From a virus: a stretch of DNA of 42,764 nucleotides. The notes beneath the pieces were generated by a model that was not told where the DNA came from, ran no database searches, and saw nothing but the letters and a program-made list of their open reading frames with translations. The stretch's first letter is position 1, and every line of letters begins with the position of its first letter. Position numbers and translations under genes: made by a program. The DNA lies in the IMG/VR virus record IMGVR_UViG_3300045988_053243. One strand, 5' to 3'. Of the stretch, positions 1 to 42,764 are shown one piece after another.

Positions 1-55
1 TTTTATCTGGTCCGAGTGACAGGATTCGAACCTGCGGCATCCTGCTCCCAAAGCA
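1..55. repeat. att core direct repeat, left copy (truncated by window edge)
   Basis: ttttatctggtccgagtgacaggattcgaacctgcggcatcctgctcccaaagca recurs exactly at 42710-42764. Confidence 0.9.
8..55 (-). pseudogene. Displaced 3' fragment of tRNA-Pro(UGG), the att-site duplicate
   Basis: The reverse complement reads tgc/TTTGGGA/gcagg/atgcc/GCAGG-TTCGAAT-CCTGT/CACTCGG/A/CCA. That gives an anticodon loop with UGG, a 5-nt variable loop, a T arm, the acceptor 3' strand, discriminator A and an encoded CCA. Bases 56-60 (phage side) break the anticodon stem and no 5' half follows. Confidence 0.65.
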
Positions 56-113
56 TAGAACCACGCGCAAAAAGTCAAGCTATATCTGACGATTTCGGCA
101 TCGTGTTTTACGC

Positions 114-165
114 ACTCCCACATCCAGTCCCACACTACTTTGTTTATTGTAACACAGTCCCACAC
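114..165 (+). promoter_or_regulatory. Three same-orientation copies of (A)GTCCCACA, candidate integrase arm-type sites (left arm)
   Basis: actcccacat at 114-123, agtcccacac at 126-135 and agtcccacac at 156-165. The same motif occurs twice next to the integrase stop (42559-42578). Confidence 0.45.
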
Positions 166-176
166 CCAACACAAGC

Positions 177-203
177 AAAAAAGAGAGGGCGGAAGCCCCC
201 TCT
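177..203 (-). terminator. Intrinsic terminator after the last prophage gene
   Basis: On the minus strand: agaggg/ggcttccg/ccctct followed by cttttttg, directly after the stop at 209. Confidence 0.7.
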
Positions 204-208
204 TTTCG

Positions 209-910
209 TCAATGCTTCACGACATATTTGTAATATGCCGCTTCCTTATCCTTTACTGCGTCCTTGTCGTTCAGCCAAAAAGCGCAGGCTGAGTCTGCAT
301 AAAAATCAATGCTGCGCATACCGTGCTTTTCGTTTACGGCGCAACGGTCAGAGTATTCGGCATTCATTGCAACCCAGAATTCAACCGGGTCACAGTCAAG
401 GCCGCGCTGCTGCATTACCTGCTTGCACTGTTCAAAAGTCCAGTGTGGGCCGGTCGTGCCATCAGCATTCTGCATGCTGTGAAGCCATTCCTCCGCCATG
501 CTCTTAGTCATGCGTCCTGCGTTTGCGCTTGCTGCATACCCCATAGAGCGCTCAGAGCCGCGCGTCTTGTCCCCTACGAACGAGGTATCACCCATATAAG
601 CGTCATCATCGCGAAAGCCAATAGGGCGCATCTCATCCTCGTAATCGGGGTACTCGTCATACCTCGGCCATGCGACACTGTTCTTAGGCGCAAAGCGTCC
701 GTCAGAATAGCGGCGGTAACTACGCATTTCCGGTTCGCCGCCGTGAATGCGCTCGTCATAGTAATCATGCGGGTCCATGTTGCCGTAATGATACCGCACG
801 CCGTAATGGTGACGATCTTCGGGATACATCTTGCGGATTCTCCATTCCTCCGGCGAAGCATTCTCTCGGCGGGTGTGCTGCATCAACAGCATTCGGGTTC
901 CTCGTTTCAT
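209..910 (-). CDS. Hypothetical cargo protein (H/Y/D/R-rich N half, globular-looking C half)
   Basis: 233-aa ORF with RBS aaggggg upstream of ATG 910. It is the last gene before the att repeat. No family recognised. Confidence 0.7.
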   Translation of the reverse strand: MKRGTRMLLMQHTRRENASPEEWRIRKMYPEDRHHYGVRYHYGNMDPHDYYDERIHGGEPEMRSYRRYSDGRFAPKNSVAWPRYDEYPDYEDEMRPIGFRDDDAYMGDTSFVGDKTRGSERSMGYAASANAGRMTKSMAEEWLHSMQNADGTTGPHWTFEQCKQVMQQRGLDCDPVEFWVAMNAEYSDRCAVNEKHGMRSIDFYADSACAFWLNDKDAVKDKEAAYYKYVVKH

Positions 911-922
911 GATGATACCCCC

Positions 923-1264
923 TTATGCCGTCGGCGCTGTGCCGTTAATAGACCGCAGCGCGTCAGAATGAGAGCAGCAGGAATTACCGAGCATTCGGAA
1001 ACTGCCGCCGCTGGACGAAGTGACAACGCGACACAGGTATTTGTGACGGGTGTCCAGATTAAACACTGTCGCCTGAGCGCCGTTGCATTTCAGCAGCGGA
1101 TATGTTACCGTTCCGTCGCCAATCGTGATGACCACCGGCGCGCCGATGATCGTCGTACTCGGGATGTTCTGCGCGATGACGATACCGTATACGCAGCCGT
1201 TCTGGTAGTCCCCTGCCGGAATATTTACCGTCAGTACGCCGCTTGCGTAGGTCACGCTCTGTGA
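923..1264 (-). CDS. Body of a beta-rich Cys-containing cargo protein without its own start (fragment; see inversion finding)
   Basis: The frame is protein-like only from 1264 downward (SQSVTYASGVLTVNIPAGDYQNG...CCSHSDALRSINGTAPTA). The upper part of ORF-track frame 923..1639 is antisense of the 1265-1870 frame. No ATG/GTG with an RBS lies near 1264. Confidence 0.55.
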   Translation of the reverse strand, partial: SQSVTYASGVLTVNIPAGDYQNGCVYGIVIAQNIPSTTIIGAPVVITIGDGTVTYPLLKCNGAQATVFNLDTRHKYLCRVVTSSSGGSFRMLGNSCCSHSDALRSINGTAPTA

Positions 1265-1870
1265 GATACGCACAGTGAGTTCAACTTCAACAACCTGTCC
1301 CGTTCCGTTCTCGGCATTCAGGACGGATTGTGCAACGGCTTTTACGCCATGAACAACGGTATGCTTACCGGCTTCAACACGCTCGGCAGCGCAGTTTCTA
1401 ACGGCTTCCACGGCGTAGACAATTCGGTATGCCAGCTCGGCTATCAGAATGCCCAGCTTATCAACGGCGTAAACACCAACATGAACAACGGCTTTAACGG
1501 CGTGACCGCTGGTCTTACGGCACTCGGCACGCAGATGTCCACCTGCTGCTGCGATACGCAGCGCCAGATCGAGCGCGGTTTCTGCGACACCAACTACAAT
1601 GCCGCTACCAACGCACGCGACATTATCCAGACGGCGCACAACGACACCGACCGCATTATTGCACGCCTTGACCAGATGGAGAACACCCGTCAGCAGGAGA
1701 AGATTGCGGCGCTTCAGAACGAGAACCAGACCTTGAAGTTCGCGGCTTCTCAGGAGGCACAGAACAACTATCTGGTTCAGACACTCCGCCCGGCTCCCGT
1801 TCCGGCGTTCCCGGTTCCGGCACCTTACCAGTTTTCCGGCTGCGGCTGCAACACTTGCTGCGGCATGTGA
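1265..1870 (+). CDS. C-terminal about 200 aa of an N/Q/G-rich, Cys-cluster protein, lying inverted relative to its N-terminal piece (fragment)
   Basis: The frame is open from 1265 (stop tga at 1262-1264), yet the first start codon is ttg at 1328 and it has no RBS. The sequence reads DTHSEFNFNNLSRSVLGIQDGLCNGFYAMNNG...TCCCDT...coiled-coil...GCGCNTCCGM. Confidence 0.6.
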   Translation, partial: DTHSEFNFNNLSRSVLGIQDGLCNGFYAMNNGMLTGFNTLGSAVSNGFHGVDNSVCQLGYQNAQLINGVNTNMNNGFNGVTAGLTALGTQMSTCCCDTQRQIERGFCDTNYNAATNARDIIQTAHNDTDRIIARLDQMENTRQQEKIAALQNENQTLKFAASQEAQNNYLVQTLRPAPVPAFPVPAPYQFSGCGCNTCCGM

Positions 1871-1923
1871 GAGATACGTTCAGCCGGGGGACATTCCCCC
1901 GGCTTTGATAGGAGGTTTTGATT

Positions 1924-1965
1924 ATGGCTTGCAAGCCTGTACAGAAACTTTGTCCGAACCTGCGG
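1924..1965 (+). CDS. Orphan RBS + ATG + 14 codons (MACKPVQKLCPNLR), the presumed 5' end of the 923-1264 gene (fragment)
   Basis: aggagg at 1910-1915 lies 8 nt before ATG 1924. After codon 14 the frame runs into the antisense of 1966-2172. It joins in frame to 1264 if 1265-1965 is flipped. Confidence 0.5.
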
Positions 1966-2172
1966 GTCAGAACGAGTTACCGCGCCCTGATAGCCTGCGC
2001 CGTTGCCGCCGTTACCGCCCCAGTTGCCCCAGCCGTTACCGCCGAAGATGAGCGCGATAATCAGAAACGCGAAAATCCACGAGCCGTTACCGCCCCACAT
2101 GCCGTCATTGCCGCCGCCGTTGTTGCTGTCCTGCCCCAGTGCATAGCCCAGAGCCATAGAGTCATCACTCAT
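1966..2172 (-). CDS. N-terminal Gly/Asn-rich single-TM piece of the 1265-1870 protein (fragment; ORF-track frame continues to 1825 as a non-protein-like tail)
   Basis: RBS aaaggag precedes ATG 2172. The sequence is MSDDSMALGYALGQDSNNGGGNDGMWGGNGSWIFAFLIIALIFGGNGWGNWGGNGGNGAGYQGAVTRSD. Confidence 0.6.
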
Positions 2173-2280
2173 TATAAATTCTCCTTTTCAGTTTATTTTG
2201 AACGGAGCCGCGCGAACTCCGAACATGACAAAATCACGTCGGTTTTTCGTCAAGACCCGTCAAAACTGAAAAGAAGTTAT

Positions 2281-2502
2281 TTACTTGATCTTCATGCCGA
2301 ACTGCTGTGCAAACTGATCGAGGTCGATTCCCCGCTCTTTGGCAATGTTCATCGCCATCTGCCGCAGCGCGTCCGGACCTTTGCCCTGCATACTCTGCAT
2401 CAGCTGACCGACCATCGGATTATTGCCTGTCATCTGCTGCAAAAGCGCCGTCGGGTTTCCGCCGTGCTGCATCAGCTGCAAAACCTGCATCATATTCATC
2501 AT
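2281..2502 (-). CDS. Hypothetical M/Q-rich small protein
   Basis: 73-aa ORF whose start overlaps the stop of the upstream gene. Confidence 0.6.
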   Translation of the reverse strand: MMNMMQVLQLMQHGGNPTALLQQMTGNNPMVGQLMQSMQGKGPDALRQMAMNIAKERGIDLDQFAQQFGMKIK

Positions 2503-2858
2503 GCCTCATTGCCTCCCAGCTTGTCGCACAAGGTGTTGAACCGTGCTTTCAGTTCGTCAAACTCGCTTCTCGGAACGAACTTTGACAAATCCGTTTCCGA
2601 GGGTTTATTTGTTTCCTGCATCTGCACCCGGCTGTATGCCGCGAAATCCGCGCAGCCGGTTTGAAGGTTGAGCTGCTTTGTGTAGATATAGCCGTGCGCC
2701 GTGTCCGGCATGATGGTCAAAGCGCCCGAAAAATCGGTCTGAACCGCTCTTGCCTCCTCGACGCTTGCCACCGGACGCACAATATGTTGTGGGTACTGCG
2801 GCATCTGGACATTCTGTTGTGGATACTGCTGTGGATACTGTGGATAACCGTAAGCCAT
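2499..2858 (-). CDS. Hypothetical protein with a Q/P/Y-rich N terminus
   Basis: 119-aa ORF. Its start overlaps the upstream stop in a TAATG arrangement. Confidence 0.65.
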   Translation of the reverse strand: MAYGYPQYPQQYPQQNVQMPQYPQHIVRPVASVEEARAVQTDFSGALTIMPDTAHGYIYTKQLNLQTGCADFAAYSRVQMQETNKPSETDLSKFVPRSEFDELKARFNTLCDKLGGNEA

Positions 2859-3013
2859 TATCCGTGCACCTCCGTTTCGTGAAGGGAGCGCTCCTTGTAG
2901 GCAAGGTACTCGTCGAGATACTTTGTGTTCCCCGCCTCGCGGTAGTCCTCAGCAATGCGCCGCGCACACTGCTTGTCGTAGCCGATACGTTCCAGTCTTT
3001 GTTCGTAGCTCAT
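2858..3013 (-). CDS. Hypothetical small protein (51 aa)
   Basis: Hand-translated as MSYEQRLERIGYDKQCARRIAEDYREAGNTKYLDEYLAYKERSLHETEVHG. It is below the ORF-track size cutoff and its stop overlaps the next start. Confidence 0.5.
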   Translation of the reverse strand: MSYEQRLERIGYDKQCARRIAEDYREAGNTKYLDEYLAYKERSLHETEVHG

Positions 3014-3069
3014 GCTTTATCGCCCCTCTCTATGCGTCTATTATAGCGCATCGGAAGCGCGAAAACCTG

Positions 3070-3270
3070 TCACAAAACTTTCAGTATTTTCCGTTTGATG
3101 TTCCGCAGACGGCGGTAAACCGTTGCCTCGCTCATATGCAGCGTGTCAGCAATCTGAATAACAGAACGCGCCGTAACTCGTAGATCGAATACGGCGCGTT
3201 CCTCGTCTGTAAAATTGCATTCACGCCGGAGGTATTCCACCTCCGGTCTTGTAAACTCCGTTAATTTCAT
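3070..3270 (-). CDS. Small sigma-70 region-4-like HTH regulator
   Basis: 66 aa. The segment SVIQIADTLHMSEATVYRRLRNIKRKI is a region-4/LuxR-type HTH pattern. It is the first gene after the lysis cassette. Confidence 0.6.
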   Translation of the reverse strand: MKLTEFTRPEVEYLRRECNFTDEERAVFDLRVTARSVIQIADTLHMSEATVYRRLRNIKRKILKVL

Positions 3271-3324
3271 GCGGTTATCCCCTTGTTATGGTGTCACCGC
3301 ATATCTTTCCCCTCGTTTTTTCTC

Positions 3325-4056
3325 TTAGCCGTACAGGTGTGCCCTGTCGTTAATCACCAGAATGCGCATCAGGCTTTCGGTCAGTGCAAGGTTGCCGTTC
3401 TCGTCGCCCTGCAAAAAGCCCTTGTTTACGAGCTTCTGCACGGTCTCCTGTGCCCACTGCGGGCACTCCTTCGGCCTGTTGTAAACCTTCTCCGCCGCGC
3501 TCCTGATCTCCTGCTTTGCGATTGCGCGGGTCTGTGCTTCCGTCATATCTTCAACCTCTTTCTCTGTCAGCATGGTTTTGAATTTCTGCCACAGCTGCGG
3601 ATTTCTCACCCACGGTTCCGGGCAATCCTTGTGCGTCACATCGTAGTGACGGCACACGCGCGATACCGGCACATGGTACTTTGCCATCAGCTCACGGGTC
3701 AGCTTTGCGGCGCGCTTCATGGTTTCCTCAGGGATAACGTACACGCCGTTTCGGATAACGCTGCACATCTCAATGCCGATGGAATTAGCGTTCCGGCAGT
3801 CGTTGTAGTAACTGCCGCCGCGTTCCCTGCCGCAATGCCATGCCGTGTCCGTGTCCTTCACACTCTGGTAAATCTCGTTCGGGTCTACAAAGTAGTGTGC
3901 ACTTGCCCGCAGATTTGCGTTGTTCGCGAAGTAATCCGCGTTGTTCTTTGCCGTATCGCCGTTGTTCGAGGTGAAATGCAGAACAATCCAGTGCACGGGA
4001 AACTCTCTGCCCTTGCGGTAGTTACTCGGGTTACAGCCCTTAAAAGTGATTTTCAC
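3325..4056 (-). CDS. Endolysin: N-acetylmuramoyl-L-alanine amidase (Amidase_2/PGRP type) with a C-terminal SLH-like wall-binding motif
   Basis: Catalytic-domain signatures include HWIVLHFTSN, AHYFVD, WHCG and NSIGIEMC. The C-terminal segment is PQWAQETVQKLVNKGFLQGDENGNL. It sits immediately downstream of the holin. Confidence 0.85.
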   Translation of the reverse strand: MKITFKGCNPSNYRKGREFPVHWIVLHFTSNNGDTAKNNADYFANNANLRASAHYFVDPNEIYQSVKDTDTAWHCGRERGGSYYNDCRNANSIGIEMCSVIRNGVYVIPEETMKRAAKLTRELMAKYHVPVSRVCRHYDVTHKDCPEPWVRNPQLWQKFKTMLTEKEVEDMTEAQTRAIAKQEIRSAAEKVYNRPKECPQWAQETVQKLVNKGFLQGDENGNLALTESLMRILVINDRAHLYG

Positions 4057-4514
4057 TGTTCATCATCTCCGATTTTGTCCACCGCGTCCTTTGCGGCGGA
4101 AAGTGCCTTTTGCAGCCACGCCGGAACAGGCGCACCGAGGGAAACCGCGTTCTCCACGATAGAGCCGAGTTCCGTCAGTGTGTACCAGACCACCACCAGA
4201 GGGCACAGCAGAACCGTATATTCGAACGGCAGCGTCACGCCCGGCAGATGGTCACAAACCATGCCAATCAGCAAGTCCGCGCCGCCTGCGACTGCAACCA
4301 CTACGATAGAACCGACTTTGTGAAAAATGCCGTCCCTTGCTGCCTTGCTCGACCACTTGCCTTTCTGCATTGCCGCCGCAGTGCCCGTCAGGTAGTCCGC
4401 CGCCATTGCCACGACAAACAGCACGACAAGCCAGCCAAACCACCCCCACAGGGCGGTAAGAACGGCAATGCAAGCGGTAACAGCCGCCTTAAATTTGTTT
4501 ACATTATCCATCAT
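4053..4514 (-). CDS. Holin
   Basis: 153 aa with several hydrophobic helices and a charged C terminus. Its stop overlaps the endolysin start. Confidence 0.75.
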   Translation of the reverse strand: MMDNVNKFKAAVTACIAVLTALWGWFGWLVVLFVVAMAADYLTGTAAAMQKGKWSSKAARDGIFHKVGSIVVVAVAGGADLLIGMVCDHLPGVTLPFEYTVLLCPLVVVWYTLTELGSIVENAVSLGAPVPAWLQKALSAAKDAVDKIGDDEQ

Positions 4515-4678
4515 CTGTCTCTCTTTCTGTTGTAACGGTATTCCAGATATTGTTCTGTCAGCTCACGTTGACGCATTACCTCGCGCACCTTTGGATTATC
4601 CTCGCGCTGTGGAATACGCTTCGGAAAAACCTCGTCGACGATCATGTTCGGTGCAGCGGTGTTTTCTGCGCCCTTCAT
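4511..4678 (-). CDS. Hypothetical small protein (55 aa)
   Basis: Hand-translated as MKGAENTAAPNMIVDEVFPKRIPQREDNPKVREVMRQRELTEQYLEYRYNRKRDR. RBS ggaggtg precedes it and its stop overlaps the holin start. Confidence 0.5.
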   Translation of the reverse strand: MKGAENTAAPNMIVDEVFPKRIPQREDNPKVREVMRQRELTEQYLEYRYNRKRDR

Positions 4679-4679
4679 G

Positions 4680-4823
4680 TTACACCTCCTGCTTGAGCAT
4701 TTCGGTCAGCGTGTTGTACTCGCTTTCGGTGAGCTTGCCTGCTGCAAAAAAGATGTCGATCTTGTCTGCAAGGCCGTCGGTCTGGTTCTTCTCGATCATG
4801 CGCTTCAAAGTACGAAATAACAT
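4680..4823 (-). CDS. XkdX-like small protein (47 aa)
   Basis: MLFRTLKRMIEKNQTDGLADKIDIFFAAGKLTESEYNTLTEMLKQEV with RBS aaaggag. The position between tail fibre genes and holin is typical of the XkdX family. Confidence 0.55.
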   Translation of the reverse strand: MLFRTLKRMIEKNQTDGLADKIDIFFAAGKLTESEYNTLTEMLKQEV

Positions 4824-4837
4824 TGTGTTTGCTCCTT

Positions 4838-5194
4838 TCATTCGTTGAGACCCAGTTCAAGCAGGGTTAACCTGTATTCGTGGTCTACCATCATAGCGTT
4901 TGTATCGTCCTCTGCGGTTGGCTCAGGTTTAGGCAACGCCGCCTTATCCGCCTCGATTTCCTCGGTAGTGCGCTCTACCACCTTGCCGGCTACCAGTTTG
5001 TAGCGAAGCACTGCGCCGTCGTAGAGCGGGTTATCGAGATAATGACTCTGAGCGAGCGCGTACTTGTCTCCATAGCCTTCATCGATTTTAATCCAACCGG
5101 TGAGATCAGCCGGGAGAGAATACTCTCCCTCAAGCCGCAGCACACGGCTTTCACTGTCCAGAAGGACGTATACACGGGATTTAGGGGTTTGCAT
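4838..5194 (-). CDS. Hypothetical tail-associated protein (XkdW-like position)
   Basis: 118-aa ORF with a strong RBS (aaggaggtg), downstream of the fibre gene. Confidence 0.6.
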   Translation of the reverse strand: MQTPKSRVYVLLDSESRVLRLEGEYSLPADLTGWIKIDEGYGDKYALAQSHYLDNPLYDGAVLRYKLVAGKVVERTTEEIEADKAALPKPEPTAEDDTNAMMVDHEYRLTLLELGLNE

Positions 5195-5208
5195 GGTGTG
5201 TCACCTCC

Positions 5209-6366
5209 TTATAGGTCTTTGGAAATACTGAAATGCGCATCCTGCCAAACACAAGGACCCACTGGCATAGTTTCAGTCGAAGACACAGAACAAAGTAAAT
5301 AACTGTCAGCTTCTACAACGCATTGAGCATTGTTAACAACATGGAAAGCTCCATCCTTATCAACAACATTGCCATACTTAGAAATAGCTAGGATAGGCAC
5401 AGCGGATGATTGACGCATAGTAACAGGAATTGGAACAACGCAATAAGCTGTGTTATTCCCTGAGACGCGTCCAGGCGCATCTCTCTGCATATCGCCGAGA
5501 TGATACCTCTGACATCTCCTCAGCTGCTCCCCGAAATCAGGGATTTCGTTAAGTATCCAGTTACCAGAAGAATCCTGATGAGCAAGGGTCTGCGTGTTGC
5601 CAAGTTCGAGCTTGGCGGCGATGGGAATGGAAGTTTTCCCAACGTTTGTCTGAATGCCAAAGTCTTGATTTCGAGTTGTTTCTTTTGCGACAAAAGTAAT
5701 CGTATACAATCCTTTATCGCCGTCAAAAACAGAACCATAGTCAAGGATGTAAACCTGACGTACACCGCCATTGTCCTCTGCTAAAAAAGAAAAAGTGTAA
5801 GTTCGTCCTACAATGAGTTTGCTTGTTTCGATAATTTCATATAAGTTTTTCCAAGAGCCGTCATTACCCGAAACCAAACTAACGCCAGCATCAGAAACGT
5901 TCACCGTAAAAGTTCCATCGTATCCGGTACGCCACCTATCCACCGTATACCCAGCCGCGCAGTAGCCGGGGACTTGCACAGATTTACCGACAATATAATT
6001 TGTACCGTTCACATTGATGAGAGGGTCTTGTCCGATGTATCCGATAACCGGATAAGCCTTGTCGGTTGTTCCGGCTTCTGTCCACGAAAGAGTGCTGTAT
6101 TTTACACCCGCCGGAATATAGTACCCGCTTTTCTGGTTCACTGGATTGCCAAAATACCAGTTGTCGAGCAGGTTTGGATTTGTGCGATATTTTAAGGCGC
6201 CAGAAATCAGTGTCGAATCCTCAGCGCTGACCGGAATGGTATCGCCTCGGATTTCGAGCTTCTTCCTCAGTTCAGCAGGCGTAGATGCACCGGAGATAAT
6301 TTGCGCCGCTCTCAGCGCAGCGTCGATTTCTTCGCCGCTAAACTGTGATATATAAGTATCAGGCAT
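5209..6366 (-). CDS. Tail fibre / receptor-binding protein
   Basis: 385 aa in the last large tail-gene position, beta-rich in composition. Its N terminus directly abuts the upstream tail gene. Confidence 0.6.
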   Translation of the reverse strand: MPDTYISQFSGEEIDAALRAAQIISGASTPAELRKKLEIRGDTIPVSAEDSTLISGALKYRTNPNLLDNWYFGNPVNQKSGYYIPAGVKYSTLSWTEAGTTDKAYPVIGYIGQDPLINVNGTNYIVGKSVQVPGYCAAGYTVDRWRTGYDGTFTVNVSDAGVSLVSGNDGSWKNLYEIIETSKLIVGRTYTFSFLAEDNGGVRQVYILDYGSVFDGDKGLYTITFVAKETTRNQDFGIQTNVGKTSIPIAAKLELGNTQTLAHQDSSGNWILNEIPDFGEQLRRCQRYHLGDMQRDAPGRVSGNNTAYCVVPIPVTMRQSSAVPILAISKYGNVVDKDGAFHVVNNAQCVVEADSYLLCSVSSTETMPVGPCVWQDAHFSISKDL

Positions 6367-8505
6367 TTACACAACCACCTTTCTTGTGAATTTCTCATTA
6401 AAGCCTTTGCCGTCACGGGTGACAAACCGTCCGGCAGAGCTTGCACGGTATATGCGGTAATAGATGAGTACGCAGCCGGGTGCACCGTCGCCGCCGTTGG
6501 AGCCGTTGCCGCCAGAACCGCCGGAATGGCTCCGCGTGGACACAGCTTGCGTCAATCCGCCGCCGCCTCCTCGTCCGCCTCCGTGACCTCCGCCACCGCC
6601 GCAGCCGAGCATGGTCGGCGTGTTCGGAATGATAGTTGCGTTGCCGCCAGAGCCGCCCGCGCCGCCTTTTGCGAGCCATCCGTAGCCTTGATACTCCGTT
6701 ATATCGAAATGCGTCCATTCCAAGCGTCCGACATTGCCATCTCCTCCTGTGTTGCCCATAGCGGCACCGCCACCGCCACCGCCGCCAGAAACGCCAATCT
6801 GACCGTCGTATTTAGACCCGCTGCCGCTTGCGCCCTTGCCACCTGCGTAGCCGAGGGCGTTTCCTCCGTCTTTGCCTGCACGAACCTTGCTATCATCGCT
6901 TGTATAGTTTGCTTCGCCGCCGTTGCCTCCATCTCCGCCCTTAATGCCGTCGTCTCCGACTTGAGCGTAAAACTGGTTGTTGACCGGGTCTGCAAAACCA
7001 ATATCAGAAGATGAGCCGTTTTCAGAGGATAGCGAGCCGAATTTTGTTTGCACGCCAGACGTACCGGCTACGCTGTCGCCTGCGGAATATACGCCGCCTT
7101 TACCGCCTGCACCGATTTGCACCGCGTAATTCGTTCCGGGCGTAACATTCATTTCGACGCTGTAAACCTTTCCGCCCATGCCGCCTGCGCCTGCTATGCC
7201 GCCTTTGCCGCCTGCGCCGCCGTTGTACACGTTCTTGCCATCTTCGCCCTCACATCCGCTCGAACCGCCAGACCCTCCCCCAATCAGCACTACACGAATA
7301 CTCGTCACATTCTCCGGCACCGTCCAAGTGCCGCTCTCCGTAAGCACTTCGACGGTATCGTAATATTCCTGTACACCAATGTCCGGCGGAAAATAATCAA
7401 TCAGCACACTTTCCTCTGCTGCGAGTTTACCGGACACCGTAATATCCGCACTTTCAATGCAGCCGGAGACTGTACCGCCGTAAGGATGCGCAATCTTCAC
7501 TACATCACCGGGGATTTCGCGTTTGGTTGCAATTTTGTAATTGATGCGTTCGTTGTGGCTGTAATACTCGGCAAGGCGTTCTGCGACTGCTGTTGCGTTC
7601 ACGAGAGACACGAGCGTTGCGTTCTCTACCTTAACCGTATTGTCGGACTGCGTAACGAGTTCGCGTGTTTTCGGTTTAATCTGCTGCATTACCTGCCGGG
7701 TAACGTGTGTGTACTTTTTGCCCATCAGCACGCCCGAACCTGCCGAAACCGTTGCCCAGTTTGCGCCGCTTGCAAGGATGGAAAAACCAGATGCCGCAAG
7801 ATCGTAACATGGTTCGTCGAAGGTGATTTTGTCGCCTGCCGACGTTGTGCCCTTGAAAAGCTCCGTCGTTTCCGTTGCGCTCTGCGAATAGGCGTGCTCG
7901 GTTACGATTACCTCGGTAACAGGCGTTGCGTAATCAACCGTACCGCTTGCATAGATTTCGCCTGCGTCGATTGCGCTCGCCTCGCCGCTCCACAGACCTT
8001 CAATGCGAATTGCACCGTCAAAGTCAACCTTGAACGTTGCACCAATCGCGAAAAGCACCTGCGTGAGGTTTTCACGCCGTGTTGCGATAGGAAGCCAACC
8101 GTAGAGCTTGATGTTCTGCAAGTTCGTTTTGGTATAAACCGTCAGCGGATAGCATATATCTTCACAGACTTCTTTTACCGTCTCGCCTGTGTAAATGCCG
8201 CCGTCGTGGTAGGTCTCGTCAAGCAGACCGACGGTAGACGTGCACGCGAAGTGATAAGTATTGATGGATGTCCGGCTGACTTTCTGCACGTAGAAAATGC
8301 CCATCTGTTCATCATCATGGAAAAAGGTCAAAGGCGTGTTGCGGATAAAATCGGTGAGAGAGGTGTCATCGCTGTCGATGTCAAAGCCGAATGTGTCAAT
8401 TTCCTGCGACGCAGCAATCAGGGAACGCGCTTGATACAAGTTCCCCGATGTAACGTCTGTCGCCGAAAATTCTTTGTCCAGGTAAATGATTTTGTTTGTT
8501 CCCAT
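6367..8505 (-). CDS. Tail-associated (Tal-position) protein with a C-terminal glycine-rich domain
   Basis: 712 aa, located after the TMP and a Dit-like gene. The C-terminal roughly 300 aa is rich in GGxGG runs, for example GGGSGGSSG, GGAGGKGGIAGAGGMGG and GGGGGGGAAMG. Confidence 0.65.
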   Translation of the reverse strand: MGTNKIIYLDKEFSATDVTSGNLYQARSLIAASQEIDTFGFDIDSDDTSLTDFIRNTPLTFFHDDEQMGIFYVQKVSRTSINTYHFACTSTVGLLDETYHDGGIYTGETVKEVCEDICYPLTVYTKTNLQNIKLYGWLPIATRRENLTQVLFAIGATFKVDFDGAIRIEGLWSGEASAIDAGEIYASGTVDYATPVTEVIVTEHAYSQSATETTELFKGTTSAGDKITFDEPCYDLAASGFSILASGANWATVSAGSGVLMGKKYTHVTRQVMQQIKPKTRELVTQSDNTVKVENATLVSLVNATAVAERLAEYYSHNERINYKIATKREIPGDVVKIAHPYGGTVSGCIESADITVSGKLAAEESVLIDYFPPDIGVQEYYDTVEVLTESGTWTVPENVTSIRVVLIGGGSGGSSGCEGEDGKNVYNGGAGGKGGIAGAGGMGGKVYSVEMNVTPGTNYAVQIGAGGKGGVYSAGDSVAGTSGVQTKFGSLSSENGSSSDIGFADPVNNQFYAQVGDDGIKGGDGGNGGEANYTSDDSKVRAGKDGGNALGYAGGKGASGSGSKYDGQIGVSGGGGGGGAAMGNTGGDGNVGRLEWTHFDITEYQGYGWLAKGGAGGSGGNATIIPNTPTMLGCGGGGGHGGGRGGGGGLTQAVSTRSHSGGSGGNGSNGGDGAPGCVLIYYRIYRASSAGRFVTRDGKGFNEKFTRKVVV

Positions 8506-8508
8506 GTG

Positions 8509-8886
8509 TCACGTCCTCTGCGGTGCCATCGCGATAAACTGGAAGGTCAGGCCGTTCCAGTACGACTCTTTGTCTGTCTTTACGATAAGATTATCCTGTC
8601 CGGAGGTCACGTAGGCGTTAAACGTAAGCGTTTTCTGCCCGTAAGGTAAAACTACCTTGTGGCTGTCCTCCGGTGCGCTCAGGACTTCATACAGCGCGTC
8701 GTAGTCGGCATATTTACCGACTACGGGCTGAATTGTCATCTCATAGTTATAAAACGTGCCGATAATATCGCGTATCATGCGGCCGCTTAAAGCACGTTCC
8801 GCGTTCTCGCCATCAAGTACTTGAAAACTGCGCTTCAAGCCGGTGACAAAAACGTTATAGTTTTTTCCGTCTACAGAAAGTAACAT
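8509..8886 (-). CDS. Small distal-tail-protein-position protein
   Basis: 125-aa ORF immediately after the tape measure gene. Confidence 0.45.
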   Translation of the reverse strand: MLLSVDGKNYNVFVTGLKRSFQVLDGENAERALSGRMIRDIIGTFYNYEMTIQPVVGKYADYDALYEVLSAPEDSHKVVLPYGQKTLTFNAYVTSGQDNLIVKTDKESYWNGLTFQFIAMAPQRT

Positions 8887-11517
8887 TTATGCACCACCTG
8901 TCACAAGATTTACGCCGCGTCGGCGTGTTTCGCTGCTGTTATACGCATTGGTAATGCGCGCGAACTTCGTACCGTCAATATACAGATTGATCGGCGCGTT
9001 GTTATTGCCCGTACCGCCGCGCGCGTCCAGAGCTTTATTGAAAGCATCGATCATGGTAGACAACGGAGTTTCGACGTTCACGCCGCTCCTCTGGTCGCCC
9101 AGCAGCGCAAGAAACTGATTGTTCGGCGAGATTACCGCGCCGTTTGCCAGTGCCGGAACGTTCAGCGAGGGCATGGAGGCGTTAAGCGCAAAGGTGCTTG
9201 TTCCAGAGAAGGCGCCGATAAGCGAGGAAATGCCGCTGCCGATACTGTTGCCGACCTTTCCGAGGAGGCCAATAACATATGCGAGCGCGTCGCCAAGCGC
9301 GGTAATTGCCTGCGTTGCGAGCTCGATTGCACCGATTACCGCAGAGCCGATAAAGCTGATGATCGGCTTTACAACCGCCCAAATCTGCTGTAATACGGGG
9401 GCGAGCGCTTCGCATACCTTTGAAATGGCCTGCAATGCCGCCGTGAGCAGGTCGAGCACCGCCGGGACAGCCTTTTCGATAGTCCACTTGCCGAGCGGCA
9501 GGAGGACGTTCTCATACGCCCACGACAGGCCGTTCATGATGATATCTACAAGCGGTTCAATCGCCGCCCACAGGTTTCGGAACGCCGTCATTAGCGGTTC
9601 AAAGTTGAGCCCGCTTGCCCAGTTCGCCGTGGCCTGCGACATTCTGTCAATGCCTGCAAGCACATCGTCGATGATTTTAAGGATGCTTGTCCAAATCGCG
9701 ACGCCGTTACCGTTGTACTCCCATGCGGATTGCAGATTTTCGGCAATGGATTTAATCGCGGTGATAATGTTCGTGATGATCGAGAGGATGTGCGCAAAGA
9801 TACTTTGTCCCAGTCCACCCTGCGTCCACGCCGTGATAAACGCCTGTCCGATGGAGTTAACAAGGTTCACGACCGCCGTAATCATCTGCATCAGCGCGCT
9901 TAACAGTCGCTCGCCTGCATTGCCGTCGTTCCACGCAGCGATAAAAGCCTGTCCGATTGCCGTAACAGCTTGAACAACGGTATTGATGAGGTTCATAATG
10001 CTTTGCAGCATTTGCTCTCCTACGTTGCCGGTATTCCATGCGTTCGTAAACGCGGTTGCAATCGAGGCAATCAGCTCGAGTATCATTTGCAGCAGGAATT
10101 GCAGATTGTTCAGTGTTTCAACGCCCGTTCCATTGTTCCAGACGTTCATAAACGACTGACCGATAGCGGAAACCATGTCTTTCAGCGCAGAAAGAGCTTT
10201 CTTTGCGCTGTCAATGGTCTGCTGTCCGTACTGCGCCCACGACTCCTGAAACGTTTTCCAGAAATCCGTGAGCCACTGCGGCATCTGGTTTTCCGCCGCA
10301 GAAAAGTCGGTATCAAACTTCGGCGTGCTCGGGTCCTCGGTATTGTTCGTGAGCTTCTGCACTGTATCAAACGACGCAAGAGCCTTTTCAGCTTTCTTTG
10401 TCGCCTTTGTGGTGTCGTTTGTTGCGTCTACCTGTTCCTCAAGCGCTTTAGCGTTGTCCTGCGCTTTCTGCGCCGTCGTTCCGAACACCGATGCGGTAAA
10501 CTGTGCCATCTGTGCCGTTACCTGTGCAAGCGCCTGCATTAGTTTGTTCAGCCATGGCAAAACCGCCTCGTAGATCGGCTGAAAAGCCGTTAACAGATTG
10601 CTTTTTACTTGACCGAAAGACTTTGCAAACGTCTTGTTGGCAAGAAGTGCGCTCCCCAGACGGTTTGTCAATGCCGTCAGTGCTTTGGAAATCAAATTGA
10701 AAAAGAGCGCACCGGCAACAATGGATTTCAGACGAGTACCGAAAGAACGAATGCCGTTACCTGCCTTTTTCATCGAATTCGCTGAAGACTTGCCGAAGCT
10801 CGAAAACTTTGCTTTGAGTTTGTCTACAGCCTTGCCGAGGGCGTTTCCGATGGAGTCTTTGAGCTTGCCGAACGTTGTTTTAACGCCGCTCCCCAGTTCA
10901 GAAAGCACGCGCTTAACCTTCGCAAATTTCGAGGTTGTCTGATTTGCGAAATCGCCCATTGCAGCTTTGGCCTGCGCAAACCCTGCCTGCATGGTCTCAA
11001 GTTTCGCCTGCTCATTGCTGAGACTGGATGTGATGTTCTGCCCTTCGGGGCTCATACGCGACGCTTCGGAAGCCTCTGCAAGTTGCTGCTTGAGCATTGC
11101 CGCCTTGTCGTCTGCGTTTCGCAGCGCTTCGGCGAGCTTGTCGGACTCAGCTACAAGGTTGTTCAGTTTTTGCGCCGACTCCGAAAATTCCTCCTGCGGA
11201 ATTTCGCCCGTTGCCGCCTGCTTGAGTTTTGTATTATAGTCAGCCTGTGCCTTGACGATTTCCGCGTTGACTTCCTCAAGTCGCCCGGATAACCGTTCTG
11301 CCTCTTTGGATGTAGCGGCAAGGTCGGCTTTCATCTTCAAGCCTTTCGTGCCGCCAGCGGCGACCTTTTCCCACTGCGCGGCGAGCTTGTTCACCTTCGC
11401 GGTTTGCTTGTCGATGGCGGCTGACTGCTTTTCAATGTCTTTCGACATCTGTTCAAGCTGTTTCTTTGCCTGCTCGTCACTGATTGTTGCTTCAATTCGG
11501 ATAGAGCCGTCCGCCAT
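8887..11517 (-). CDS. Tape measure protein
   Basis: 876 aa. It has a coiled-coil A/K/Q-rich N part, central hydrophobic repeats (NAWNxGN...) and the canonical position after the chaperones. Confidence 0.9.
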   Translation of the reverse strand: MADGSIRIEATISDEQAKKQLEQMSKDIEKQSAAIDKQTAKVNKLAAQWEKVAAGGTKGLKMKADLAATSKEAERLSGRLEEVNAEIVKAQADYNTKLKQAATGEIPQEEFSESAQKLNNLVAESDKLAEALRNADDKAAMLKQQLAEASEASRMSPEGQNITSSLSNEQAKLETMQAGFAQAKAAMGDFANQTTSKFAKVKRVLSELGSGVKTTFGKLKDSIGNALGKAVDKLKAKFSSFGKSSANSMKKAGNGIRSFGTRLKSIVAGALFFNLISKALTALTNRLGSALLANKTFAKSFGQVKSNLLTAFQPIYEAVLPWLNKLMQALAQVTAQMAQFTASVFGTTAQKAQDNAKALEEQVDATNDTTKATKKAEKALASFDTVQKLTNNTEDPSTPKFDTDFSAAENQMPQWLTDFWKTFQESWAQYGQQTIDSAKKALSALKDMVSAIGQSFMNVWNNGTGVETLNNLQFLLQMILELIASIATAFTNAWNTGNVGEQMLQSIMNLINTVVQAVTAIGQAFIAAWNDGNAGERLLSALMQMITAVVNLVNSIGQAFITAWTQGGLGQSIFAHILSIITNIITAIKSIAENLQSAWEYNGNGVAIWTSILKIIDDVLAGIDRMSQATANWASGLNFEPLMTAFRNLWAAIEPLVDIIMNGLSWAYENVLLPLGKWTIEKAVPAVLDLLTAALQAISKVCEALAPVLQQIWAVVKPIISFIGSAVIGAIELATQAITALGDALAYVIGLLGKVGNSIGSGISSLIGAFSGTSTFALNASMPSLNVPALANGAVISPNNQFLALLGDQRSGVNVETPLSTMIDAFNKALDARGGTGNNNAPINLYIDGTKFARITNAYNSSETRRRGVNLVTGGA

Positions 11518-11532
11518 TTATTCACCGCCTTT

Positions 11533-12066
11533 CTATTTGATCTGCGCCCAGAATGCGTCTACTACTTCCTTCTCTTCCTCAGAAAGTGCAGGCGTGGGCG
11601 TAAGATTACGTTTGAGTCGTTCGTAGTCCTGCCGCTGCTTGCCCTTCATCTTGCTTGTGTCCGTGCCTCTGATCTGGATTGCATGAGAGATAGCAGAGTC
11701 CTCGTCAAGACTTTCCATCATCGCCATAAATTCAAACCAGTGCAAATTGATCTTGTGCAGTTCAATCCCGAACGTCTGCCGGAACGACGCATACAGCCGT
11801 GCGGCGTCATAGTCGAACCACAGCAGCCGTTTACCGCCCGGTTCGATTTCTTTATCGTCACCGCATCGAATGAACCACTGTAGGCCTTCTAGGGCCACGT
11901 CAAGGGGCGGCATCCCTGCTCCGAAAAGCAGAGACAGTGCCACCATTACGCGGTCATTCTCGTTCAGCTCCGGGTCATCGAGCGCAAGGGAAATCTGAAT
12001 GCCGATGCGGTAATCCGTGCGGATGAGATAGCCCTTGTAATCGCTCGGCAGGCGGTCGAGCAGCAT
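11533..12066 (-). CDS. Gp15-like tail assembly protein
   Basis: ATG at 12066 lies one nt after the upstream stop; the ORF track starts at an alternative GTG at 12084. The position upstream of the TMP fits this role. Confidence 0.6.
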   Translation of the reverse strand: MLLDRLPSDYKGYLIRTDYRIGIQISLALDDPELNENDRVMVALSLLFGAGMPPLDVALEGLQWFIRCGDDKEIEPGGKRLLWFDYDAARLYASFRQTFGIELHKINLHWFEFMAMMESLDEDSAISHAIQIRGTDTSKMKGKQRQDYERLKRNLTPTPALSEEEKEVVDAFWAQIK

Positions 12067-12067
12067 G

Positions 12068-12460
12068 TTAAACACTGCCGACACGCTCCGAACTGTACTT
12101 GTTCATGTTCGCTACGCGCTTCTGTGCGTGCGCGTCTACGATCGGGATGAGCTGAGAGAAAAAGTCTAAGAACTGGTCAGAGGACGGAAGCACCGCGCCG
12201 AAAACCTTCTTGCAGGTATTCTCGCCGATGAGCGCGTCCGTTTTGTCGCGAATTTCCTTGTCAAATTCAACAACGGCATCAATCGCGCCCATAACGTCGT
12301 TGTCCTTTGCGGAAATGGCATCTGCCTTATCCTTGAGCTCGTTCAGCAGTTTGAAAAAGCCCTGAATAAAGCTGTCGTCCGAGAGGGGAAGCGAAATTGT
12401 TTCCCCTGCATCGTTTACCTCGATGATCTTAACGCCACTGTTTACGCGGATACTTTCCAT
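12068..12460 (-). CDS. Tail assembly chaperone
   Basis: 130-aa acidic ORF between the major tail protein and the Gp15-like gene. Confidence 0.6.
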   Translation of the reverse strand: MESIRVNSGVKIIEVNDAGETISLPLSDDSFIQGFFKLLNELKDKADAISAKDNDVMGAIDAVVEFDKEIRDKTDALIGENTCKKVFGAVLPSSDQFLDFFSQLIPIVDAHAQKRVANMNKYSSERVGSV

Positions 12461-12474
12461 TTCTTATTTCCTCC

Positions 12475-12999
12475 TTAAACTGCTACGTCAGCAGTGAATA
12501 CCGGCGCGCCATCGGTGATCTTTACGGTACCGGGGATGGGGTCGCCGACATAGTTGATCGTGAATTCCTGCGTCGGAGTTGCGTCGCCATCGCCGCCGTA
12601 GCTGTCGAGCTGAATAGAGACCTCCTGCACCTCTGCAACGTAAGTTGCGCTAGCGCCATCGCCGGTAACGTCCCACAGGTCGACATTCAGCATCCATGCG
12701 TGCGCATCGGCCAGAATTGCGCGTGCGCGGCGCTTCTTGGTGATGAACGTGTATACCGGGTCGCCCTTCGTGCACTGCTGCGATACGGACATGTTCGGCT
12801 GATAGCCGGTCAGCTCCGTAGTCGCAGAGGACGAAATAATATCCTGATCAGTCTTGATCTGTGCGCCGAAATCAATAGCAGCACTCGTTACGTTCTTGCC
12901 TACGCGCGCCCAATTTGCGGCGGAATACTCGCCCATCTTGTCGGAAGTATCCAGAAAGTGTGCGATAAGGGAACGTTTTACCTTTTCAGTAGTTGCCAT
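12475..12999 (-). CDS. Major tail protein
   Basis: 174 aa, in the position after the head-tail joining genes and before the chaperones. Confidence 0.7.
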   Translation of the reverse strand: MATTEKVKRSLIAHFLDTSDKMGEYSAANWARVGKNVTSAAIDFGAQIKTDQDIISSSATTELTGYQPNMSVSQQCTKGDPVYTFITKKRRARAILADAHAWMLNVDLWDVTGDGASATYVAEVQEVSIQLDSYGGDGDATPTQEFTINYVGDPIPGTVKITDGAPVFTADVAV

Positions 13000-13002
13000 T
13001 TG

Positions 13003-13434
13003 TTACACCTCTACTTCATATTTCATGGTCATGAGAATTTGATAATCCTCGGTTAAATCTTCATAGCGTGCTACAAGAGCCGCCGGAGTAATACGCTCGA
13101 CATCCGTTACCGTCATGCCCTCCCCCAGTTCGGGAGGGTTTTCTTCTGCCCATGCACCCACTTCATTCAGCAGTGTTTCTACGTCAAGACGTTCGCCGCT
13201 GCTTGTTGGCAGAGCGCGGTACATAATACCGAATTGGTATTGCGCGGAATAGCTTCCATCCACGTACTGAGCCGTTTTGAAAGCGCCTGAAACAGATGTG
13301 AGCATCATTCCAGAGCGTTCAGGGGGAAGATATTCAAACTCGATGTCAGGAACATGCCCTTGCAGCCATAAAAGAACGGCGCGTGAGACTGTATCCTGCT
13401 CACGCACCGTTAATACATTTACCTTTTCAGCCAT
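13003..13434 (-). CDS. Head-tail joining / tail terminator-like protein (minor-capsid-family position 3)
   Basis: 143-aa ORF, third of three small genes between the connector and the major tail protein. Confidence 0.5.
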   Translation of the reverse strand: MAEKVNVLTVREQDTVSRAVLLWLQGHVPDIEFEYLPPERSGMMLTSVSGAFKTAQYVDGSYSAQYQFGIMYRALPTSSGERLDVETLLNEVGAWAEENPPELGEGMTVTDVERITPAALVARYEDLTEDYQILMTMKYEVEV

Positions 13435-13825
13435 CGCTCAGTATCTTTCGCACTCCTTCCCTCCAGTGTTCCTCGTTCACCGCGCGGCTTGCCTCAAACC
13501 AGTGTGGTTGCGCGTGTTTGTGCATCGCCTTGCTGTATTTGAGGTCTCGCTCGGTCAACACCTTGCGCACGCCCTTAGGCGCGAATGTGCTTCCTGTTGC
13601 CGGGTCGATCATAACCTTGCCGTAATACTGAAAACGTGCATACGGCGAGACATACACGATGGTATGCCCATGCCGCTGTACGTTCATTGCCAGTACACCG
13701 GTTCGCGCCGGAACAAACGGGTCTGTATCCTTGATGATCTCCTCAACAAGCCACGTGTTCGCCTTTTCCACGCGCCTATCAAGCACGTTGTTGGGCAGGT
13801 GCAGTTTCATAGAGTAGCGTATCAT
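13427..13825 (-). CDS. Head-tail joining protein (minor capsid protein family)
   Basis: 132 aa. The motifs DPFVPARTG and PYARFQYYG resemble the streptococcal-phage minor capsid protein family. Confidence 0.6.
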   Translation of the reverse strand: MIRYSMKLHLPNNVLDRRVEKANTWLVEEIIKDTDPFVPARTGVLAMNVQRHGHTIVYVSPYARFQYYGKVMIDPATGSTFAPKGVRKVLTERDLKYSKAMHKHAQPHWFEASRAVNEEHWREGVRKILSDG

Positions 13826-14133
13826 CGGCCGCCCACCTCCAAATGCTGCAAGCCCCCGTAATCATACAGAGAGACGTTTGTGACGCGGTATGTCTCGTAC
13901 TTCTCACGGCATTTCTGGTAACTTCCTGCATCCGGCACATCGCCGCGCGCAAAATAGTCCTTTTCCGGGCTGATGATCTGCGTAAACGGTAAAGGGATAT
14001 GCAGCGTTACACTGTCTGCGCTGTTCTGTGCGGTTTTCGTTACGCTCGTGCCTCTGGTGCTTTCAAGCAAAACGCCCGTCAGAACAGTTCGGCCAGACGG
14101 CTGAAACAACGTTACAGTGTGGGGCAGTCGCAT
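13822..14133 (-). CDS. Head-tail joining protein (head closure position)
   Basis: The internal ATG at 14133 is preceded by gggaggtg. The N-terminal extension in the ORF track is not protein-like. Confidence 0.5.
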   Translation of the reverse strand: MRLPHTVTLFQPSGRTVLTGVLLESTRGTSVTKTAQNSADSVTLHIPLPFTQIISPEKDYFARGDVPDAGSYQKCREKYETYRVTNVSLYDYGGLQHLEVGGR

Positions 14134-14498
14134 CCGCAGCACCTCCCACCTCGGTACAGCATTCCGGTATTTGCAAGATACATTTCCGCAGCCGCTTTGA
14201 GCTGTGCCTTTGCCTCCTGCATTGCCTCTGTGCCGCTGCGATAGCTTACAGACCAAGAGCCAACGCTCTCGCTCTGTTTCTCCTGCTCAGCAGATGCCGC
14301 GCGAGTTTGGAGCGTATCAATCACTTGATATTGCTCCGCGACCGCACAGCACGCCATCTTTGCAGGCTCGCTATCGTCAATTCTTCCGCGCGCAAGATAG
14401 GTAAGATACGCTACAGCGCGGCTTTCAAGGCGCGGAAACTCGTCCTCGGCAATCTGGTTGCCGAGGTACGTATCCTTGTAATATGCGTAATCTACCAT
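14112..14498 (-). CDS. Head-tail connector (gp6-like adaptor)
   Basis: 128 aa immediately after the major capsid gene. The N terminus MVDYAYYKDTYLG..EDEF is typical of this adaptor family. Confidence 0.6.
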   Translation of the reverse strand: MVDYAYYKDTYLGNQIAEDEFPRLESRAVAYLTYLARGRIDDSEPAKMACCAVAEQYQVIDTLQTRAASAEQEKQSESVGSWSVSYRSGTEAMQEAKAQLKAAAEMYLANTGMLYRGGRCCGCDCPTL

Positions 14499-14511
14499 TT
14501 GCGTTTGCTCC

Positions 14512-15744
14512 TTACAGAAGGGTTACGGATGCGGTGCCGCTCTTGCTTGCGTCCTGCTTCGACTCAGCAGTTACCGTGAGGCTCGATGCAGTCTCCGCCT
14601 TGTCAACGGTCAGCAGGCCGTCCTCGGTGATCTTGGTGTTAGCCTTTGCGCCGCCGGAAACACTCCACGATACGCTGTCGGAAACAATGCCGTCGCCGGT
14701 TACATCCGCAGTAAACACCTTGGAACCGCCCTTTGCAAGGCTTGCAGTCGCCGGAGTTACCTTTACATTGGAAACAGTGCCGCCGTTGCCGTAAACGGAG
14801 AACGGGAACGGGTTTTCCATGTCCGCATTAAATGCAGTTACCGGGTTTGCGATCTCCCAGCCGAGGCGCATAACCGCGCGCAGCGCAACCATGTCGTTCT
14901 GCATGAGGTTGTACTGGATTGCCTTGGTAGACGGATCCTGAATAACGCCCTCGGTGAAGATCTTGAACGTGATGTCCTGGCGGATTGCGTACACGAGCTG
15001 CGACCAGTCGCCGACAATCATCTTTGCGAGCGTCGGGTCAAACGCGCCGTTATTCGGGAAATACATATCCATGCCGTCCAGAGCGTAGCGAGACGCGCCC
15101 TGCATGTCAGTCTTAAAGATCGGCTGACCGGTGGTATCTACCAGACCGCGCAGCTTGCCGCGCATCTGTACGGCGGATACAACGCCGTTCGGGCTGTAGC
15201 CGTCCAGTTCAACCTTTGCGATCAGGCCGTTCTCGCCCATGATGTCGCCGAAAGTGTCGGTAGAGGTCGGAACGCCGTTGCCTGCTGCAATCGCAGACGG
15301 GACAACGCCATCACGCCACGTGGTCGGCTTGTCAGCGCCGAACAGGATTGCGGCGTCAATCTTCTTGCCGAACGCCTCGACCAGACGCGGACGAACTTCA
15401 CCCCAGATGTCGTAATCCGCATCATCCAGAACTGCCTCCGGGATGGGGACGATTACCGCGATTTCCTCGGCGTAAATCTTCTTCTTCTCCCATGCCATCT
15501 TGGTCGTCTGCTTGTACGCTGCGGAGTCAGCCGCGCCAGTTCCGGAAACCTCGCCGTTTACCCAGTAAGCGGTCGGCAGCATATCCAGAACGTTCATGGT
15601 CTGGGTCTTGCTGGTCATGTTCGGCAGGCGGCGAGCCATACGCAGCACTGCCGACTCTGCAACAGCGCCCTGAAGGATTTCACGAGTTACCGGCTCCGGG
15701 ATGAGGCCGGAAAGGGAATTGCGGTCAATTACGTTATTTGCCAT
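14512..15744 (-). CDS. Major capsid protein (HK97-fold type) with a C-terminal Ig-like (Big_2-type) domain
   Basis: 410 aa located after the scaffold gene. The C-terminal roughly 90 aa (VKVTPATASLAKGGSKVFTADVTG...LTVTAESKQD) matches the bacterial Ig-like group 2 pattern. Confidence 0.85.
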   Translation of the reverse strand: MANNVIDRNSLSGLIPEPVTREILQGAVAESAVLRMARRLPNMTSKTQTMNVLDMLPTAYWVNGEVSGTGAADSAAYKQTTKMAWEKKKIYAEEIAVIVPIPEAVLDDADYDIWGEVRPRLVEAFGKKIDAAILFGADKPTTWRDGVVPSAIAAGNGVPTSTDTFGDIMGENGLIAKVELDGYSPNGVVSAVQMRGKLRGLVDTTGQPIFKTDMQGASRYALDGMDMYFPNNGAFDPTLAKMIVGDWSQLVYAIRQDITFKIFTEGVIQDPSTKAIQYNLMQNDMVALRAVMRLGWEIANPVTAFNADMENPFPFSVYGNGGTVSNVKVTPATASLAKGGSKVFTADVTGDGIVSDSVSWSVSGGAKANTKITEDGLLTVDKAETASSLTVTAESKQDASKSGTASVTLL

Positions 15745-15762
15745 TGTTAAAAGCTCCTTTTC

Positions 15763-16275
15763 TTACTTGATCGCCCCACGAATAAGCGCGTTCATCGCTG
15801 CATTGGGGGCGTTTTTCTGGTTGCCATCGCCAACAGGCGCAGTCCAATCAAACGAGGTACGCGGTCGACGTTCCTGCGCGATTGCATCCACAGCCTGTTC
15901 AAAGGTGGTCTTGTCATCTACCATCTTCGCGGCCTTGAACGCGATAAACTCCGCCTCGTCGCCGGTGAAACCCTTCGACGAAACGTATCTTTCGTGCTCA
16001 AGCTGTTCGATCTTCGCGTTCGCCGCCGAAAGGTTGCTTACTGCGGTGTCGCGCTCTTTGGTGATGTTGTTCATTCTGTCCTGCTCGGTCTGCTGACTGT
16101 CTTTCCACGTGCGGAATGCGGTCAGCTCTTCCTCGCTGGGCATCTTCTTCCGTTCACGCTCAAGGCGAGACTGGATCATCTTGTCTACGTCCGCCTGACT
16201 GAACGTCTTTTCCTGCTGTGCAGCAGTGTTGTTTTCCGCGCCCGGCGCGTTGGTGTTGGTAGCGTTGTTTTCCAT
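15763..16275 (-). CDS. Scaffolding protein
   Basis: ATG 16275 is preceded by aaggag. The protein is charged and coiled-coil-like, and sits between the head morphogenesis and capsid genes. Confidence 0.7.
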   Translation of the reverse strand: MENNATNTNAPGAENNTAAQQEKTFSQADVDKMIQSRLERERKKMPSEEELTAFRTWKDSQQTEQDRMNNITKERDTAVSNLSAANAKIEQLEHERYVSSKGFTGDEAEFIAFKAAKMVDDKTTFEQAVDAIAQERRPRTSFDWTAPVGDGNQKNAPNAAMNALIRGAIK

Positions 16276-16345
16276 TGTGGTCTCCTTGTTTAACGTCCTG
16301 TCGGACAATTTGGCAATAAAAAACACCGTGTTTCCACGATGCCAA

Positions 16346-17515
16346 TTATTCAATTACTTTCATGCGGTTGGTCTGCGTCGGCAGGCTCGCCGCCCGGCTG
16401 AATTCGCGATATTCTTTCTTCAATCGGCGAATGCGGATGCCTGTTTGCTCTTCCTTGCCCGTCATTCCTGCGGCGTTGTACGCGGCTCTGCGGCGCTCCA
16501 GTTTTCGCACTGTGCGTTCTATCTTGCGCTGCATCTGCGTTGCTTCATAGGCGCTGTACGTGCGCCCCTCGAACTCCACAGGCGGTGGGTCGATGTTCGC
16601 AAGCTCGTCGTCTGTGTAGACGCGCTCAGAAACGCCCTCTAAAAACGCATGCCGATGATGCCTACAGTTAGCGCCCTCCAGACCGTCAACAGCACCCAAT
16701 CCACAAACCTTGTAAATATTCGGGTATTTGCTGCCGTCTTTCGTGCTGTAAACCTTGCCTTGCCATGCCTTGTGGTTCTTCCATCCTGTGCCTTTATCAC
16801 GCGCGCCGCGATGGGCGGTGATTTCGTACAGGTCAGTTTCCAGTGTTTCCGCAGCCGTTTCCGTGTATTTCGAGGTGAGCTGATTTAGCCCCGTGAAAAT
16901 AGCTCTGCGCGCTGCAACGTCTGCATGGTCTCTGTGCCCTGTCGCATAGTCAATCGTGTATATGCCGCTGTCTGCAAGCTCTCTAACTGCATCCTCAAGT
17001 GACTGCTGCAACGTAAACGCGCCGGACTGCATTTTCACTTCTGCTTTGTCAAGGGCGGCTTGATACGCCTTTGCAATCGGCTGAAATGTAGCCTTTCCGT
17101 TTGTTTGCAGTGCAAAACCGAGAGAGCGCGTAATGTTGCGGTATCCGTCAAGCGTCTGTGACTGTATCTGCGCGATATCCGCAGCCGTCACCCAGAAAAG
17201 CGGTTCGGCAACACTCGCTTTGCTTGCAAGCTCGTTGTAATACTTCTGGTTGTATTCAACAACACGGTCAAGTGCTTCCTGCACCCGTGGAAGCGTCTCT
17301 TTGCTGTGCTTTGCAATCATTCGTTCGATGGTCTCCATATCCAGACCACGCGCACGCAGCGCGCGAATATCGTTTATGGTGACTTCGTTCAGCTCGCCGG
17401 TCAGCTTAAAGCGTGAACATATCTCGCGCAAGATGTCCTTTTCGAGCTCTCGCATTGCAATCGCAATCGGTTCGGGCGCTGCGTCGAGGTATTCCGGTGT
17501 GATTGGATACTTCAT
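16346..17515 (-). CDS. Head morphogenesis protein (SPP1 gp7 / Mu F family)
   Basis: 389 aa directly after the portal gene, with the motif GANCRHHRHAF near the C terminus. Confidence 0.8.
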   Translation of the reverse strand: MKYPITPEYLDAAPEPIAIAMRELEKDILREICSRFKLTGELNEVTINDIRALRARGLDMETIERMIAKHSKETLPRVQEALDRVVEYNQKYYNELASKASVAEPLFWVTAADIAQIQSQTLDGYRNITRSLGFALQTNGKATFQPIAKAYQAALDKAEVKMQSGAFTLQQSLEDAVRELADSGIYTIDYATGHRDHADVAARRAIFTGLNQLTSKYTETAAETLETDLYEITAHRGARDKGTGWKNHKAWQGKVYSTKDGSKYPNIYKVCGLGAVDGLEGANCRHHRHAFLEGVSERVYTDDELANIDPPPVEFEGRTYSAYEATQMQRKIERTVRKLERRRAAYNAAGMTGKEEQTGIRIRRLKKEYREFSRAASLPTQTNRMKVIE

Positions 17516-18933
17516 TCAATCTCATCTTCCCCCTCGTCTGTCATATCCTGTGCTTTCGGCAGCATTTTCTTTGCCGTCTCGTCATCCTCATTGAGCCACT
17601 TAGCGCGGAATTCCCAGTCGTTCATAATGCCTGCGTTAAGCAGTTGCATGTCTCGCGTGAAGTCCGTGCTCTTGTCCTCGATGATGCTGTCGTCAAAGTC
17701 AATGCTGATTTCCACATCCTCGTTCAGCCCGGCGTTCATTGCATCATTTCCGAGTCGCAGAATAATGCGGCACAGCTCCACAAGTGCCTGCTCAAGGATG
17801 ATTTCATGCTTCTTGATCGTGCGGAACATGGTGCTGTTTTCGCTGATTACCTGCGTGGCGGTTGCAACGCTTGCGCCGTCGAAGTGGTAATAGCTCTCGC
17901 CGAAACCTGTCTTGGTTGACAGCAGGTTCAGCTGATCTTGAATGCCTCGGTTGTGCTCGCCGGTTCTCAGCGTCATATCAATCGGCTGAATGATATTGCC
18001 ATCCTGTGTGTCCTCCGGCAGCACATAATATGCGAGCTCGTCCGGGTCGAATACCGGCTCGCCGTCAAGGTAATTCGTCGCAGCAGGCTTTACCATGATG
18101 CGCTTTTTGCCGAGCAGGAACTCGTTTACATAGCTGTCATATGCGATATCAACGCCTTTCAGAACGTCAATCGCGTTTGCATAGACCGGAATGCCGAGCG
18201 GAATGTAATAATCAAAGTTGTTCGCGATGTTCAAACGATCAATCACAAACTGCCGCTTGTTCGAACCGGTATGCACAACAGGAGGGATTTTCTCAAACCC
18301 CGGCACGTTCGCAAGGCTTTCTTCAGTCAAACTTTCATTTGTGATTTTGAAAATGCGGTTTTCGATGTCGTAAAAGCCGATTTCATTTCGCTTGTGGATT
18401 TGCAGATAGCAGTAATCCTCGCCTTTCACGGTGGTTCTGCTGTCGAACGCGCATTCCATGATAACGCCGTTCTGCCATGCCAGAGGGAAAATGTGCTCTA
18501 CAGTCACATAATCAATCTGAATGCCGTTTGCTGTGCCTGCAATAGGCTGTTCGCCGTACGACACTGCACCGACAACACGCGGAATGTATGCGACCGTACC
18601 CAGTGCAGACTTCATTTCCTGCATCTCGTTCGCCTTTACCTCGAAGTTGTTCTCTTCAAAGATGCGGTCGACGAACGCCTGTTCTTTCTCGCCCTCCAAG
18701 GTGATCTTCACCTTTTCGTTCATGAGTAGGTTCGCCCAGTCCTCGGCTAACTTCTTCGCCATACCGAGCGTATATCGCTTGCAATGCACGGTTCGGCCGC
18801 AGTTCCGCACCTTGTAATGGTGGAATGACTTCACATCACCCACATACCAGCTGCGCCACTCCGCAACCTTACCGTAAAACTCGGGGGCAATTGTGTTATA
18901 GCCGAGCTCTTTCAGTTTTTCAATGATCGTCAA
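17512..18933 (-). CDS. Portal protein (SPP1 gp6-like)
   Basis: 473 aa directly after TerL, with an acidic C terminus. Confidence 0.85.
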   Translation of the reverse strand: MTIIEKLKELGYNTIAPEFYGKVAEWRSWYVGDVKSFHHYKVRNCGRTVHCKRYTLGMAKKLAEDWANLLMNEKVKITLEGEKEQAFVDRIFEENNFEVKANEMQEMKSALGTVAYIPRVVGAVSYGEQPIAGTANGIQIDYVTVEHIFPLAWQNGVIMECAFDSRTTVKGEDYCYLQIHKRNEIGFYDIENRIFKITNESLTEESLANVPGFEKIPPVVHTGSNKRQFVIDRLNIANNFDYYIPLGIPVYANAIDVLKGVDIAYDSYVNEFLLGKKRIMVKPAATNYLDGEPVFDPDELAYYVLPEDTQDGNIIQPIDMTLRTGEHNRGIQDQLNLLSTKTGFGESYYHFDGASVATATQVISENSTMFRTIKKHEIILEQALVELCRIILRLGNDAMNAGLNEDVEISIDFDDSIIEDKSTDFTRDMQLLNAGIMNDWEFRAKWLNEDDETAKKMLPKAQDMTDEGEDEIE

Positions 18934-20168
18934 GCAATCACTCCCATTCTTCTGTAAACACGCTCAAGGGCGTATCTCGTGGCGTCAATCAGATGGTTCT
19001 TTTCATCTGGATAGCCGCTGATGATCTCGCCGTCCTTGTCGCGCTCATACTCATAGTTCACAAACTCATCATAGGCGTGCGGCGTTCGCTTGCGGTCGAT
19101 GACAAGTGTCCTGCGCTGTAGCCACTTCATGCCGTACTCGACACTGCCGGGACCCTTCACGGCCTCTTTGGCAGGCAGTCGCATAGCGCGGTAGTCTGCA
19201 ACGCTTTTGGGTTCTGCACTGTCGCAGGTGATAAACGTGTCATTATAGCCGCGCTCCATGATAATACCGGCGCTTTCCTCGTTACTCAGCTTGTTTTTGT
19301 ATATCTCATCGATAAAATACACTGTCTCACGCGCCCTGTCGTAGTGGACGCGGATAAAAGCGAACGGGTCGGGGAACCATCCCCAGTCAGCGCCTTGATA
19401 GATATGGTCGAACGTTGCCACCTCATCATCTGTGATTTCTCGCAGTTCAAGGTTTTCAAAGACGTTTCCGCCCGTGCCGACCGGAATGCCGAGGTATTCA
19501 TGCTGATACGCTCGCTCGTTCGTCAGTTTTAGGTGCTCCGCCTCATAGATAAACTGATCGCCTAACCACTCGCGCGGCGCTTCAAGGTACGTGCTGCGGT
19601 GGCAGAGACGGTCAGGGCGTTCTTCTAAACTGTCCTTGTTCGCCCAGTTGTCGCGGCTGATCGGAGGGTTATAACTCTCAAAGTTCCAATACTTATCACC
19701 GCCGCGCATTGTAGACTGCAAGATCGTTCGGATTTCCGCGCGTCCTGCGAACTGGTCTTTTTCCTCGAAATGCGTAACAGCAATATAGCCAAACGGAACC
19801 TTGATTGACTTGATTTTCATCGGGTCATCAGCGCCGCGAAACATGATTTTCTGTCCGGTTGGGCGATATATCAGCTCCATCGGCGATACCTTCGCGTCCC
19901 AGTAGTCAGCCATGCCCAACTCACCGATTGCCCACACATACTGCGCATATACGCTGTCGCGGATGGTGTTTGCAACCTTGCGTAACACAAGCGCATGCGT
20001 TCCGGGGTTGTGGATAAGCAGCAGCGGAACGACAATCGACACAAACGACGATTTCAGCGAGCCACGGCCGCCGCTCTCATCGTAATGTGTGTGTCCATGC
20101 TCGAATACATCGTGCGCGACAGGGTAAAATGCAGGGCCGATTACCTGAGATAGTTTTAACTCAGACAT
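18930..20168 (-). CDS. terL: Terminase large subunit
   Basis: 412 aa. It has a Walker-A-like segment GGRGSLKS near the N terminus, a C-terminal nuclease-type region, and overlaps TerS. Confidence 0.9.
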   Translation of the reverse strand: MSELKLSQVIGPAFYPVAHDVFEHGHTHYDESGGRGSLKSSFVSIVVPLLLIHNPGTHALVLRKVANTIRDSVYAQYVWAIGELGMADYWDAKVSPMELIYRPTGQKIMFRGADDPMKIKSIKVPFGYIAVTHFEEKDQFAGRAEIRTILQSTMRGGDKYWNFESYNPPISRDNWANKDSLEERPDRLCHRSTYLEAPREWLGDQFIYEAEHLKLTNERAYQHEYLGIPVGTGGNVFENLELREITDDEVATFDHIYQGADWGWFPDPFAFIRVHYDRARETVYFIDEIYKNKLSNEESAGIIMERGYNDTFITCDSAEPKSVADYRAMRLPAKEAVKGPGSVEYGMKWLQRRTLVIDRKRTPHAYDEFVNYEYERDKDGEIISGYPDEKNHLIDATRYALERVYRRMGVIA

Positions 20169-20478
20169 CGATAATCACCTTCACGCCTTCGCTTTCGATC
20201 TTTTCCTCTACTGTGTCGCGCTGTCCGAGGTACTGCTTGCCCAACCAGATAAGCATCTGGATGTTACCGCCACGAGCAGCGTTAAACTGCCAGTGTCGCA
20301 GGCTCAGTTTCATTTCTGCAACGCCTTTATAGTAAGCCTCGGTCACTTCCTTGCGATTGTGAAACGTCGCGCGGGAGAACCCAAGCGCCTTTGAAATTTC
20401 TTCTTGTGTATTGCCCTCGCTCGCGAGCTCCTGCACAGCGTCAAGGTCAATAGCTTTCTTCGGTCTGCCTCTAGGCAT
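20161..20478 (-). CDS. terS: Terminase small subunit (HTH type)
   Basis: 105 aa. The N terminus carries an HTH (MPRGRPKK...NTQEEISKALGFSRATFHN). The position and overlap with TerL fit. Confidence 0.8.
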   Translation of the reverse strand: MPRGRPKKAIDLDAVQELASEGNTQEEISKALGFSRATFHNRKEVTEAYYKGVAEMKLSLRHWQFNAARGGNIQMLIWLGKQYLGQRDTVEEKIESEGVKVIIDV

Positions 20479-20494
20479 CTTCTAACCTCCTTTC

Positions 20495-20531
20495 CTCAAA
20501 AGAAAAGCACCGGGCAAAACCTCGGTGCTTT
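20495..20531 (-). terminator. Intrinsic terminator about 20 nt upstream of the terS RBS
   Basis: On the minus strand: aaagcaccg/aggttttgcc/cggtgcttt followed by tcttttga. Confidence 0.6.
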
Positions 20532-20551
20532 ATCTGTTGAGTTGTATTTGC

Positions 20552-20674
20552 TTAGGTCGAGGACGAGCGAGCGCCACGAGCGCCAGCCGCACGACGGCCA
20601 ACCGCTACGCTACGGCGACGATTGCCAACGCGACCACGGTTCGCAAGTCTGCTACTACCATAACCACTACCCAT
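20552..20674 (-). CDS. Arg/Gly-rich 40-aa micro-ORF between two terminators
   Basis: RBS ggaggtg followed by ATG. The product is MGSGYGSSRLANRGRVGNRRRSVAVGRRAAGARGARSSST. Coding status is uncertain. Confidence 0.35.
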   Translation of the reverse strand: MGSGYGSSRLANRGRVGNRRRSVAVGRRAAGARGARSSST

Positions 20675-20699
20675 GCCTTACACCTCCTTTCGGGTATGA

Positions 20700-20729
20700 A
20701 AAAGGACTATCCGCAAAGATAGTCCTTTT
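20700..20729. terminator. Bidirectional intrinsic terminator
   Basis: 11-bp perfect stem aaaaggactat/atagtcctttt. T runs follow on both strands, immediately after the stop at 20738. Confidence 0.7.
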
Positions 20730-20737
20730 CGTCTTTT

Positions 20738-21103
20738 TTACTCATCTATGAGCCTGCTCAAGTAATCTTTTGAGCCTTTGCCGATACGCGCAAACCGCAA
20801 ATCCTCGGTTTTAACCGGTCTTTTCACCGCTCGCGCGAATTCTTTTCCTTCGATATACTTCAAATCGCCGTCAAACTCCAGAGACTCCAAAAATTCCTCT
20901 TTCTGCGCACGGCTGGTGAAGCAGATGCAGCACCAGTATTCGGTGTCGCACATATCCTTAAATCGCTTATTCTCAGCGCCCATGCGCTCACGGAAACTCT
21001 TTTCTACGTCCCCCAGCTCATCGAGGCACTCGCTTTCGAGCTGCTCTAATTCAATGTGATCGTCTTTTGTTTCCTTAACTTCGTTGTCGTTCCAATATCC
21101 CAT
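20738..21103 (-). CDS. Hypothetical acidic protein
   Basis: ATG 21103 overlaps the upstream stop in a TAATG arrangement. 121 aa. No family recognised. Confidence 0.6.
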   Translation of the reverse strand: MGYWNDNEVKETKDDHIELEQLESECLDELGDVEKSFRERMGAENKRFKDMCDTEYWCCICFTSRAQKEEFLESLEFDGDLKYIEGKEFARAVKRPVKTEDLRFARIGKGSKDYLSRLIDE

Positions 21104-21810
21104 TACAGCTCGCCCCTTCTGAATAACTCCAGTTCCGCCAGCGGGAACCATGTGATGATCTTTTCGTAGTCCCGCGGGAATTTCTCCTTGATCGGCTTCA
21201 GAAACCGATAATCAATACCATCGAACGTTCTGCCAAACAGCTTATAGTCTACCGGCAACCGAACACCGCTAGCATCAAATTCGCGCAGCAAGTCGGCTTT
21301 TACCCAGTCGAACACCGGATAGAACCGTTTTGCATTGTGGTTGATCGCTCCATGTGTTTTCATGGCAATTCGCCGCATAGGGCTATCTGCCATTCTAACG
21401 CCGGTCGCAGTGTATACGCATTCCGGCAGGCGCTTACATTCGCGGATGATCTCGCCAATTTCGGCATCATCATATTCTTCGCCGGGCAAATCCAGCGCCT
21501 CAATCTTGGTTACATGCTCAGGCGACTGGAATACCAGATTACGCAGCATGCGGTACAACGATCTGTGCGGCAGTCTGTAAATGTGAGTACCGAAAAAATC
21601 CTCATAGTATGCGAGGCTGTTTTCGACGAATTCCAGACCCGGCACAGTGTAACAATAATACGGGATTACATGCTTGAAATACTTTCTCAGCTGCAACCAC
21701 GCCGCAATGCTGTCCTTACCTGTGGAAAATGCTAAGATCGCGGTATCGCATTCCTCTGCCATAGTACGGCAAAGGCTTTCGCCGCTGCTTGCATCTACTC
21801 TATCATACAC
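21103..21810 (-). CDS. PAPS reductase-family (PP-loop ATP pyrophosphatase) protein
   Basis: AILAFSTGKDS matches the SGGKDS-type PP-loop. GTG 21810 lies 10 nt after gaggagg and overlaps the RHH stop (TAGTG). An alternative ATG is at 21762. Confidence 0.7.
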   Translation of the reverse strand: MYDRVDASSGESLCRTMAEECDTAILAFSTGKDSIAAWLQLRKYFKHVIPYYCYTVPGLEFVENSLAYYEDFFGTHIYRLPHRSLYRMLRNLVFQSPEHVTKIEALDLPGEEYDDAEIGEIIRECKRLPECVYTATGVRMADSPMRRIAMKTHGAINHNAKRFYPVFDWVKADLLREFDASGVRLPVDYKLFGRTFDGIDYRFLKPIKEKFPRDYEKIITWFPLAELELFRRGEL

Positions 21811-22010
21811 TACGCTTTGTCCTCCTCTTTGTCTCGCTCCATCTGGCAATCAATCGCACGGGCGATAAAGCCATTCACGCTTTCGCTCCGGCCTTCCACA
21901 TGGGATTTGATCTCTTCTTTTTTGCCTTTCGGCAGGGTTAAATTAACCCGGTCATAAGCCTTGTTGATGTACTTATTGGTTGCTTTCTGCTGTGCCTTGC
22001 TGGATGGCAT
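21810..22010 (-). CDS. Ribbon-helix-helix (Arc/CopG-like) regulator
   Basis: ATG 22010 follows aggagg. The 66-aa product MPSSKAQQKATNKYINKAYDRVNLTLPKGKKEEIKSHVE...GFIARAI fits an RHH pattern. Confidence 0.6.
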   Translation of the reverse strand: MPSSKAQQKATNKYINKAYDRVNLTLPKGKKEEIKSHVEGRSESVNGFIARAIDCQMERDKEEDKA

Positions 22011-22035
22011 ATAACAGCACCTCCTAACGATAGCT

Positions 22036-22141
22036 ATTATACGCCTCAGATATGTTTGTGTAAATATACATAACCCACAAATATACTTGCGCAAATATAG
22101 TTATTTTGCCCATTGCTATACTTGCGCAAATATATTATACT
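22036..22141. promoter_or_regulatory. Divergent promoter region with two 18-bp operator repeats
   Basis: tatacttgcgcaaatata occurs at 22082-22099 and 22117-22134, with a palindromic core TTGCGCAA. The minus promoter is TTTACA (22064-22059), 17 bp, TATAAT (22041-22036). The plus promoter is TTGCTA (22113-22118), 17 bp, TATACT (22136-22141), with operator 2 in the spacer. Confidence 0.6.
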
Positions 22142-22189
22142 ATAGTCACAGTAAAGGAAAACACAAAAAACAATTTGGAGGTACACACC

Positions 22190-22387
22190 ATGACTGACAT
22201 TCTCACTACTCTCGACAACCGCTTCTGCGGTAAGTACACTAACTGCATCGGCTGCCCGCTCTATGACGCCTGCTGCCTCTGCAGATGCATTCCGGCCGAC
22301 GCTTGGAGGAAGCCGGACGAAGAGATCGAACAGCTCTTCCGGAAAGGTCTCACGGAAGCCCTCGCCGCTTACGACGCACAGCACTAA
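22190..22387 (+). CDS. Cys-rich small protein (65 aa)
   Basis: RBS ggagg plus ATG 22190. The sequence MTDILTTLDNRFCGKYTNCIGCPLYDACCLCRC contains seven Cys in the first 32 aa. Confidence 0.65.
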   Translation: MTDILTTLDNRFCGKYTNCIGCPLYDACCLCRCIPADAWRKPDEEIEQLFRKGLTEALAAYDAQH

Positions 22388-22450
22388 CGGTTCTCGCGGG
22401 TTCACCCTTAAAGCCCGCACCCATCAATTTTTATTTGGAGGTACAAACCA

Positions 22451-22992
22451 TGAACACCATCAAGCACACCGAGTACAAACACAACGGCCGCCGCGTTATC
22501 CTCGACACCTGCGAACTCGCGCCGGGCAAATACGAGACTATGCTCCTGTACCCCAACGGCCACGAGATTGCCTGCCGCACGGCGCGCACCGAGGCTGATG
22601 CACTGGCAGACTTTGACGAGCTACTGACCGCCTACCCGGCAGACACCAAGCCCGCAGCACCCAAGCCGCTTACCGGCAAGTACGCCAAGCTCCGCGACGA
22701 TCTGATCAAGGCTCACGCAGTCGCCCTTGACGCAGCCGCACAGGTAGAGGACGGCGGCACCTGCAATTTAGATGCGCCCTCGCTTTTACTCCCGCGCTGG
22801 CAGTCCGCCAAGGTCAAGCAGGCTTGCGAGGAGGCCGGCGGCGATTACTTCCGCTGGGGCTACTCCAACCGCTATGTTATCTGTTTGCGACTTCCCGGCC
22901 AGGCATACAAGCGCGAGACCGCAGCCGAGGCCATGACCAAGGCGCTTACCGCTATGGGTTATGATGCCCTTACATACTGCGCCATCGACTAA
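22451..22992 (+). CDS. Hypothetical protein (180 aa) of a mobile-element-associated type
   Basis: RBS ggagg plus ATG 22451, in the same upstream context as the preceding gene. Motifs DGGTCNLDAP and GQAYKRETAAEAM..GYDALTYCAID are present. Confidence 0.65.
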
Positions 22993-23070
22993 CCCCTCGA
23001 CAAACCGCCCAATCTGCGGTACAATAACAACAACCCGCCCCGGAGGAACGAAGGCAGAAAGGAAACAACC

Positions 23071-23337
23071 ATGAAAACCGCACAGAAATCCGTACATTTT
23101 ATCCAGCACGTGGGGACATCCTCCTTCGGAAACTTCCCCATTCCCGAGGGTTTCGGCTTGTACTTCACCAAGTACAACCCGGAGACCGGCGAGGGCCACG
23201 GTTGGTATGGTACAGCCACGGAAAAGGCGTACCATTTCGAGCGAAAGATCATCGGCGGCACACTCATGCAGCACGAATGCGGCTATGGCCGCGGCTGCTT
23301 TTACAACGAGTGGAAGGATGCGTCGTGGGGTGTGTAA
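23071..23337 (+). CDS. Hypothetical protein (88 aa)
   Basis: ORF with an aaagga RBS; last gene of the plus-strand cassette. Confidence 0.6.
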   Translation: MKTAQKSVHFIQHVGTSSFGNFPIPEGFGLYFTKYNPETGEGHGWYGTATEKAYHFERKIIGGTLMQHECGYGRGCFYNEWKDASWGV

Positions 23338-23393
23338 GGCGCATCCCACGCTAACCAGTCACCCGCCCCGATGTACCTTTTGATTTCATCACT

Positions 23394-23440
23394 AAGTAAA
23401 AGCACCTTCCCGAAGCCATCCCGGGTAGGTGCTTTTACTT
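23394..23440. terminator. Bidirectional terminator-like hairpin
   Basis: 14-bp perfect stem aagtaaaagcacct/aggtgcttttactt plus an inner cccg/cggg helix. An A tract lies upstream and a T tract downstream on both strands. Confidence 0.6.
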
Positions 23441-24290
23441 ATGCAATTGGAGGTGCAGCCACACGGAATCGCACCGCGTATCAACTTTTTGGCTGCATGT
23501 ATACCCCTTTCGGGGTATGTGCGCGTATCGCTGCGCCTTGCGTCCGGCTTTACGGACGGTTTCCCGGCTTGCGCTCAGGGGCTGCTACAAAATAGGACGT
23601 TCGAATTTTGAACCCCTCGCGCGCAGTTATCGGCCTGCAAACCGGCGGACTTTCACCGCAGGGCGCTACCCCGTTGCAGGGAATTACTCCCTGATACACG
23701 TGCTGCTGCGCTGTGTACTGACGCTTTGGCCCTGCGCAAGGCCTGCCGGGCAGTCCGGCAAAGTTCGCAAACAGATGCCCGTCTTTCCGGGCCGTCAGAA
23801 TAGGTGTCAGCGCGCCGTTCCGTAAGCTGCGCCCGCGCCCGTCTTTCCGGGCTGTCAGATTATGGGCAGCCGTTCGGCTGTCTTTTTTTGCCCGCTCACC
23901 CTCATGCAGGCTTTGCGAGCAGATCGCCTTGCACATTGTTTCCGTGCAAGGCTGCGGATACAGAATTCGCCATATGCCGTCACTGCATTCTGTCACTCCG
24001 CCGCCCTCATGCAGGCTTTGGAGCATGTGCGGCATCTCTGCCGCGTTTCCTTGAACTGTATTCCCAAGAGTCAAAGAGCCCGCGCGCCCTCGTGCAGACG
24101 CGGCGGACAGATCGAGACGGTTTCCCGTCTCATTAGGGAATGCTTGGGCGAAAGGAAGTGTGAGCCCCTCCGGCCTCGTGCAGCCTTCGGAGCGTGTCCC
24201 CCGCCGAAGCAGGGGAGAGAATTAGGAGGACATAACCGGAATTTATCAACCCGTGAATGCCGTGGTTTTGCTCCCTTGGAGCTCTTCCAC
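23441..24290 (-). ncRNA. Candidate large structured non-coding RNA (class undetermined; strand call tentative)
   Basis: No credible ORF. At least 10 perfect short helices are present. On the minus strand the loops read GAAA, GAGA, GAAA and C(UUCG)G, and one helix needs a minus-strand-only U-G pair. There is a fourfold ccctcRtgcag motif, a 60-nt tandem duplication and a putative extended -10 at 24305-24297. Confidence 0.45.
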
Positions 24291-24307
24291 GATACTATTG
24301 TATCACA

Positions 24308-24721
24308 TTATTGCGTATTGTGGGGTATTAACTTATCCACAGCATTCAGCGCCATTCTGTGCATGTAACCCTTCACGTGCGCCTCGCTGTAATGCAGCCG
24401 CCGCGCCGTCTGTGCCCATGTCGCGCCGTTCACGTACCGTTCAAGCAGGAGCGTTTGCAGCTCGTTATCCCGCATTTCGCCCAGCACGCGCACAATCTCG
24501 CCGTATATCTCCGCAAGCTGGTTTTCCTTCTCTGCGATCTTCTCGCCCAGTTCGATATAGGGGTCCGCCTTGTTCCCCGTGCTCCCTTTTCCGCCCGGCG
24601 TATCCCTTACCGGCGCGGTTGCGCCCGTTGCCCGTGCATAGGCGCGTTTCCGTGCCTCCTGCAAAGCTGTAATCGTCTTTTCCAGTGCGCGCCCGCGCAT
24701 CAGCCATTCTTTTGCCGTCAT
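24308..24721 (-). CDS. Sigma-70 region-4-like late transcription regulator (ArpU/RinA/DUF1492-like)
   Basis: ATG 24721 follows gaggag and overlaps the upstream stop (ATGA). The C terminus LLERYVNGATWAQTARRLHYSEAHVKGYMHRMALNAV is an HTH pattern. Confidence 0.65.
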   Translation of the reverse strand: MTAKEWLMRGRALEKTITALQEARKRAYARATGATAPVRDTPGGKGSTGNKADPYIELGEKIAEKENQLAEIYGEIVRVLGEMRDNELQTLLLERYVNGATWAQTARRLHYSEAHVKGYMHRMALNAVDKLIPHNTQ

Positions 24722-24966
24722 CGACTTGTAATCTCCTCGGTGCTTCCGTCGTGTTTGAAAGCTATCCGTCTGCGGTAGCTTTCTGTTCTTTTGGTACACC
24801 CTTCTCCCGGCTCGCATCCCCTTGAATGCCGGTTAACTAATGCGTAGTGGCACGCCCACAGCTTCAGATTTTTATAGTTTCCGAGCGTCCGCCAGTAAGC
24901 GCAGTTCCGGCACGGCGTATCTCCATAATAAGTAACGCCGGATTTCCTCGCTGTATTTTTAGTCAT
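24718..24966 (-). CDS. Hypothetical Cys-containing protein
   Basis: 82-aa ORF with CRNC...C...C...C spacing, in an operon context. Confidence 0.55.
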   Translation of the reverse strand: MTKNTARKSGVTYYGDTPCRNCAYWRTLGNYKNLKLWACHYALVNRHSRGCEPGEGCTKRTESYRRRIAFKHDGSTEEITSR

Positions 24967-25348
24967 GCGACGTCACCGTAACCGGAATGATCATCTCCGG
25001 CAAGAAATTCACCTCGTAGTGGAACTTGTCCACGTAAGCGCCGCTGACGTCCTCTACAACGTAGATCGTCCAGTCGTTGAGGTACACAAGGTGTTTCTTG
25101 TAAACGCCCTGCCCGGTCTCGACAGTCACCTCCAGCTCGTTCTCGCTGTTGTTCGAGATAGCGAAGTTGCCGATCAGCTCAAACACCGGCTTGTCCGTAC
25201 GCGCGTTGATGACTTCCAGACGGCGCGTGACGTTGAAATTGTCCGCCTCCTTCGAGATGTTGTACGCAACACGACTGCTTTCCCGGCACGCCGATAAGCT
25301 GCACATCATCGCACCGCAAAGCAGTGCCGCCGTGATTTTCTTGTTCAT
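24959..25348 (-). CDS. Lipoprotein
   Basis: The signal peptide MNKKITAALLCGAMMCSLSAC carries a lipobox (LSAC). Confidence 0.7.
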   Translation of the reverse strand: MNKKITAALLCGAMMCSLSACRESSRVAYNISKEADNFNVTRRLEVINARTDKPVFELIGNFAISNNSENELEVTVETGQGVYKKHLVYLNDWTIYVVEDVSGAYVDKFHYEVNFLPEMIIPVTVTSHD

Positions 25349-25656
25349 TTCTGTCCACCTCCATAATGTTCAACAATATACTGGTTCGCCATGGTTTCCG
25401 GCGCGGTCTTCCACGCTGCAAGCTCATGCGCCTCAGCTATCAGCATCGCCACAGCAATTACCACAATCGGAAACAAAGCTCCCACAAAGGAAATGTCCTG
25501 AATCGCCATCCGGATAAAGCCCACAGTCGCCGCCAGAAACACCAGTACAACTACCACAGTGTAAAACGTATGCCATGCCGTCTGCTTGATGATTACCTCC
25601 TGCATCAACGTTTCCGCGCTGGCCCCAAGGTTCTGCGCCACCTGTTCAACCGTCAT
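25345..25656 (-). CDS. Membrane protein (2 TM)
   Basis: 103 aa with two long hydrophobic segments. Confidence 0.6.
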   Translation of the reverse strand: MTVEQVAQNLGASAETLMQEVIIKQTAWHTFYTVVVVLVFLAATVGFIRMAIQDISFVGALFPIVVIAVAMLIAEAHELAAWKTAPETMANQYIVEHYGGGQK

Positions 25657-26140
25657 CTTTGTCTACCTCCATTTCCGTAATCAACCGATTCAAATACCAC
25701 CGGCACTTCTTCAAATCCTCCACACCGTTCTTGTTCCGGTGCCTCCACAGGTACTTAAACGCATTGCACAGGCAAAAGTACTTTACCGCCTCGTCTCCAA
25801 ACGCCGCCTGCATTGCGTCGATGCACTCAATGCCTCCAGACGTGTAGTGCGCCGGACGGTTTACCGGGTCAGGCTTTGCGTCCTTGCTGTACTTCTCGAA
25901 TACCTCGCGGATGTAGGGAGTGCCGTCCTCAATCACCTCATAGCCCATGAGTTTTGCGTACAGCCGTATGCGCCCCATATCTGCGTTCTCATACGCCCAT
26001 ATCATACTCTGACGCTTATCGTCCGGGAATTTAAATTCCGTCTTTTCGCCATTCCCAAATATCTTGCGATCTCCGAGGAAAAATACGTTCACAGCGTCCA
26101 CGAAACTTTTGTACACTATCCCGTCTTTCTTAAACTTCAT
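25646..26140 (-). CDS. DUF3310-like protein
   Basis: ATG 26140 follows ggagga. The C-terminal motifs are VNRPAHYTSGGIECIDAM...NAFKYLWRHRNKNGVEDLKKCRWYL. Confidence 0.65.
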   Translation of the reverse strand: MKFKKDGIVYKSFVDAVNVFFLGDRKIFGNGEKTEFKFPDDKRQSMIWAYENADMGRIRLYAKLMGYEVIEDGTPYIREVFEKYSKDAKPDPVNRPAHYTSGGIECIDAMQAAFGDEAVKYFCLCNAFKYLWRHRNKNGVEDLKKCRWYLNRLITEMEVDKDDG

Positions 26141-26348
26141 CGTTGTTTTTCCTCCTGTTCCATGCTTTGACAGCTTCTTCTTTCGTTGCGAAACAAAATT
26201 CATTCATATTCATAAAACATTCATCATTTAAGCAATATGGAATATATGCCTCTCTGTAAGGAGGGCGACTGTTGATATGATAAGCAATAGCGCTTTCACT
26301 TCCGCAGAACGGACAGGATTTAAGCTCAATCACTCTCTGCGCCTCCAT
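26130..26348 (-). CDS. Lar-family restriction alleviation-like protein
   Basis: 72 aa with CPFCGSE near the N terminus and EEAVKAWNRR near the C terminus. Confidence 0.6.
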   Translation of the reverse strand: MEAQRVIELKSCPFCGSESAIAYHINSRPPYREAYIPYCLNDECFMNMNEFCFATKEEAVKAWNRRKNNDEV

Positions 26349-26482
26349 TCATCTTTTTGCGGAGAACAAAACATCCTGTCAATCAAGGCTACGTTTCCGT
26401 TGTCACTCGTAGGGTATTTCTTCGATTGGCAAGTTTTACTCACTTTGTTGTAATAAATGCAGTCTTTGCACGGATTCCGCAT
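26330..26482 (-). CDS. Hypothetical Cys-rich small protein (50 aa)
   Basis: Hand-translated as MRNPCKDCIYYNKVSKTCQSKKYPTSDNGNVALIDRMFCSPQKDEWRRRE. Its start overlaps the upstream stop in a TAATG arrangement. Confidence 0.45.
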   Translation of the reverse strand: MRNPCKDCIYYNKVSKTCQSKKYPTSDNGNVALIDRMFCSPQKDEWRRRE

Positions 26483-26745
26483 TATTCTGCACCTCCGTCC
26501 ATCACCGCACCGCAGTGTGGGCAGTAGTTATGCATATTTGCCGCGACCGCACCGTAGGTTATTTTGTATCCTTTGCCACAATTAGTGCAGTACCATACAT
26601 TGCGTCGCCTTTCCCACCGCCCATGCACCACTGGCGCAACATCGGCGACAGGCACGCTCGCAAGAGCCTGTTTTACTTTATCCCAATCAAAGCCTTGCTC
26701 CGCAAGAGCTAAGTTCGCCGCTTCACGGTCAATGTATTCGCTCAT
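26482..26745 (-). CDS. Zinc-ribbon protein
   Basis: 87 aa with the pairs CTNCG and CPHCG. Confidence 0.6.
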   Translation of the reverse strand: MSEYIDREAANLALAEQGFDWDKVKQALASVPVADVAPVVHGRWERRRNVWYCTNCGKGYKITYGAVAANMHNYCPHCGAVMDGGAE

Positions 26746-26789
26746 CCCTCATCGCCCTTTCTATAAGTTCCAGCAAGCAATATAGTTTC

Positions 26790-27023
26790 TCAGTCATACT
26801 GTTCACCTTCCCGCAAGCGGCAGCATTGACGCAACTTGCACTTGTGAACTTCCATTAGGTTATTCGTCAGAACGCCGTGATAGTAGGTGCAGTATGCTAC
26901 TGGGTGACGGGTGGAATTTCCGTCAATCGCAAAATAAGAGTTCTGTGTTTTTGGCACACCTTGTTTTCCCTTTCGCCTACGTCTTTGACTTAGGCGGCGC
27001 TTCCGCCTAATCTTCGAGTTCAT
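26790..27023 (-). CDS. Hypothetical basic Cys-containing protein
   Basis: 77-aa ORF with an R/K-rich N terminus. Confidence 0.5.
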   Translation of the reverse strand: MNSKIRRKRRLSQRRRRKGKQGVPKTQNSYFAIDGNSTRHPVAYCTYYHGVLTNNLMEVHKCKLRQCCRLREGEQYD

Positions 27024-27615
27024 CCCTCATCGCCCTTTCCGCGAGCTCCCGAATCAGCTCCATTGTGCTGTACTTGCTTAAGCCGTCGTCCTTCGGCGTA
27101 TCAATCAGCTCTTCCGACACGACCAAAGCCGGACGCACCGCATACGCGGTCGAGCAGTCACCGCTGCACCAAGCGCCATTGGAGTACACGAGCAGCGCAG
27201 CGTCCACGCCGTAGCGCCCCGTTGTGTCATCTCCGGTTGCCAGCCAATAGCTTTTCTCGCAATCTGGAATATAGCGTGAATACTTGCGCCACTCATCAAA
27301 TGTCAACGGTGCTGCTAAGCGATAAACAACCCCATAATTCGCGCGCCCGTCCATGGTCAATAGACTGATTTCTCTCTGGAAAATCAGCTCCTTGTTCAAA
27401 CCAGATACAAATTCGCTATACCACCGCCCTACCTCGTCAAGCAGCTTACTTTCGGTATAGTCGTTGCTGTCCGTGCTGAATGGCGTGCTTCCAAACGGCT
27501 CTTTTAACAGCACAAACAGTTTGTCTTTGCCGTTCGCCGCGCCTTTCTCTACGTCCAGCACCGCAAATTCCGTTCCTTTAATGGTGATAATATCGCCCGG
27601 CTTATAGCTACCCAT
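27007..27615 (-). CDS. Hypothetical protein (DUF6273-like pattern)
   Basis: 202 aa carrying SYWLATG and AVRPALVV motifs. Confidence 0.55.
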   Translation of the reverse strand: MGSYKPGDIITIKGTEFAVLDVEKGAANGKDKLFVLLKEPFGSTPFSTDSNDYTESKLLDEVGRWYSEFVSGLNKELIFQREISLLTMDGRANYGVVYRLAAPLTFDEWRKYSRYIPDCEKSYWLATGDDTTGRYGVDAALLVYSNGAWCSGDCSTAYAVRPALVVSEELIDTPKDDGLSKYSTMELIRELAERAMRDELED

Positions 27616-28149
27616 TTACATCTCCTCCAATTCTTTCTGTTCCCATTCCTCCACATAGCACCAACTCTGGGGCGGGCGCTTGATGTCATATGGCGCTGCG
27701 CCGAATCTCGTATTGCGTAATCCGGTAAACTCGCTCAGCTCCTGCGGCTGGTCATAGATCAGCAGGTCGGAAATGTGCCAGCCGTAGCCGGTTCCCTTTA
27801 GGTAGTTCACAATTTCTTCCCGTGTCAGGCAGGCTTGCTTTTCTACGTCATCCGGTGCATGGTTGAGGGGCGCAAGCTCATAAATCCGGTCACAGGTGAA
27901 CTCCCCGATGACCTTACCATTCCCAAGCGGGCAGTTCAGCGACTGCATGGAACCCGTTTCTAAGTAGTCCTGCATCAGGCGTTCCGGCGAAATAGGAATG
28001 TTCAGGTCAGGTCTACCGCTGGTGCAGTAGATGTACACCTTGAACGGCGTTTCCAGTTTCGGCTTGGTCTTTCTGACTTCAATTGTCTTTTCGCCATCAA
28101 TAATCTTCTTACACCATTTCGGGCGAATGCTTAACATCACAGATTTCAT
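27616..28149 (-). CDS. ASCH domain protein
   Basis: ATG 28149 follows aggagg. MKSVMLSIRPKWCKKIIDGEKTIEVRK is the ASCH N-terminal pattern. Confidence 0.7.
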   Translation of the reverse strand: MKSVMLSIRPKWCKKIIDGEKTIEVRKTKPKLETPFKVYIYCTSGRPDLNIPISPERLMQDYLETGSMQSLNCPLGNGKVIGEFTCDRIYELAPLNHAPDDVEKQACLTREEIVNYLKGTGYGWHISDLLIYDQPQELSEFTGLRNTRFGAAPYDIKRPPQSWCYVEEWEQKELEEM

Positions 28150-28248
28150 TCCGTTCCTCCTATTCCTCGCACGTCTCATCTTTCAACCGGAAATCTGCCC
28201 GGTGTTCGCTGTCGCCGTTGCAGCGTTCAAAACTGCTTCCTCAACCAT

Positions 28249-29178
28249 TCACACCACCTCACCGAACGTCATTTGATCCTCGTCCTTCGGCTTGCACACT
28301 TCCTCGCAGTTGCGTGCCATCTGCGCGAAATAGCTCGGCTTCAGTTCAGCCGCTACCGCCCTGCGCCCCTGCTCGAGTGCGATGTACGGTTCACTGCCGA
28401 TCCCGCCGAACGGAGAAAACACAACGTCACCGGGGTTTGTCCAAAGCTGCACCGCGCGTCTGATAACTTCCAGCTGCAACGGGCAGATATGCTTTTCGTC
28501 CTTGTCCTCGCGTGCCAGTCGCGCGTTAAGTACGTCGGTTCTGCGAATATCAAACCACACCGGGCTTGCGTATCTCTGCCACATCGGAAGTCCGAGCACC
28601 TGCCGCGTGTTGCCGCCGTCCTTTTCCGCGTCCTCGGCGGTCTTGTAATGGCGTATCGGCTCAGGGTTCTTGCCGTCGTCCTTCCACTTGCGGAACAACA
28701 CGAGGTACTCCGGCATTCCGATACCCGTCAAACTTGCGTCCCTCTGAAGCTGGCAGTAAAGCAGTCTCTGCGTCTTGGTTTTCTGCATCTCCAGTACCGG
28801 GTCTGTCCAGATTACTACTTCGCTGTGGTACTGAAATCCCGCCTTTTCAAAGTGCCGAATGATGTCGCCTCGGAAATCATACCATCCGCTTGCGCCGTGG
28901 CTGGCCTTGTACCGTGCAAGCTGCTTGCAGTGTACCGCGCAAATGCGGCCGTTCATCAGTACCCGGTACAACTCCGGGATAAGATAGTCGAACTGCTCGA
29001 AGAACTCGTCCTCGTTCTTGCAGTTGCCCATATCCCGCAGATCGTCCGAATAGATGTACAGGTTTGCAAACGGCGGGCTGAAAATTTCAAAGTGAACGCT
29101 CTCGTCCGGCATCTGCCGTGCCACCTCTACACAGTCTCCGTTGTAAAGCGCGTAGCGCTCATTCATTACTTCCTGCAT
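28249..29178 (-). CDS. DNA methyltransferase (N4-cytosine/N6-adenine family, beta class)
   Basis: Motif IV (FSPPF) is near the N terminus and motif I (VFSPFGGIGSE) near the C terminus. Confidence 0.85.
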   Translation of the reverse strand: MQEVMNERYALYNGDCVEVARQMPDESVHFEIFSPPFANLYIYSDDLRDMGNCKNEDEFFEQFDYLIPELYRVLMNGRICAVHCKQLARYKASHGASGWYDFRGDIIRHFEKAGFQYHSEVVIWTDPVLEMQKTKTQRLLYCQLQRDASLTGIGMPEYLVLFRKWKDDGKNPEPIRHYKTAEDAEKDGGNTRQVLGLPMWQRYASPVWFDIRRTDVLNARLAREDKDEKHICPLQLEVIRRAVQLWTNPGDVVFSPFGGIGSEPYIALEQGRRAVAAELKPSYFAQMARNCEEVCKPKDEDQMTFGEVV

Positions 29179-30560
29179 TACACTGCCTCCTTAATCCATG
29201 CCGGGAACTTGAACTCGTCTTTTTTCAGATTGAGCACAAACTCCCGTCCTCGCACTGCTTCCGTCTGAAAGTCCTGCATGGCCTGCGCCATGCTTACGGT
29301 CATCTCCTGTTTCTGCTGTGCCTTGCGCTCAATCGCATCGAGGATCTCTTTCTCTCCCTCTCCGATCACGCGCCATACGTTTACTTCTTTATCCTGCCCG
29401 AAGCGGTAAAACCGCCTTACTGCCTGATAGTAACTCTCATAGCTGTAATCCAGTCCGCAGAACACTGCGTTTCGGCAATTCTGAAAATTCAAACCGAATC
29501 CGAAGATAGAAGGCTTGGAGATCAAAACGCGGAATTTCCCGTCGATGAAGTCCACCGCCGCACGTTCCTTTGCATCCGCCTTGTCGCTTCCTCGTATCTC
29601 CACCGCTTCCGGAATCGCCTTTTTGAGCTCGTCCGCTTCCTCGTTCTGAAAACACCAGATCACGAACTGTTCGTCTGAACCGCCGACGATCTCGGCGCAC
29701 CGCTGCACGCGCTCTGCAAGGCTCTTTTTCTTTGCCGCGTGAAAGCCCTTCACGGACAGATCCAGCTTTTCCGCCAGTCCCAGCAGCGTGTTCTTCTCCG
29801 TCTGCACAACCTCGTTTTTCTCGTGCAGCTCCGGCAGCGTGTATCCGTCTGCGCGGAATCCAATATCCTTCGGACTGGAAATGCAAACCGCCCAGCTTGC
29901 CACCCATCGCCAAAAATCCTGTTCAGCGTGGCCTTTCAGCCGATAGTGTCCGCTGTTTCTCTGGTCTGCCACAAACCAGCAGGAAAGCGCCTCGCTTGAA
30001 CGCATGATGCCGAGAAATTCCGCGTGGTTCAGCAGCTCCATCAGGTCGTTAGGTGCAGGCGTAGCCGTGCAGGCCAGTTTGAACGGCGTATCGCGGAACG
30101 CACCTATAATCTGCCGTTTGGTTTTTCCCATGTAGCTTTTCAGAATCGAGCTTTCGTCTAACACCACAGCGCCGAACTTCGACGTGTCGAACTTGTCCAG
30201 TTTTTCATAGTTGGTGATATTCACGCCCGGCGCAATATCCGCATCCATCTCCGCCAAAGTCACCGGCACGCCGAACTTCTCGCCCTCGCGCACGGTCTGC
30301 CGCGACACCGCCAGCGGCGCCAGAATCAACGTCGGCCTGCCGGTCTTTTGCGCGGTCTCCTGTGCCCATGCAAGCTGCTGTGCCGTCTTGCCAAGCCCGC
30401 AATCCTCGAATAGTGCCGCGCTCCCGGTCTTGCACGCCCAGTCCGTCACATATCTCTGCCACTCAAACAGATTTTCGTGCTTCTCCTGCATGTCAAATCC
30501 GCTTTTCGGTCTGCTTTTCAGCTTGCCCTTCAAAAAGTCCTCATACTTCATCCGTTTCAT
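29178..30560 (-). CDS. SNF2-family helicase
   Basis: A Walker A segment (DCGLGKT), a DExx box (VLDESS) and a C-terminal helicase region are present. The start is ATG 30560 or 30551, overlapping the RusA end. Confidence 0.85.
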   Translation of the reverse strand: MKRMKYEDFLKGKLKSRPKSGFDMQEKHENLFEWQRYVTDWACKTGSAALFEDCGLGKTAQQLAWAQETAQKTGRPTLILAPLAVSRQTVREGEKFGVPVTLAEMDADIAPGVNITNYEKLDKFDTSKFGAVVLDESSILKSYMGKTKRQIIGAFRDTPFKLACTATPAPNDLMELLNHAEFLGIMRSSEALSCWFVADQRNSGHYRLKGHAEQDFWRWVASWAVCISSPKDIGFRADGYTLPELHEKNEVVQTEKNTLLGLAEKLDLSVKGFHAAKKKSLAERVQRCAEIVGGSDEQFVIWCFQNEEADELKKAIPEAVEIRGSDKADAKERAAVDFIDGKFRVLISKPSIFGFGLNFQNCRNAVFCGLDYSYESYYQAVRRFYRFGQDKEVNVWRVIGEGEKEILDAIERKAQQKQEMTVSMAQAMQDFQTEAVRGREFVLNLKKDEFKFPAWIKEAV

Positions 30561-30927
30561 CCGCTCCCAAAATTTCAACCACAATCCTCGGATTCTTCGC
30601 ATCCACCTCAAAGTAATCTTCAAACCCTCGGATATTCTTCCAACCGTCGTTACTCAGATACCGCGCTTTCACCAGCGCGTCCTGAATAACCTTCCTGCCG
30701 AACGCGCAGATATTGTCCTTGTCCCGTCGCCGGTCCTTCTCATACCAGTGATAGACCATGTACACCGGCTCCTGAATTTCCGCGCCGCCCATCTGCCGCG
30801 CTGCATTCATCACAACGGCCTCGCACTGCTTTTTCAGCTTTGCGCCACACTGCCGGTTCCGCCTTTCCGCCTCGATCAACTCGTTCAGCCCGGGCAGCGT
30901 GCCCTTGATCGTAAACTTATAATTCAC
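30541..30927 (-). CDS. rusA: RusA-family Holliday junction resolvase
   Basis: 128 aa with the patterns LPGLNELI...RRRDKDN...K.IQDAL. Confidence 0.7.
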   Translation of the reverse strand: MNYKFTIKGTLPGLNELIEAERRNRQCGAKLKKQCEAVVMNAARQMGGAEIQEPVYMVYHWYEKDRRRDKDNICAFGRKVIQDALVKARYLSNDGWKNIRGFEDYFEVDAKNPRIVVEILGADETDEV

Positions 30928-31645
30928 CCGCTCGCCTCATTTTCCGCCTGATTTCTTCCTTCTGTGCTCGCCATGCAATCTCCCAGTCCGGCGTTTCCTC
31001 CGGCTCTACCTTTGCTTCCGTCTGCTTTGGCGCGTCCTTCACCCTGTCCCAGATAATGCCCTTCCAGTTGTTCGCCATGCTCAGCCGGATAACCTCGGCT
31101 ACTGCCGCCGCTCCGTGGCGCTTTACTCGGTTTTCTATCTCGGTCAGCAGAGACTTCAAGCCGACCGCCTTGTACGCCTCGCGCCGCTCCTGCTTGTAGG
31201 TGATCCAGTCGCGCACCGCAGAAAGCACAGGCTCAGAAAACCGCTCTGCAAGGTCAGGCTCTTTCGGTCTCTGCGTCTTTTTCGGCATCTCCGGTTTCGG
31301 CGGCTGCTTTGCAGGCGCTTCCTCCCGCTCGCCGCTCTGGAACTCGTCGTACCGGCATACCGTGATTACCGTATAATGCCGGTTGCTTTCCACCGTGATT
31401 TCTCCGGTTTTCTTGAGCTTTCCGAGTGCCGTGCGCACTTGCTTTACCGTTAGCCCGCTCTCGTCTGCAATCCCCTGCAAGCTCGTCACAAACGCGCCTC
31501 GGGGAATCTCGTTCCCCATGAACTGGCTTTCCTTGTAGTTTGCCCTCAGCAGGATATGCAGCCACAGCTTGCATGTGGGTACATCCTTGTACCACCCCCA
31601 TTCTGTGAGCTGTCGGTAAATCTGTATATGCCCGTTCGTCAGCAT
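30917..31645 (-). CDS. Replisome organizer / replication initiator-like protein (N-terminal wHTH)
   Basis: 242 aa. The N-terminal segment is YRQLTEWGWYKD...SLQGIADESGLTVKQVRTALGKLKKTGEI. The C-terminal domain is typical of phage replisome organizers. Confidence 0.65.
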   Translation of the reverse strand: MLTNGHIQIYRQLTEWGWYKDVPTCKLWLHILLRANYKESQFMGNEIPRGAFVTSLQGIADESGLTVKQVRTALGKLKKTGEITVESNRHYTVITVCRYDEFQSGEREEAPAKQPPKPEMPKKTQRPKEPDLAERFSEPVLSAVRDWITYKQERREAYKAVGLKSLLTEIENRVKRHGAAAVAEVIRLSMANNWKGIIWDRVKDAPKQTEAKVEPEETPDWEIAWRAQKEEIRRKMRRAGEL

Positions 31646-31658
31646 CCCCTATCACCTC

Positions 31659-32054
31659 TCAAAACGGGCAGTCGTTCGGGTCGCTCTCGTCCGACATGAT
31701 GAAGTCGCTTTCCTCTTCCTTCGGCTTGCCCTCGCTCTTGCCGCCGCAGAAGTCAATGCTTTCGCACTGCACCTCCCACGAGCGGCGCTTATTGCCGTTC
31801 TTGTCCTCCCAGTCGCGGCTTTCGAGCCTGCCGGAAACGATGCACATGTCGCCCTTGTGGAACCACGTATGCGCGTGCTCTGCCAGCTTGCTCCAGATGC
31901 AGATGTCAATGAAATCCGACGGGTACTTTCCGCCCGCGTCCTTGCGGCTTCTCTGCACCGCCAGCGTGCCTCCCGTAACCGCCGTGTTGCTCTGTGTGTA
32001 TCTCAGCTCCAAATCCTTGGTGAGCCGTCCCTGTAAGATGATCTTATTCAGCAT
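31659..32054 (-). CDS. ssb: Single-stranded DNA-binding protein
   Basis: The OB-fold N terminus reads MLNKIILQGRLTKDLELRYT, and the C-terminal tail is acidic and ends in DCPF. Confidence 0.85.
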   Translation of the reverse strand: MLNKIILQGRLTKDLELRYTQSNTAVTGGTLAVQRSRKDAGGKYPSDFIDICIWSKLAEHAHTWFHKGDMCIVSGRLESRDWEDKNGNKRRSWEVQCESIDFCGGKSEGKPKEEESDFIMSDESDPNDCPF

Positions 32055-32355
32055 TTCCTGTCTCCTTTGTGTATTTCTGGTTTTCCTCGCTCCACATGGG
32101 ATAGAGGCTTTGCAGGTATTCGCGCATTTCTTCCTTGATTTCCTTGCCGTCGCCCTGGTCCATCTCTCGGTGACACTCCGGGCACAGCATCACAAGGTTT
32201 GTCGGAATCCCCATGCCGCCGCGTGCCCGGCTGACAAAATGGCACGCCTGCAGCACGCCGCCCTTTCCGCAGTGGCGGCAAATACCGCCGTCCCGGTCAA
32301 AGCATTCCTTCCATACCGCCGGACTAATGCCGGTAAACTTGGTCTGCCGTCTCAT
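32044..32355 (-). CDS. HNH endonuclease
   Basis: The sequence CRHCG...ACHFVSRARGG...NLVMLCPECH matches the HNH pattern. Confidence 0.8.
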   Translation of the reverse strand: MRRQTKFTGISPAVWKECFDRDGGICRHCGKGGVLQACHFVSRARGGMGIPTNLVMLCPECHREMDQGDGKEIKEEMREYLQSLYPMWSEENQKYTKETGNAE

Positions 32356-32555
32356 TCTTCCGCATCCTTTTCCATCGCTCTTTTCAGTCGCTTTTTTGCC
32401 AGTTTGCGATTTGCTTTTTTCATCTTCGCCCAGCCTCTGTGGTTATATGCCCAGCAGGCGTATTTGTGCGAAAATTCATCGGCATTTCTTACAAACCCCT
32501 TGTAGTTGCCCCACCTCATACCCCGCGCTCCTCCGGCTTCCATTTGCTCAGCCAT
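32352..32555 (-). CDS. Hypothetical small basic protein
   Basis: 67-aa ORF overlapping both neighbours. Confidence 0.45.
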   Translation of the reverse strand: MAEQMEAGGARGMRWGNYKGFVRNADEFSHKYACWAYNHRGWAKMKKANRKLAKKRLKRAMEKDAEE

Positions 32556-33052
32556 CCGATCACCGTGCTTTCCGGCTCGGTCTCAATGCCCTGCTCCTTG
32601 CAGTCCTGTACTACCATGTCGATCAGCCGCCCCATTTGCAGCGTGTTGTAAGTGCTTGACCCGTAGTAGCACATCAGCAAACCGCCGTTGCAATCCTGAG
32701 TTACCCATCCGAGGCCCTGCTTTTCCCACAGGTTCGCGATCAAATCGCGCTGCTGCTCGTTGGCGTAGGGGACAAGTCTGTAATTGTCCCCTACTTCGGG
32801 AATGTACGAGCGGTACACCTCGTCGCGCTTCATGCCGAGCACCGCCGCCAGCTTTCCGAGCATCTGCCAGAGATAGGCGTTACAACGCCCTGAGCGCTTT
32901 TCATACTTGCGCTTCACCTCCGCGCAGTATAACTTTCCCTCCTTCATCTGCTCGCACTCTACGCGCGCCATAGGCGCGTTCTTGATGTGCAGGCAAAGCC
33001 AGTTGCCGCTCTCGTTGTGCACGACTCGCGCCTTGTCGAACTCATGCGTCAT
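32516..33052 (-). CDS. NinB/Orf-like recombination mediator
   Basis: KRSGRCNAYLWQMLGKLA parallels the RSxxQNxxLW motif of lambda NinB, and GSSTYNTLQMGRLIDMV parallels its GQSTSRM region. Confidence 0.6.
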   Translation of the reverse strand: MTHEFDKARVVHNESGNWLCLHIKNAPMARVECEQMKEGKLYCAEVKRKYEKRSGRCNAYLWQMLGKLAAVLGMKRDEVYRSYIPEVGDNYRLVPYANEQQRDLIANLWEKQGLGWVTQDCNGGLLMCYYGSSTYNTLQMGRLIDMVVQDCKEQGIETEPESTVIGWLSKWKPEERGV

Positions 33053-33777
33053 GCAAGCGCCTCCATCTGTTTAAGCCGGTCTTCGAGATCAAGCAGCGCC
33101 GCATTCATCTTTACAATGTCGCCTGCATCCTGCTTATACTTCTCGTTCCACAGCTGCGCCGCTGCGGTCTTGTCGCCCATGATCTTCACAAGCATCCGCT
33201 TTACCTCGTTCGCCTTAGCCTTCGCCGCCGCGATCTTCGGGTCCTCCTTTGGCTTTGCCTGTCCGCCCATGCGGAAGCGCTCGTTGCCTTTCTTGTCCAC
33301 GATGACCAAACCGCTAATCTTACGGCTGTCGGAATAGCTGATTTCCGACACTTTGAACGTTTGGTTGCAGCGCACGCGCTCGCCCTGACTTGCGTACTCT
33401 CCGTCTGCCAGTGTAATCCAGATAAACGGAGCTGTGTACAGTTCACGTCCGATACCCCAATTCGTACCAGCCCGCTTGAAACTGTCGCTTGCCTGCCCTT
33501 TTTCCTTCTCGGTGTTGCTCTCCGTGCCCACATCCTGCTTGGTAATCCACTGCTTCTTGTTGTCGTCCCATACGGACAGGTTGCAGTACAAGCGGCCGTC
33601 GATGATGGTGTGCTCGCGCTGCCAGTTCGCCGCGCCGTATACCTCGTCAAGGATTGCCATATCGCAGCGTGCGTCCTTGTACAGCAGCAGTGAGCACCCA
33701 ACGCCGTTTCGTGTCTGCTTCACCTGTGCTACGCGGCATTCAATTTCATCTGCCCGTAGCGTTCTGATTACGCTCAT
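33049..33777 (-). CDS. Rad52/Sak-type single-strand annealing protein
   Basis: EKEKGQASDSFKRAGTNWGIGRELY is the Rad52/22 signature region. Confidence 0.8.
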   Translation of the reverse strand: MSVIRTLRADEIECRVAQVKQTRNGVGCSLLLYKDARCDMAILDEVYGAANWQREHTIIDGRLYCNLSVWDDNKKQWITKQDVGTESNTEKEKGQASDSFKRAGTNWGIGRELYTAPFIWITLADGEYASQGERVRCNQTFKVSEISYSDSRKISGLVIVDKKGNERFRMGGQAKPKEDPKIAAAKAKANEVKRMLVKIMGDKTAAAQLWNEKYKQDAGDIVKMNAALLDLEDRLKQMEALA

Positions 33778-33780
33778 TTC

Positions 33781-34268
33781 TTAGTCCTCCTCTATCTCGT
33801 CTTCTGCTTCCCAGACGCGCTCCCGCACGTCCCGTAAAAAGTTCTTGATCTCATCCGGGAACAGCCCCTCGTACTCCTCGAGGAACGCCCCCATGCGGAT
33901 TTCCGCCTCGCGCATGTCGTACAGCCGGTTAATGCGCTCCTGATCGTCTCTCTCCGGCGGCTCGAGCGGCGGCTCAATGTTCAGCATCTGCATATCCTCC
34001 AAATCCTTGATGACCTCGTACAGCGTCGTTTGTCTTATGCCGTGTGCCCATATAGCCTTTCCGTGGCTGAAAACGCGCGTGTACGAGCCCTTTTCTATGC
34101 AGTAATCGTCGCTCACAAGGTCGCGGATTGTGATACTGACAGTGCCATGCGTGTCCGCGCGAAACTCAACCGTCGTCTCCCCCGGCGCGTCTGCACCGAG
34201 GCACAGGTAAAGCAGCTTAATCATGGTTTCCTTGTCCATGAGTTTTCTGCGTCTCTCTCGATCAAGCA
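33781..34268 (-). CDS. Hypothetical acidic protein
   Basis: ATG 34268 overlaps the upstream stop. The ORF-track N-terminal extension is not protein-like. Confidence 0.5.
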
Positions 34269-34525
34269 TCCTGCAACCCCTCCAGAACCTCCATGATTTC
34301 CTGCGTCGTGCAGTGTCTGCCCTCACCGAGCACAAGCCACGTGCCGTCAATATCCATCGTGTAGCCGCGGCATTTGCCGATTTCGATGCTGTTGCCGTTC
34401 CACTCGTGAATGAAAAAGCTCGCCTGTCCGCCGTTGTTGCACATCGGCGTGAACTCAAATGTCACGCCCTTGTGCTTTGCACTCAACACCAGATCAAGCA
34501 GCTTGTGCGCCGTCTCTCTGTCCAT
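34262..34525 (-). CDS. Hypothetical protein
   Basis: ATG 34525 lies 8 nt after ggagga. The ORF track starts at an upstream TTG. Confidence 0.55.
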   Translation of the reverse strand: MDRETAHKLLDLVLSAKHKGVTFEFTPMCNNGGQASFFIHEWNGNSIEIGKCRGYTMDIDGTWLVLGEGRHCTTQEIMEVLEGLQDA

Positions 34526-34616
34526 TGCTTTTTCCTCCAATCCGTGATATACTTGCCTTGAAACATTTTTCTTTGCCGCCGAAACGGGATTGCACTCCCG
34601 CTCGGCGGTTTTTCTT

Positions 34617-35414
34617 TTATTTGACTTCTGTTACCTTTCCACCGGACAGCGTGTAGAACACATCTTCCTTGATGGTTTCTCCGTCCACCTTCACAGCCTG
34701 CACACCCAGAATGTGCATTTCGCGGTCTCGCTCTGTAAGCACAAGCCAGCATCCACGCTTGCCGCGTGCCTTGCTTCCGTATCCGGTAACGATAGCAATG
34801 CTTTCCTTCCCTTCAACAGTCGCTGCGCTACAGTATCCGGTGTTCGTCGCTGCGCTACGGTAGCCGGTGTTCGTCGCTGCGCTATAGTAGCCGGTGTTCG
34901 TCGCTGCGCTACGGTATCCGGTGTTCGTCGCTGCGCTACGGTCGCCGGTGTTCGTGGCTGCGCTACCGTTGCCGGTGTTCGTCGCTGCGCTACAGTATCC
35001 GGTGTTCGTCGCTGCGCTACGGTCGCCGGTGTTCGTCGCTGCGCTACGGTCGCCGGTGTTCATGGCTGCGCTACAGTATCCGGTGTTCGTGGCTTTTGCA
35101 TTCTCGAAATCAGCTTTTTCGAGGATAAACTTCACGCCAGCCTTAACCAGCCCGGAAAGCCCGATCTCCGCGTCGGTTTTGATTTTCTTTCCGACGCGCT
35201 TGCTGTCGTCGCCCTTCTGCTCGTTTGCGTCGAGCTCGACCTCGCAGAACCGGCTATCTGCGGGATTGTAATACCGCAGCACATCGAGCGGAAACTCACA
35301 GGCGTGAAAGCCCTCCTCGCAGATTTCCGCCCGCTCGGTTTCGTACTCCTTGCCGACTTCGTACTGAAAGTCCTTGCAGCTCAAGTCCTTGTGGAATCCC
35401 TTGTAGCATTTCAT
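34617..35414 (-). CDS. Repeat protein: conserved N-terminal domain plus 10 nonapeptide repeats (DUF7666-like architecture)
   Basis: ATG 35414 overlaps the upstream stop (ATGA). The N terminus reads MKCYKGFHKDLSCKDFQYEVGKEYE...GFHACEFPLDVLRYY. Ten repeats of SAATNTG[YDN][CRYG] follow, then a C-terminal domain. Confidence 0.7.
   Translation of the reverse strand: MKCYKGFHKDLSCKDFQYEVGKEYETERAEICEEGFHACEFPLDVLRYYNPADSRFCEVELDANEQKGDDSKRVGKKIKTDAEIGLSGLVKAGVKFILEKADFENAKATNTGYCSAAMNTGDRSAATNTGDRSAATNTGYCSAATNTGNGSAATNTGDRSAATNTGYRSAATNTGYYSAATNTGYRSAATNTGYCSAATVEGKESIAIVTGYGSKARGKRGCWLVLTERDREMHILGVQAVKVDGETIKEDVFYTLSGGKVTEVK
34821..35090. repeat. 10 x 27-bp head-to-tail tandem repeat inside the coding sequence
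   Basis: The unit is cgctgcgctacagtatccggtgttcgt. Units 1 and 7, and units 5 and 8, are identical. Variation is confined to two codons per unit. Confidence 0.9.
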
Positions 35415-36043
35415 CCCTTGACTTCCTCCCACTCGAACCGGCCTTTGCCGGAATTTCTCCACTGTCCGATGCCGCGCAGCGCGCCGTAGTCCAGCCACTC
35501 GCGCACCGCTTTTTCGTGTGCGTCGTCCAAGCAGAGGATCGTCATTTCGCACGTCGTGCCCGCCGGGCATTCCTCGCTGCTGCTGAGTGCGGTTCTCTCG
35601 CCCTGCGCGGTCTGCGCACGCAGCGAACGCTGACAGATCGTGATTTCTCCCGGGGTATCGAGGCGAATGCGGCGCGGCTCGACGAAGATCAGGCCGTCGA
35701 TGACCTTTTTGTACGCCGTCAGCTTTCCGGACTCGTTGACCGCCTTGCGCTTCTTTCCGGTCTCCGGGTCCTTGCCGCTGAGACGTGCCAGCATTCCGCA
35801 GGCGTCCTTGAAGAACCCCTTGATCTGGTAGTCCCAGAGAAACGGTGTGCCGTCCTCGTCCTTAGGGAAGATGGTTGTGCCTCGCTCGACGATTGCGTCC
35901 TCGCCGAGTGCCGCGACTTCCTCCGGCAGTGTTGCCGCGTCCGGGCTCTTCGAGCCGATGAACCGGCTGTAGATTTCCGGGTCTGCGGTTGCCGTGCCGA
36001 GAATGCCCTCGGTGAATGTCACGTGAATTTTCAGCTTTTTCAT
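35411..36043 (-). CDS. Hypothetical early protein with RAMP-like motifs
   Basis: ATG 36043 follows aggagg. Motifs are KIHVTFTEGILG, YQIKGFFKDACGML and a C-terminal GIGQWRNSGKGRF (GhGx5GxGxF). Confidence 0.6.
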   Translation of the reverse strand: MKKLKIHVTFTEGILGTATADPEIYSRFIGSKSPDAATLPEEVAALGEDAIVERGTTIFPKDEDGTPFLWDYQIKGFFKDACGMLARLSGKDPETGKKRKAVNESGKLTAYKKVIDGLIFVEPRRIRLDTPGEITICQRSLRAQTAQGERTALSSSEECPAGTTCEMTILCLDDAHEKAVREWLDYGALRGIGQWRNSGKGRFEWEEVKG

Positions 36044-36082
36044 GATTTTTTTGTCCTCCTGTCGTTCCTCAAATTTTGCCGT

Positions 36083-36410
36083 CGCTATGCAACGCATGAC
36101 CTCGCCATGCCATAGCTACGCCAAGCAATGCTATGCCCTCGCTGAGCTGTGCAATGCTATGCCCTTGCTATGCACTGCTACGCCTTGCTCTGCCCTCGCT
36201 GAGCGGTGAAGTGCTATGCCTTGCCCTGGCTGTGCTGCTCAATGCTATGCATTGCCGTTGCTGTGCGCATCTGCGCTGTGCTATGCCCCTGCTATGCTAT
36301 GCCCTGCATTGCCGTTGCCGCGCGGTGAAATGCTTCGCTTCGCCGTTGCCTTGCAATGCTACGCCCTTGCTCTGCCGCGCTTTGCATTGCCCTTGCGCAG
36401 CTAATCTCGT
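36083..36410. repeat. Degenerate non-coding repeat field (GCTAYGC / TGCCCT motifs)
   Basis: About 12 copies of gctaYgc occur, for example at 36129, 36155, 36167, 36176, 36212, 36243, 36279, 36290, 36295 and 36357. A roughly 30-nt unit tgccctcgctgagcKgtgMaRtgctatgcc occurs at 36134 and 36191. attgccgttgc occurs twice. Confidence 0.75.
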
Positions 36411-36541
36411 TTTGGCAGTACGCCGATTTTCTTAGCGCACTCGCTCGGCTTCCTGCCGATCTTTTTCGAGTAAAGCGCCTCGCCGATCGTGCGTTTCTGC
36501 ATCTCGCGGATGACGTTCCACCGTTTTATTCCGTCGGTCAT
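36401..36541 (-). CDS. Hypothetical small basic protein (46 aa)
   Basis: Hand-translated as MTDGIKRWNVIREMQKRTIGEALYSKKIGRKPSECAKKIGVLPKRD, with RBS gaaagggg. Confidence 0.4.
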   Translation of the reverse strand: MTDGIKRWNVIREMQKRTIGEALYSKKIGRKPSECAKKIGVLPKRD

Positions 36542-36623
36542 TGCGTATCGCCCCTTTCCGCGCCATCAGACGTCGTGTGTCGCGTTTTCGCACCCCTCGG
36601 CATGTAATCTCATGCCTGAGTGC

Positions 36624-36785
36624 TTAGCGCCGCTCACAGCGCATCTGAGCGGCTTTCAGCAAAAGTGTCTTGCGCTTGTTCAGCTCGTCCTTGAGAACGC
36701 GGTGGTAAAAGCCCCACCCGAACAGCAGCACGAGCTGCGCGAAGATGCAGGCGAGTACGCCGAAAAGTACGGGGTTGATAGTCAT
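36624..36785 (-). CDS. Small membrane peptide (53 aa)
   Basis: aggagg RBS. The product is MTINPVLFGVLACIFAQLVLLFGWGFYHRVLKDELNKRKTLLLKAAQMRCERR. Confidence 0.55.
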   Translation of the reverse strand: MTINPVLFGVLACIFAQLVLLFGWGFYHRVLKDELNKRKTLLLKAAQMRCERR

Positions 36786-36862
36786 GGTTTTTTCCTCCTG
36801 TCGTGTGTGCGTCCTACTCTCTCGAACGTTAGTGAGAGATAGTTATTGCTTTATTCTTCTGT

Positions 36863-36934
36863 TGCCCTTTGTCTGCCCTCGGTTTGCCCTTGGACTGCCC
36901 TCGGTCTGCCCTTGGACTGCCCTCGGTCTGCCCT
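36863..36934. repeat. Seven TGCCCT motifs at exact 11-bp spacing
   Basis: tgccct starts at 36863, 36874, 36885, 36896, 36907, 36918 and 36929. The 22-bp unit ctgccctcggtctgcccttgga repeats about three times. Confidence 0.9.
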
Positions 36935-37170
36935 CAGACGTTCCCGACGCGCCGCTTTGCAATGTCGCTTGCAACGTCGCCAATGTAGTAGACAACCCGT
37001 CTTTCACCGGGAACTCTCGGTGCACCGATAACCTTCTTTGCGGCCTTTCTGTCGCTCAAACCGTACACTTTCATGCACTGTTCGAGCGTTAGCAGCACCG
37101 CACCGGGGTACTGCTGCAACAGGTCGTTTTTCACTTCCTGCCGCAGTTCCTTGTAGCTCCGTTCCTCCAT
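36934..37170 (-). CDS. Excisionase-family (MerR/AlpA-like winged HTH) small DNA-binding protein
   Basis: 78 aa. LLTLEQCMKVYGLSDRKAAKKVIGAPRVPGERRVVYYIGDVASDI fits the Xis-type HTH pattern. The RBS aaggaggg overlaps the first TGCCCT of the upstream array. Confidence 0.55.
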   Translation of the reverse strand: MEERSYKELRQEVKNDLLQQYPGAVLLTLEQCMKVYGLSDRKAAKKVIGAPRVPGERRVVYYIGDVASDIAKRRVGNV

Positions 37171-37174
37171 GTTC

Positions 37175-37261
37175 TGCCCTCCTTTCGGTTTGCCCTTTGT
37201 TTGCCCTTTGTTTGCCCTCGGTGTGCCCTTTGTTTGCCCTTGCGCTGCATTTCGATGCCCT
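37175..37261. repeat. TGCCCT array, five copies at exact 11-bp spacing plus two flanking copies
   Basis: tgccct starts at 37191, 37202, 37213, 37224 and 37235, plus 37175 and 37256. Degenerate gcc/ttgc repeats continue to about 37320. Confidence 0.9.
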
Positions 37262-37314
37262 GCCCAGCTATGCCGTTGCAGTGTCCTGCTTCGCGTTGCC
37301 TTTGCCTCGCCTTG

Positions 37315-37413
37315 CTAATGCCGCTCCATATGCGTAACGGCGTAGAGCACAAGGAGCACGATTTCTGCGCCCAGTGTGGCAAGCACGCCCGCCACAAACG
37401 GGTTAATATACAT
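37315..37413 (-). CDS. Tiny membrane peptide (32 aa)
   Basis: ggaggtg RBS followed by MYINPFVAGVLATLGAEIVLLVLYAVTHMERH. Confidence 0.45.
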   Translation of the reverse strand: MYINPFVAGVLATLGAEIVLLVLYAVTHMERH

Positions 37414-37483
37414 CGGTATCACCTCCGCTTGTTCGCCCCTTTCCGACCGTGGTATAATAGCCGGGAAAGGAGCATTCGGCACA

Positions 37484-37642
37484 TCATCGGGTTTCTCTTC
37501 GCTTGGGAAACGCTCGTCTGATTTCACCGTCTATATACACGTCGTAGACCTTGCAAAGCAGTGTGCAAACACCGAATCCCAAAGCGAAACCAGCAAGCGC
37601 CGTGCCAAAATCGCCCGATGAACAACATCTTTTTTCATTCAT
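37484..37642 (-). CDS. Small membrane peptide (52 aa)
   Basis: Hand-translated as MNEKRCCSSGDFGTALAGFALGFGVCTLLCKVYDVYIDGEIRRAFPKRRETR, with RBS ggggtgag. Confidence 0.4.
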   Translation of the reverse strand: MNEKRCCSSGDFGTALAGFALGFGVCTLLCKVYDVYIDGEIRRAFPKRRETR

Positions 37643-37676
37643 TGCTCTCACCCCATTTCAGAAAGGATTGTTTTCA

Positions 37677-37922
37677 ATGTTTCATCCAACTAACCCGCAA
37701 AACAAAGCGCAAACACAAGCTGAATTACGCGATTGGGAAATGAAACGCGCCCATCGCGCTAAGCTCGAACGGCGAGAAAATTTCCATTATTGGATAACTA
37801 CCATCCTCGCTGTGCTTGCCTTTATCCTGTCTGTCGCATCGTTGTCATGGCAGGTATACAAAGACCTGCACCCTACCGCTTGTACCACTTGTGCATCAGC
37901 ACAATCAGCACAGCCAGAATAA
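37677..37922 (+). CDS. Small single-TM protein (81 aa), opposite strand
   Basis: aaagga RBS plus ATG 37677. The product begins MFHPTNPQNKAQTQAELRDWEMKRAHRAKLERRENFHYWITTILAVLAFILSVASLSW. Its 3' end overlaps the 37873-37962 minus ORF. Confidence 0.4.
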   Translation: MFHPTNPQNKAQTQAELRDWEMKRAHRAKLERRENFHYWITTILAVLAFILSVASLSWQVYKDLHPTACTTCASAQSAQPE

Positions 37923-37962
37923 CCATTGTTGCGATGTTAAGCGTCATCAGCACTGGATCCAT
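37873..37962 (-). CDS. Tiny membrane peptide (29 aa)
   Basis: gaggggg RBS followed by MDPVLMTLNIATMVILAVLIVLMHKWYKR, directly after the HTH gene stop. Confidence 0.4.
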   Translation of the reverse strand: MDPVLMTLNIATMVILAVLIVLMHKWYKR

Positions 37963-37975
37963 TGCTATCACCCCC

Positions 37976-38185
37976 TCACGCGCTTTCGTTGTGGTCGAAA
38001 CCGATAAGATAGTCAACAGAGCATCCGAACAGGTTTGCAAGCGCCACAAGCCGCGCACACGGTACGTCCGTGCGTCCGTCTTGCCAGTTCGAGTAGGTTT
38101 TCGTGCTCACGCCGATCTGCTTAACGAGTTCTTCCTTCGTCCAGCCTTTACGGCCTCTCTCTGCTTCAATGTTTGGAAACTTCAT
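37976..38185 (-). CDS. XRE-family HTH regulator (Cro-like, second switch)
   Basis: 69 aa. The segment WTKEELVKQIGVSTKTYSNWQDG is an HTH_3 pattern. Confidence 0.8.
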   Translation of the reverse strand: MKFPNIEAERGRKGWTKEELVKQIGVSTKTYSNWQDGRTDVPCARLVALANLFGCSVDYLIGFDHNESA

Positions 38186-38203
38186 TTTATTTTTTCACCT
38201 CCT

Positions 38204-38335
38204 ATATTCGCGCTCTGCGAATATCATGGTTATAGTATATTCTCAATTCGCGAATATGTCAAGCGCTTTCAGAAAAATAATTTACGCATTTTGCGAATAT
38301 TCTTATTGACAGTGCGTATATAGCAGCTATATAAT
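38204..38335. promoter_or_regulatory. Divergent promoters with three GCGAATAT-containing operators
   Basis: O1 is atattcgc-gctct-gcgaatat (38204-38224). O2 is the palindrome attcgcgaat (38246-38257). O3 is ttgcgaatattc (38291-38302). The minus promoter is TTGACA (38262-38257), 17 bp containing O2, then TATACT (38239-38234). The plus promoter is TTGACA (38306-38311), 18 bp, then TATAAT (38330-38335). Confidence 0.65.
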
Positions 38336-38356
38336 ATAGGCAAGCAGAAAGGAGTG

Positions 38357-38755
38357 ATGAAATTGATTTTCGACCGCATAAAAGAACTGCGAGAACAGAC
38401 CGGAATGAGCGCACGAAAGTTCGCGGAAATCATCGGCATAAAGTACACAACGTACTACGGCTACGAAAGCGGAACCAGAGAGCCGGGATCGCAAACTGTA
38501 ACAAAAATATGCAATTATTTCGGCTGTACAGCTGATTACTTGCTCGGTCTCTCAGATGACCCCAAGGGTTATTTTGACGAAAAAGAAACCTCCCCCGCCC
38601 CGGCGAAAGCCGAAGCAGAGGAGGTTGAGAAGTGGCTGACTGATTTACTTGTCGAGCGCGGTTACATCCGCCCTGGCGAGGACATCAGCGACCGAGACGC
38701 CAAGTTTCTGATCCGCTGGATCGGCCTGCTTGACGCATGGTTTGAGAAGGAGTGA
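38357..38755 (+). CDS. XRE-family HTH regulator (repressor-like, second switch)
   Basis: FDRIKELREQTGMSARKFAEIIGIKYTTYYGYESG is an HTH_3 pattern. The start is ATG 38357, or TTG 38363, which has better RBS spacing. Confidence 0.75.
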   Translation: MKLIFDRIKELREQTGMSARKFAEIIGIKYTTYYGYESGTREPGSQTVTKICNYFGCTADYLLGLSDDPKGYFDEKETSPAPAKAEAEEVEKWLTDLLVERGYIRPGEDISDRDAKFLIRWIGLLDAWFEKE

Positions 38756-38977
38756 AAGCGCCGCTTTCACTTCCTCTCGATGTTGACAGCGTGCGATGTA
38801 TTCGGATACCCGTGCGATGTTCGTCATGATTGTACCTCCTGTCATTCTATGGTTTTATGATACGCCTGCACGTCGGGCGTATCAACCAAAACCGTCCGCA
38901 AGTTTCGACTATATTGTATCGAACGCCTGTTCGTTACGCAAGCCTTTGCGTAAAGGCATGCAGAAAATGTGTCGGAT

Positions 38978-39250
38978 TTATGGGACTTGATCGGAAACGC
39001 CATCGTCGGCGAGCTTTTTGAAAAACCGCTCCATGGTTTTCATAAGGTCGTCCGTGCTGGTGTCACAAGTGCCGGTATAAAAGCCGTTGCCTTCGGCGCT
39101 GACAAGCGCTTCTTCGGCAAGGCGGATGAGCTTACCGCGCTGATGTTTGGTAAGCGGAAGCGTGTTGACGTAGTGATAGAGTAATTCAATTCTCTTGCGC
39201 GTATCTTCATCGCGTTTAACGTAGATTGCGCAGCATTCATCGTGCCTCAT
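38978..39250 (-). CDS. Hypothetical protein
   Basis: ATG 39250 follows aaggag. 90 aa. Confidence 0.55.
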   Translation of the reverse strand: MRHDECCAIYVKRDEDTRKRIELLYHYVNTLPLTKHQRGKLIRLAEEALVSAEGNGFYTGTCDTSTDDLMKTMERFFKKLADDGVSDQVP

Positions 39251-39312
39251 GGTTTTGCTCCTTTCGAGTGTATGGCGCATGGGGGTCACGTTTCGTTACT
39301 CCCCCCATGCTT

Positions 39313-39342
39313 GCAGTTTCGGACAAAAATGTCCGTAACTGC
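39313..39342. other. 12-bp near-perfect palindromic hairpin (operator or processing/termination signal)
   Basis: gcagtt-t-cggaca/aaaa/tgtccg-t-aactgc. No T run follows on either strand. Confidence 0.35.
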
Positions 39343-39383
39343 AACTCGGTCAAAATTGTCCAGGTTCGGTAATTGAGTTAGCC

Positions 39384-40172
39384 CTACATGTCTTCCGGCA
39401 TATCCGTGCCGAGGATTTTGTTGAAGAAATATACCTGTCCCTTGCCGGTAATCTTCGGCGTGCGGCTGATGGTGGTGTGACCGTCCGAGTGGGTAATCAC
39501 AGTTTCCTTGATCTCGAACAGTCCGAGTTCCATACTGCGCTGGGTAGGCATATTGTAATCACTGCCATTGCGCTTGACAAGGTAACCGTTTTCACGCAGC
39601 CATGCGAAGAAGCGCTTGCCGCCCATATCCGCGCCGTTCTGACGGAGAATCTTCGCAAAGTCGAAAATCAGGATGGACGTTTTGGACACGGTAACGCCCT
39701 TTGCAAAATGGACGAGCGGTGCGTTGAGTTTCGCCTGTTCAGTAGCGCACGAAATCAGCTTGTCCTTTTCCTCAATGGTTTTCTGAGCTACAAGCAGGGC
39801 TTTTGCCATCAGTTCTTCGGGGCTGAGAGTTTCCTGACCGGTAATGTAGCCGCCGTTCTTGCGGATGCTGGGAATAACGTCGTGCGTAATCCAACGTTTG
39901 AACGCTTTGGCCTCTGGTTTACGAGAGCCAAGGACGAGGGTGTACAGGCCGGGTTCGTTAACCACAGTCTTATTGGGGTTGCCCGGAATACCGTCGGTTA
40001 AAACTACGGTATTCTTCTCGTCGTCATCCAGACGAGCAACCGCATCGCGGCTGTTAATGATGTCCAGCGCCTTGCAAACGTCCGCCGCTACGAACCACGG
40101 CTCGTTCTCAATGTTTAGCGTGCGAACCTCGCCAAATTCAGGGTTAGTAAATGCAATGATTTTGTTATCCAT
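39384..40172 (-). CDS. Antirepressor (Bro-N plus KilAC/ANT domains)
   Basis: The N terminus FTNPEFGEVRTLNIENEPWFVAADVCKALD is Bro-N-like. The C-terminal half is KilAC-like. Confidence 0.8.
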   Translation of the reverse strand: MDNKIIAFTNPEFGEVRTLNIENEPWFVAADVCKALDIINSRDAVARLDDDEKNTVVLTDGIPGNPNKTVVNEPGLYTLVLGSRKPEAKAFKRWITHDVIPSIRKNGGYITGQETLSPEELMAKALLVAQKTIEEKDKLISCATEQAKLNAPLVHFAKGVTVSKTSILIFDFAKILRQNGADMGGKRFFAWLRENGYLVKRNGSDYNMPTQRSMELGLFEIKETVITHSDGHTTISRTPKITGKGQVYFFNKILGTDMPEDM

Positions 40173-40174
40173 AC

Positions 40175-40375
40175 TTAATCCTCCATTTCGATGATGTCAG
40201 TTACCTTTGCACGCAGCGCGTGAGCAATGCGGCCTACGGTTTTGGGCGAACAATTCCCGCGCGCAATCGCGTTACACAAAGACTGGCGGGAGATTCCGCT
40301 AATTACGGCGAACTCGTTCTTCGTAAGCTGGTTTTCCGCAAGCAGAATGTCAATTTTGCTTTTGCTAAGTTTCAT
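40175..40375 (-). CDS. Cro-like XRE-family HTH regulator
   Basis: ATG 40375 follows gaggtg. The HTH segment is LTKNEFAVISGISRQSLCNAIARGN. Confidence 0.75.
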   Translation of the reverse strand: MKLSKSKIDILLAENQLTKNEFAVISGISRQSLCNAIARGNCSPKTVGRIAHALRAKVTDIIEMED

Positions 40376-40422
40376 TTGTGGCACCTCGTTTCTATTTCTA
40401 ATTTTCGTATGTTGCAAGTATG

Positions 40423-40451
40423 ATTATATATTAAATATAGAATCGTGTCAA
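40423..40451 (-). promoter_or_regulatory. Consensus early promoter of the Cro-like operon
   Basis: On the minus strand: TTGACA (40451-40446), a 17-bp spacer, then TATAAT (40428-40423). Inverted aatatag motifs (40434-40440 and 40462-40469) flank the -35. Confidence 0.65.
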
Positions 40452-40486
40452 TGAAATTATACTATATTTCGTAAAGTGGTGAGTAA

Positions 40487-40978
40487 ATGACCGTAGGTGA
40501 ACGGATTAAACAGCAAGCAGAAAAACGAGGAATATCCCTAAAAGAGTTGTCGAAACGCGCGGATATTCCGTACACAACGCTGTATTCTATGGTGAGAAGT
40601 GGTGCGGTTCGTGCATCCCATGACAAGTTAGCGGCTATCGCCAATGCCCTTGAAATCAACGTGAACGAACTAAGCCCTGATGCTTCAATCCGTGTAAACA
40701 GTGCTCCGGAAATGGTGGAGCTACAGCAGAAAGTAGCAGCTGGTCAGGCAACCGAGCAGGAAAAGCAGGCATGGCTCGAAGCCAATCTAAAAGGCTTAGA
40801 GCGTATGCAACACTCAATCGAATTCATGCTGCATGATCTCGCGCAGTATGATGAGACACAAAAAATCGCCCGTCAATCTCGGCTGACGACAATATTCAAT
40901 CAGCTCACCGAGGACGGGCAGGAAAAAGCATTGGATTTCCTTGAAATCATGCTGGGAAATCCGGATTATAAGAAATAA
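40487..40978 (+). CDS. CI-like XRE-family repressor (no S24 peptidase domain seen)
   Basis: VGERIKQQAEKRGISLKELSKRADIPYTTLYSMVRSG is an HTH_3 pattern. The gene is divergent from the Cro-like gene and sits on the integrase side. Confidence 0.8.
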   Translation: MTVGERIKQQAEKRGISLKELSKRADIPYTTLYSMVRSGAVRASHDKLAAIANALEINVNELSPDASIRVNSAPEMVELQQKVAAGQATEQEKQAWLEANLKGLERMQHSIEFMLHDLAQYDETQKIARQSRLTTIFNQLTEDGQEKALDFLEIMLGNPDYKK

Positions 40979-40992
40979 AGGAGGGTTTGGTT

Positions 40993-41376
40993 ATGTTTTG
41001 CAAGCAATGCGGCGCGAAGATCGAGGACGAAAACGCAAAGTTCTGCCCTATCTGCGGCGTAGATGTAAAATCGGAAACGCCCAAAGCGAAAACCGTAAAA
41101 GAACAGCCTGCGAAGGAACAACCCGTAGTTGTTAACGTTACCAACCAGAACACAAACGTTAACTCGCTGGGCATTCCGCAGAAAAGCAAATGGGTTGCAT
41201 TCTTTTTGTGCTTGTTCTTTGGTTTTCTCGGAGTACATCGTTTCTATACCGGAAAAATCGGAACAGGGCTGATTTGGCTTTTTACGTGCGGTTTGTGTGT
41301 GATTGGTTGGATTGCCGATTTAATTTTCATTCTAACCGGATCATATCGCGACAAAAGCGGTTTTCCGCTGAGATAA
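40993..41376 (+). CDS. Zinc-ribbon plus TM2-domain membrane protein (lysogeny-expressed accessory gene)
   Basis: The N terminus has CKQCG...CPICG. The C terminus has the TM2 pattern FLGVHRFYTGKIGTGLIWLFT. It follows the CI-like gene by 14 nt and has an aaggaggg RBS. Confidence 0.75.
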   Translation: MFCKQCGAKIEDENAKFCPICGVDVKSETPKAKTVKEQPAKEQPVVVNVTNQNTNVNSLGIPQKSKWVAFFLCLFFGFLGVHRFYTGKIGTGLIWLFTCGLCVIGWIADLIFILTGSYRDKSGFPLR

Positions 41377-41381
41377 AAAAT

Positions 41382-41411
41382 AACGCCCACTGGCGGCAAC
41401 CAGTGGGCGTT
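41382..41411. terminator. 12-bp perfect stem-loop after the TM2 gene
   Basis: aacgcccactgg/cggcaa/ccagtgggcgtt. The run of A lies upstream, so a T run follows only on the minus strand. Confidence 0.45.
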
Positions 41412-41415
41412 AAGC

Positions 41416-41449
41416 GAGGGTAGTACATTTGAGGAACGTTACTACCCTC
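41416..41449 (+). terminator. Second stem-loop just upstream of int
   Basis: gagggtagta/14-nt loop/tactaccctc followed by ttattat. It could insulate or regulate int. Confidence 0.4.
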
Positions 41450-41482
41450 TTATTATACGACAAAATAGGAGGAAATTCAACA

Positions 41483-42571
41483 ATGAAAAAGAATGCCGAC
41501 GGTTATTACCGTGAGACCTTCACGTTCAAGGGCAGACGGTATGACGTAACCGCCAAGACAGAACGCGAGCTCTGGCGGAAAGTCGACGAGAAAAAGCGCC
41601 GCCTTGAAGAAGGTGTAGACGTGGTGAACGAGAACACGAGCGTCGATAAGTGGTTCGCGGAATACATCGAGACTTACAAAAAGCCGAAAGTGCAGCCGCG
41701 CACCTGTTCTGATCTGCAAGGCTATCTCAAGAACTACATAGCGCCGGAAATCGGCTCTATGCGACTGAAGAATGTTAGAACCGTGCACTTGCAGCGCATC
41801 ATGAACAGCGTTGCAGGCCGTTCCGCGTCCATGGCGTGCAAGCTGCGCGATCTTATCAAAGGCGCGTTCCGGCAGGCGCGTATTGACCGTGTAATCGTTT
41901 ACGACCCCTCAGAGGCACTGGTTATGCCGGAGACCAAAAACGGCACGCACAGGGCGATTACAGCCGACGAGCGCAAGCATATCCTGCACGTTGCCGAGAC
42001 GCATCGCGCCGGGCTCTGGGTGCTGTTCATGCTGTACACCGGTGCACGCCCGGACGAGACCAGGAAAGCGACATGGGACGATGTTCGCAGAAACGAACAA
42101 AAGATCATCCTGCACTCGTCCAAGACGGATTTCGGCGACAGAGCCGTTCCCCTGCATCCGGCGCTTGCTCCTCTGCTGACCGGCGGCAAAGGTTACATCT
42201 TCACACAGCCGACCACCGGCAAGCCGCACACAAAGCATTCCATGCGCCGCATGTGGGAGAGTTTCAAACGCGCCGTAGACATCGACATGGGAGCACACAC
42301 TTTCAAAGGCGGTGTTATCCCGGAGACTTCAAAGGTAGCCGTGGACCTCACGCCCTACTGCTTGCGTCACACCTACGCAACCGACCTGCAAACGGCAGGC
42401 GTTCCGATCAACGTTGCAAAGGACCTGCTGGGGCACAAGGAGATTTCGATGACAGCGCGTGTTTACACCCACCTGTCTGAGGAGGCGTTCGCCGCAGCGG
42501 TAGACAAGGTGGTTGCACTGGACGCCGCGCGTCGGAGCGGCAAACTGGCGGAAATTAAGTCCCACACTTAG
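41483..42571 (+). CDS. int: Tyrosine integrase
   Basis: ATG 41483 follows aggagg. The catalytic-domain motifs are TGARPDE, HSMRRMW, CLRHTYAT and LLGHKEISMTARVYTH. Confidence 0.9.
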   Translation: MKKNADGYYRETFTFKGRRYDVTAKTERELWRKVDEKKRRLEEGVDVVNENTSVDKWFAEYIETYKKPKVQPRTCSDLQGYLKNYIAPEIGSMRLKNVRTVHLQRIMNSVAGRSASMACKLRDLIKGAFRQARIDRVIVYDPSEALVMPETKNGTHRAITADERKHILHVAETHRAGLWVLFMLYTGARPDETRKATWDDVRRNEQKIILHSSKTDFGDRAVPLHPALAPLLTGGKGYIFTQPTTGKPHTKHSMRRMWESFKRAVDIDMGAHTFKGGVIPETSKVAVDLTPYCLRHTYATDLQTAGVPINVAKDLLGHKEISMTARVYTHLSEEAFAAAVDKVVALDAARRSGKLAEIKSHT

Positions 42572-42578
42572 TCCCACA
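42559..42578 (+). promoter_or_regulatory. Two direct copies of GTCCCACA, candidate integrase arm-type sites (right arm)
   Basis: gtcccaca occurs at 42559-42566 and 42571-42578, in the same orientation as the three copies at 114-165. Confidence 0.45.
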
Positions 42579-42670
42579 TCTAACACCCCCAAAAACCCCT
42601 AAAAAACCGCATTCCGGCGAATAAAGTCGAAATCAGCAAAACCGAGCATCAGAACATTCACAGCCGGAAT

Positions 42671-42708
42671 AAAAGAAAAAGTCCCGCAAACAAAGCTGTT
42701 TACGGAAC
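42671..42708 (-). terminator. Intrinsic terminator of the tRNA-Pro gene, supplied by phage DNA
   Basis: On the minus strand: gttccgtaaaca/gctt/tgtttgcgggac, a 12-bp stem with two G-U pairs valid only on the minus strand, followed by tttttctttt. It starts 9 nt after the CCA end. Confidence 0.65.
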
Positions 42709-42709
42709 T

Positions 42710-42764
42710 TTTTATCTGGTCCGAGTGACAGGATTCGAACCTGCGGCATCCTGCTCCCAAAGCA
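42710..42764. repeat. att core direct repeat, right copy (truncated by window edge)
   Basis: Identical to 1-55. Confidence 0.9.
42717..42764 (-). tRNA. tRNA-Pro(UGG), 3' 48 nt only; the 5' part lies beyond the window
   Basis: The structure elements are the same as in the left copy. The 5' continuation lies on the bacterial side of the junction, so this copy is presumably the intact gene. C1:G72-compatible acceptor and A73 fit tRNA-Pro. Confidence 0.7.

Follow-up and report, generated by a model that had tools for sequence, protein, structure and literature searches.

The DNA analyzed here (42,764 nt; hereafter, the window) is the complete, circularly assembled genome of a temperate siphovirus-type phage of a gut Clostridia host (Agathobaculum/Butyricicoccus-like). 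The first 55 nt of the window are identical to its last 55 nt, and three further contigs that carry the inversion described below (L005, L009 and L011) also read across attP. Therefore, the inverted variant was assembled as a circular or excised genome. A tRNA search using ARAGORN (window ends and integrated junction) found no tRNA, because the tRNA-like sequence of the phage is limited to a 3' fragment.

At the right end of the phage genome, between the holin and amidase genes on one side and attP on the other, lies an accessory operon that usually comprises, in the same orientation, a 73-aa gene, gene A, gene B and the DUF7841 gene. Gene A encodes a membrane-anchored, single-pass protein of 269 aa (phrog_16490), and gene B encodes a protein of 128 aa in its native form, which is predicted to be a beta-sandwich. 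In 99.9-100% identical relatives from other samples, and likewise in 75 of 75 complete IMG/VR relatives, A, B and the DUF7841 gene are collinear and intact. In the window, the DUF7841 gene, which is followed by a strong terminator (207-178; terminator scan), now lies downstream of a scrambled A/B region. The features of this region are as follows.

209..910, minus strand: DUF7841 gene (Pfam PF25223, E 3.5e-29), last in the operon, intact
923..1272, minus strand: 3' part of gene B, native from TATCTCACAG (1268) to the stop codon at 925-923
1269..1272, plus strand: left-junction tetranucleotide CGCA (TGCG in gene orientation), from the exchange site in gene B (B site), standing where a simple inversion puts the reverse complement of TGTG
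1273..1964: inverted segment of 692 bp, holding the 3' portion of A, the hairpin and RBS between A and B, and 41 nt from the start of B
1273..1870, plus strand: 3' part of A, beginning with the third base of codon 72 and running through the stop codon
1825..2172, minus strand: chimeric 115-aa ORF (P0121) made by the inversion, comprising A residues 1-69 and 46 residues of antisense read-through
1883..1903, inside the inverted segment: A-B intergenic hairpin gccggggga-cat-tcccccggc, read from the sequence
1910..1964, plus strand: RBS and 5' part of gene B (aggagg 1910-1915, ATG 1924, 13 codons and 2 nt), ending ...GAACCTGCG at the right junction
1961..1964, plus strand: right-junction tetranucleotide TGCG (CGCA in gene orientation), the other copy of the B-site core
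1965..2172, minus strand: 5' part of gene A (RBS-ATG, codons 1-69 and 1 nt), ending ...TCTGACC at the right junction

When the window was compared with 13 relatives using blastn, positions 1273-1964 aligned in the orientation opposite to that of the flanks (1-1272 and 1965-5000). This flip was observed against relatives with 86-95% identity (L001-L003) and also against 99.9-100% identical phages (L004, L006-L008, L010, L098, L100 and L103-L105; ~8.8 kb), the genomes of which were from samples other than that of the window. The 692-bp segment was 100% identical, in the opposite orientation, in L004, L006, L007, L010, L098, L100 and L103-L105. L008, which has a nonsense change at 1273, matched the segment at 100% over 1274-1964, also in the opposite orientation. 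The original prediction, made from the window alone, that a segment of ~0.7 kb was inverted and thereby split two co-oriented cargo genes is therefore borne out. Its ends (1265-1965) are not exact, because blastn gives 1273-1964; this places the breakpoints at 1272/1273 and 1964/1965, shifted by 8 nt and 1 nt relative to those proposed.

All four incomplete reading frames on which that prediction was built are present in the sequence. The minus-strand frame 2172-1966 opens with an ATG behind an RBS (aaggag); its product corresponds to residues 1-69 of gene A, a Gly/Asn-rich N terminus with one transmembrane helix that is identical to residues 1-69 of the intact protein (P0166). The plus-strand frame 1265-1870 is open directly 3' of the TGA at 1262-1264. 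Gene callers report this 3' part of A as a 180-aa ORF (P0122) that starts with TTG at 1328, and it matches positions 108-280 of the 286 positions of phrog_16490. The plus-strand frame 1924-1965, preceded by the aggagg listed above, encodes MACKPVQKLCPNLR, and this 5' part of B is identical to the start of intact B (P0180). The minus-strand frame 1264-923 is open and lacks a start codon. The 3' part of B is identical to the gene B region of L098, and bases 1272-1269 in it are a second, inverted copy of TGCG. Further, the hairpin sits between A and B in collinear relatives, and the chimeric ORF P0121 forms a singleton cluster that occurs only on contigs identical to the window.

Sequences of isogenic progenitors exist, and the junctions could therefore be read without ambiguity. 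The ancestral sites are GACC|TGTG|CAG at codons 70-72 of gene A (A site) and GAACC|TGCG|TAT at codons 13-15 of gene B. With X and Y for the flanks, S for the sequence between the two tetranucleotides and rc for the reverse complement, the ancestral arrangement X+TGTG+S+TGCG+Y is found verbatim in five isogenic relatives (L098, L100, L103, L104 and L105), and the window is exactly X+CGCA+rc(S)+TGCG+Y. The exchange was non-conservative: the A site has lost its TGTG, and each junction now holds the TGCG of the B site, the two copies in inverted orientation. Therefore, no simple flip restores both native proteins.

Flipping 1265-1965 joins the pieces in frame at both ends, as had been predicted, and yields two minus-strand ORFs of 270 and 127 aa. 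However, bases 1265-1272 are part of gene B and not of gene A, so that neither reconstructed product equals its native counterpart: A reads ...TRSD-DTH-SEF... in place of ...TRSD-LC-SEF..., and B is without Ile15. Thus, the claim that a flip restores two intact genes holds for the reading frames but not for the native proteins. When 1269-1964 was flipped instead, an in-frame A, in which LC was replaced by PH, and native B were obtained. In exact look-ups in a collection of 15 billion proteins, the reconstructed A (DTH) and the 127-aa B were not found, and neither was the revertant A with PH.

Exact inverted matches between the two junction neighbourhoods do not exceed 5 nt, a length that 90% of random window pairs reach, and no more than 2 nt of inverted microhomology is present at the joints, nothing above chance. 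Among the 25 longest listed of 91 inverted-repeat pairs, there was no arm pair spanning both junctions. The earlier remark that the junctions have no long inverted repeats agrees with this chance-level maximum.

We found the standard orientation in all of ~100 related loci that are not identical to the window over the region, including 10 isogenic ones. In 80 of the 80 IMG/VR loci retrieved with B, A lies upstream on the same strand, and A is intact (249-274 aa) in 75 of 75 IMG/VR loci without a contig-end cut. The contiguity of homologues in other genomes had been put forward as a check on the reconstruction, and homologues of A and B are contiguous everywhere outside contigs identical to the window. 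Apart from the window, the inverted form was seen in three contigs only (L005, L009 and L011, from three assemblies), each 100% identical to it. The names of L005 and L009 tie both to the Swedish-traveller study PRJEB7369, and the three inversion-bearing assemblies may all be from one person. Degenerate junction patterns, in which wobble positions were left free, gave zero matches (right junction in genome, viral and metagenome contigs; left junction in viral and metagenome contigs); as a control, the right-junction pattern does retrieve the window itself.

Taken together, we consider it very probable that a single illegitimate, non-programmed inversion of 692 bp occurred, which is a real and fixed mutation rather than a switch and which knocked out both A and B. 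As the sequence shows, gene A is cut down to a membrane stub of 69 residues, to which 46 nonsense residues are fused; the remainder of A and the first part of B are now wrongly oriented, and the body of B lacks a start codon. The original prediction had left open a fixed inactivating inversion, a switch and an assembly artefact. The first stands; the junctions, repeats, invertase search and distribution contradict the second, and the recurrence of the same junctions in other assemblies makes the third unlikely.

A programmed invertible switch (phase variation), by which a site-specific recombinase of the host or phage turns A and B on and off, would fit the in-frame A and native B that a flip of 1269-1964 gives, and the segment carries its own hairpin and RBS. 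Further, the inversion is known here solely from assembled contigs, so that a minority of the opposite orientation could exist in the same sample. However, such a switch is highly improbable, given that flanking inverted repeats are lacking, the exchange is not conservative, no invertase is encoded, the related loci, isogenic ones included, are all in the standard orientation, the junction patterns are absent from three large collections and the revertant proteins from 15 billion proteins, and the inverted state yields nothing functional. Among 30 ORFs scanned with Pfam, the only recombinases were a tyrosine integrase (41429-42571, beside attP) and a weak Rad52-like match, and tblastn with Hin gave no match to a Hin-like invertase (best E 0.32). 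The statement that no invertase is encoded nearby is thus upheld for the phage, and does not extend to the host. The inversion resembles the Hin/Gin/Cin serine invertase systems, shufflons and the invertons of Bacteroides and Clostridia in that a short segment between or within genes is found flipped, and the invertible segments of phages Mu and P1 are, as here, near the end of the late region. In contrast to these systems, the window lacks an invertase and repeats in inverted orientation around the segment, and its exchange was not conservative; coding capacity is confined to one orientation, and the flipped form to one lineage. An assembly artefact, in which no such molecule existed, is equally hard to credit. 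The window is a metagenome-assembled contig; however, identical junctions are present in three further contigs with different naming styles (scaffold_905, k127_27120 and k119_117767). De Bruijn contigs contain only k-mers present in the reads. An ambiguous path would need an inverted repeat near k-mer length, and none is present; nor would a graph mis-join yield a 4-bp substitution at the junctions.

As for how the fixed inversion arose, an accident of a type II topoisomerase is a plausible, if tentative, explanation that follows from the geometry of the junctions. Each junction holds one tetranucleotide, as 4-bp staggered cuts followed by exchange and replication leave, and this points to a type II topoisomerase. 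Staggered cleavage by 4 bp is the hallmark of type IIA topoisomerases (gyrase and topo IV), and homology-independent recombination is classically modelled as an exchange of subunits or interfaces between two cleavage complexes. Both sites would have been cut with a 4-bp stagger, and the ends exchanged and religated strand by strand, which would have left a 4-bp heteroduplex at each junction. Replication would then have segregated the strand with the B-site tetranucleotide at both junctions. With 4-nt cores, the window has the form X+rc(core2)+rc(S)+core2+Y, a sequence equal to one strand of the predicted heteroduplex product. When the assumed cut was shifted by 1 nt in either direction, the observed sequence was not reproduced in this derivation from the junctions. 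Staggered cuts of 4 bp with exchange would predict exactly one daughter of the observed form. The joints are without homology, and the junctions are compatible with 4-bp staggered cleavage at both sites.

Gyrase cleavage leaves 4-bp 5' overhangs (PMC6379681), and the model in which gyrase drives illegitimate recombination through exchange of subunits or interfaces has been reviewed (PMC11164529). With gyrase-mediated illegitimate recombination (Ikeda subunit exchange; interface swapping, PMC11164529), the window shares homology-independent joints and a 4-bp unit exchanged per joint, a likeness that is read here from the junctions. In contrast, the classical cases are lambda-plasmid joints formed in extracts or under oxolinic acid, whereas the window holds a natural intramolecular inversion in a gut phage. 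The sites in the window also lack the quinolone-type preference for scission before G, which was described for E. coli gyrase (PMC6379681) and may not be that of the host enzyme.

A real one-off inversion by another illegitimate route, namely, two double-strand breaks with end joining or template switching during replication, is a serious contender, although short of probable. In the end-joining case, the A site would have lost 4 nt by resection and the B site gained 4 nt by fill-in, with the same sequence as the outcome. Either route differs from the topoisomerase explanation only in enzymology. The lack of homology at the junctions and of quinolone-type gyrase preference at the sites is in keeping with such a route, and any blunt rejoining can in principle give the observed sequence. 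Further, an exact protein look-up in the collection of 15 billion proteins gave no match to the sister product that staggered exchange predicts, X+TGTG+rc(S)+CACA+Y, and this counts against the topoisomerase step. However, the other routes need two coincidences, the loss of exactly 4 nt and the gain of exactly 4 nt as an inverted copy of the tetranucleotide at the other junction, both of which follow together from staggered-cut exchange. With template switching, the switch points usually bear inverted microhomology, which here amounts to 2 nt at most.

Recombination between two secondary pseudo-att sites by the phage tyrosine integrase or a host Xer-type enzyme is very unlikely. The integrase is encoded at 41429-42571, and an exact 10-mer, CGAACCTGCG, occurs both at the B site and in the tRNA-like attP region of the window ends, a match that only 2.3% of random 40-nt windows equal. 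This p-value (~0.02 per site) is post hoc, however, and marginal when two sites are counted, and the A site has no similarity to attP above chance. Tyrosine integrases use overlaps of 6-8 bp, in contrast to the apparent 4-bp stagger here, and usually cross over in the T-loop, whereas the breakpoint lies outside it.

The topoisomerase explanation and its rivals aside, the inversion is one of several lesions in gene A. Isogenic phages carry the knock-outs W26* and W32* (as both TAG and TGA) and C72*, and more distant relatives carry Q167*, two mapped frameshifts and an A::DUF7841 deletion fusion, together with a further frameshifted A product (P0053), which was read from its sequence only. This excess of A knock-outs was found partly by a biased look-up, because the 180-aa product as query retrieves only broken alleles. 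Three short A-like products (P0037, P0061 and P0039) were considered as further inversions and rejected; all are collinear frameshift or nonsense alleles. Gene A looks dispensable, because it was independently broken by nonsense, frameshift and deletion alleles in sister phages, and its loss appears to be tolerated or favoured, because these phages hold many other independent A knock-outs. That the inversion is both a natural in vivo footprint of a type II topoisomerase and one of at least 10 independent A knock-outs in a widespread, nearly clonal phage in which loss of A is positively selected is a more speculative and, as a whole, unlikely proposal. If it were true, A might be lost, for example, because it is costly to the lysogen or sensed by host defence.

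The pattern resembles the decay of prophage accessory (moron) genes, in that non-essential genes beside attP and downstream of the lysis genes have been inactivated in various ways (nonsense, frameshift, deletion and rearrangement alleles) among phages that are near-identical elsewhere. It differs from such decay in that the independent inactivations of A are unusually many for one gene. Further, the carrier was assembled as a complete circular phage and is therefore not obviously a decaying cryptic prophage.

As a structural variant, the inversion is ordinary. It calls for annotation as two pseudogene fragments per gene, rather than as four odd ORFs or an invertible switch. It also illustrates cleanly, in a natural genome, what 4-bp staggered breakage and exchange are expected to produce: one tetranucleotide at each junction, both copied from the same parental site. 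Together with the alleles of sister phages, it marks A as a repeatedly lost accessory gene, and for a family with more than 5,500 homologues and no assigned function, this is a lead on what A costs or triggers in the host.

Reconstructed A matched phrog_16490 with E 4.6e-37 in two stretches, the best of which aligned protein residues 133-269 with profile positions 108-280 of 286. Its length (269-270 aa) fits this 286-position profile, whereas in the window A is split and half of it inverted. Full-length homologues are up to 97% identical to the reconstruction, and nearly all of the 120 listed among the more than 5,500 are full length. The intact A allele (P0166) has entries in 50 index blocks, and 24 contigs that carry it were read. 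Searches of A against Pfam, NCBIfam, PADLOC and PDB profiles gave nothing significant as to function, and the AlphaFold model of A (pLDDT 48) was left out of the function analysis. In the genome contig collection, A matched only distant relatives (32-40% identity) in MAGs of Bacilli, Erysipelotrichaceae and Oscillospiraceae, which are uninformative on the inversion.

Intact B (P0180) was present on 163 contigs. It has 466 homologues, and nearly all of the 120 listed are full length. The best match of the gene B model (pLDDT 75) in a PDB fold search was a phage baseplate/tail-fibre chain (E 0.02, not significant). In BFVD, the model matched small uncharacterised phage proteins (TM 0.89) and, more weakly, distal domains of tail-fibre or receptor-binding proteins. 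The likeness of the predicted B structure to tail-fibre or receptor-binding proteins is suggestive only.

When the window was compared with its relatives by blastn, three blocks were observed: positions 1-1272 and 1965 onward aligned in one orientation and 1273-1964 in the opposite one. The same flip was seen against ten isogenic phages, that is, near-identical genomes from other samples (L004, L006, L007, L008, L010, L098, L100, L103, L104 and L105; 99.9-100% identity over ~8.8 kb), in all of which the 692-bp segment was 100% identical, except for a nonsense change at 1273 in L008. Every fragment that the original prediction had placed around 923-2172 was found in the sequence, and homologues of the fragments are contiguous in other genomes: relatives carry gene A (a membrane-anchored accessory protein), gene B and a DUF7841 gene, in this order, on one strand. 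Isogenic A was intact (P0166, 269 aa) on 24 contigs read, and 50 index blocks list this protein; intact B (P0180) is on 163 contigs. A further, independent set of 80 IMG/VR loci was retrieved with B: in all 80, A lay upstream of B on the same strand, and in all 75 of these that were not cut by a contig end it was intact (249-274 aa). Inverting 1265-1965, as had been proposed, did create two in-frame minus-strand ORFs, but the encoded proteins were not the native ones (A carried DTH for LC and B was without Ile15). We concluded that the 692-bp inversion is real and precisely mapped, that it arose once and that, in a single lineage of a common gut phage, it put both accessory genes out of action. 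Events of this kind are already known, and the 692-bp inversion is a fresh instance.

In the window, the 5' part of A lies at 1965-2172, and A is now a 115-aa chimeric ORF (P0121) consisting of a transmembrane stub and 46 unrelated residues; the pieces of B lie at 923-1272 and 1924-1964. The remaining part of A, together with the ribosome-binding site and start of B, points against operon transcription, and the body of B is left without a start codon. The inversion left the DUF7841 gene and its terminator (207-178) undamaged.

Comparison of the window ends showed that positions 1-55 are identical to 42710-42764 (55 nt), so that the window is a circular assembly of a complete temperate phage genome. 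The minus strand carries nearly all of its genes, and the inversion falls in its accessory region, which separates the lysis genes from attP:

3325-4056, amidase
4053-4514, holin
41429-42571, tyrosine integrase, at the opposite genome end from the lysis/accessory region
same end as the integrase, Cro/C1-type repressor and antirepressor
among the mostly minus-strand genes, terminase, SPP1-type portal, minor capsid protein, capsid and tail region

The window ends within a tRNA-3'-like attP region (…GCAGGTTCGAATCCTGTCACTCGGACCA, minus strand), at which ARAGORN called no tRNA because only a 3' tRNA fragment is present. Integrated copies of the phage adjoin the sporulation genes SipL and SpoIVA, and one source attributed a B homologue to Agathobaculum butyriciproducens / Butyricicoccus. 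A 66-aa GerE/LuxR-type helix-turn-helix protein (sigma-70 region 4-like; 3070-3270, minus), encoded between the amidase and the accessory operon, may be a regulator of the cargo genes. In L007, 12 nt are absent at window 2818-2829; this in-frame indel falls in the N-terminal YPQQ-type repeat of a 119-aa protein (2499-2858, minus; phrog_21718) and looks like repeat slippage.

The inverted arrangement was limited to contigs 100% identical to the window (L005, L009 and L011), two of which, L005 (BENG15-1_SAMEA2784452) and L009 (ERR636353, PRJEB7369), belong to a Swedish-traveller study (PMC5725903). A programmed switch was rejected, because no inverted repeat beyond chance was common to the two junction neighbourhoods, no invertase gene was found in the window and the junctions did not occur elsewhere: as degenerate patterns, both gave 0 matches in the viral collection and in the metagenome collection, and the right junction, whose pattern did match the window itself in a control, also gave 0 in the genome collection. 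An assembly artefact was likewise rejected. The same junctions are present in three assemblies with differing name styles, without any repeat that could mislead an assembler, and mis-assembly is therefore very unlikely. As L005, L009 and L011 read across attP, like the window, the assembled form of the inverted variant is an excised or circular genome, and replication therefore seems possible without A and B. A single SNP at 4494, in the holin gene region, serves as a lineage marker, distinguishing the inverted lineage (window, L005 and L011) from the collinear isogenic L004, L006, L007 and L008 (n=4 covering this position, which lies outside L009 and L010).

In gene orientation, the progenitor sites read ...TCTGACC-TGTG-CAGTGAG... 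in A and ...CCGAACC-TGCG-TATCTCA... in B. With the progenitor order denoted X, c1 (TGTG), S, c2 (TGCG), Y, the window matches X·rc(c2)·rc(S)·c2·Y exactly, and X·c1·S·c2·Y is present verbatim in five isogenic relatives. Thus, c1 was lost and c2 stands at both junctions in inverted orientation (1269-1272 and 1961-1964). Flipping 1273-1964 would frameshift both genes, and flipping 1269-1964 would restore native B and give A with PH in place of LC; this form of A, and the non-native A and B from the 1265-1965 flip, were absent from the protein collection.

This geometry suggests breakage with a 4-bp stagger, followed by exchange. If staggered cuts of 4 bp were made at both sites, the fragment between them turned and each strand religated, the top strand of the product would be X·rc(c2)·rc(S)·c2·Y and the bottom strand would correspond to X·c1·rc(S)·rc(c1)·Y, so that one replication later one daughter would carry exactly the observed sequence. 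Such an exchange would account in one step for the inverted duplication and for the match in size between loss and gain (4 nt each); shifting the assumed cuts by one base either way no longer reproduced the observed sequence. Cleavage with a 4-bp 5' stagger is characteristic of gyrase and topo IV (PMC6379681), and exchange between two cleavage complexes is a long-standing model of homology-independent recombination (PMC11164529). We regard a topoisomerase route as a tentative candidate, somewhat short of probable. Other illegitimate routes are about as likely; end joining of two processed breaks, for example, could yield the same sequence, but would do so only by coincidence. It is highly improbable that the integrase acted at pseudo-sites. 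An exact 10-mer, CGAACCTGCG, is shared by the attP tRNA-like region (window ~27-36, plus) and the ancestral gene B breakpoint (1955-1964), a post hoc match that ~2.3% of random 40-nt windows equal (p ~0.02), whereas the A site has no comparable match to attP.

As read from the sequences, gene A has been independently inactivated many times. Among isogenic phages, W32* occurs as TAG (L004 and L010) and as TGA (L007), W26* in L006 and C72* in L008. Among more distant relatives there are two mapped frameshifts (L003 and L106/L107), a further, unmapped frameshift read from protein sequence only (P0053), Q167* (L108) and, in P0091, a deletion that fuses A to DUF7841 (A::DUF7841). The 180-aa broken product is carried by 11 contigs, against 24 (50 index blocks) for intact A. 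An excess of knock-outs in A is only plausible, because the list came partly from a biased look-up, in which a query with the 180-aa product finds broken alleles only, and because A was broken in 0 of 75 IMG/VR relatives.

Reconstructed A (270 aa) has >5,500 homologues, and the 120 listed are, with few exceptions, 250-300 aa long (coverage 94-100%, identity up to 97%). It matched phrog_16490 (E 4.6e-37), and no library searched gave it a name. Its N terminus is Gly/Asn-rich and carries one transmembrane helix, and its C terminus is Cys-rich; NGF-type repeats, an invariant CCC motif and a long helical region are also present. The structure model of A was poor (pLDDT 48). B has 466 homologues, mostly ~128 aa among the 120 listed, and its predicted fold is a small beta-sandwich (pLDDT 75). 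The model is similar to small, uncharacterised proteins of phages; its similarity to distal tail-fibre or receptor-binding domains is weak, and no match in PDB was significant. One BFVD match of B (n=1) was a crAss-like DUF7841 protein bearing a similar domain, which hints at a functional link between B and the adjoining DUF7841 gene (209-910). An A-like sequence was also joined to an FAD-oxidoreductase-like N terminus in P0036 (285 aa; 1,005-nt ENA contig), which is probably a chimeric assembly or an unrelated fusion.

Follow-up and report, generated by a model that had tools for sequence, protein, structure and literature searches.

The stretch of DNA analysed here, hereafter the window, is a 42,764-nt virus sequence (IMG/VR record IMGVR_UViG_3300045988_053243). 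In this temperate gut phage, positions 23441-24300 form a gap between a gene for an Ltr-type late activator and the packaging and head genes, and the gap is non-coding and hairpin-rich (Table 1). Homologues of the regulator in two related loci, L025 and L035, also matched DUF1492, likewise slightly under threshold. A preliminary description of this DNA had claimed that the gap contains no open reading frame equipped with both a start codon and a ribosome-binding site. Mechanical calling did return ORFs of up to 174 aa, but the non-coding status was upheld: no gap ORF matched Pfam or PHROG, and among relatives 95-97% identical we found no codon-position bias in substitutions and 46 indels of 1 nt across pairwise comparisons. 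Neither a tRNA nor a tmRNA was found in the window.

Table 1 Features of the gap and its borders (window coordinates; predicted roles are marked as such).
Feature	Position	Strand	Description
Ltr-superfamily late-activator gene	24308-24817	-	DUF1492 / sigma-70 region-4-like; sub-threshold Pfam Sigma70_r4_2; PHROG 36/248 'transcriptional regulator/activator'
Extended -10, TRTG-type (putative promoter)	24297-24307	-	TGTGATACAAT, read from sequence; directly 3' of the regulator TAA stop; no -35
H0, two-tier hairpin	24261-24291	-	CGUGG/CCACG around GCUCC-AAG-GGAGC; predicted RNA 5' end
CU-rich tract	24216-24235	-	GUCCUCCUAAUUCUCUCC; resembles an anti-Shine-Dalgarno sequence
Unit A	24164-24215	-	hp1 24198-24215, UUCG loop; hp2 24164-24193, inner helix GGC/GCC, loop UGCACGAG
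Unit B	24078-24131	-	hp1 24114-24131, GAAA loop; hp2 24078-24108, inner helix GUC/GGC, loop UGCACGAG
Unit C	23995-24044	-	hp1 24029-24044, GAGA loop; hp2 23995-24024, loop UGCAUGAG
Unit D	23890-23951	-	hp1 23927-23951; hp2 23890-23920
Antisense intrinsic terminator inside the region	23864-23890	+	8-bp stem, two plus-strand G-U pairs, then T7
M2 module, two copies	23776-23862	-	YAUUCUGACRG flank and hairpin GCCCG-GAAAGA-CGGGC at 23836-23852 and 23776-23792
Local hairpins 23745-23759, 23677-23693, 23542-23557	within 23542-23759	-	pairing kept in all relatives; variation G-C to G-U
Hairpin 23501-23518 and nested hairpin 23455-23496	23455-23518	-	AUACCCC-GAAA-GGGGUAU at 23501-23518
Bidirectional intrinsic terminator	23396-23438	-	arms of 20 nt, 95% complementary, spanning 23393-23441; predicted RNA 3' end
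Hairpins confirmed from the preliminary description	23501-23518, 23542-23557, 23677-23693, 23777-23792, 23837-23852, 23867-23880, 23927-23951, 24029-24044, 24114-24131, 24198-24215

Every hairpin listed in the preliminary description was recovered when the exact arms were checked, the helix given there as 23926-23952 corresponding to 23927-23951, and the minus-strand loops read UUCG, GAAA, GAGA and GAAA, as it had noted. Its conflicting indications about the strand could be settled. G-U pairs occurred on the minus strand in every hairpin except 23864-23883, which pairs better on the plus strand and is apparently a genuine antisense terminator; the claimed plus-strand terminator looks real, and it was kept in all close relatives, including those that lack the plus-strand cassette. 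In 20 distinct close relatives, 99.5% of the 2518 stem cells (133 pairs) were paired, and variable stem positions formed A-U/G-U/G-C series or C-G/G-C swaps, indicating a minus-strand RNA. The compensatory changes that had been proposed as a check were thus seen in homologous regions, supporting a structured minus-strand RNA. Folding energies compared with 20 shuffles per strand gave z = -6.1 for the minus and -2.5 for the plus strand over the whole region; 290-nt segments gave -2.8/-2.3/-3.8 (minus) and -0.6/-3.3/-2.7 (plus), with a mean of -0.5 for coding controls. The thermodynamic excess over shuffled sequences is moderate; it is covariation, not folding energy, that provides the strong evidence. 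Collectively, these data indicated that this 0.86-kb gene-free stretch most likely gives rise to a highly folded, untranslated minus-strand RNA of ~0.9 kb. The idea of one large ornate fold was abandoned, as no evidence for it was found: the conserved feature is a modular series of small hairpin elements, whose number and order differ between relatives (3, 4 or 5 units and a mosaic 3' half; 2 units in L035 and L228).

The modules are arranged as a 5' two-tier hairpin (H0), a CU-rich tract, four tandem units each made of two hairpins (hp1 and hp2), more hairpin modules and a terminator. We infer that the RNA starts at the TRTG-type extended -10 (TGTGATACAAT, 24307-24297) abutting the regulator stop codon, a putative promoter already proposed in the preliminary description. 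The element is conserved in distant lineages: the combination of stop codon and TGTGnTAYWAT recurred in L009, L025, L035, L223, L225 and L231, a set of loci in which regulator identity is no higher than 30-41%. At the other end, the bidirectional terminator previously placed at 23394-23440 was found at 23393-23441, and both proposed limits of the RNA are supported. The H0 orthologue of L233 kept both helices with a different sequence (CGUGAU/AUCACG and GCCC/GGGC), and the counterpart in L025, L035 and L231 consisted of UUGAG/CUCAA around GCCCC/GGGGY. A CCUCCUUUCU-type tract, similar to the CU tract, preceded the first unit in every leader-type lineage. A small antisense ORF opposite the CU tract was present only in L035, L228 and L231 and was discarded as not conserved.

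The 5' half is built from four units of 83-105 nt, in which a variable hairpin (hp1) is followed 1-6 nt later by a conserved one (hp2); in 19 of 21 units, a stable hp1 with this 1-6-nt distance to hp2 was present. The four-fold recurring motif noticed earlier is real: CTGCAYGAGG had four minus-strand matches in the gap and one elsewhere, against a chance expectation of 0.22 for the whole window, and none of 100 shuffles reached five matches. Over 37 nt, identity between the window units was 62-82%; they were spaced 83, 86 and 105 nt apart, and Tandem Repeats Finder reported no repeat. With covariance model R1, units A and C scored 46.2 bits (E = 2.8e-11) and 48.1 bits (E = 7.9e-12), respectively; unit B scored 22.8 bits (E = 8e-4) with model R2, and unit D, which is missing from eight close relatives, scored 30.6 bits with R1 and 40.1 bits with R2. 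The hp1 loops varied, with UUCG in unit A and in L025 and GAAA, GAGA, 9 nt, UAUU and others elsewhere. One hp1 stem position of unit B (columns 177/188) was A-U in 7 close relatives, G-U in 9 and G-C in 4.

Unlike hp1, hp2 has a constant build: a 5-6-bp outer helix of free sequence, a purine-rich internal loop of the AAA/GGA type, a 3-bp helix and an 8-nt loop, UGCAYGAG. Among 31 distinct copies from about six phage lineages, in alignments that were fitted to the model and hence lean towards structure, 96.3% of cells were paired, six of the eight pairs showed compensatory changes (41 cells altered on both sides), and G-U cells numbered 24 versus 3 A-C cells. The covariation score was 0.59, as compared with 0.20 in shuffles (none of 500 reached 0.59) and 0.05-0.10 when the partners were slid. 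Symmetric core positions even varied between units of one phage (GCC/GGC, GGC/GCC, GUC/GGC) with pairing kept. Intergenic copies scored 41-55 bits, as against 19.5-26 bits for coding sequences that match the 15-nt core by chance, and the hp2 model found nothing above 18.9 bits in 642 kb of other phage DNA. Pairing of the loop with phage mRNA was considered and rejected: its complement CUCAUGCA was not recurrent on the sense strand of motif-bearing loci, and the only complementary 10-nt stretch, at 14899-14908 within the major head gene, did not exceed chance expectation.

The covariance-model scan with Rfam 15 returned no match in the whole window at the gathering threshold; at E values up to 10, positions 23300-24400 gave only chance matches (miRNA, snoRNA and similar), far under gathering scores. 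The suggested membership in GOLLD, ROOL, raiA, HEARO or another Rfam 15 family was thus not borne out. Scanning nine related loci revealed other motifs, none of them at hp2. In L035, DUF3800-VIII separates the two hp2 units; in L049, skipping-rope precedes hp2 by ~100 nt; and GP20-b was found in L038. Skipping-rope, DUF3800-I to XI and GP20-b are phage-associated structured RNA motifs of unknown function (PMC5737381), alike to hp2 in kind and neighbourhood; hp2 matches none of them, and they are not found as single-motif tandem arrays. We conclude that hp2 is a conserved RNA motif outside all Rfam families.

In the 3' half, a tandem duplication of roughly 60 nt had been described. The repeat (M2) exists, but it comprises only 26 nt at 92% identity, with copies 60 nt apart, and was likewise not reported by Tandem Repeats Finder. 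Its GCCCG/CGGGC stems changed to GCUCG/CGAGC and G-U variants among relatives (columns 468/480 and 529/540), and M2 copies were also present in L233, L005 and L038. Within 23455-23518, a compensatory C-G/G-C swap divided the relatives (columns 859/866, 9 versus 11 sequences), and G-U, A-U and G-C were all found at columns 895/909; hairpin 23501-23518 was shared with L025 (20 of 21 nt). Beyond the terminator, L014, L005 and L016 are without the plus-strand cassette and lead directly into same-strand packaging genes. In most relatives the terminator was followed by 3-7 copies of GCTTAGATGTT and a -10-like TATCAT, an array that looks like a separate activator-dependent late promoter. In the window, a strong sigma-A-like promoter (TTTACA-N17-TATAAT, ~22040-22070) belongs to the late operon itself, so that readthrough from the gap is not needed there.

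Hp2 was found shortly downstream of Ltr-type genes in three regulator lineages sharing only 30-41% identity (the window family with L233; L025; and L035, L228, L223, L225 and L231), always in the orientation of the flanking regulator and late genes. L223 and L225 displayed the order promoter-like element, H0, CU tract, hp1, hp2, strong intrinsic terminator, ribosome-binding site and terS, which leaves no room for another promoter. In L025, terminators were located ~190 nt past hp2. Single copies occurred inside operons, close upstream of genes, in the L033 family, L049 and L129, and in single-copy contexts the distance from the end of hp2 to the downstream ribosome-binding site was 25-60 nt. 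The L049 copy follows closely on a terminator instead of preceding one and is upstream of scaffold/capsid genes; the copy of the L033 family separates a capsid-like gene from the gene that follows, and no usable -10 was present after hp2 in L033. A link to the terminase lineage was dismissed, hp2 being absent from 80 loci with related TerL.

A host CRISPR array carried several spacers against the 23441-24300 region, which is therefore under host pressure; one apparent motif instance, L253, proved to be a host CRISPR array, with spacers copying the phage, and was taken out of the alignment. When the region and two related loci were compared by blastn with 50,697 phage records, either nothing matched or the matches were confined to unannotated faecal contigs. 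In an 18-mer scan of 185,579 genomes nearly all matches were due to chance; the one genuine instance belonged to an uncultured Clostridia MAG.

Our best guess is that this RNA helps control late-gene transcription. We infer, with a probability of about one in three (0.35), that it is a cis-acting leader element helping RNA polymerase to read through terminators. Transcription from the extended -10 at the regulator stop codon would make the RNA, and the hp1-hp2 units would act in cis on the nascent transcript as docking sites, bound either by RNA polymerase itself or by an elongation factor of host or phage origin. Docking would make the elongation complex resistant to the intrinsic terminator located between the units and the late genes, by a mechanism akin to that of lambda nut/boxB, HK022 put or a LoaP-bound leader hairpin. 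Several copies would increase the chance that a polymerase gets modified; recognition would take place at the surface of the strictly conserved loop, and the variable helices would need only to pair. Antitermination is suggested by the terminators downstream of the units in L223, L225 and L025 and at the predicted end of the window RNA, by the run from terminator into packaging genes in L014, L005 and L016, and by precedent: in Gram-positive bacteria small leader hairpins recruit antitermination factors past intrinsic terminators, LoaP binding a UNCG hairpin in the Bacillus dfn and mln leaders (PMC12691694). Counting against antitermination are the separate, activator-dependent-looking promoter past the terminator in most relatives and the positions of hp2 in L049 and the L033 family. 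Against it, too, are the separate strong promoter of the window late operon, which makes readthrough dispensable there, and the scan of window proteins, in which no N-, Q- or NusG-like family was recognised, several small ORFs being without annotation.

Like lambda N-boxB (nut) and the LoaP hairpin, hp2 is a small hairpin with a strictly conserved loop, in operon orientation, in an untranslated leader upstream of intrinsic terminators. It differs from both in its loop (UGCAYGAG, 8 nt), its internal loop and its two-hairpin unit, and it occurs in up to five tandem copies; its antitermination activity is putative. A lambda-type nut site consists of boxA next to a boxB hairpin with a GNRA-like pentaloop; here, the loop has 8 nt and there is no conserved boxA. 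The sole boxA-like string, GCUCUUUGAC, found after unit B, varied in 95%-identical relatives (CCAUUCGAC, CUAUUUGGC). The UNCG tetraloop of LoaP targets was represented only by the UUCG of hp1 in unit A and L025, and given the other hp1 loops it is not a conserved feature; as for an adjacent gene for a NusG paralogue such as LoaP, no NusG/KOW family match was found among the window proteins scanned. The adjacent pair of stem-loops a few nucleotides apart, downstream of a promoter-like element and upstream of terminators (window, L025, L223 and L225), resembles HK022 put in its arrangement, with cis action hypothesised here. Put is a factor-independent antitermination RNA that occurs once per operon in E. 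coli phages, in contrast to these tandem arrays of gut Firmicutes-type phages. Conservation across unrelated phages would fit host RNA polymerase as the target. That the hp1-hp2 unit is a new RNA antitermination class of Firmicutes-type phages, acting on host RNA polymerase in a put-like manner or as an Ltr ligand, we consider unlikely.

Alternatively, the RNA could act in trans as a stand-alone ncRNA whose tandem hp2 loops titrate a host or phage RNA-binding protein, a decoy or sponge like CsrB/RsmZ. This is rather unlikely in our judgement. It would account for the RNA being bounded by a promoter-like element and a terminator of its own, without any intervening gene on that strand, for the variable copy number and for a window late operon driven by a separate promoter, and the CRISPR spacers fit it weakly; the single copies within operons close upstream of genes and the unit belonging to the terS leader in L223 and L225 argue against it, and no candidate partner protein was identified.

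Rather improbable, too, is a role as an RNA processing or stability signal, in which an RNase or protective protein recognises hp2 and the hairpins set the 5' and 3' ends and half-lives of late mRNA. Four successive units with nothing between them to process are hard to explain in this way, and protective hairpins need no conserved 8-nt loop, although an RNase recognition site would. Nevertheless, intercistronic copies adjoin highly expressed head genes (after the capsid-like gene in the L033 family, before scaffold/capsid in L049), single copies keep the short distance to ribosome-binding sites described above, and the 5'-terminal hairpin H0 is present.

The core could also function as DNA. 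Known Ltr-controlled late-operon regions of Gram-positive phages (RinA/ArpU/LtrA/LtrB/LtrC) are short, with three 7-nt DNA repeats bound by protein, and the short direct repeats recognised by an Ltr protein are located immediately distal to the gene that encodes it (PMC3753634). The present region is likewise placed directly after an Ltr-type gene and before terS, with repeats and a terminator; unlike the known regions, it has ~0.9 kb of structured RNA modules interposed, and the repeated element behaves as an RNA hairpin, not a DNA box. We regard as quite unlikely that the core GCCTGCATGAGGGC binds the Ltr activator or another DNA-binding protein, as a late-promoter activator box or packaging site, with the hairpins being incidental. 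The core is partly palindromic (GCC-N8-GGC), and units often come after terminator-like hairpins and ahead of genes. However, the flanking arms covary with free sequence, symmetric core positions differ among units of one phage with pairing retained, and the excess of G-U over A-C cells is a strand asymmetry that a double-stranded DNA site should lack. The hp2 cores are 83-105 nt apart, unlike known Ltr boxes, the first being ~115 nt from the stop codon; other repeats make better candidates for Ltr boxes (GCTTAGATGTT past the terminator; TGCCGAA or GACGAA twice at the 3' end of the ltr gene), and L033 has no usable -10 after hp2.

ToxI-like type III toxin-antitoxin RNAs and CRISPR arrays have near-identical tandem repeats of ~28-37 nt with regular spacing and an adjoining toxin or cas gene. 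Both were rejected for the units, given their divergence, their unequal spacings and the silence of Tandem Repeats Finder; no toxin or cas gene was found near the region. Finally, it is very improbable that the region is a protein gene, whether decayed or unrecognised, or belongs to a known large RNA family: a 174-aa minus-strand ORF does span units C and D, with the four cores reading (S/R)LHE(G/A) in one frame, and the preliminary description pointed to GOLLD and ROOL in prophages, but internal-loop length differences shift the core frame in L223, L225 and L025, the 1-nt indels break the frame, and neither protein-family, codon-bias nor Rfam searches gave support.

Temperate phages of Clostridia-type gut bacteria are very abundant, and the switching-on of their late genes has hardly been studied. 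The present model of the late switch comes from staphylococcal and streptococcal Ltr activators and involves no components beyond a protein, short DNA repeats, a terminator and a promoter. A conserved, strongly covarying RNA module in one to five copies exactly at the control point suggests an RNA layer in this switch, for which we favour cis-acting antitermination. If the Ltr-ligand version were true, some members of the Ltr 'activator' superfamily would really be antiterminators guided by RNA, comparable to lambda Q/N; a decoy or processing signal, should the element prove to be that instead, would likewise amount to a new RNA-protein recognition element of phages. The motif is 35 nt long and sharply defined, which makes it directly testable, and it could join RNA family libraries and annotate the starts of phage late operons in metagenomes.

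The window is essentially the complete genome of a phage of temperate siphophage type; human gut metagenomes have yielded near-identical contigs 42-45 kb long. On its minus strand, the early module is followed by a small regulator gene (24308-24817) and then by the gap (23441-24300, about 0.9 kb), with a plus-strand gene cassette beyond. The regulator weakly matched Sigma70_r4_2 and also PHROG 36/248; its homologues in the related loci L025 and L035 gave a DUF1492 match just under threshold. Within the Ltr superfamily of late activators, described for Gram-positive phages (PMC3753634), these correspond to families II and III.

In minus-strand sense, the 5' half of the gap RNA consists of four units spaced 83-105 nt, each pairing a variable hairpin (hp1) with a conserved one (hp2). 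hp1 opens the unit and is free in sequence (window loops UUCG, GAAA, GAGA and one of 9 nt); hp2 begins 1-6 nt further on, and 19 of 21 units had a stable hp1 ending at this distance. hp2 is made of an outer helix of 5-6 bp, a roughly 3x3, purine-rich internal loop with AAA facing GGA or GGC, a 3-bp inner helix (GCC/GGC, GGC/GCC or GUC/GGC) and an 8-nt terminal loop, UGCAYGAG, with AAA usually next. A covariance model of hp2 picked out just these four sites and gave only noise-level scores elsewhere in the 42.8-kb window, and no Rfam family matched hp2 in the window or in related loci. The comparisons showed that hp2, located at the late-switch position, is a conserved hairpin motif and a new one.

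Among 31 distinct hp2 sequences, 96.3% of cells were paired, and compensatory changes occurred in 6 of the 8 pairs, with 41 cells differing on both sides. The covariation score was 0.59 versus 0.20 in column shuffles, none of 500 shuffles reached this value, and sliding the 3' partners by 1-3 columns gave 0.05-0.10; fitting of the alignment to the model biases this comparison towards structure, but the difference is large. Unfitted examples were also found, such as GGCGC/GCGC in L033 versus GGUGC/GCACC in its very close relative L065, and GUC/GAC in L225 where others carry GCC/GGC. G-U cells outnumbered A-C cells by 24 to 3. As a specificity control, about 85 chance copies of the 15-nt hp2 core in coding DNA scored 19.5-26 bits versus 41-55 bits for intergenic hp2, and 642 kb of phage DNA picked via a related terminase contained no hp2 match above 18.9 bits.

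Instances of hp2, collected from viral-contig scans, one metagenome scan, loci reached via distant regulator homologues and model searches, fell into about six lineages (see table). In every case the orientation of hp2 was that of the flanking late genes. The motif is rare and confined to few gut-phage lineages. L038 has the same leader type as L035/L228 and L223/L225/L231. Known Rfam phage motifs neighbour hp2 in some of these loci: DUF3800-VIII (48.6 bits) between the two hp2 units of L035 (11744-11809, minus strand), with a homologous stretch in L228 (about 880-945); skipping-rope with its terminator at L049 3198-3297, about 100 nt upstream of hp2; and a GP20-b RNA and a tRNA in L038 (5711-5771 and 1247-1317).

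Every hairpin listed in the preliminary description was found in the gap. Its recurring motif corresponds to four copies of CTGCAYGAGG on the minus strand (whole-window chance expectation 0.22), and its tandem duplication of about 60 nt is actually a 26-nt repeat. Seventeen local hairpins (133 base pairs) were fixed on the window sequence and scored in 20 distinct close relatives, where 99.5% of 2518 stem cells were paired. Compensatory changes were present in these homologous regions: stem columns 177/188, 895/909 and 937/977 varied between A-U, G-U and G-C, and columns 859/866 and 468/480 swapped C-G with G-C or U-A. Folding energy moderately exceeded that of shuffles on both strands and therefore did not settle the strand. 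Read on the plus strand, the G-U intermediates would become A-C mismatches, which indicates that the structures belong to a minus-strand transcript; the sole exception is the hairpin at 23864-23883, for which plus-strand pairing is better. The plus-strand terminator containing it is kept in all close relatives, including those without the plus-strand cassette, and may point to antisense transcription or to protection from convergent transcription. Collectively, these sequence comparisons showed the gap to hold a modular, covarying, predicted minus-strand RNA.

Leader-type lineages had a common element order despite regulators only 30-41% identical: regulator stop codon, TGTGnTAYWAT, H0 (a two-tier hairpin), a CU-rich tract of the type CCUCCUUUCU, hp1, AUAU or ACAY, and hp2. 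H0 showed compensatory differences between lineages. TGTGnTAYWAT lies immediately 3' of the stop codon without a -35 element; we take it to be a TRTG extended -10, a form typical of Firmicutes sigma-A promoters, and infer transcription from it. L223 and L225 have a strong intrinsic terminator about 20 nt past hp2 and then an RBS and terS, with no room for another promoter; in L025, terminators lie about 190 nt past hp2. In the window family, the first unit is followed by three more, a mosaic of further modules and the bidirectional terminator. This mosaic includes an AUACCCC-GAAA-GGGGUAU hairpin common to L025 and a second repeated hairpin (GAAAGA loop, CUGACRG flank), with further copies in L233 (about 547-572), L005 (three) and L038 (about 925-945) and a covarying stem (GCCCG/CGGGC, GCUCG/CGAGC, GCGUG/CACGC, GUGCG/CGUAC). 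L014, L005 and L016 are without the plus-strand cassette and have same-strand packaging genes about 260 nt past the terminator; the window cassette (about 22190-23337) is therefore an optional insertion.

Opposite the CU-rich tract, L035 (minus-sense about 2610-2650), L228 and L231 carry a perfect antisense RBS and ATG, AAGGAGGAAAACATG. The antisense ORF of L035 has 33 hydrophobic codons and overlaps the regulator gene end; in L231 it spans just 7 codons, and the window, L223 and L225 lack it. Within the major head gene, the sense mRNA carries CCUCAUGCAG (window 14899-14908, plus), which is exactly complementary to the 10-nt core of the hp2 loop; this single match, not recurrent in other motif-bearing loci, is probably due to chance.

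We tentatively favour the hypothesis, at a probability of about 0.35, that the hp1-hp2 RNA would control elongation in cis past intrinsic terminators, because of the L223/L225 and L025 arrangements and the two-hairpin unit, because the loop is conserved across phages without an obvious common protein partner, and because such mechanisms exist in Gram-positive bacteria, LoaP being a precedent for antitermination past intrinsic terminators (PMC12691694). A trans-acting decoy RNA, which would fit the array form and the predicted autonomous promoter and terminator, is less likely; a processing or stability signal, fitting the intercistronic copies beside head genes, seems to us just as doubtful.

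Most close relatives carry, straight after the terminator, 3-7 copies (differing by contig) of the 11-nt GCTTAGATGTT and a -10-like TATCAT. This array is similar to the short direct repeats, in helical phase, to which Ltr proteins bind (PMC3753634) and may, by this analogy, be the true Ltr-dependent late promoter/box array, or a packaging site. It is absent from the window, L007, L010 and L015, which lost it at the junction with the plus-strand cassette (near 23392 in the window). Upstream of its late operon the window has instead a near-consensus promoter, TTTACA-N17-TATAAT, together with two operator-like copies of TATATTTGCGCAAGTATA, a sequence that contains a palindrome. This control region separates the first late gene (start 22010, minus) from a small Cys-rich cassette ORF (ATG 22190, RBS GGAGG 22177-22181). 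In the L035 group, two 7-nt repeats, TGCCGAA or GACGAA, lie 10 nt apart in the ltr gene 3' end, just upstream of the TRTG element (L223, about 1440-1470; L225, L231, L035/L228), and match Ltr boxes as described in the literature. A role of hp2 as a DNA site would agree with known Ltr biology but fits neither covariation nor G-U bias, and is improbable; it is further weakened by these direct repeats, which would make more plausible protein-DNA boxes than hp2. Given the separate arrays and promoters, the window-family RNA may be its own transcription unit or an early-transcript 3' end rather than an obligatory late-mRNA 5' leader.

The gap had been called ORF-poor; mechanical ORFs do occur, but none matched a protein family. 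Pairwise comparisons among 11 full-length relatives (95-97% identity) summed to 46 one-nt indels, and substitutions were even over the three codon positions (8/12/12 and 11/14/10). A decayed gene or known large RNA is essentially excluded by these indels, the even substitutions and the lack of an Rfam match.

Features of the window and lineages carrying hp2
Feature	Location	Strand	Description
Integrase	window 41429-42571		at one genome end, with repressors and anti-repressor
Early/replication module	window	minus	Erf-like protein, NinB, HNH endonuclease, SSB, DnaD-like loader, helicase, methyltransferase
Embedded intrinsic terminator	window 23864-23890	plus	8 bp, two G-U, then seven T; canonical
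Second repeated module	window 23776-23802, 23836-23862		flank YAUUCUGACRG and 5-bp hairpin, loop GAAAGA
Divergent control region	window 22030-22200		between plus-strand cassette and first late gene
TerS-like gene	window 20161-20478	minus	packaging
TerL	window 18930-20168	minus	packaging
Portal	window 17512-18933	minus	packaging/head module
Major head protein	window 14512-15744	minus	head module
L253 spacer matches	window 24110-24080, 23916-23883, 23844-23814		plus about 20 other places
GCTTAGATGTT array	L002-L005, L008, L011-L014, L016, L017, L019-L024 (e.g. L014 5423-5470)		then GCTTAGCGGTTATCAT
hp2 lineage 1	window family; diverged relative L233		3 or 4 units; five in L233
hp2 lineage 2	L025		regulator 41% identical
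hp2 lineage 3	L035/L228; L223/L225/L231		two units; one unit; regulators about 30% identical to that of the window
hp2 lineage 4	L033 family (13 viral contigs, one Clostridia MAG)		one unit after 417-aa capsid-like gene
hp2 lineage 5	L049/L110		one unit, between skipping-rope RNA with terminator and scaffold/capsid genes
hp2 lineage 6	L129		one unit upstream of small gene, terS, terL

A host CRISPR locus, L253 (metagenome contig ERZ773204.1381), carries cas1, cas2, 84 repeats of GTCATGCCACGTATGTGGCATGTGGATTGAAAT (I-C-like) and 83 spacers. About 20 of the spacers target the window phage, and others match its relatives. The window matches are all oriented alike, with the spacer corresponding to the minus strand; three are located in the gap, and three more spacers match variant gap versions in relatives. 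L253 thus provides a host link for the phage family, with strand-biased spacer acquisition.

hp2 had no match in Rfam 15 and no description in the searchable literature, a scope that leaves out most subscription journals. A small conserved leader or intergenic phage RNA hairpin is a familiar kind of element; what is new about hp2 is the motif itself, its arrangement in tandem arrays and its location behind Ltr-type genes. The motif has good support and lends itself readily to testing.

Follow-up and report, generated by a model that had tools for sequence, protein, structure and literature searches.

Two clusters of short direct repeats bracket a small gene for a predicted DNA-binding protein in a 42,764-nucleotide stretch of viral DNA (IMG/VR record IMGVR_UViG_3300045988_053243; hereafter, the window). 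The original prediction offered three readings of this locus: the replication origin of the phage, a centromere-like or silencing site, or a nucleoprotein switch bound by the embedded winged-helix-turn-helix (wHTH) protein. The question is which of these the repeats represent and which protein reads them. Comparison with other phages strongly supports the origin, since the repeats are homologous to and collinear with cassettes that lie inside organizer genes; the wHTH protein is probably the wrong reader.

Phased repeats around a small winged-helix gene

Every TGCCCT start reported earlier was found to be exact on the plus strand. In the cluster downstream of the small gene (array A), the copies start at 36863, 36874, 36885, 36896, 36907, 36918, and 36929; in the upstream cluster (array B), they start at 37175, 37191, 37202, 37213, 37224, 37235, and 37256. 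Since genes in this region are located on the minus strand, we read the motif as AGGGCA. The elements of this part of the locus are as follows:

36814–36842, minus strand: hairpin with the conserved loop TCACTAACGTTC and a co-varying stem
36843–36862, minus strand: A-rich, purine-biased stretch, a candidate DNA-unwinding element (coding strand acagaagaataaagcaataa)
36863–36934, minus strand: array A, the downstream iteron cluster; seven AGGGCA-N5 units spaced by exactly 11 bp and a super-period of 22 bp
36934–37170, minus strand: 78-aa winged-helix gene between the iteron clusters (open reading frame; AF2 pLDDT 84.8)
37175–37261, minus strand: array B, the upstream iteron cluster; seven AGGGCA cores, five of them at exactly 11 bp (37191–37240)
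37262–37320, minus strand: GCA/GGCA-rich, degenerate sequence that adjoins array B on its upstream side (self-identity at lags 5 and 11 in 37170–37330)

To estimate the excess of the motif, a check that the original prediction had proposed, we compared its count to dinucleotide-preserving shuffles (n = 100). The window contains 45 copies of TGCCCT compared to 19.2 ± 4.2 in the shuffles, none of which reached 45 (0 of 100), and 21 of the 45 copies are located within 36000–37300. Tandem Repeats Finder detected 6.6 copies with a period of 11 at 36863–36935 (22-bp super-period, 94% matches) and 4.9 copies with the same period at 37188–37241. The iterons thus total 7 + 7 AGGGCA units, 12 of which are spaced by exactly 11 bp. 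Array B scored 14 to 16.6 bits with the position weight matrix, and a scan with such a matrix revealed no further iteron clusters in the window.

The arrays are non-coding in the window and closely adjoin the 78-aa gene: the first unit of array A overlaps its TGA stop codon, and its ribosome-binding site (aaaggAGGGCAgaacATG) overlaps the last repeat of array B. The cassette is located ~1 kb downstream of the early promoter and is therefore transcribed early. No promoter was found within the arrays; strong promoters are present only at a divergent pair at 38234–38335.

Cassettes inside organizer genes and the organizer recognition helix

An exact-pattern search of IMG/VR for (AGGGCA-N5)x3-AGGGCA yielded 111 loci. 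At 64 of these, the array lies within an open reading frame whose first ~110 aa match the N-terminal domain of the replisome organizer encoded in the window (phmmer E values of 1e-30 to 5e-4):

30917–31645, minus strand: replisome organizer (DnaD-like/O-like initiator; PHROG phrog_2514/270/678), the putative reader of the iterons

The intragenic arrays are positioned at about residues 110 to 160, just past the DNA-binding domain at the N terminus, and are followed by the A-rich sequence acaactaaagaatataaagaa. In these phages the repeats are translated as part of the protein linker. The assertion that an 11-nt period cannot be a coding repeat is therefore not generally valid: in 64 other phages, the 11-bp repeats belong to an open reading frame, and all three frames of them are translated. 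A search with the ATAACA-N5 pattern mostly returned AT-rich noise, L198 and L205 being the only informative loci. The comparison drew on 80 of more than 558 relatives in IMG/VR.

The organizer of the window matches phrog_2514 (DnaD-like helicase loader, 1e-24), phrog_270, and phrog_678/345/391 (O-like), and its gene adjoins those for a helicase (29178–30623) and SSB (31659–32054). The distance between the organizer gene and the arrays, given earlier as 5 kb, is 5.2 kb. The gene itself contains neither internal iterons nor a period-11 array; the linker reads SGEREEAPAKQPPKPE, and no notable repeats were found in or near the gene. Internal repeats were likewise detected in 0 of 23 checkable organizers of the family and were absent from 32 related contigs.

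The locus L221 encodes a 65%-identical wHTH protein with no arrays beside its gene. Nine iterons of the ATAACA type, separated by the same spacers, lie within its organizer gene; behind them come an A-rich stretch and then a hairpin with the same conserved loop. This intragenic cassette is collinear with the cassette that follows the wHTH gene in the window. The hairpin of the window is a hybrid between two copies and has a single mismatch. Stem covariation is 0.584 compared to 0.223 ± 0.046 in shuffles, and 8 of the 10 pairs changed on both sides. The conserved-loop hairpin is present in only 3 of 54 other origins and is thus not general to the organizer family. We also considered that it could be an intrinsic terminator and rejected this, as its loop measures 11 to 12 nt, its stem is AT-rich, and the sense strand lacks a U-tract. 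The A-rich stretch is ~20 bp long in the window as opposed to 60 to 100 bp of polypurine or AT-rich sequence in most relatives, and this shortness speaks against an origin; the A+T content of the best 40-bp segment here is 67.5% (top 0.9% of the window).

The sequence of the iteron core follows that of the organizer recognition helix, which in the window is G64-L-T-V-K68-Q-V-R71. Among AGGGCA phages whose locus includes an organizer, 19 of 19 have a GLT[VL]KQVR helix, and the ATAACA phages (four of four) have a GLSVQQVR helix; Gln goes together with ATAACA in L221 as well. In the pair L048 (AGGGCA) and L068 (ATAACA), only 7 of 100 residues of the N-terminal domain differ, two of them in the recognition helix. 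The pairings in 48 further organizers with internal arrays were Lys with GGCA, Arg with GACA, Gln or Met with AACA, Asn with CACA, and Asp with CCCA, a rule that is a correlation among metagenomic sequences, many of them mutually related.

Homology and collinearity with the intragenic cassettes, the lack of iterons in the organizer gene of the window, and the co-variation of core and helix residue argue that both 11-bp arrays, the A-rich stretch, and the hairpin most likely constitute an iteron-type phage ori located 5.2 kb upstream of the initiator gene and split around the 78-aa gene. We infer that the organizer would bind the arrays, that the A-rich stretch would be unwound, and that replication would initiate there. 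The N-terminal winged-helix domain of the organizer would contact the AGGGCA-N5 units, which come once in every helical turn and face the same side of the DNA, and the resulting nucleoprotein complex would open the adjacent A-rich stretch. The C-terminal domain would then recruit the phage helicase, SSB, and the replisome of the host, in the way described for lambda O/ori and SPP1 G38P/oriL. In most relatives of this organizer, the cassette occupies the organizer linker after the DNA-binding domain, from where it would have been lost in this lineage. Most likely, therefore, the element is of a known type in an unusual place: an ori outside the initiator gene that brackets a small, unrelated DNA-binding gene.

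The embedded gene, other readings of the arrays, and the GCA field

The 78-aa protein is predicted to fold as helix, β-strand, HTH, wing, and helix. It matches PrtN, excisionase, and AlpA structures in BFVD (E values of 2e-3 to 0.05, probability 1.0), and weak PDB structure matches include BldC (E about 1) and RacA. No match was found in Pfam (including HTH_17), PHROG, NCBIfam, or PDB sequences or, with tblastn, in GenBank phages. Its designation as an excisionase-type wHTH thus finds support at the level of the predicted fold only. The possibility that it is a diverged organizer N-terminal domain was rejected (hhalign probability of 0.8%).

Excisionase/MerR-like proteins bind cooperatively to direct repeats spaced by about one helical turn; they can serve as transcription regulators and repress genes downstream (PMC12266134). 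The arrays could be operators on which the 78-aa protein polymerises head-to-tail, as do Xis, Cox, Apl, BldC, and D29 Gp36, with autoregulation and a block or timing of early transcription into the recombination and replication genes as the outcome; in a softer version, the protein would be a second reader that modulates origin firing. The predicted excisionase/MerR-like fold and the overlap of the repeats with the ribosome-binding site and stop codon of the gene are consistent with this, as is the co-variation of the protein with the motif, which the original prediction had proposed to look for among relatives. Of eight fixed non-synonymous differences that separate AGGGCA from ATAACA phages, five are in the HTH (codons 32, 33, 39, 41, and 42), nucleotide identity between the groups drops to 58% in the HTH patch compared to 77 to 91% elsewhere, and neighbouring small genes do not track the motif. 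However, physical linkage of less than 20 bp can account for this co-variation. Arrays are found beside homologs of at least 77% identity only, while homologs of 62 to 69% identity directly follow a cro-like gene and have none, including one in L034, a phage with a different replication module. In L221, which has ATAACA iterons, the wHTH helix is GYRRRES and not the GFRDKR of the ATAACA group. Moreover, the same arrays occur inside organizer genes in 64 + 48 other phages with no 78-aa-like protein nearby. Operators of the 78-aa protein are therefore an unlikely explanation. Since its homologs occur without arrays, this protein is probably not the main reader; it is probably an early regulator or excisionase. 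Because its HTH also co-varies with the motif, a co-evolving second iteron reader that licenses or limits origin firing is conceivable, as a smaller possibility.

The likeness to lambda Xis, P2 Cox, 186 Apl, BldC, and D29 Gp36 thus lies in the predicted fold and in the binding of phased direct repeats by the known proteins; the differences are that homologs of the 78-aa protein usually lack adjacent repeats, that the repeats here belong to the site family of another protein, and that no repeat cluster is located near the integrase gene of the window. Excisionase sites at attP were rejected as well, with no motif cluster near the integrase gene and no tRNA found by ARAGORN.

Two further readings both appear highly improbable. 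One is a partition site similar to a centromere, as in R1 parC/ParR or TubR/tubC; the other is an element that acts in early mRNA rather than in DNA and serves for protein binding or ribosome standby. The parC of R1 contains ten 11-bp iterons, and the window is similar in that 11-bp direct repeats, in two clusters, enclose a small gene for a DNA-binding protein. However, the analogy to R1 drawn originally is not supported. As had been noted from the outset, no motor is seen: neither a family search (~26.9–42.6 kb) nor the list of open reading frames (~19–42.8 kb) revealed ParM, ParA, or TubZ. The bracketed protein is a winged helix rather than a ribbon-helix-helix protein, a tyrosine integrase gene marks the phage as integrative, and the arrays are homologous to intragenic origin iterons. 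Action in mRNA is suggested by the location of all copies on the transcribed strand, by the overlap of the last upstream copy with the Shine-Dalgarno sequence, and by the predicted largely unstructured state of the purine-rich RNA. Against it, there was no Rfam match in the region (scan of 33000–40000, E ≤ 1), the fold z-score is only −1.97, and exact 11-bp phasing corresponds to one turn of the DNA helix. Phages of the ATAACA group have the ribosome-binding site of the 78-aa gene outside any repeat, and elsewhere the repeats are translated as a protein linker.

A third repeat field is located on the other side of the hairpin, in front of another gene:

35411–36043, minus strand: gene for a 210-aa protein whose predicted fold is Cas7/Csm3-like (RAMP); the GCA field is directly upstream
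36083–36410, minus strand: third field, 328 bp, 41 GCA triplets at 5- to 6-nt spacing; leader of the next gene

The mixture of GCTAYGC and TGCCCT motifs originally described is present here (12 of the 18 GCTAYGC copies in the window and 6 TGCCCT copies), but the regularity is different: the field is a GCA lattice and not a set of degenerate arrays. The triplets are on the coding strand, with self-identity peaks at lags 5, 10, 16, 21, 26, 31, and 36 and a mean period of ~5.2. Weak iterons were rejected because GCA is kept where the iterons switched to AACA, in phages whose organizer is of the Gln type and whose ori cassette is of the ATAACA type (recognised in this comparison by the A-rich stretch and hairpins at the locus edge). 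The third field is thus a separate element, outside the ori. The 210-aa protein is one of at least 7,800 members of a family that lacks annotation, and 300 to 570 nt of non-coding triplets 5 to 6 nt apart precede its gene in the closest clade and sporadically elsewhere; blastn of 35400–38800 against phages gave weak matches to this gene only. Cas7 filaments hold RNA with a short fixed period, and therefore the leader could be coated by the 210-aa protein. We suggest only tentatively, with considerable doubt, that the field may provide the nucleic-acid scaffold for a Cas7-like protein that the phage encodes and that stands alone. If so, coating of the leader could serve autoregulation, or the leader could form a CRISPR-independent ribonucleoprotein filament.

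Known origins and the meaning of a probably displaced cassette

The closest parallels are found among phage and plasmid origins. As in lambda ori/O, direct repeats to be bound by the N-terminal domain of the initiator are followed by a candidate A+T-rich, purine-biased stretch and, beyond it, by an inverted repeat; changes in the iterons go together with changes in the DNA-binding domain of the initiator, transcription from the early promoter passes through the origin, and the organizer of the window matches PHROG "replication initiation O-like" families. In contrast to lambda, which has four 19-bp units, the unit of the window is 11 bp, is repeated 12 to 14 times, and has no internal dyad; lambdoid ori is intragenic, whereas here it lies 5.2 kb upstream of the initiator gene and is interrupted by another gene. 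It is unusual for an origin to flank an unrelated gene.

SPP1 gp38 binds direct repeats together with an AT-rich unwinding element, within gene 38 (oriL) as well as at a distance of 13 kb (oriR) (PMC6316719). SPP1 and the window share a replisome-organizer initiator of a Firmicutes phage, repeats with a candidate AT-rich element, and a site far from the organizer gene (oriR); SPP1 has kept the intragenic oriL, whereas the window has the distant copy only. Origins of this type usually, but not necessarily, reside in the gene of their initiator, as oriR illustrates. In P1 incC-repA-incA and F ori2-repE-incC, too, iteron clusters flank a small gene, and the upstream cluster overlaps expression signals. 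The bracketed gene of these replicons, however, is that of the initiator, while the 78-aa protein has neither a Rep fold nor a Rep-family match and is dissimilar to the organizer (hhalign 0.8%), the likely reader being encoded elsewhere. The hairpin loop and 11-bp repeats also resemble the arrangement of the pMV158 nic/bind loci. A rolling-circle origin was dropped because no HUH Rep was seen among the genes examined (~19–42.8 kb) and the 210-aa protein lacks an HUH motif.

These results locate a probable origin for a common family of temperate phages from the human gut, which has Agathobaculum prophages among its relatives, and suggest that an origin cassette can leave the initiator gene and settle elsewhere as a unit. 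In more than 100 metagenomic phages, one residue of the organizer helix predicts two iteron bases (Lys-GG, Arg-GA, Gln/Met-AA, Asn-CA, and Asp-CC), a set that includes L048 and L068 as a near-isogenic natural swap. The rule offers a directly testable case of protein-DNA recognition, would make origin finding simple and replication-specificity groups predictable in uncultured phages, and in usefulness it may outweigh the origin itself.

Position and setting of the arrays

The original prediction had described TGCCCT repeats phased at 11 bp on both sides of a small helix-turn-helix (HTH) gene, and 14 of its 14 TGCCCT coordinates were exact. When TGCCCT was counted across the window, 45 copies were found, exceeding the 19.2 ± 4.2 obtained in shuffles; 21 of them lie within 36000–37300. 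Tandem Repeats Finder reported a period of 11 in two places, 36863–36935 (6.6 copies; a 22-bp super-period has 94% matches) and 37188–37241 (4.9 copies). Since the minus strand is the coding strand around the arrays, the iteron unit on the coding strand is AGGGCA-N5. A 78–amino acid (aa) open reading frame, 36934–37170 (−), separates the two arrays. Its TGA falls inside the first unit of the downstream array, and the Shine-Dalgarno sequence of the gene falls inside the last unit of the upstream array.

Features of the region
37175–37261: array B, second iteron cluster, on the opposite side of the 78-aa gene
36863–36934: array A, iterons after the 78-aa gene
36843–36862: A-rich stretch, next part of the cassette after array A
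36814–36842: hairpin, last part of the cassette in the window
39384–40172 (−), 40175–40978, 41429–42571 (+): anti-repressor, HTH pair, integrase region

Strong σ70-type promoters were found nearby only as a divergent pair at 38234–38335, between cI-like and cro-like genes, so that early lytic transcription reaches the arrays after ~1 kb. Past the cI/cro pair, an anti-repressor of the Ant type (phrog_130, 2e-85) is followed by another divergent pair of HTH genes and by a tyrosine integrase gene; these genes are the “second switch” alluded to earlier. At 37315–37413 (−), just upstream of array B, and at 36624–36785 (−), just downstream of the hairpin, are genes for two small proteins that are both predicted to be membrane proteins and resemble each other at the N terminus (MYINPFVAGVLATLG... 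and MTINPVLFGVLACIF...), so that paralogous small genes flank the putative origin region.

Organizer genes with internal arrays

An exact pattern of four AGGGCA at 11-bp spacing was found in 111 IMG/VR loci, only 18 of which carry the 78-aa gene. In 64 of the pattern loci without it, the array lies inside an open reading frame whose first ~110 residues match the N-terminal domain of the window’s replisome organizer (phmmer E values of 1e-30 to 5e-4). The latter, encoded at 30917–31645 (−), matches PHROG families of DnaD-like helicase loaders and O-like replication initiators. The intragenic array occupies residues ~110 to 160, directly after the organizer N-domain; next comes an A-rich run (acaactaaagaatataaagaa...), whose translation is a Lys/Glu-rich linker. 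The lambda origin lies inside gene O, the same layout as in the 64 loci. SPP1 oriL, located inside gene 38 (PMC6316719), is arranged likewise. In two phages with unrelated organizers, L198 (~8190–8400) and L205 (reverse strand, around 1080–1409), ATAACA-like iterons break up the coding sequence of the N-domain, parting the recognition helix from the wing, and recur after the N-domain; two iteron clusters parted by coding DNA are therefore not unique to the window.

The organizer gene of the window contains no repeats, and ...RYDEFQ runs straight into a Pro/Lys/Glu linker. An internal period-11 array was present in 0 of 23 checkable organizers of the family and 0 of 32 related IMG/VR contigs. 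Locus L221 encodes a 65%-identical winged-helix protein (P0068) with no arrays next to its gene. Its organizer N-domain is closely similar to that of the window, and the cassette lies right after ...KYDEYQ. Nine ATAACA/ATCAACA/GTAACA units at 11 bp, with gaccg/caccg/aaccg as spacers, lead into an A-rich run of purines; a hairpin, CTCTCTTTCT-tcacctacggttc-AGAAAGAGAG, comes next, at about 9650–9690 and still within the organizer gene. In the alignment, this cassette is collinear, unit for unit, with its counterpart downstream of the 78-aa gene in L024, L001, and the window.

The hairpin occurs once or twice in each array-bearing locus, 85 to 205 bp past array A. The loop, TC(A/C)CTA(A)CG(T/G)TC, is conserved, and the stems exist in at least six different versions, each fully complementary. 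When ten variants were aligned, pairing held in 81% of cells, and both partners had changed in 8 of the 10 pairs; covariation scored 0.584 versus 0.223 ± 0.046 for shuffled alignments (0 of 500 reach 0.584), and slid registers give 0.08 to 0.23. The window’s copy combines two L003 copies (3337 and 3379), with one stem mismatch, and looks like a deletion hybrid of L003-type copies. Since just 3 of the 54 other organizer origins contain it, the hairpin is a lineage-specific part of the putative origin, for which unwinding, priming, or an RNA function are candidate roles.

Among phages of the 78-aa gene family whose organizer lies inside the compared locus, the organizer recognition helix is GLT[VL]KQVR in 19 of 19 AGGGCA phages and GLSVQQVR in 4 of 4 ATAACA phages, as well as in L221, whose iterons are also ATAACA. 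L048, L058, and L060 combine AGGGCA arrays and Lys with organizers otherwise of the ATAACA-phage type, so the correlation survives mosaicism. Between the L048 and L068 organizers, 7 of 100 N-domain residues are different, and two of these 7 lie in the recognition helix; in this near-isogenic pair, the K/Q swap goes with the AGGGCA/ATAACA swap. Internal 11-bp arrays were detected in 48 of 80 further organizer loci, and in these 48 organizers the fifth residue X of G-L-[ST]-x-X-x-x-R predicts the iteron core.

Recognition-helix residue X and iteron core
Lys: (G/T)GGCA
Arg: (G/C)GACA
Gln or Met: (C/A)TAACA or CCAACA
Asn: A(T/C)CACA
Asp: TTCCCA

This one-residue code holds in over 100 organizer genes that carry 11-bp iterons internally (L073–L183, L222–L301); the window’s residue is K68. 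The unrelated organizers of L198 and L205 have Met-Gln or Gln-Gln at the helix position. Lys and Arg usually prefer G, and Gln usually prefers A. Given the code and its fit to these side-chain/base preferences, we infer that the organizer N-domain reads the arrays.

The GCA field upstream of the 210-aa gene

The stretch at 36083–36410, earlier called a degenerate repeat field, does hold 12 GCTAYGC and 6 TGCCCT motifs; on the coding strand, it is a lattice of 41 GCA triplets spaced 5 to 6 nt. Weak iterons were ruled out as its explanation because the lattice persists in phages that combine a Gln-type organizer, an ATAACA-type ori cassette, and the 210-aa gene. The field lies directly upstream of that gene, 35411–36043 (−), in nearly every family locus that has it, and AGGGCA phages without the gene (L006, L016, and L018) lack the field; as an exception, L007 has a comparable field and no detected 210-aa gene. 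Of 72 distinct IMG/VR loci, 18 have a lag-5 field ahead of the gene, namely, 16 of 17 distinct loci with ≥79% identity (the copy on the short contig L321 received no score of its own) and two others. L302 and L304 likewise have the field ahead of the gene; a large clade with about 68% identity does not. These distributions are suggestive of a linkage between field and gene that would not be obligatory.

Pfam, PHROG, and NCBIfam gave no match to the 210-aa protein, which has at least 7874 homologs. Its model (pLDDT 75.9, pTM 0.71) matches Cas7-family RAMP proteins (type VII Cas7, Csm3, Cmr4, and Cas7-11), with 143 Foldseek hits in the PDB at E ≤ 1e-3 (best 1e-7, TM 0.45 to 0.53). The scanned part of the window showed no further cas genes. 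A 27-bp tandem repeat at 34819–35094 (10.2 copies; 81-bp super-unit at 93% matches) lies inside gene 34617–35570 (−) and encodes 9-aa SAATNTGYR-like repeats of a DUF7666/phrog_4433 protein of unknown function.

The 78-aa protein and the reader of the arrays

Searches of Pfam, PHROG, NCBIfam, and PDB sequences yielded no match to the 78-aa protein, whose family is very small, with 22 clusters out of 1.84 billion representatives. Its AlphaFold2 model (pLDDT 84.8) comprises an N-terminal helix, β strand, HTH, wing, β strand, and helix. The excisionase-type assignment made originally agrees with the best BFVD matches (PrtN, excisionases, AlpA, and MerR-like phage proteins; E values of 2e-3 to 0.05, probability 1.0) but less with the PDB, where structure matches are weak (BldC and RacA, E about 1), or with the family searches. 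A cro-like gene directly upstream is the constant partner in all homologs, and there is no profile similarity to the organizer N-domain. Taking fold, partner, and this dissimilarity together, the most reasonable reading is that the protein would be an early regulator or excisionase. Gene calls often stretch the gene upstream through array B, giving 91- to 113-aa versions (P0001, P0002, P0006, and P0007; L001 2932–3237); array B is then translated as a RKGRPRANKGQTKG-like sequence resembling the linker encoded by intragenic iterons in organizers.

Homologs with 77 to 96% identity occur in 30 IMG/VR loci, and 11-bp arrays lie on both sides in 30 of 30 (1 to 7 copies upstream, 4 to 8 downstream). 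ATAACA/ATCAACA/CTAACA replaces AGGGCA in six of these (77 to 81% identity) and in the P0064 loci, with period 11 and similar spacers kept. Between the two motif groups, HTH residues 32, 33, 39, 41, and 42 differ, and five of eight fixed nonsynonymous changes sit in the HTH, a concentration that linkage leaves unexplained. On first inspection, these differences favor the embedded protein as reader of the arrays. Excisionase/MerR-like proteins (D29 Gp36, BldC, Xis, and Apl) do coat direct repeats (PMC12266134), and that the 78-aa protein would be a second reader of the iterons is retained as an unlikely rival. However, the co-variation that the original prediction proposed to look for holds in the close family and breaks down outside it, where no comparable residue-motif rule is seen: L221 pairs ATAACA iterons with a GYRRRES helix in its winged-helix protein, and in L034, where arrays are lacking and the replication module is a different one, the helix is GFTDKY. 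Homologs with 62 to 69% identity (L031–L036; Agathobaculum and other prophages L040–L042) likewise have no arrays and directly follow the cro-like gene. Since the gene lies <20 bp from both arrays, close-family co-variation is most simply explained by physical linkage. The proposal that the embedded protein reads the arrays is thus improbable; the iteron core tracks the organizer helix residue instead.

A centromere, also considered originally, is not supported: the examined genes (about 19–42.8 kb) showed no partition motor, the phage is integrative, and the 78-aa protein is not ribbon-helix-helix. An RNA element is unlikely as well. The origin option fared better, given the collinearity with the intragenic L221 cassette and the correlation of the iteron core with the organizer helix. 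Judged from these sequence comparisons, the arrays are most probably an iteron-type phage origin that is read by the replisome organizer, lies outside the initiator gene, and is split. An element of a known kind, newly arranged, is their best explanation; the origin would then lie 5.2 kb from the initiator gene and around an unrelated small gene.
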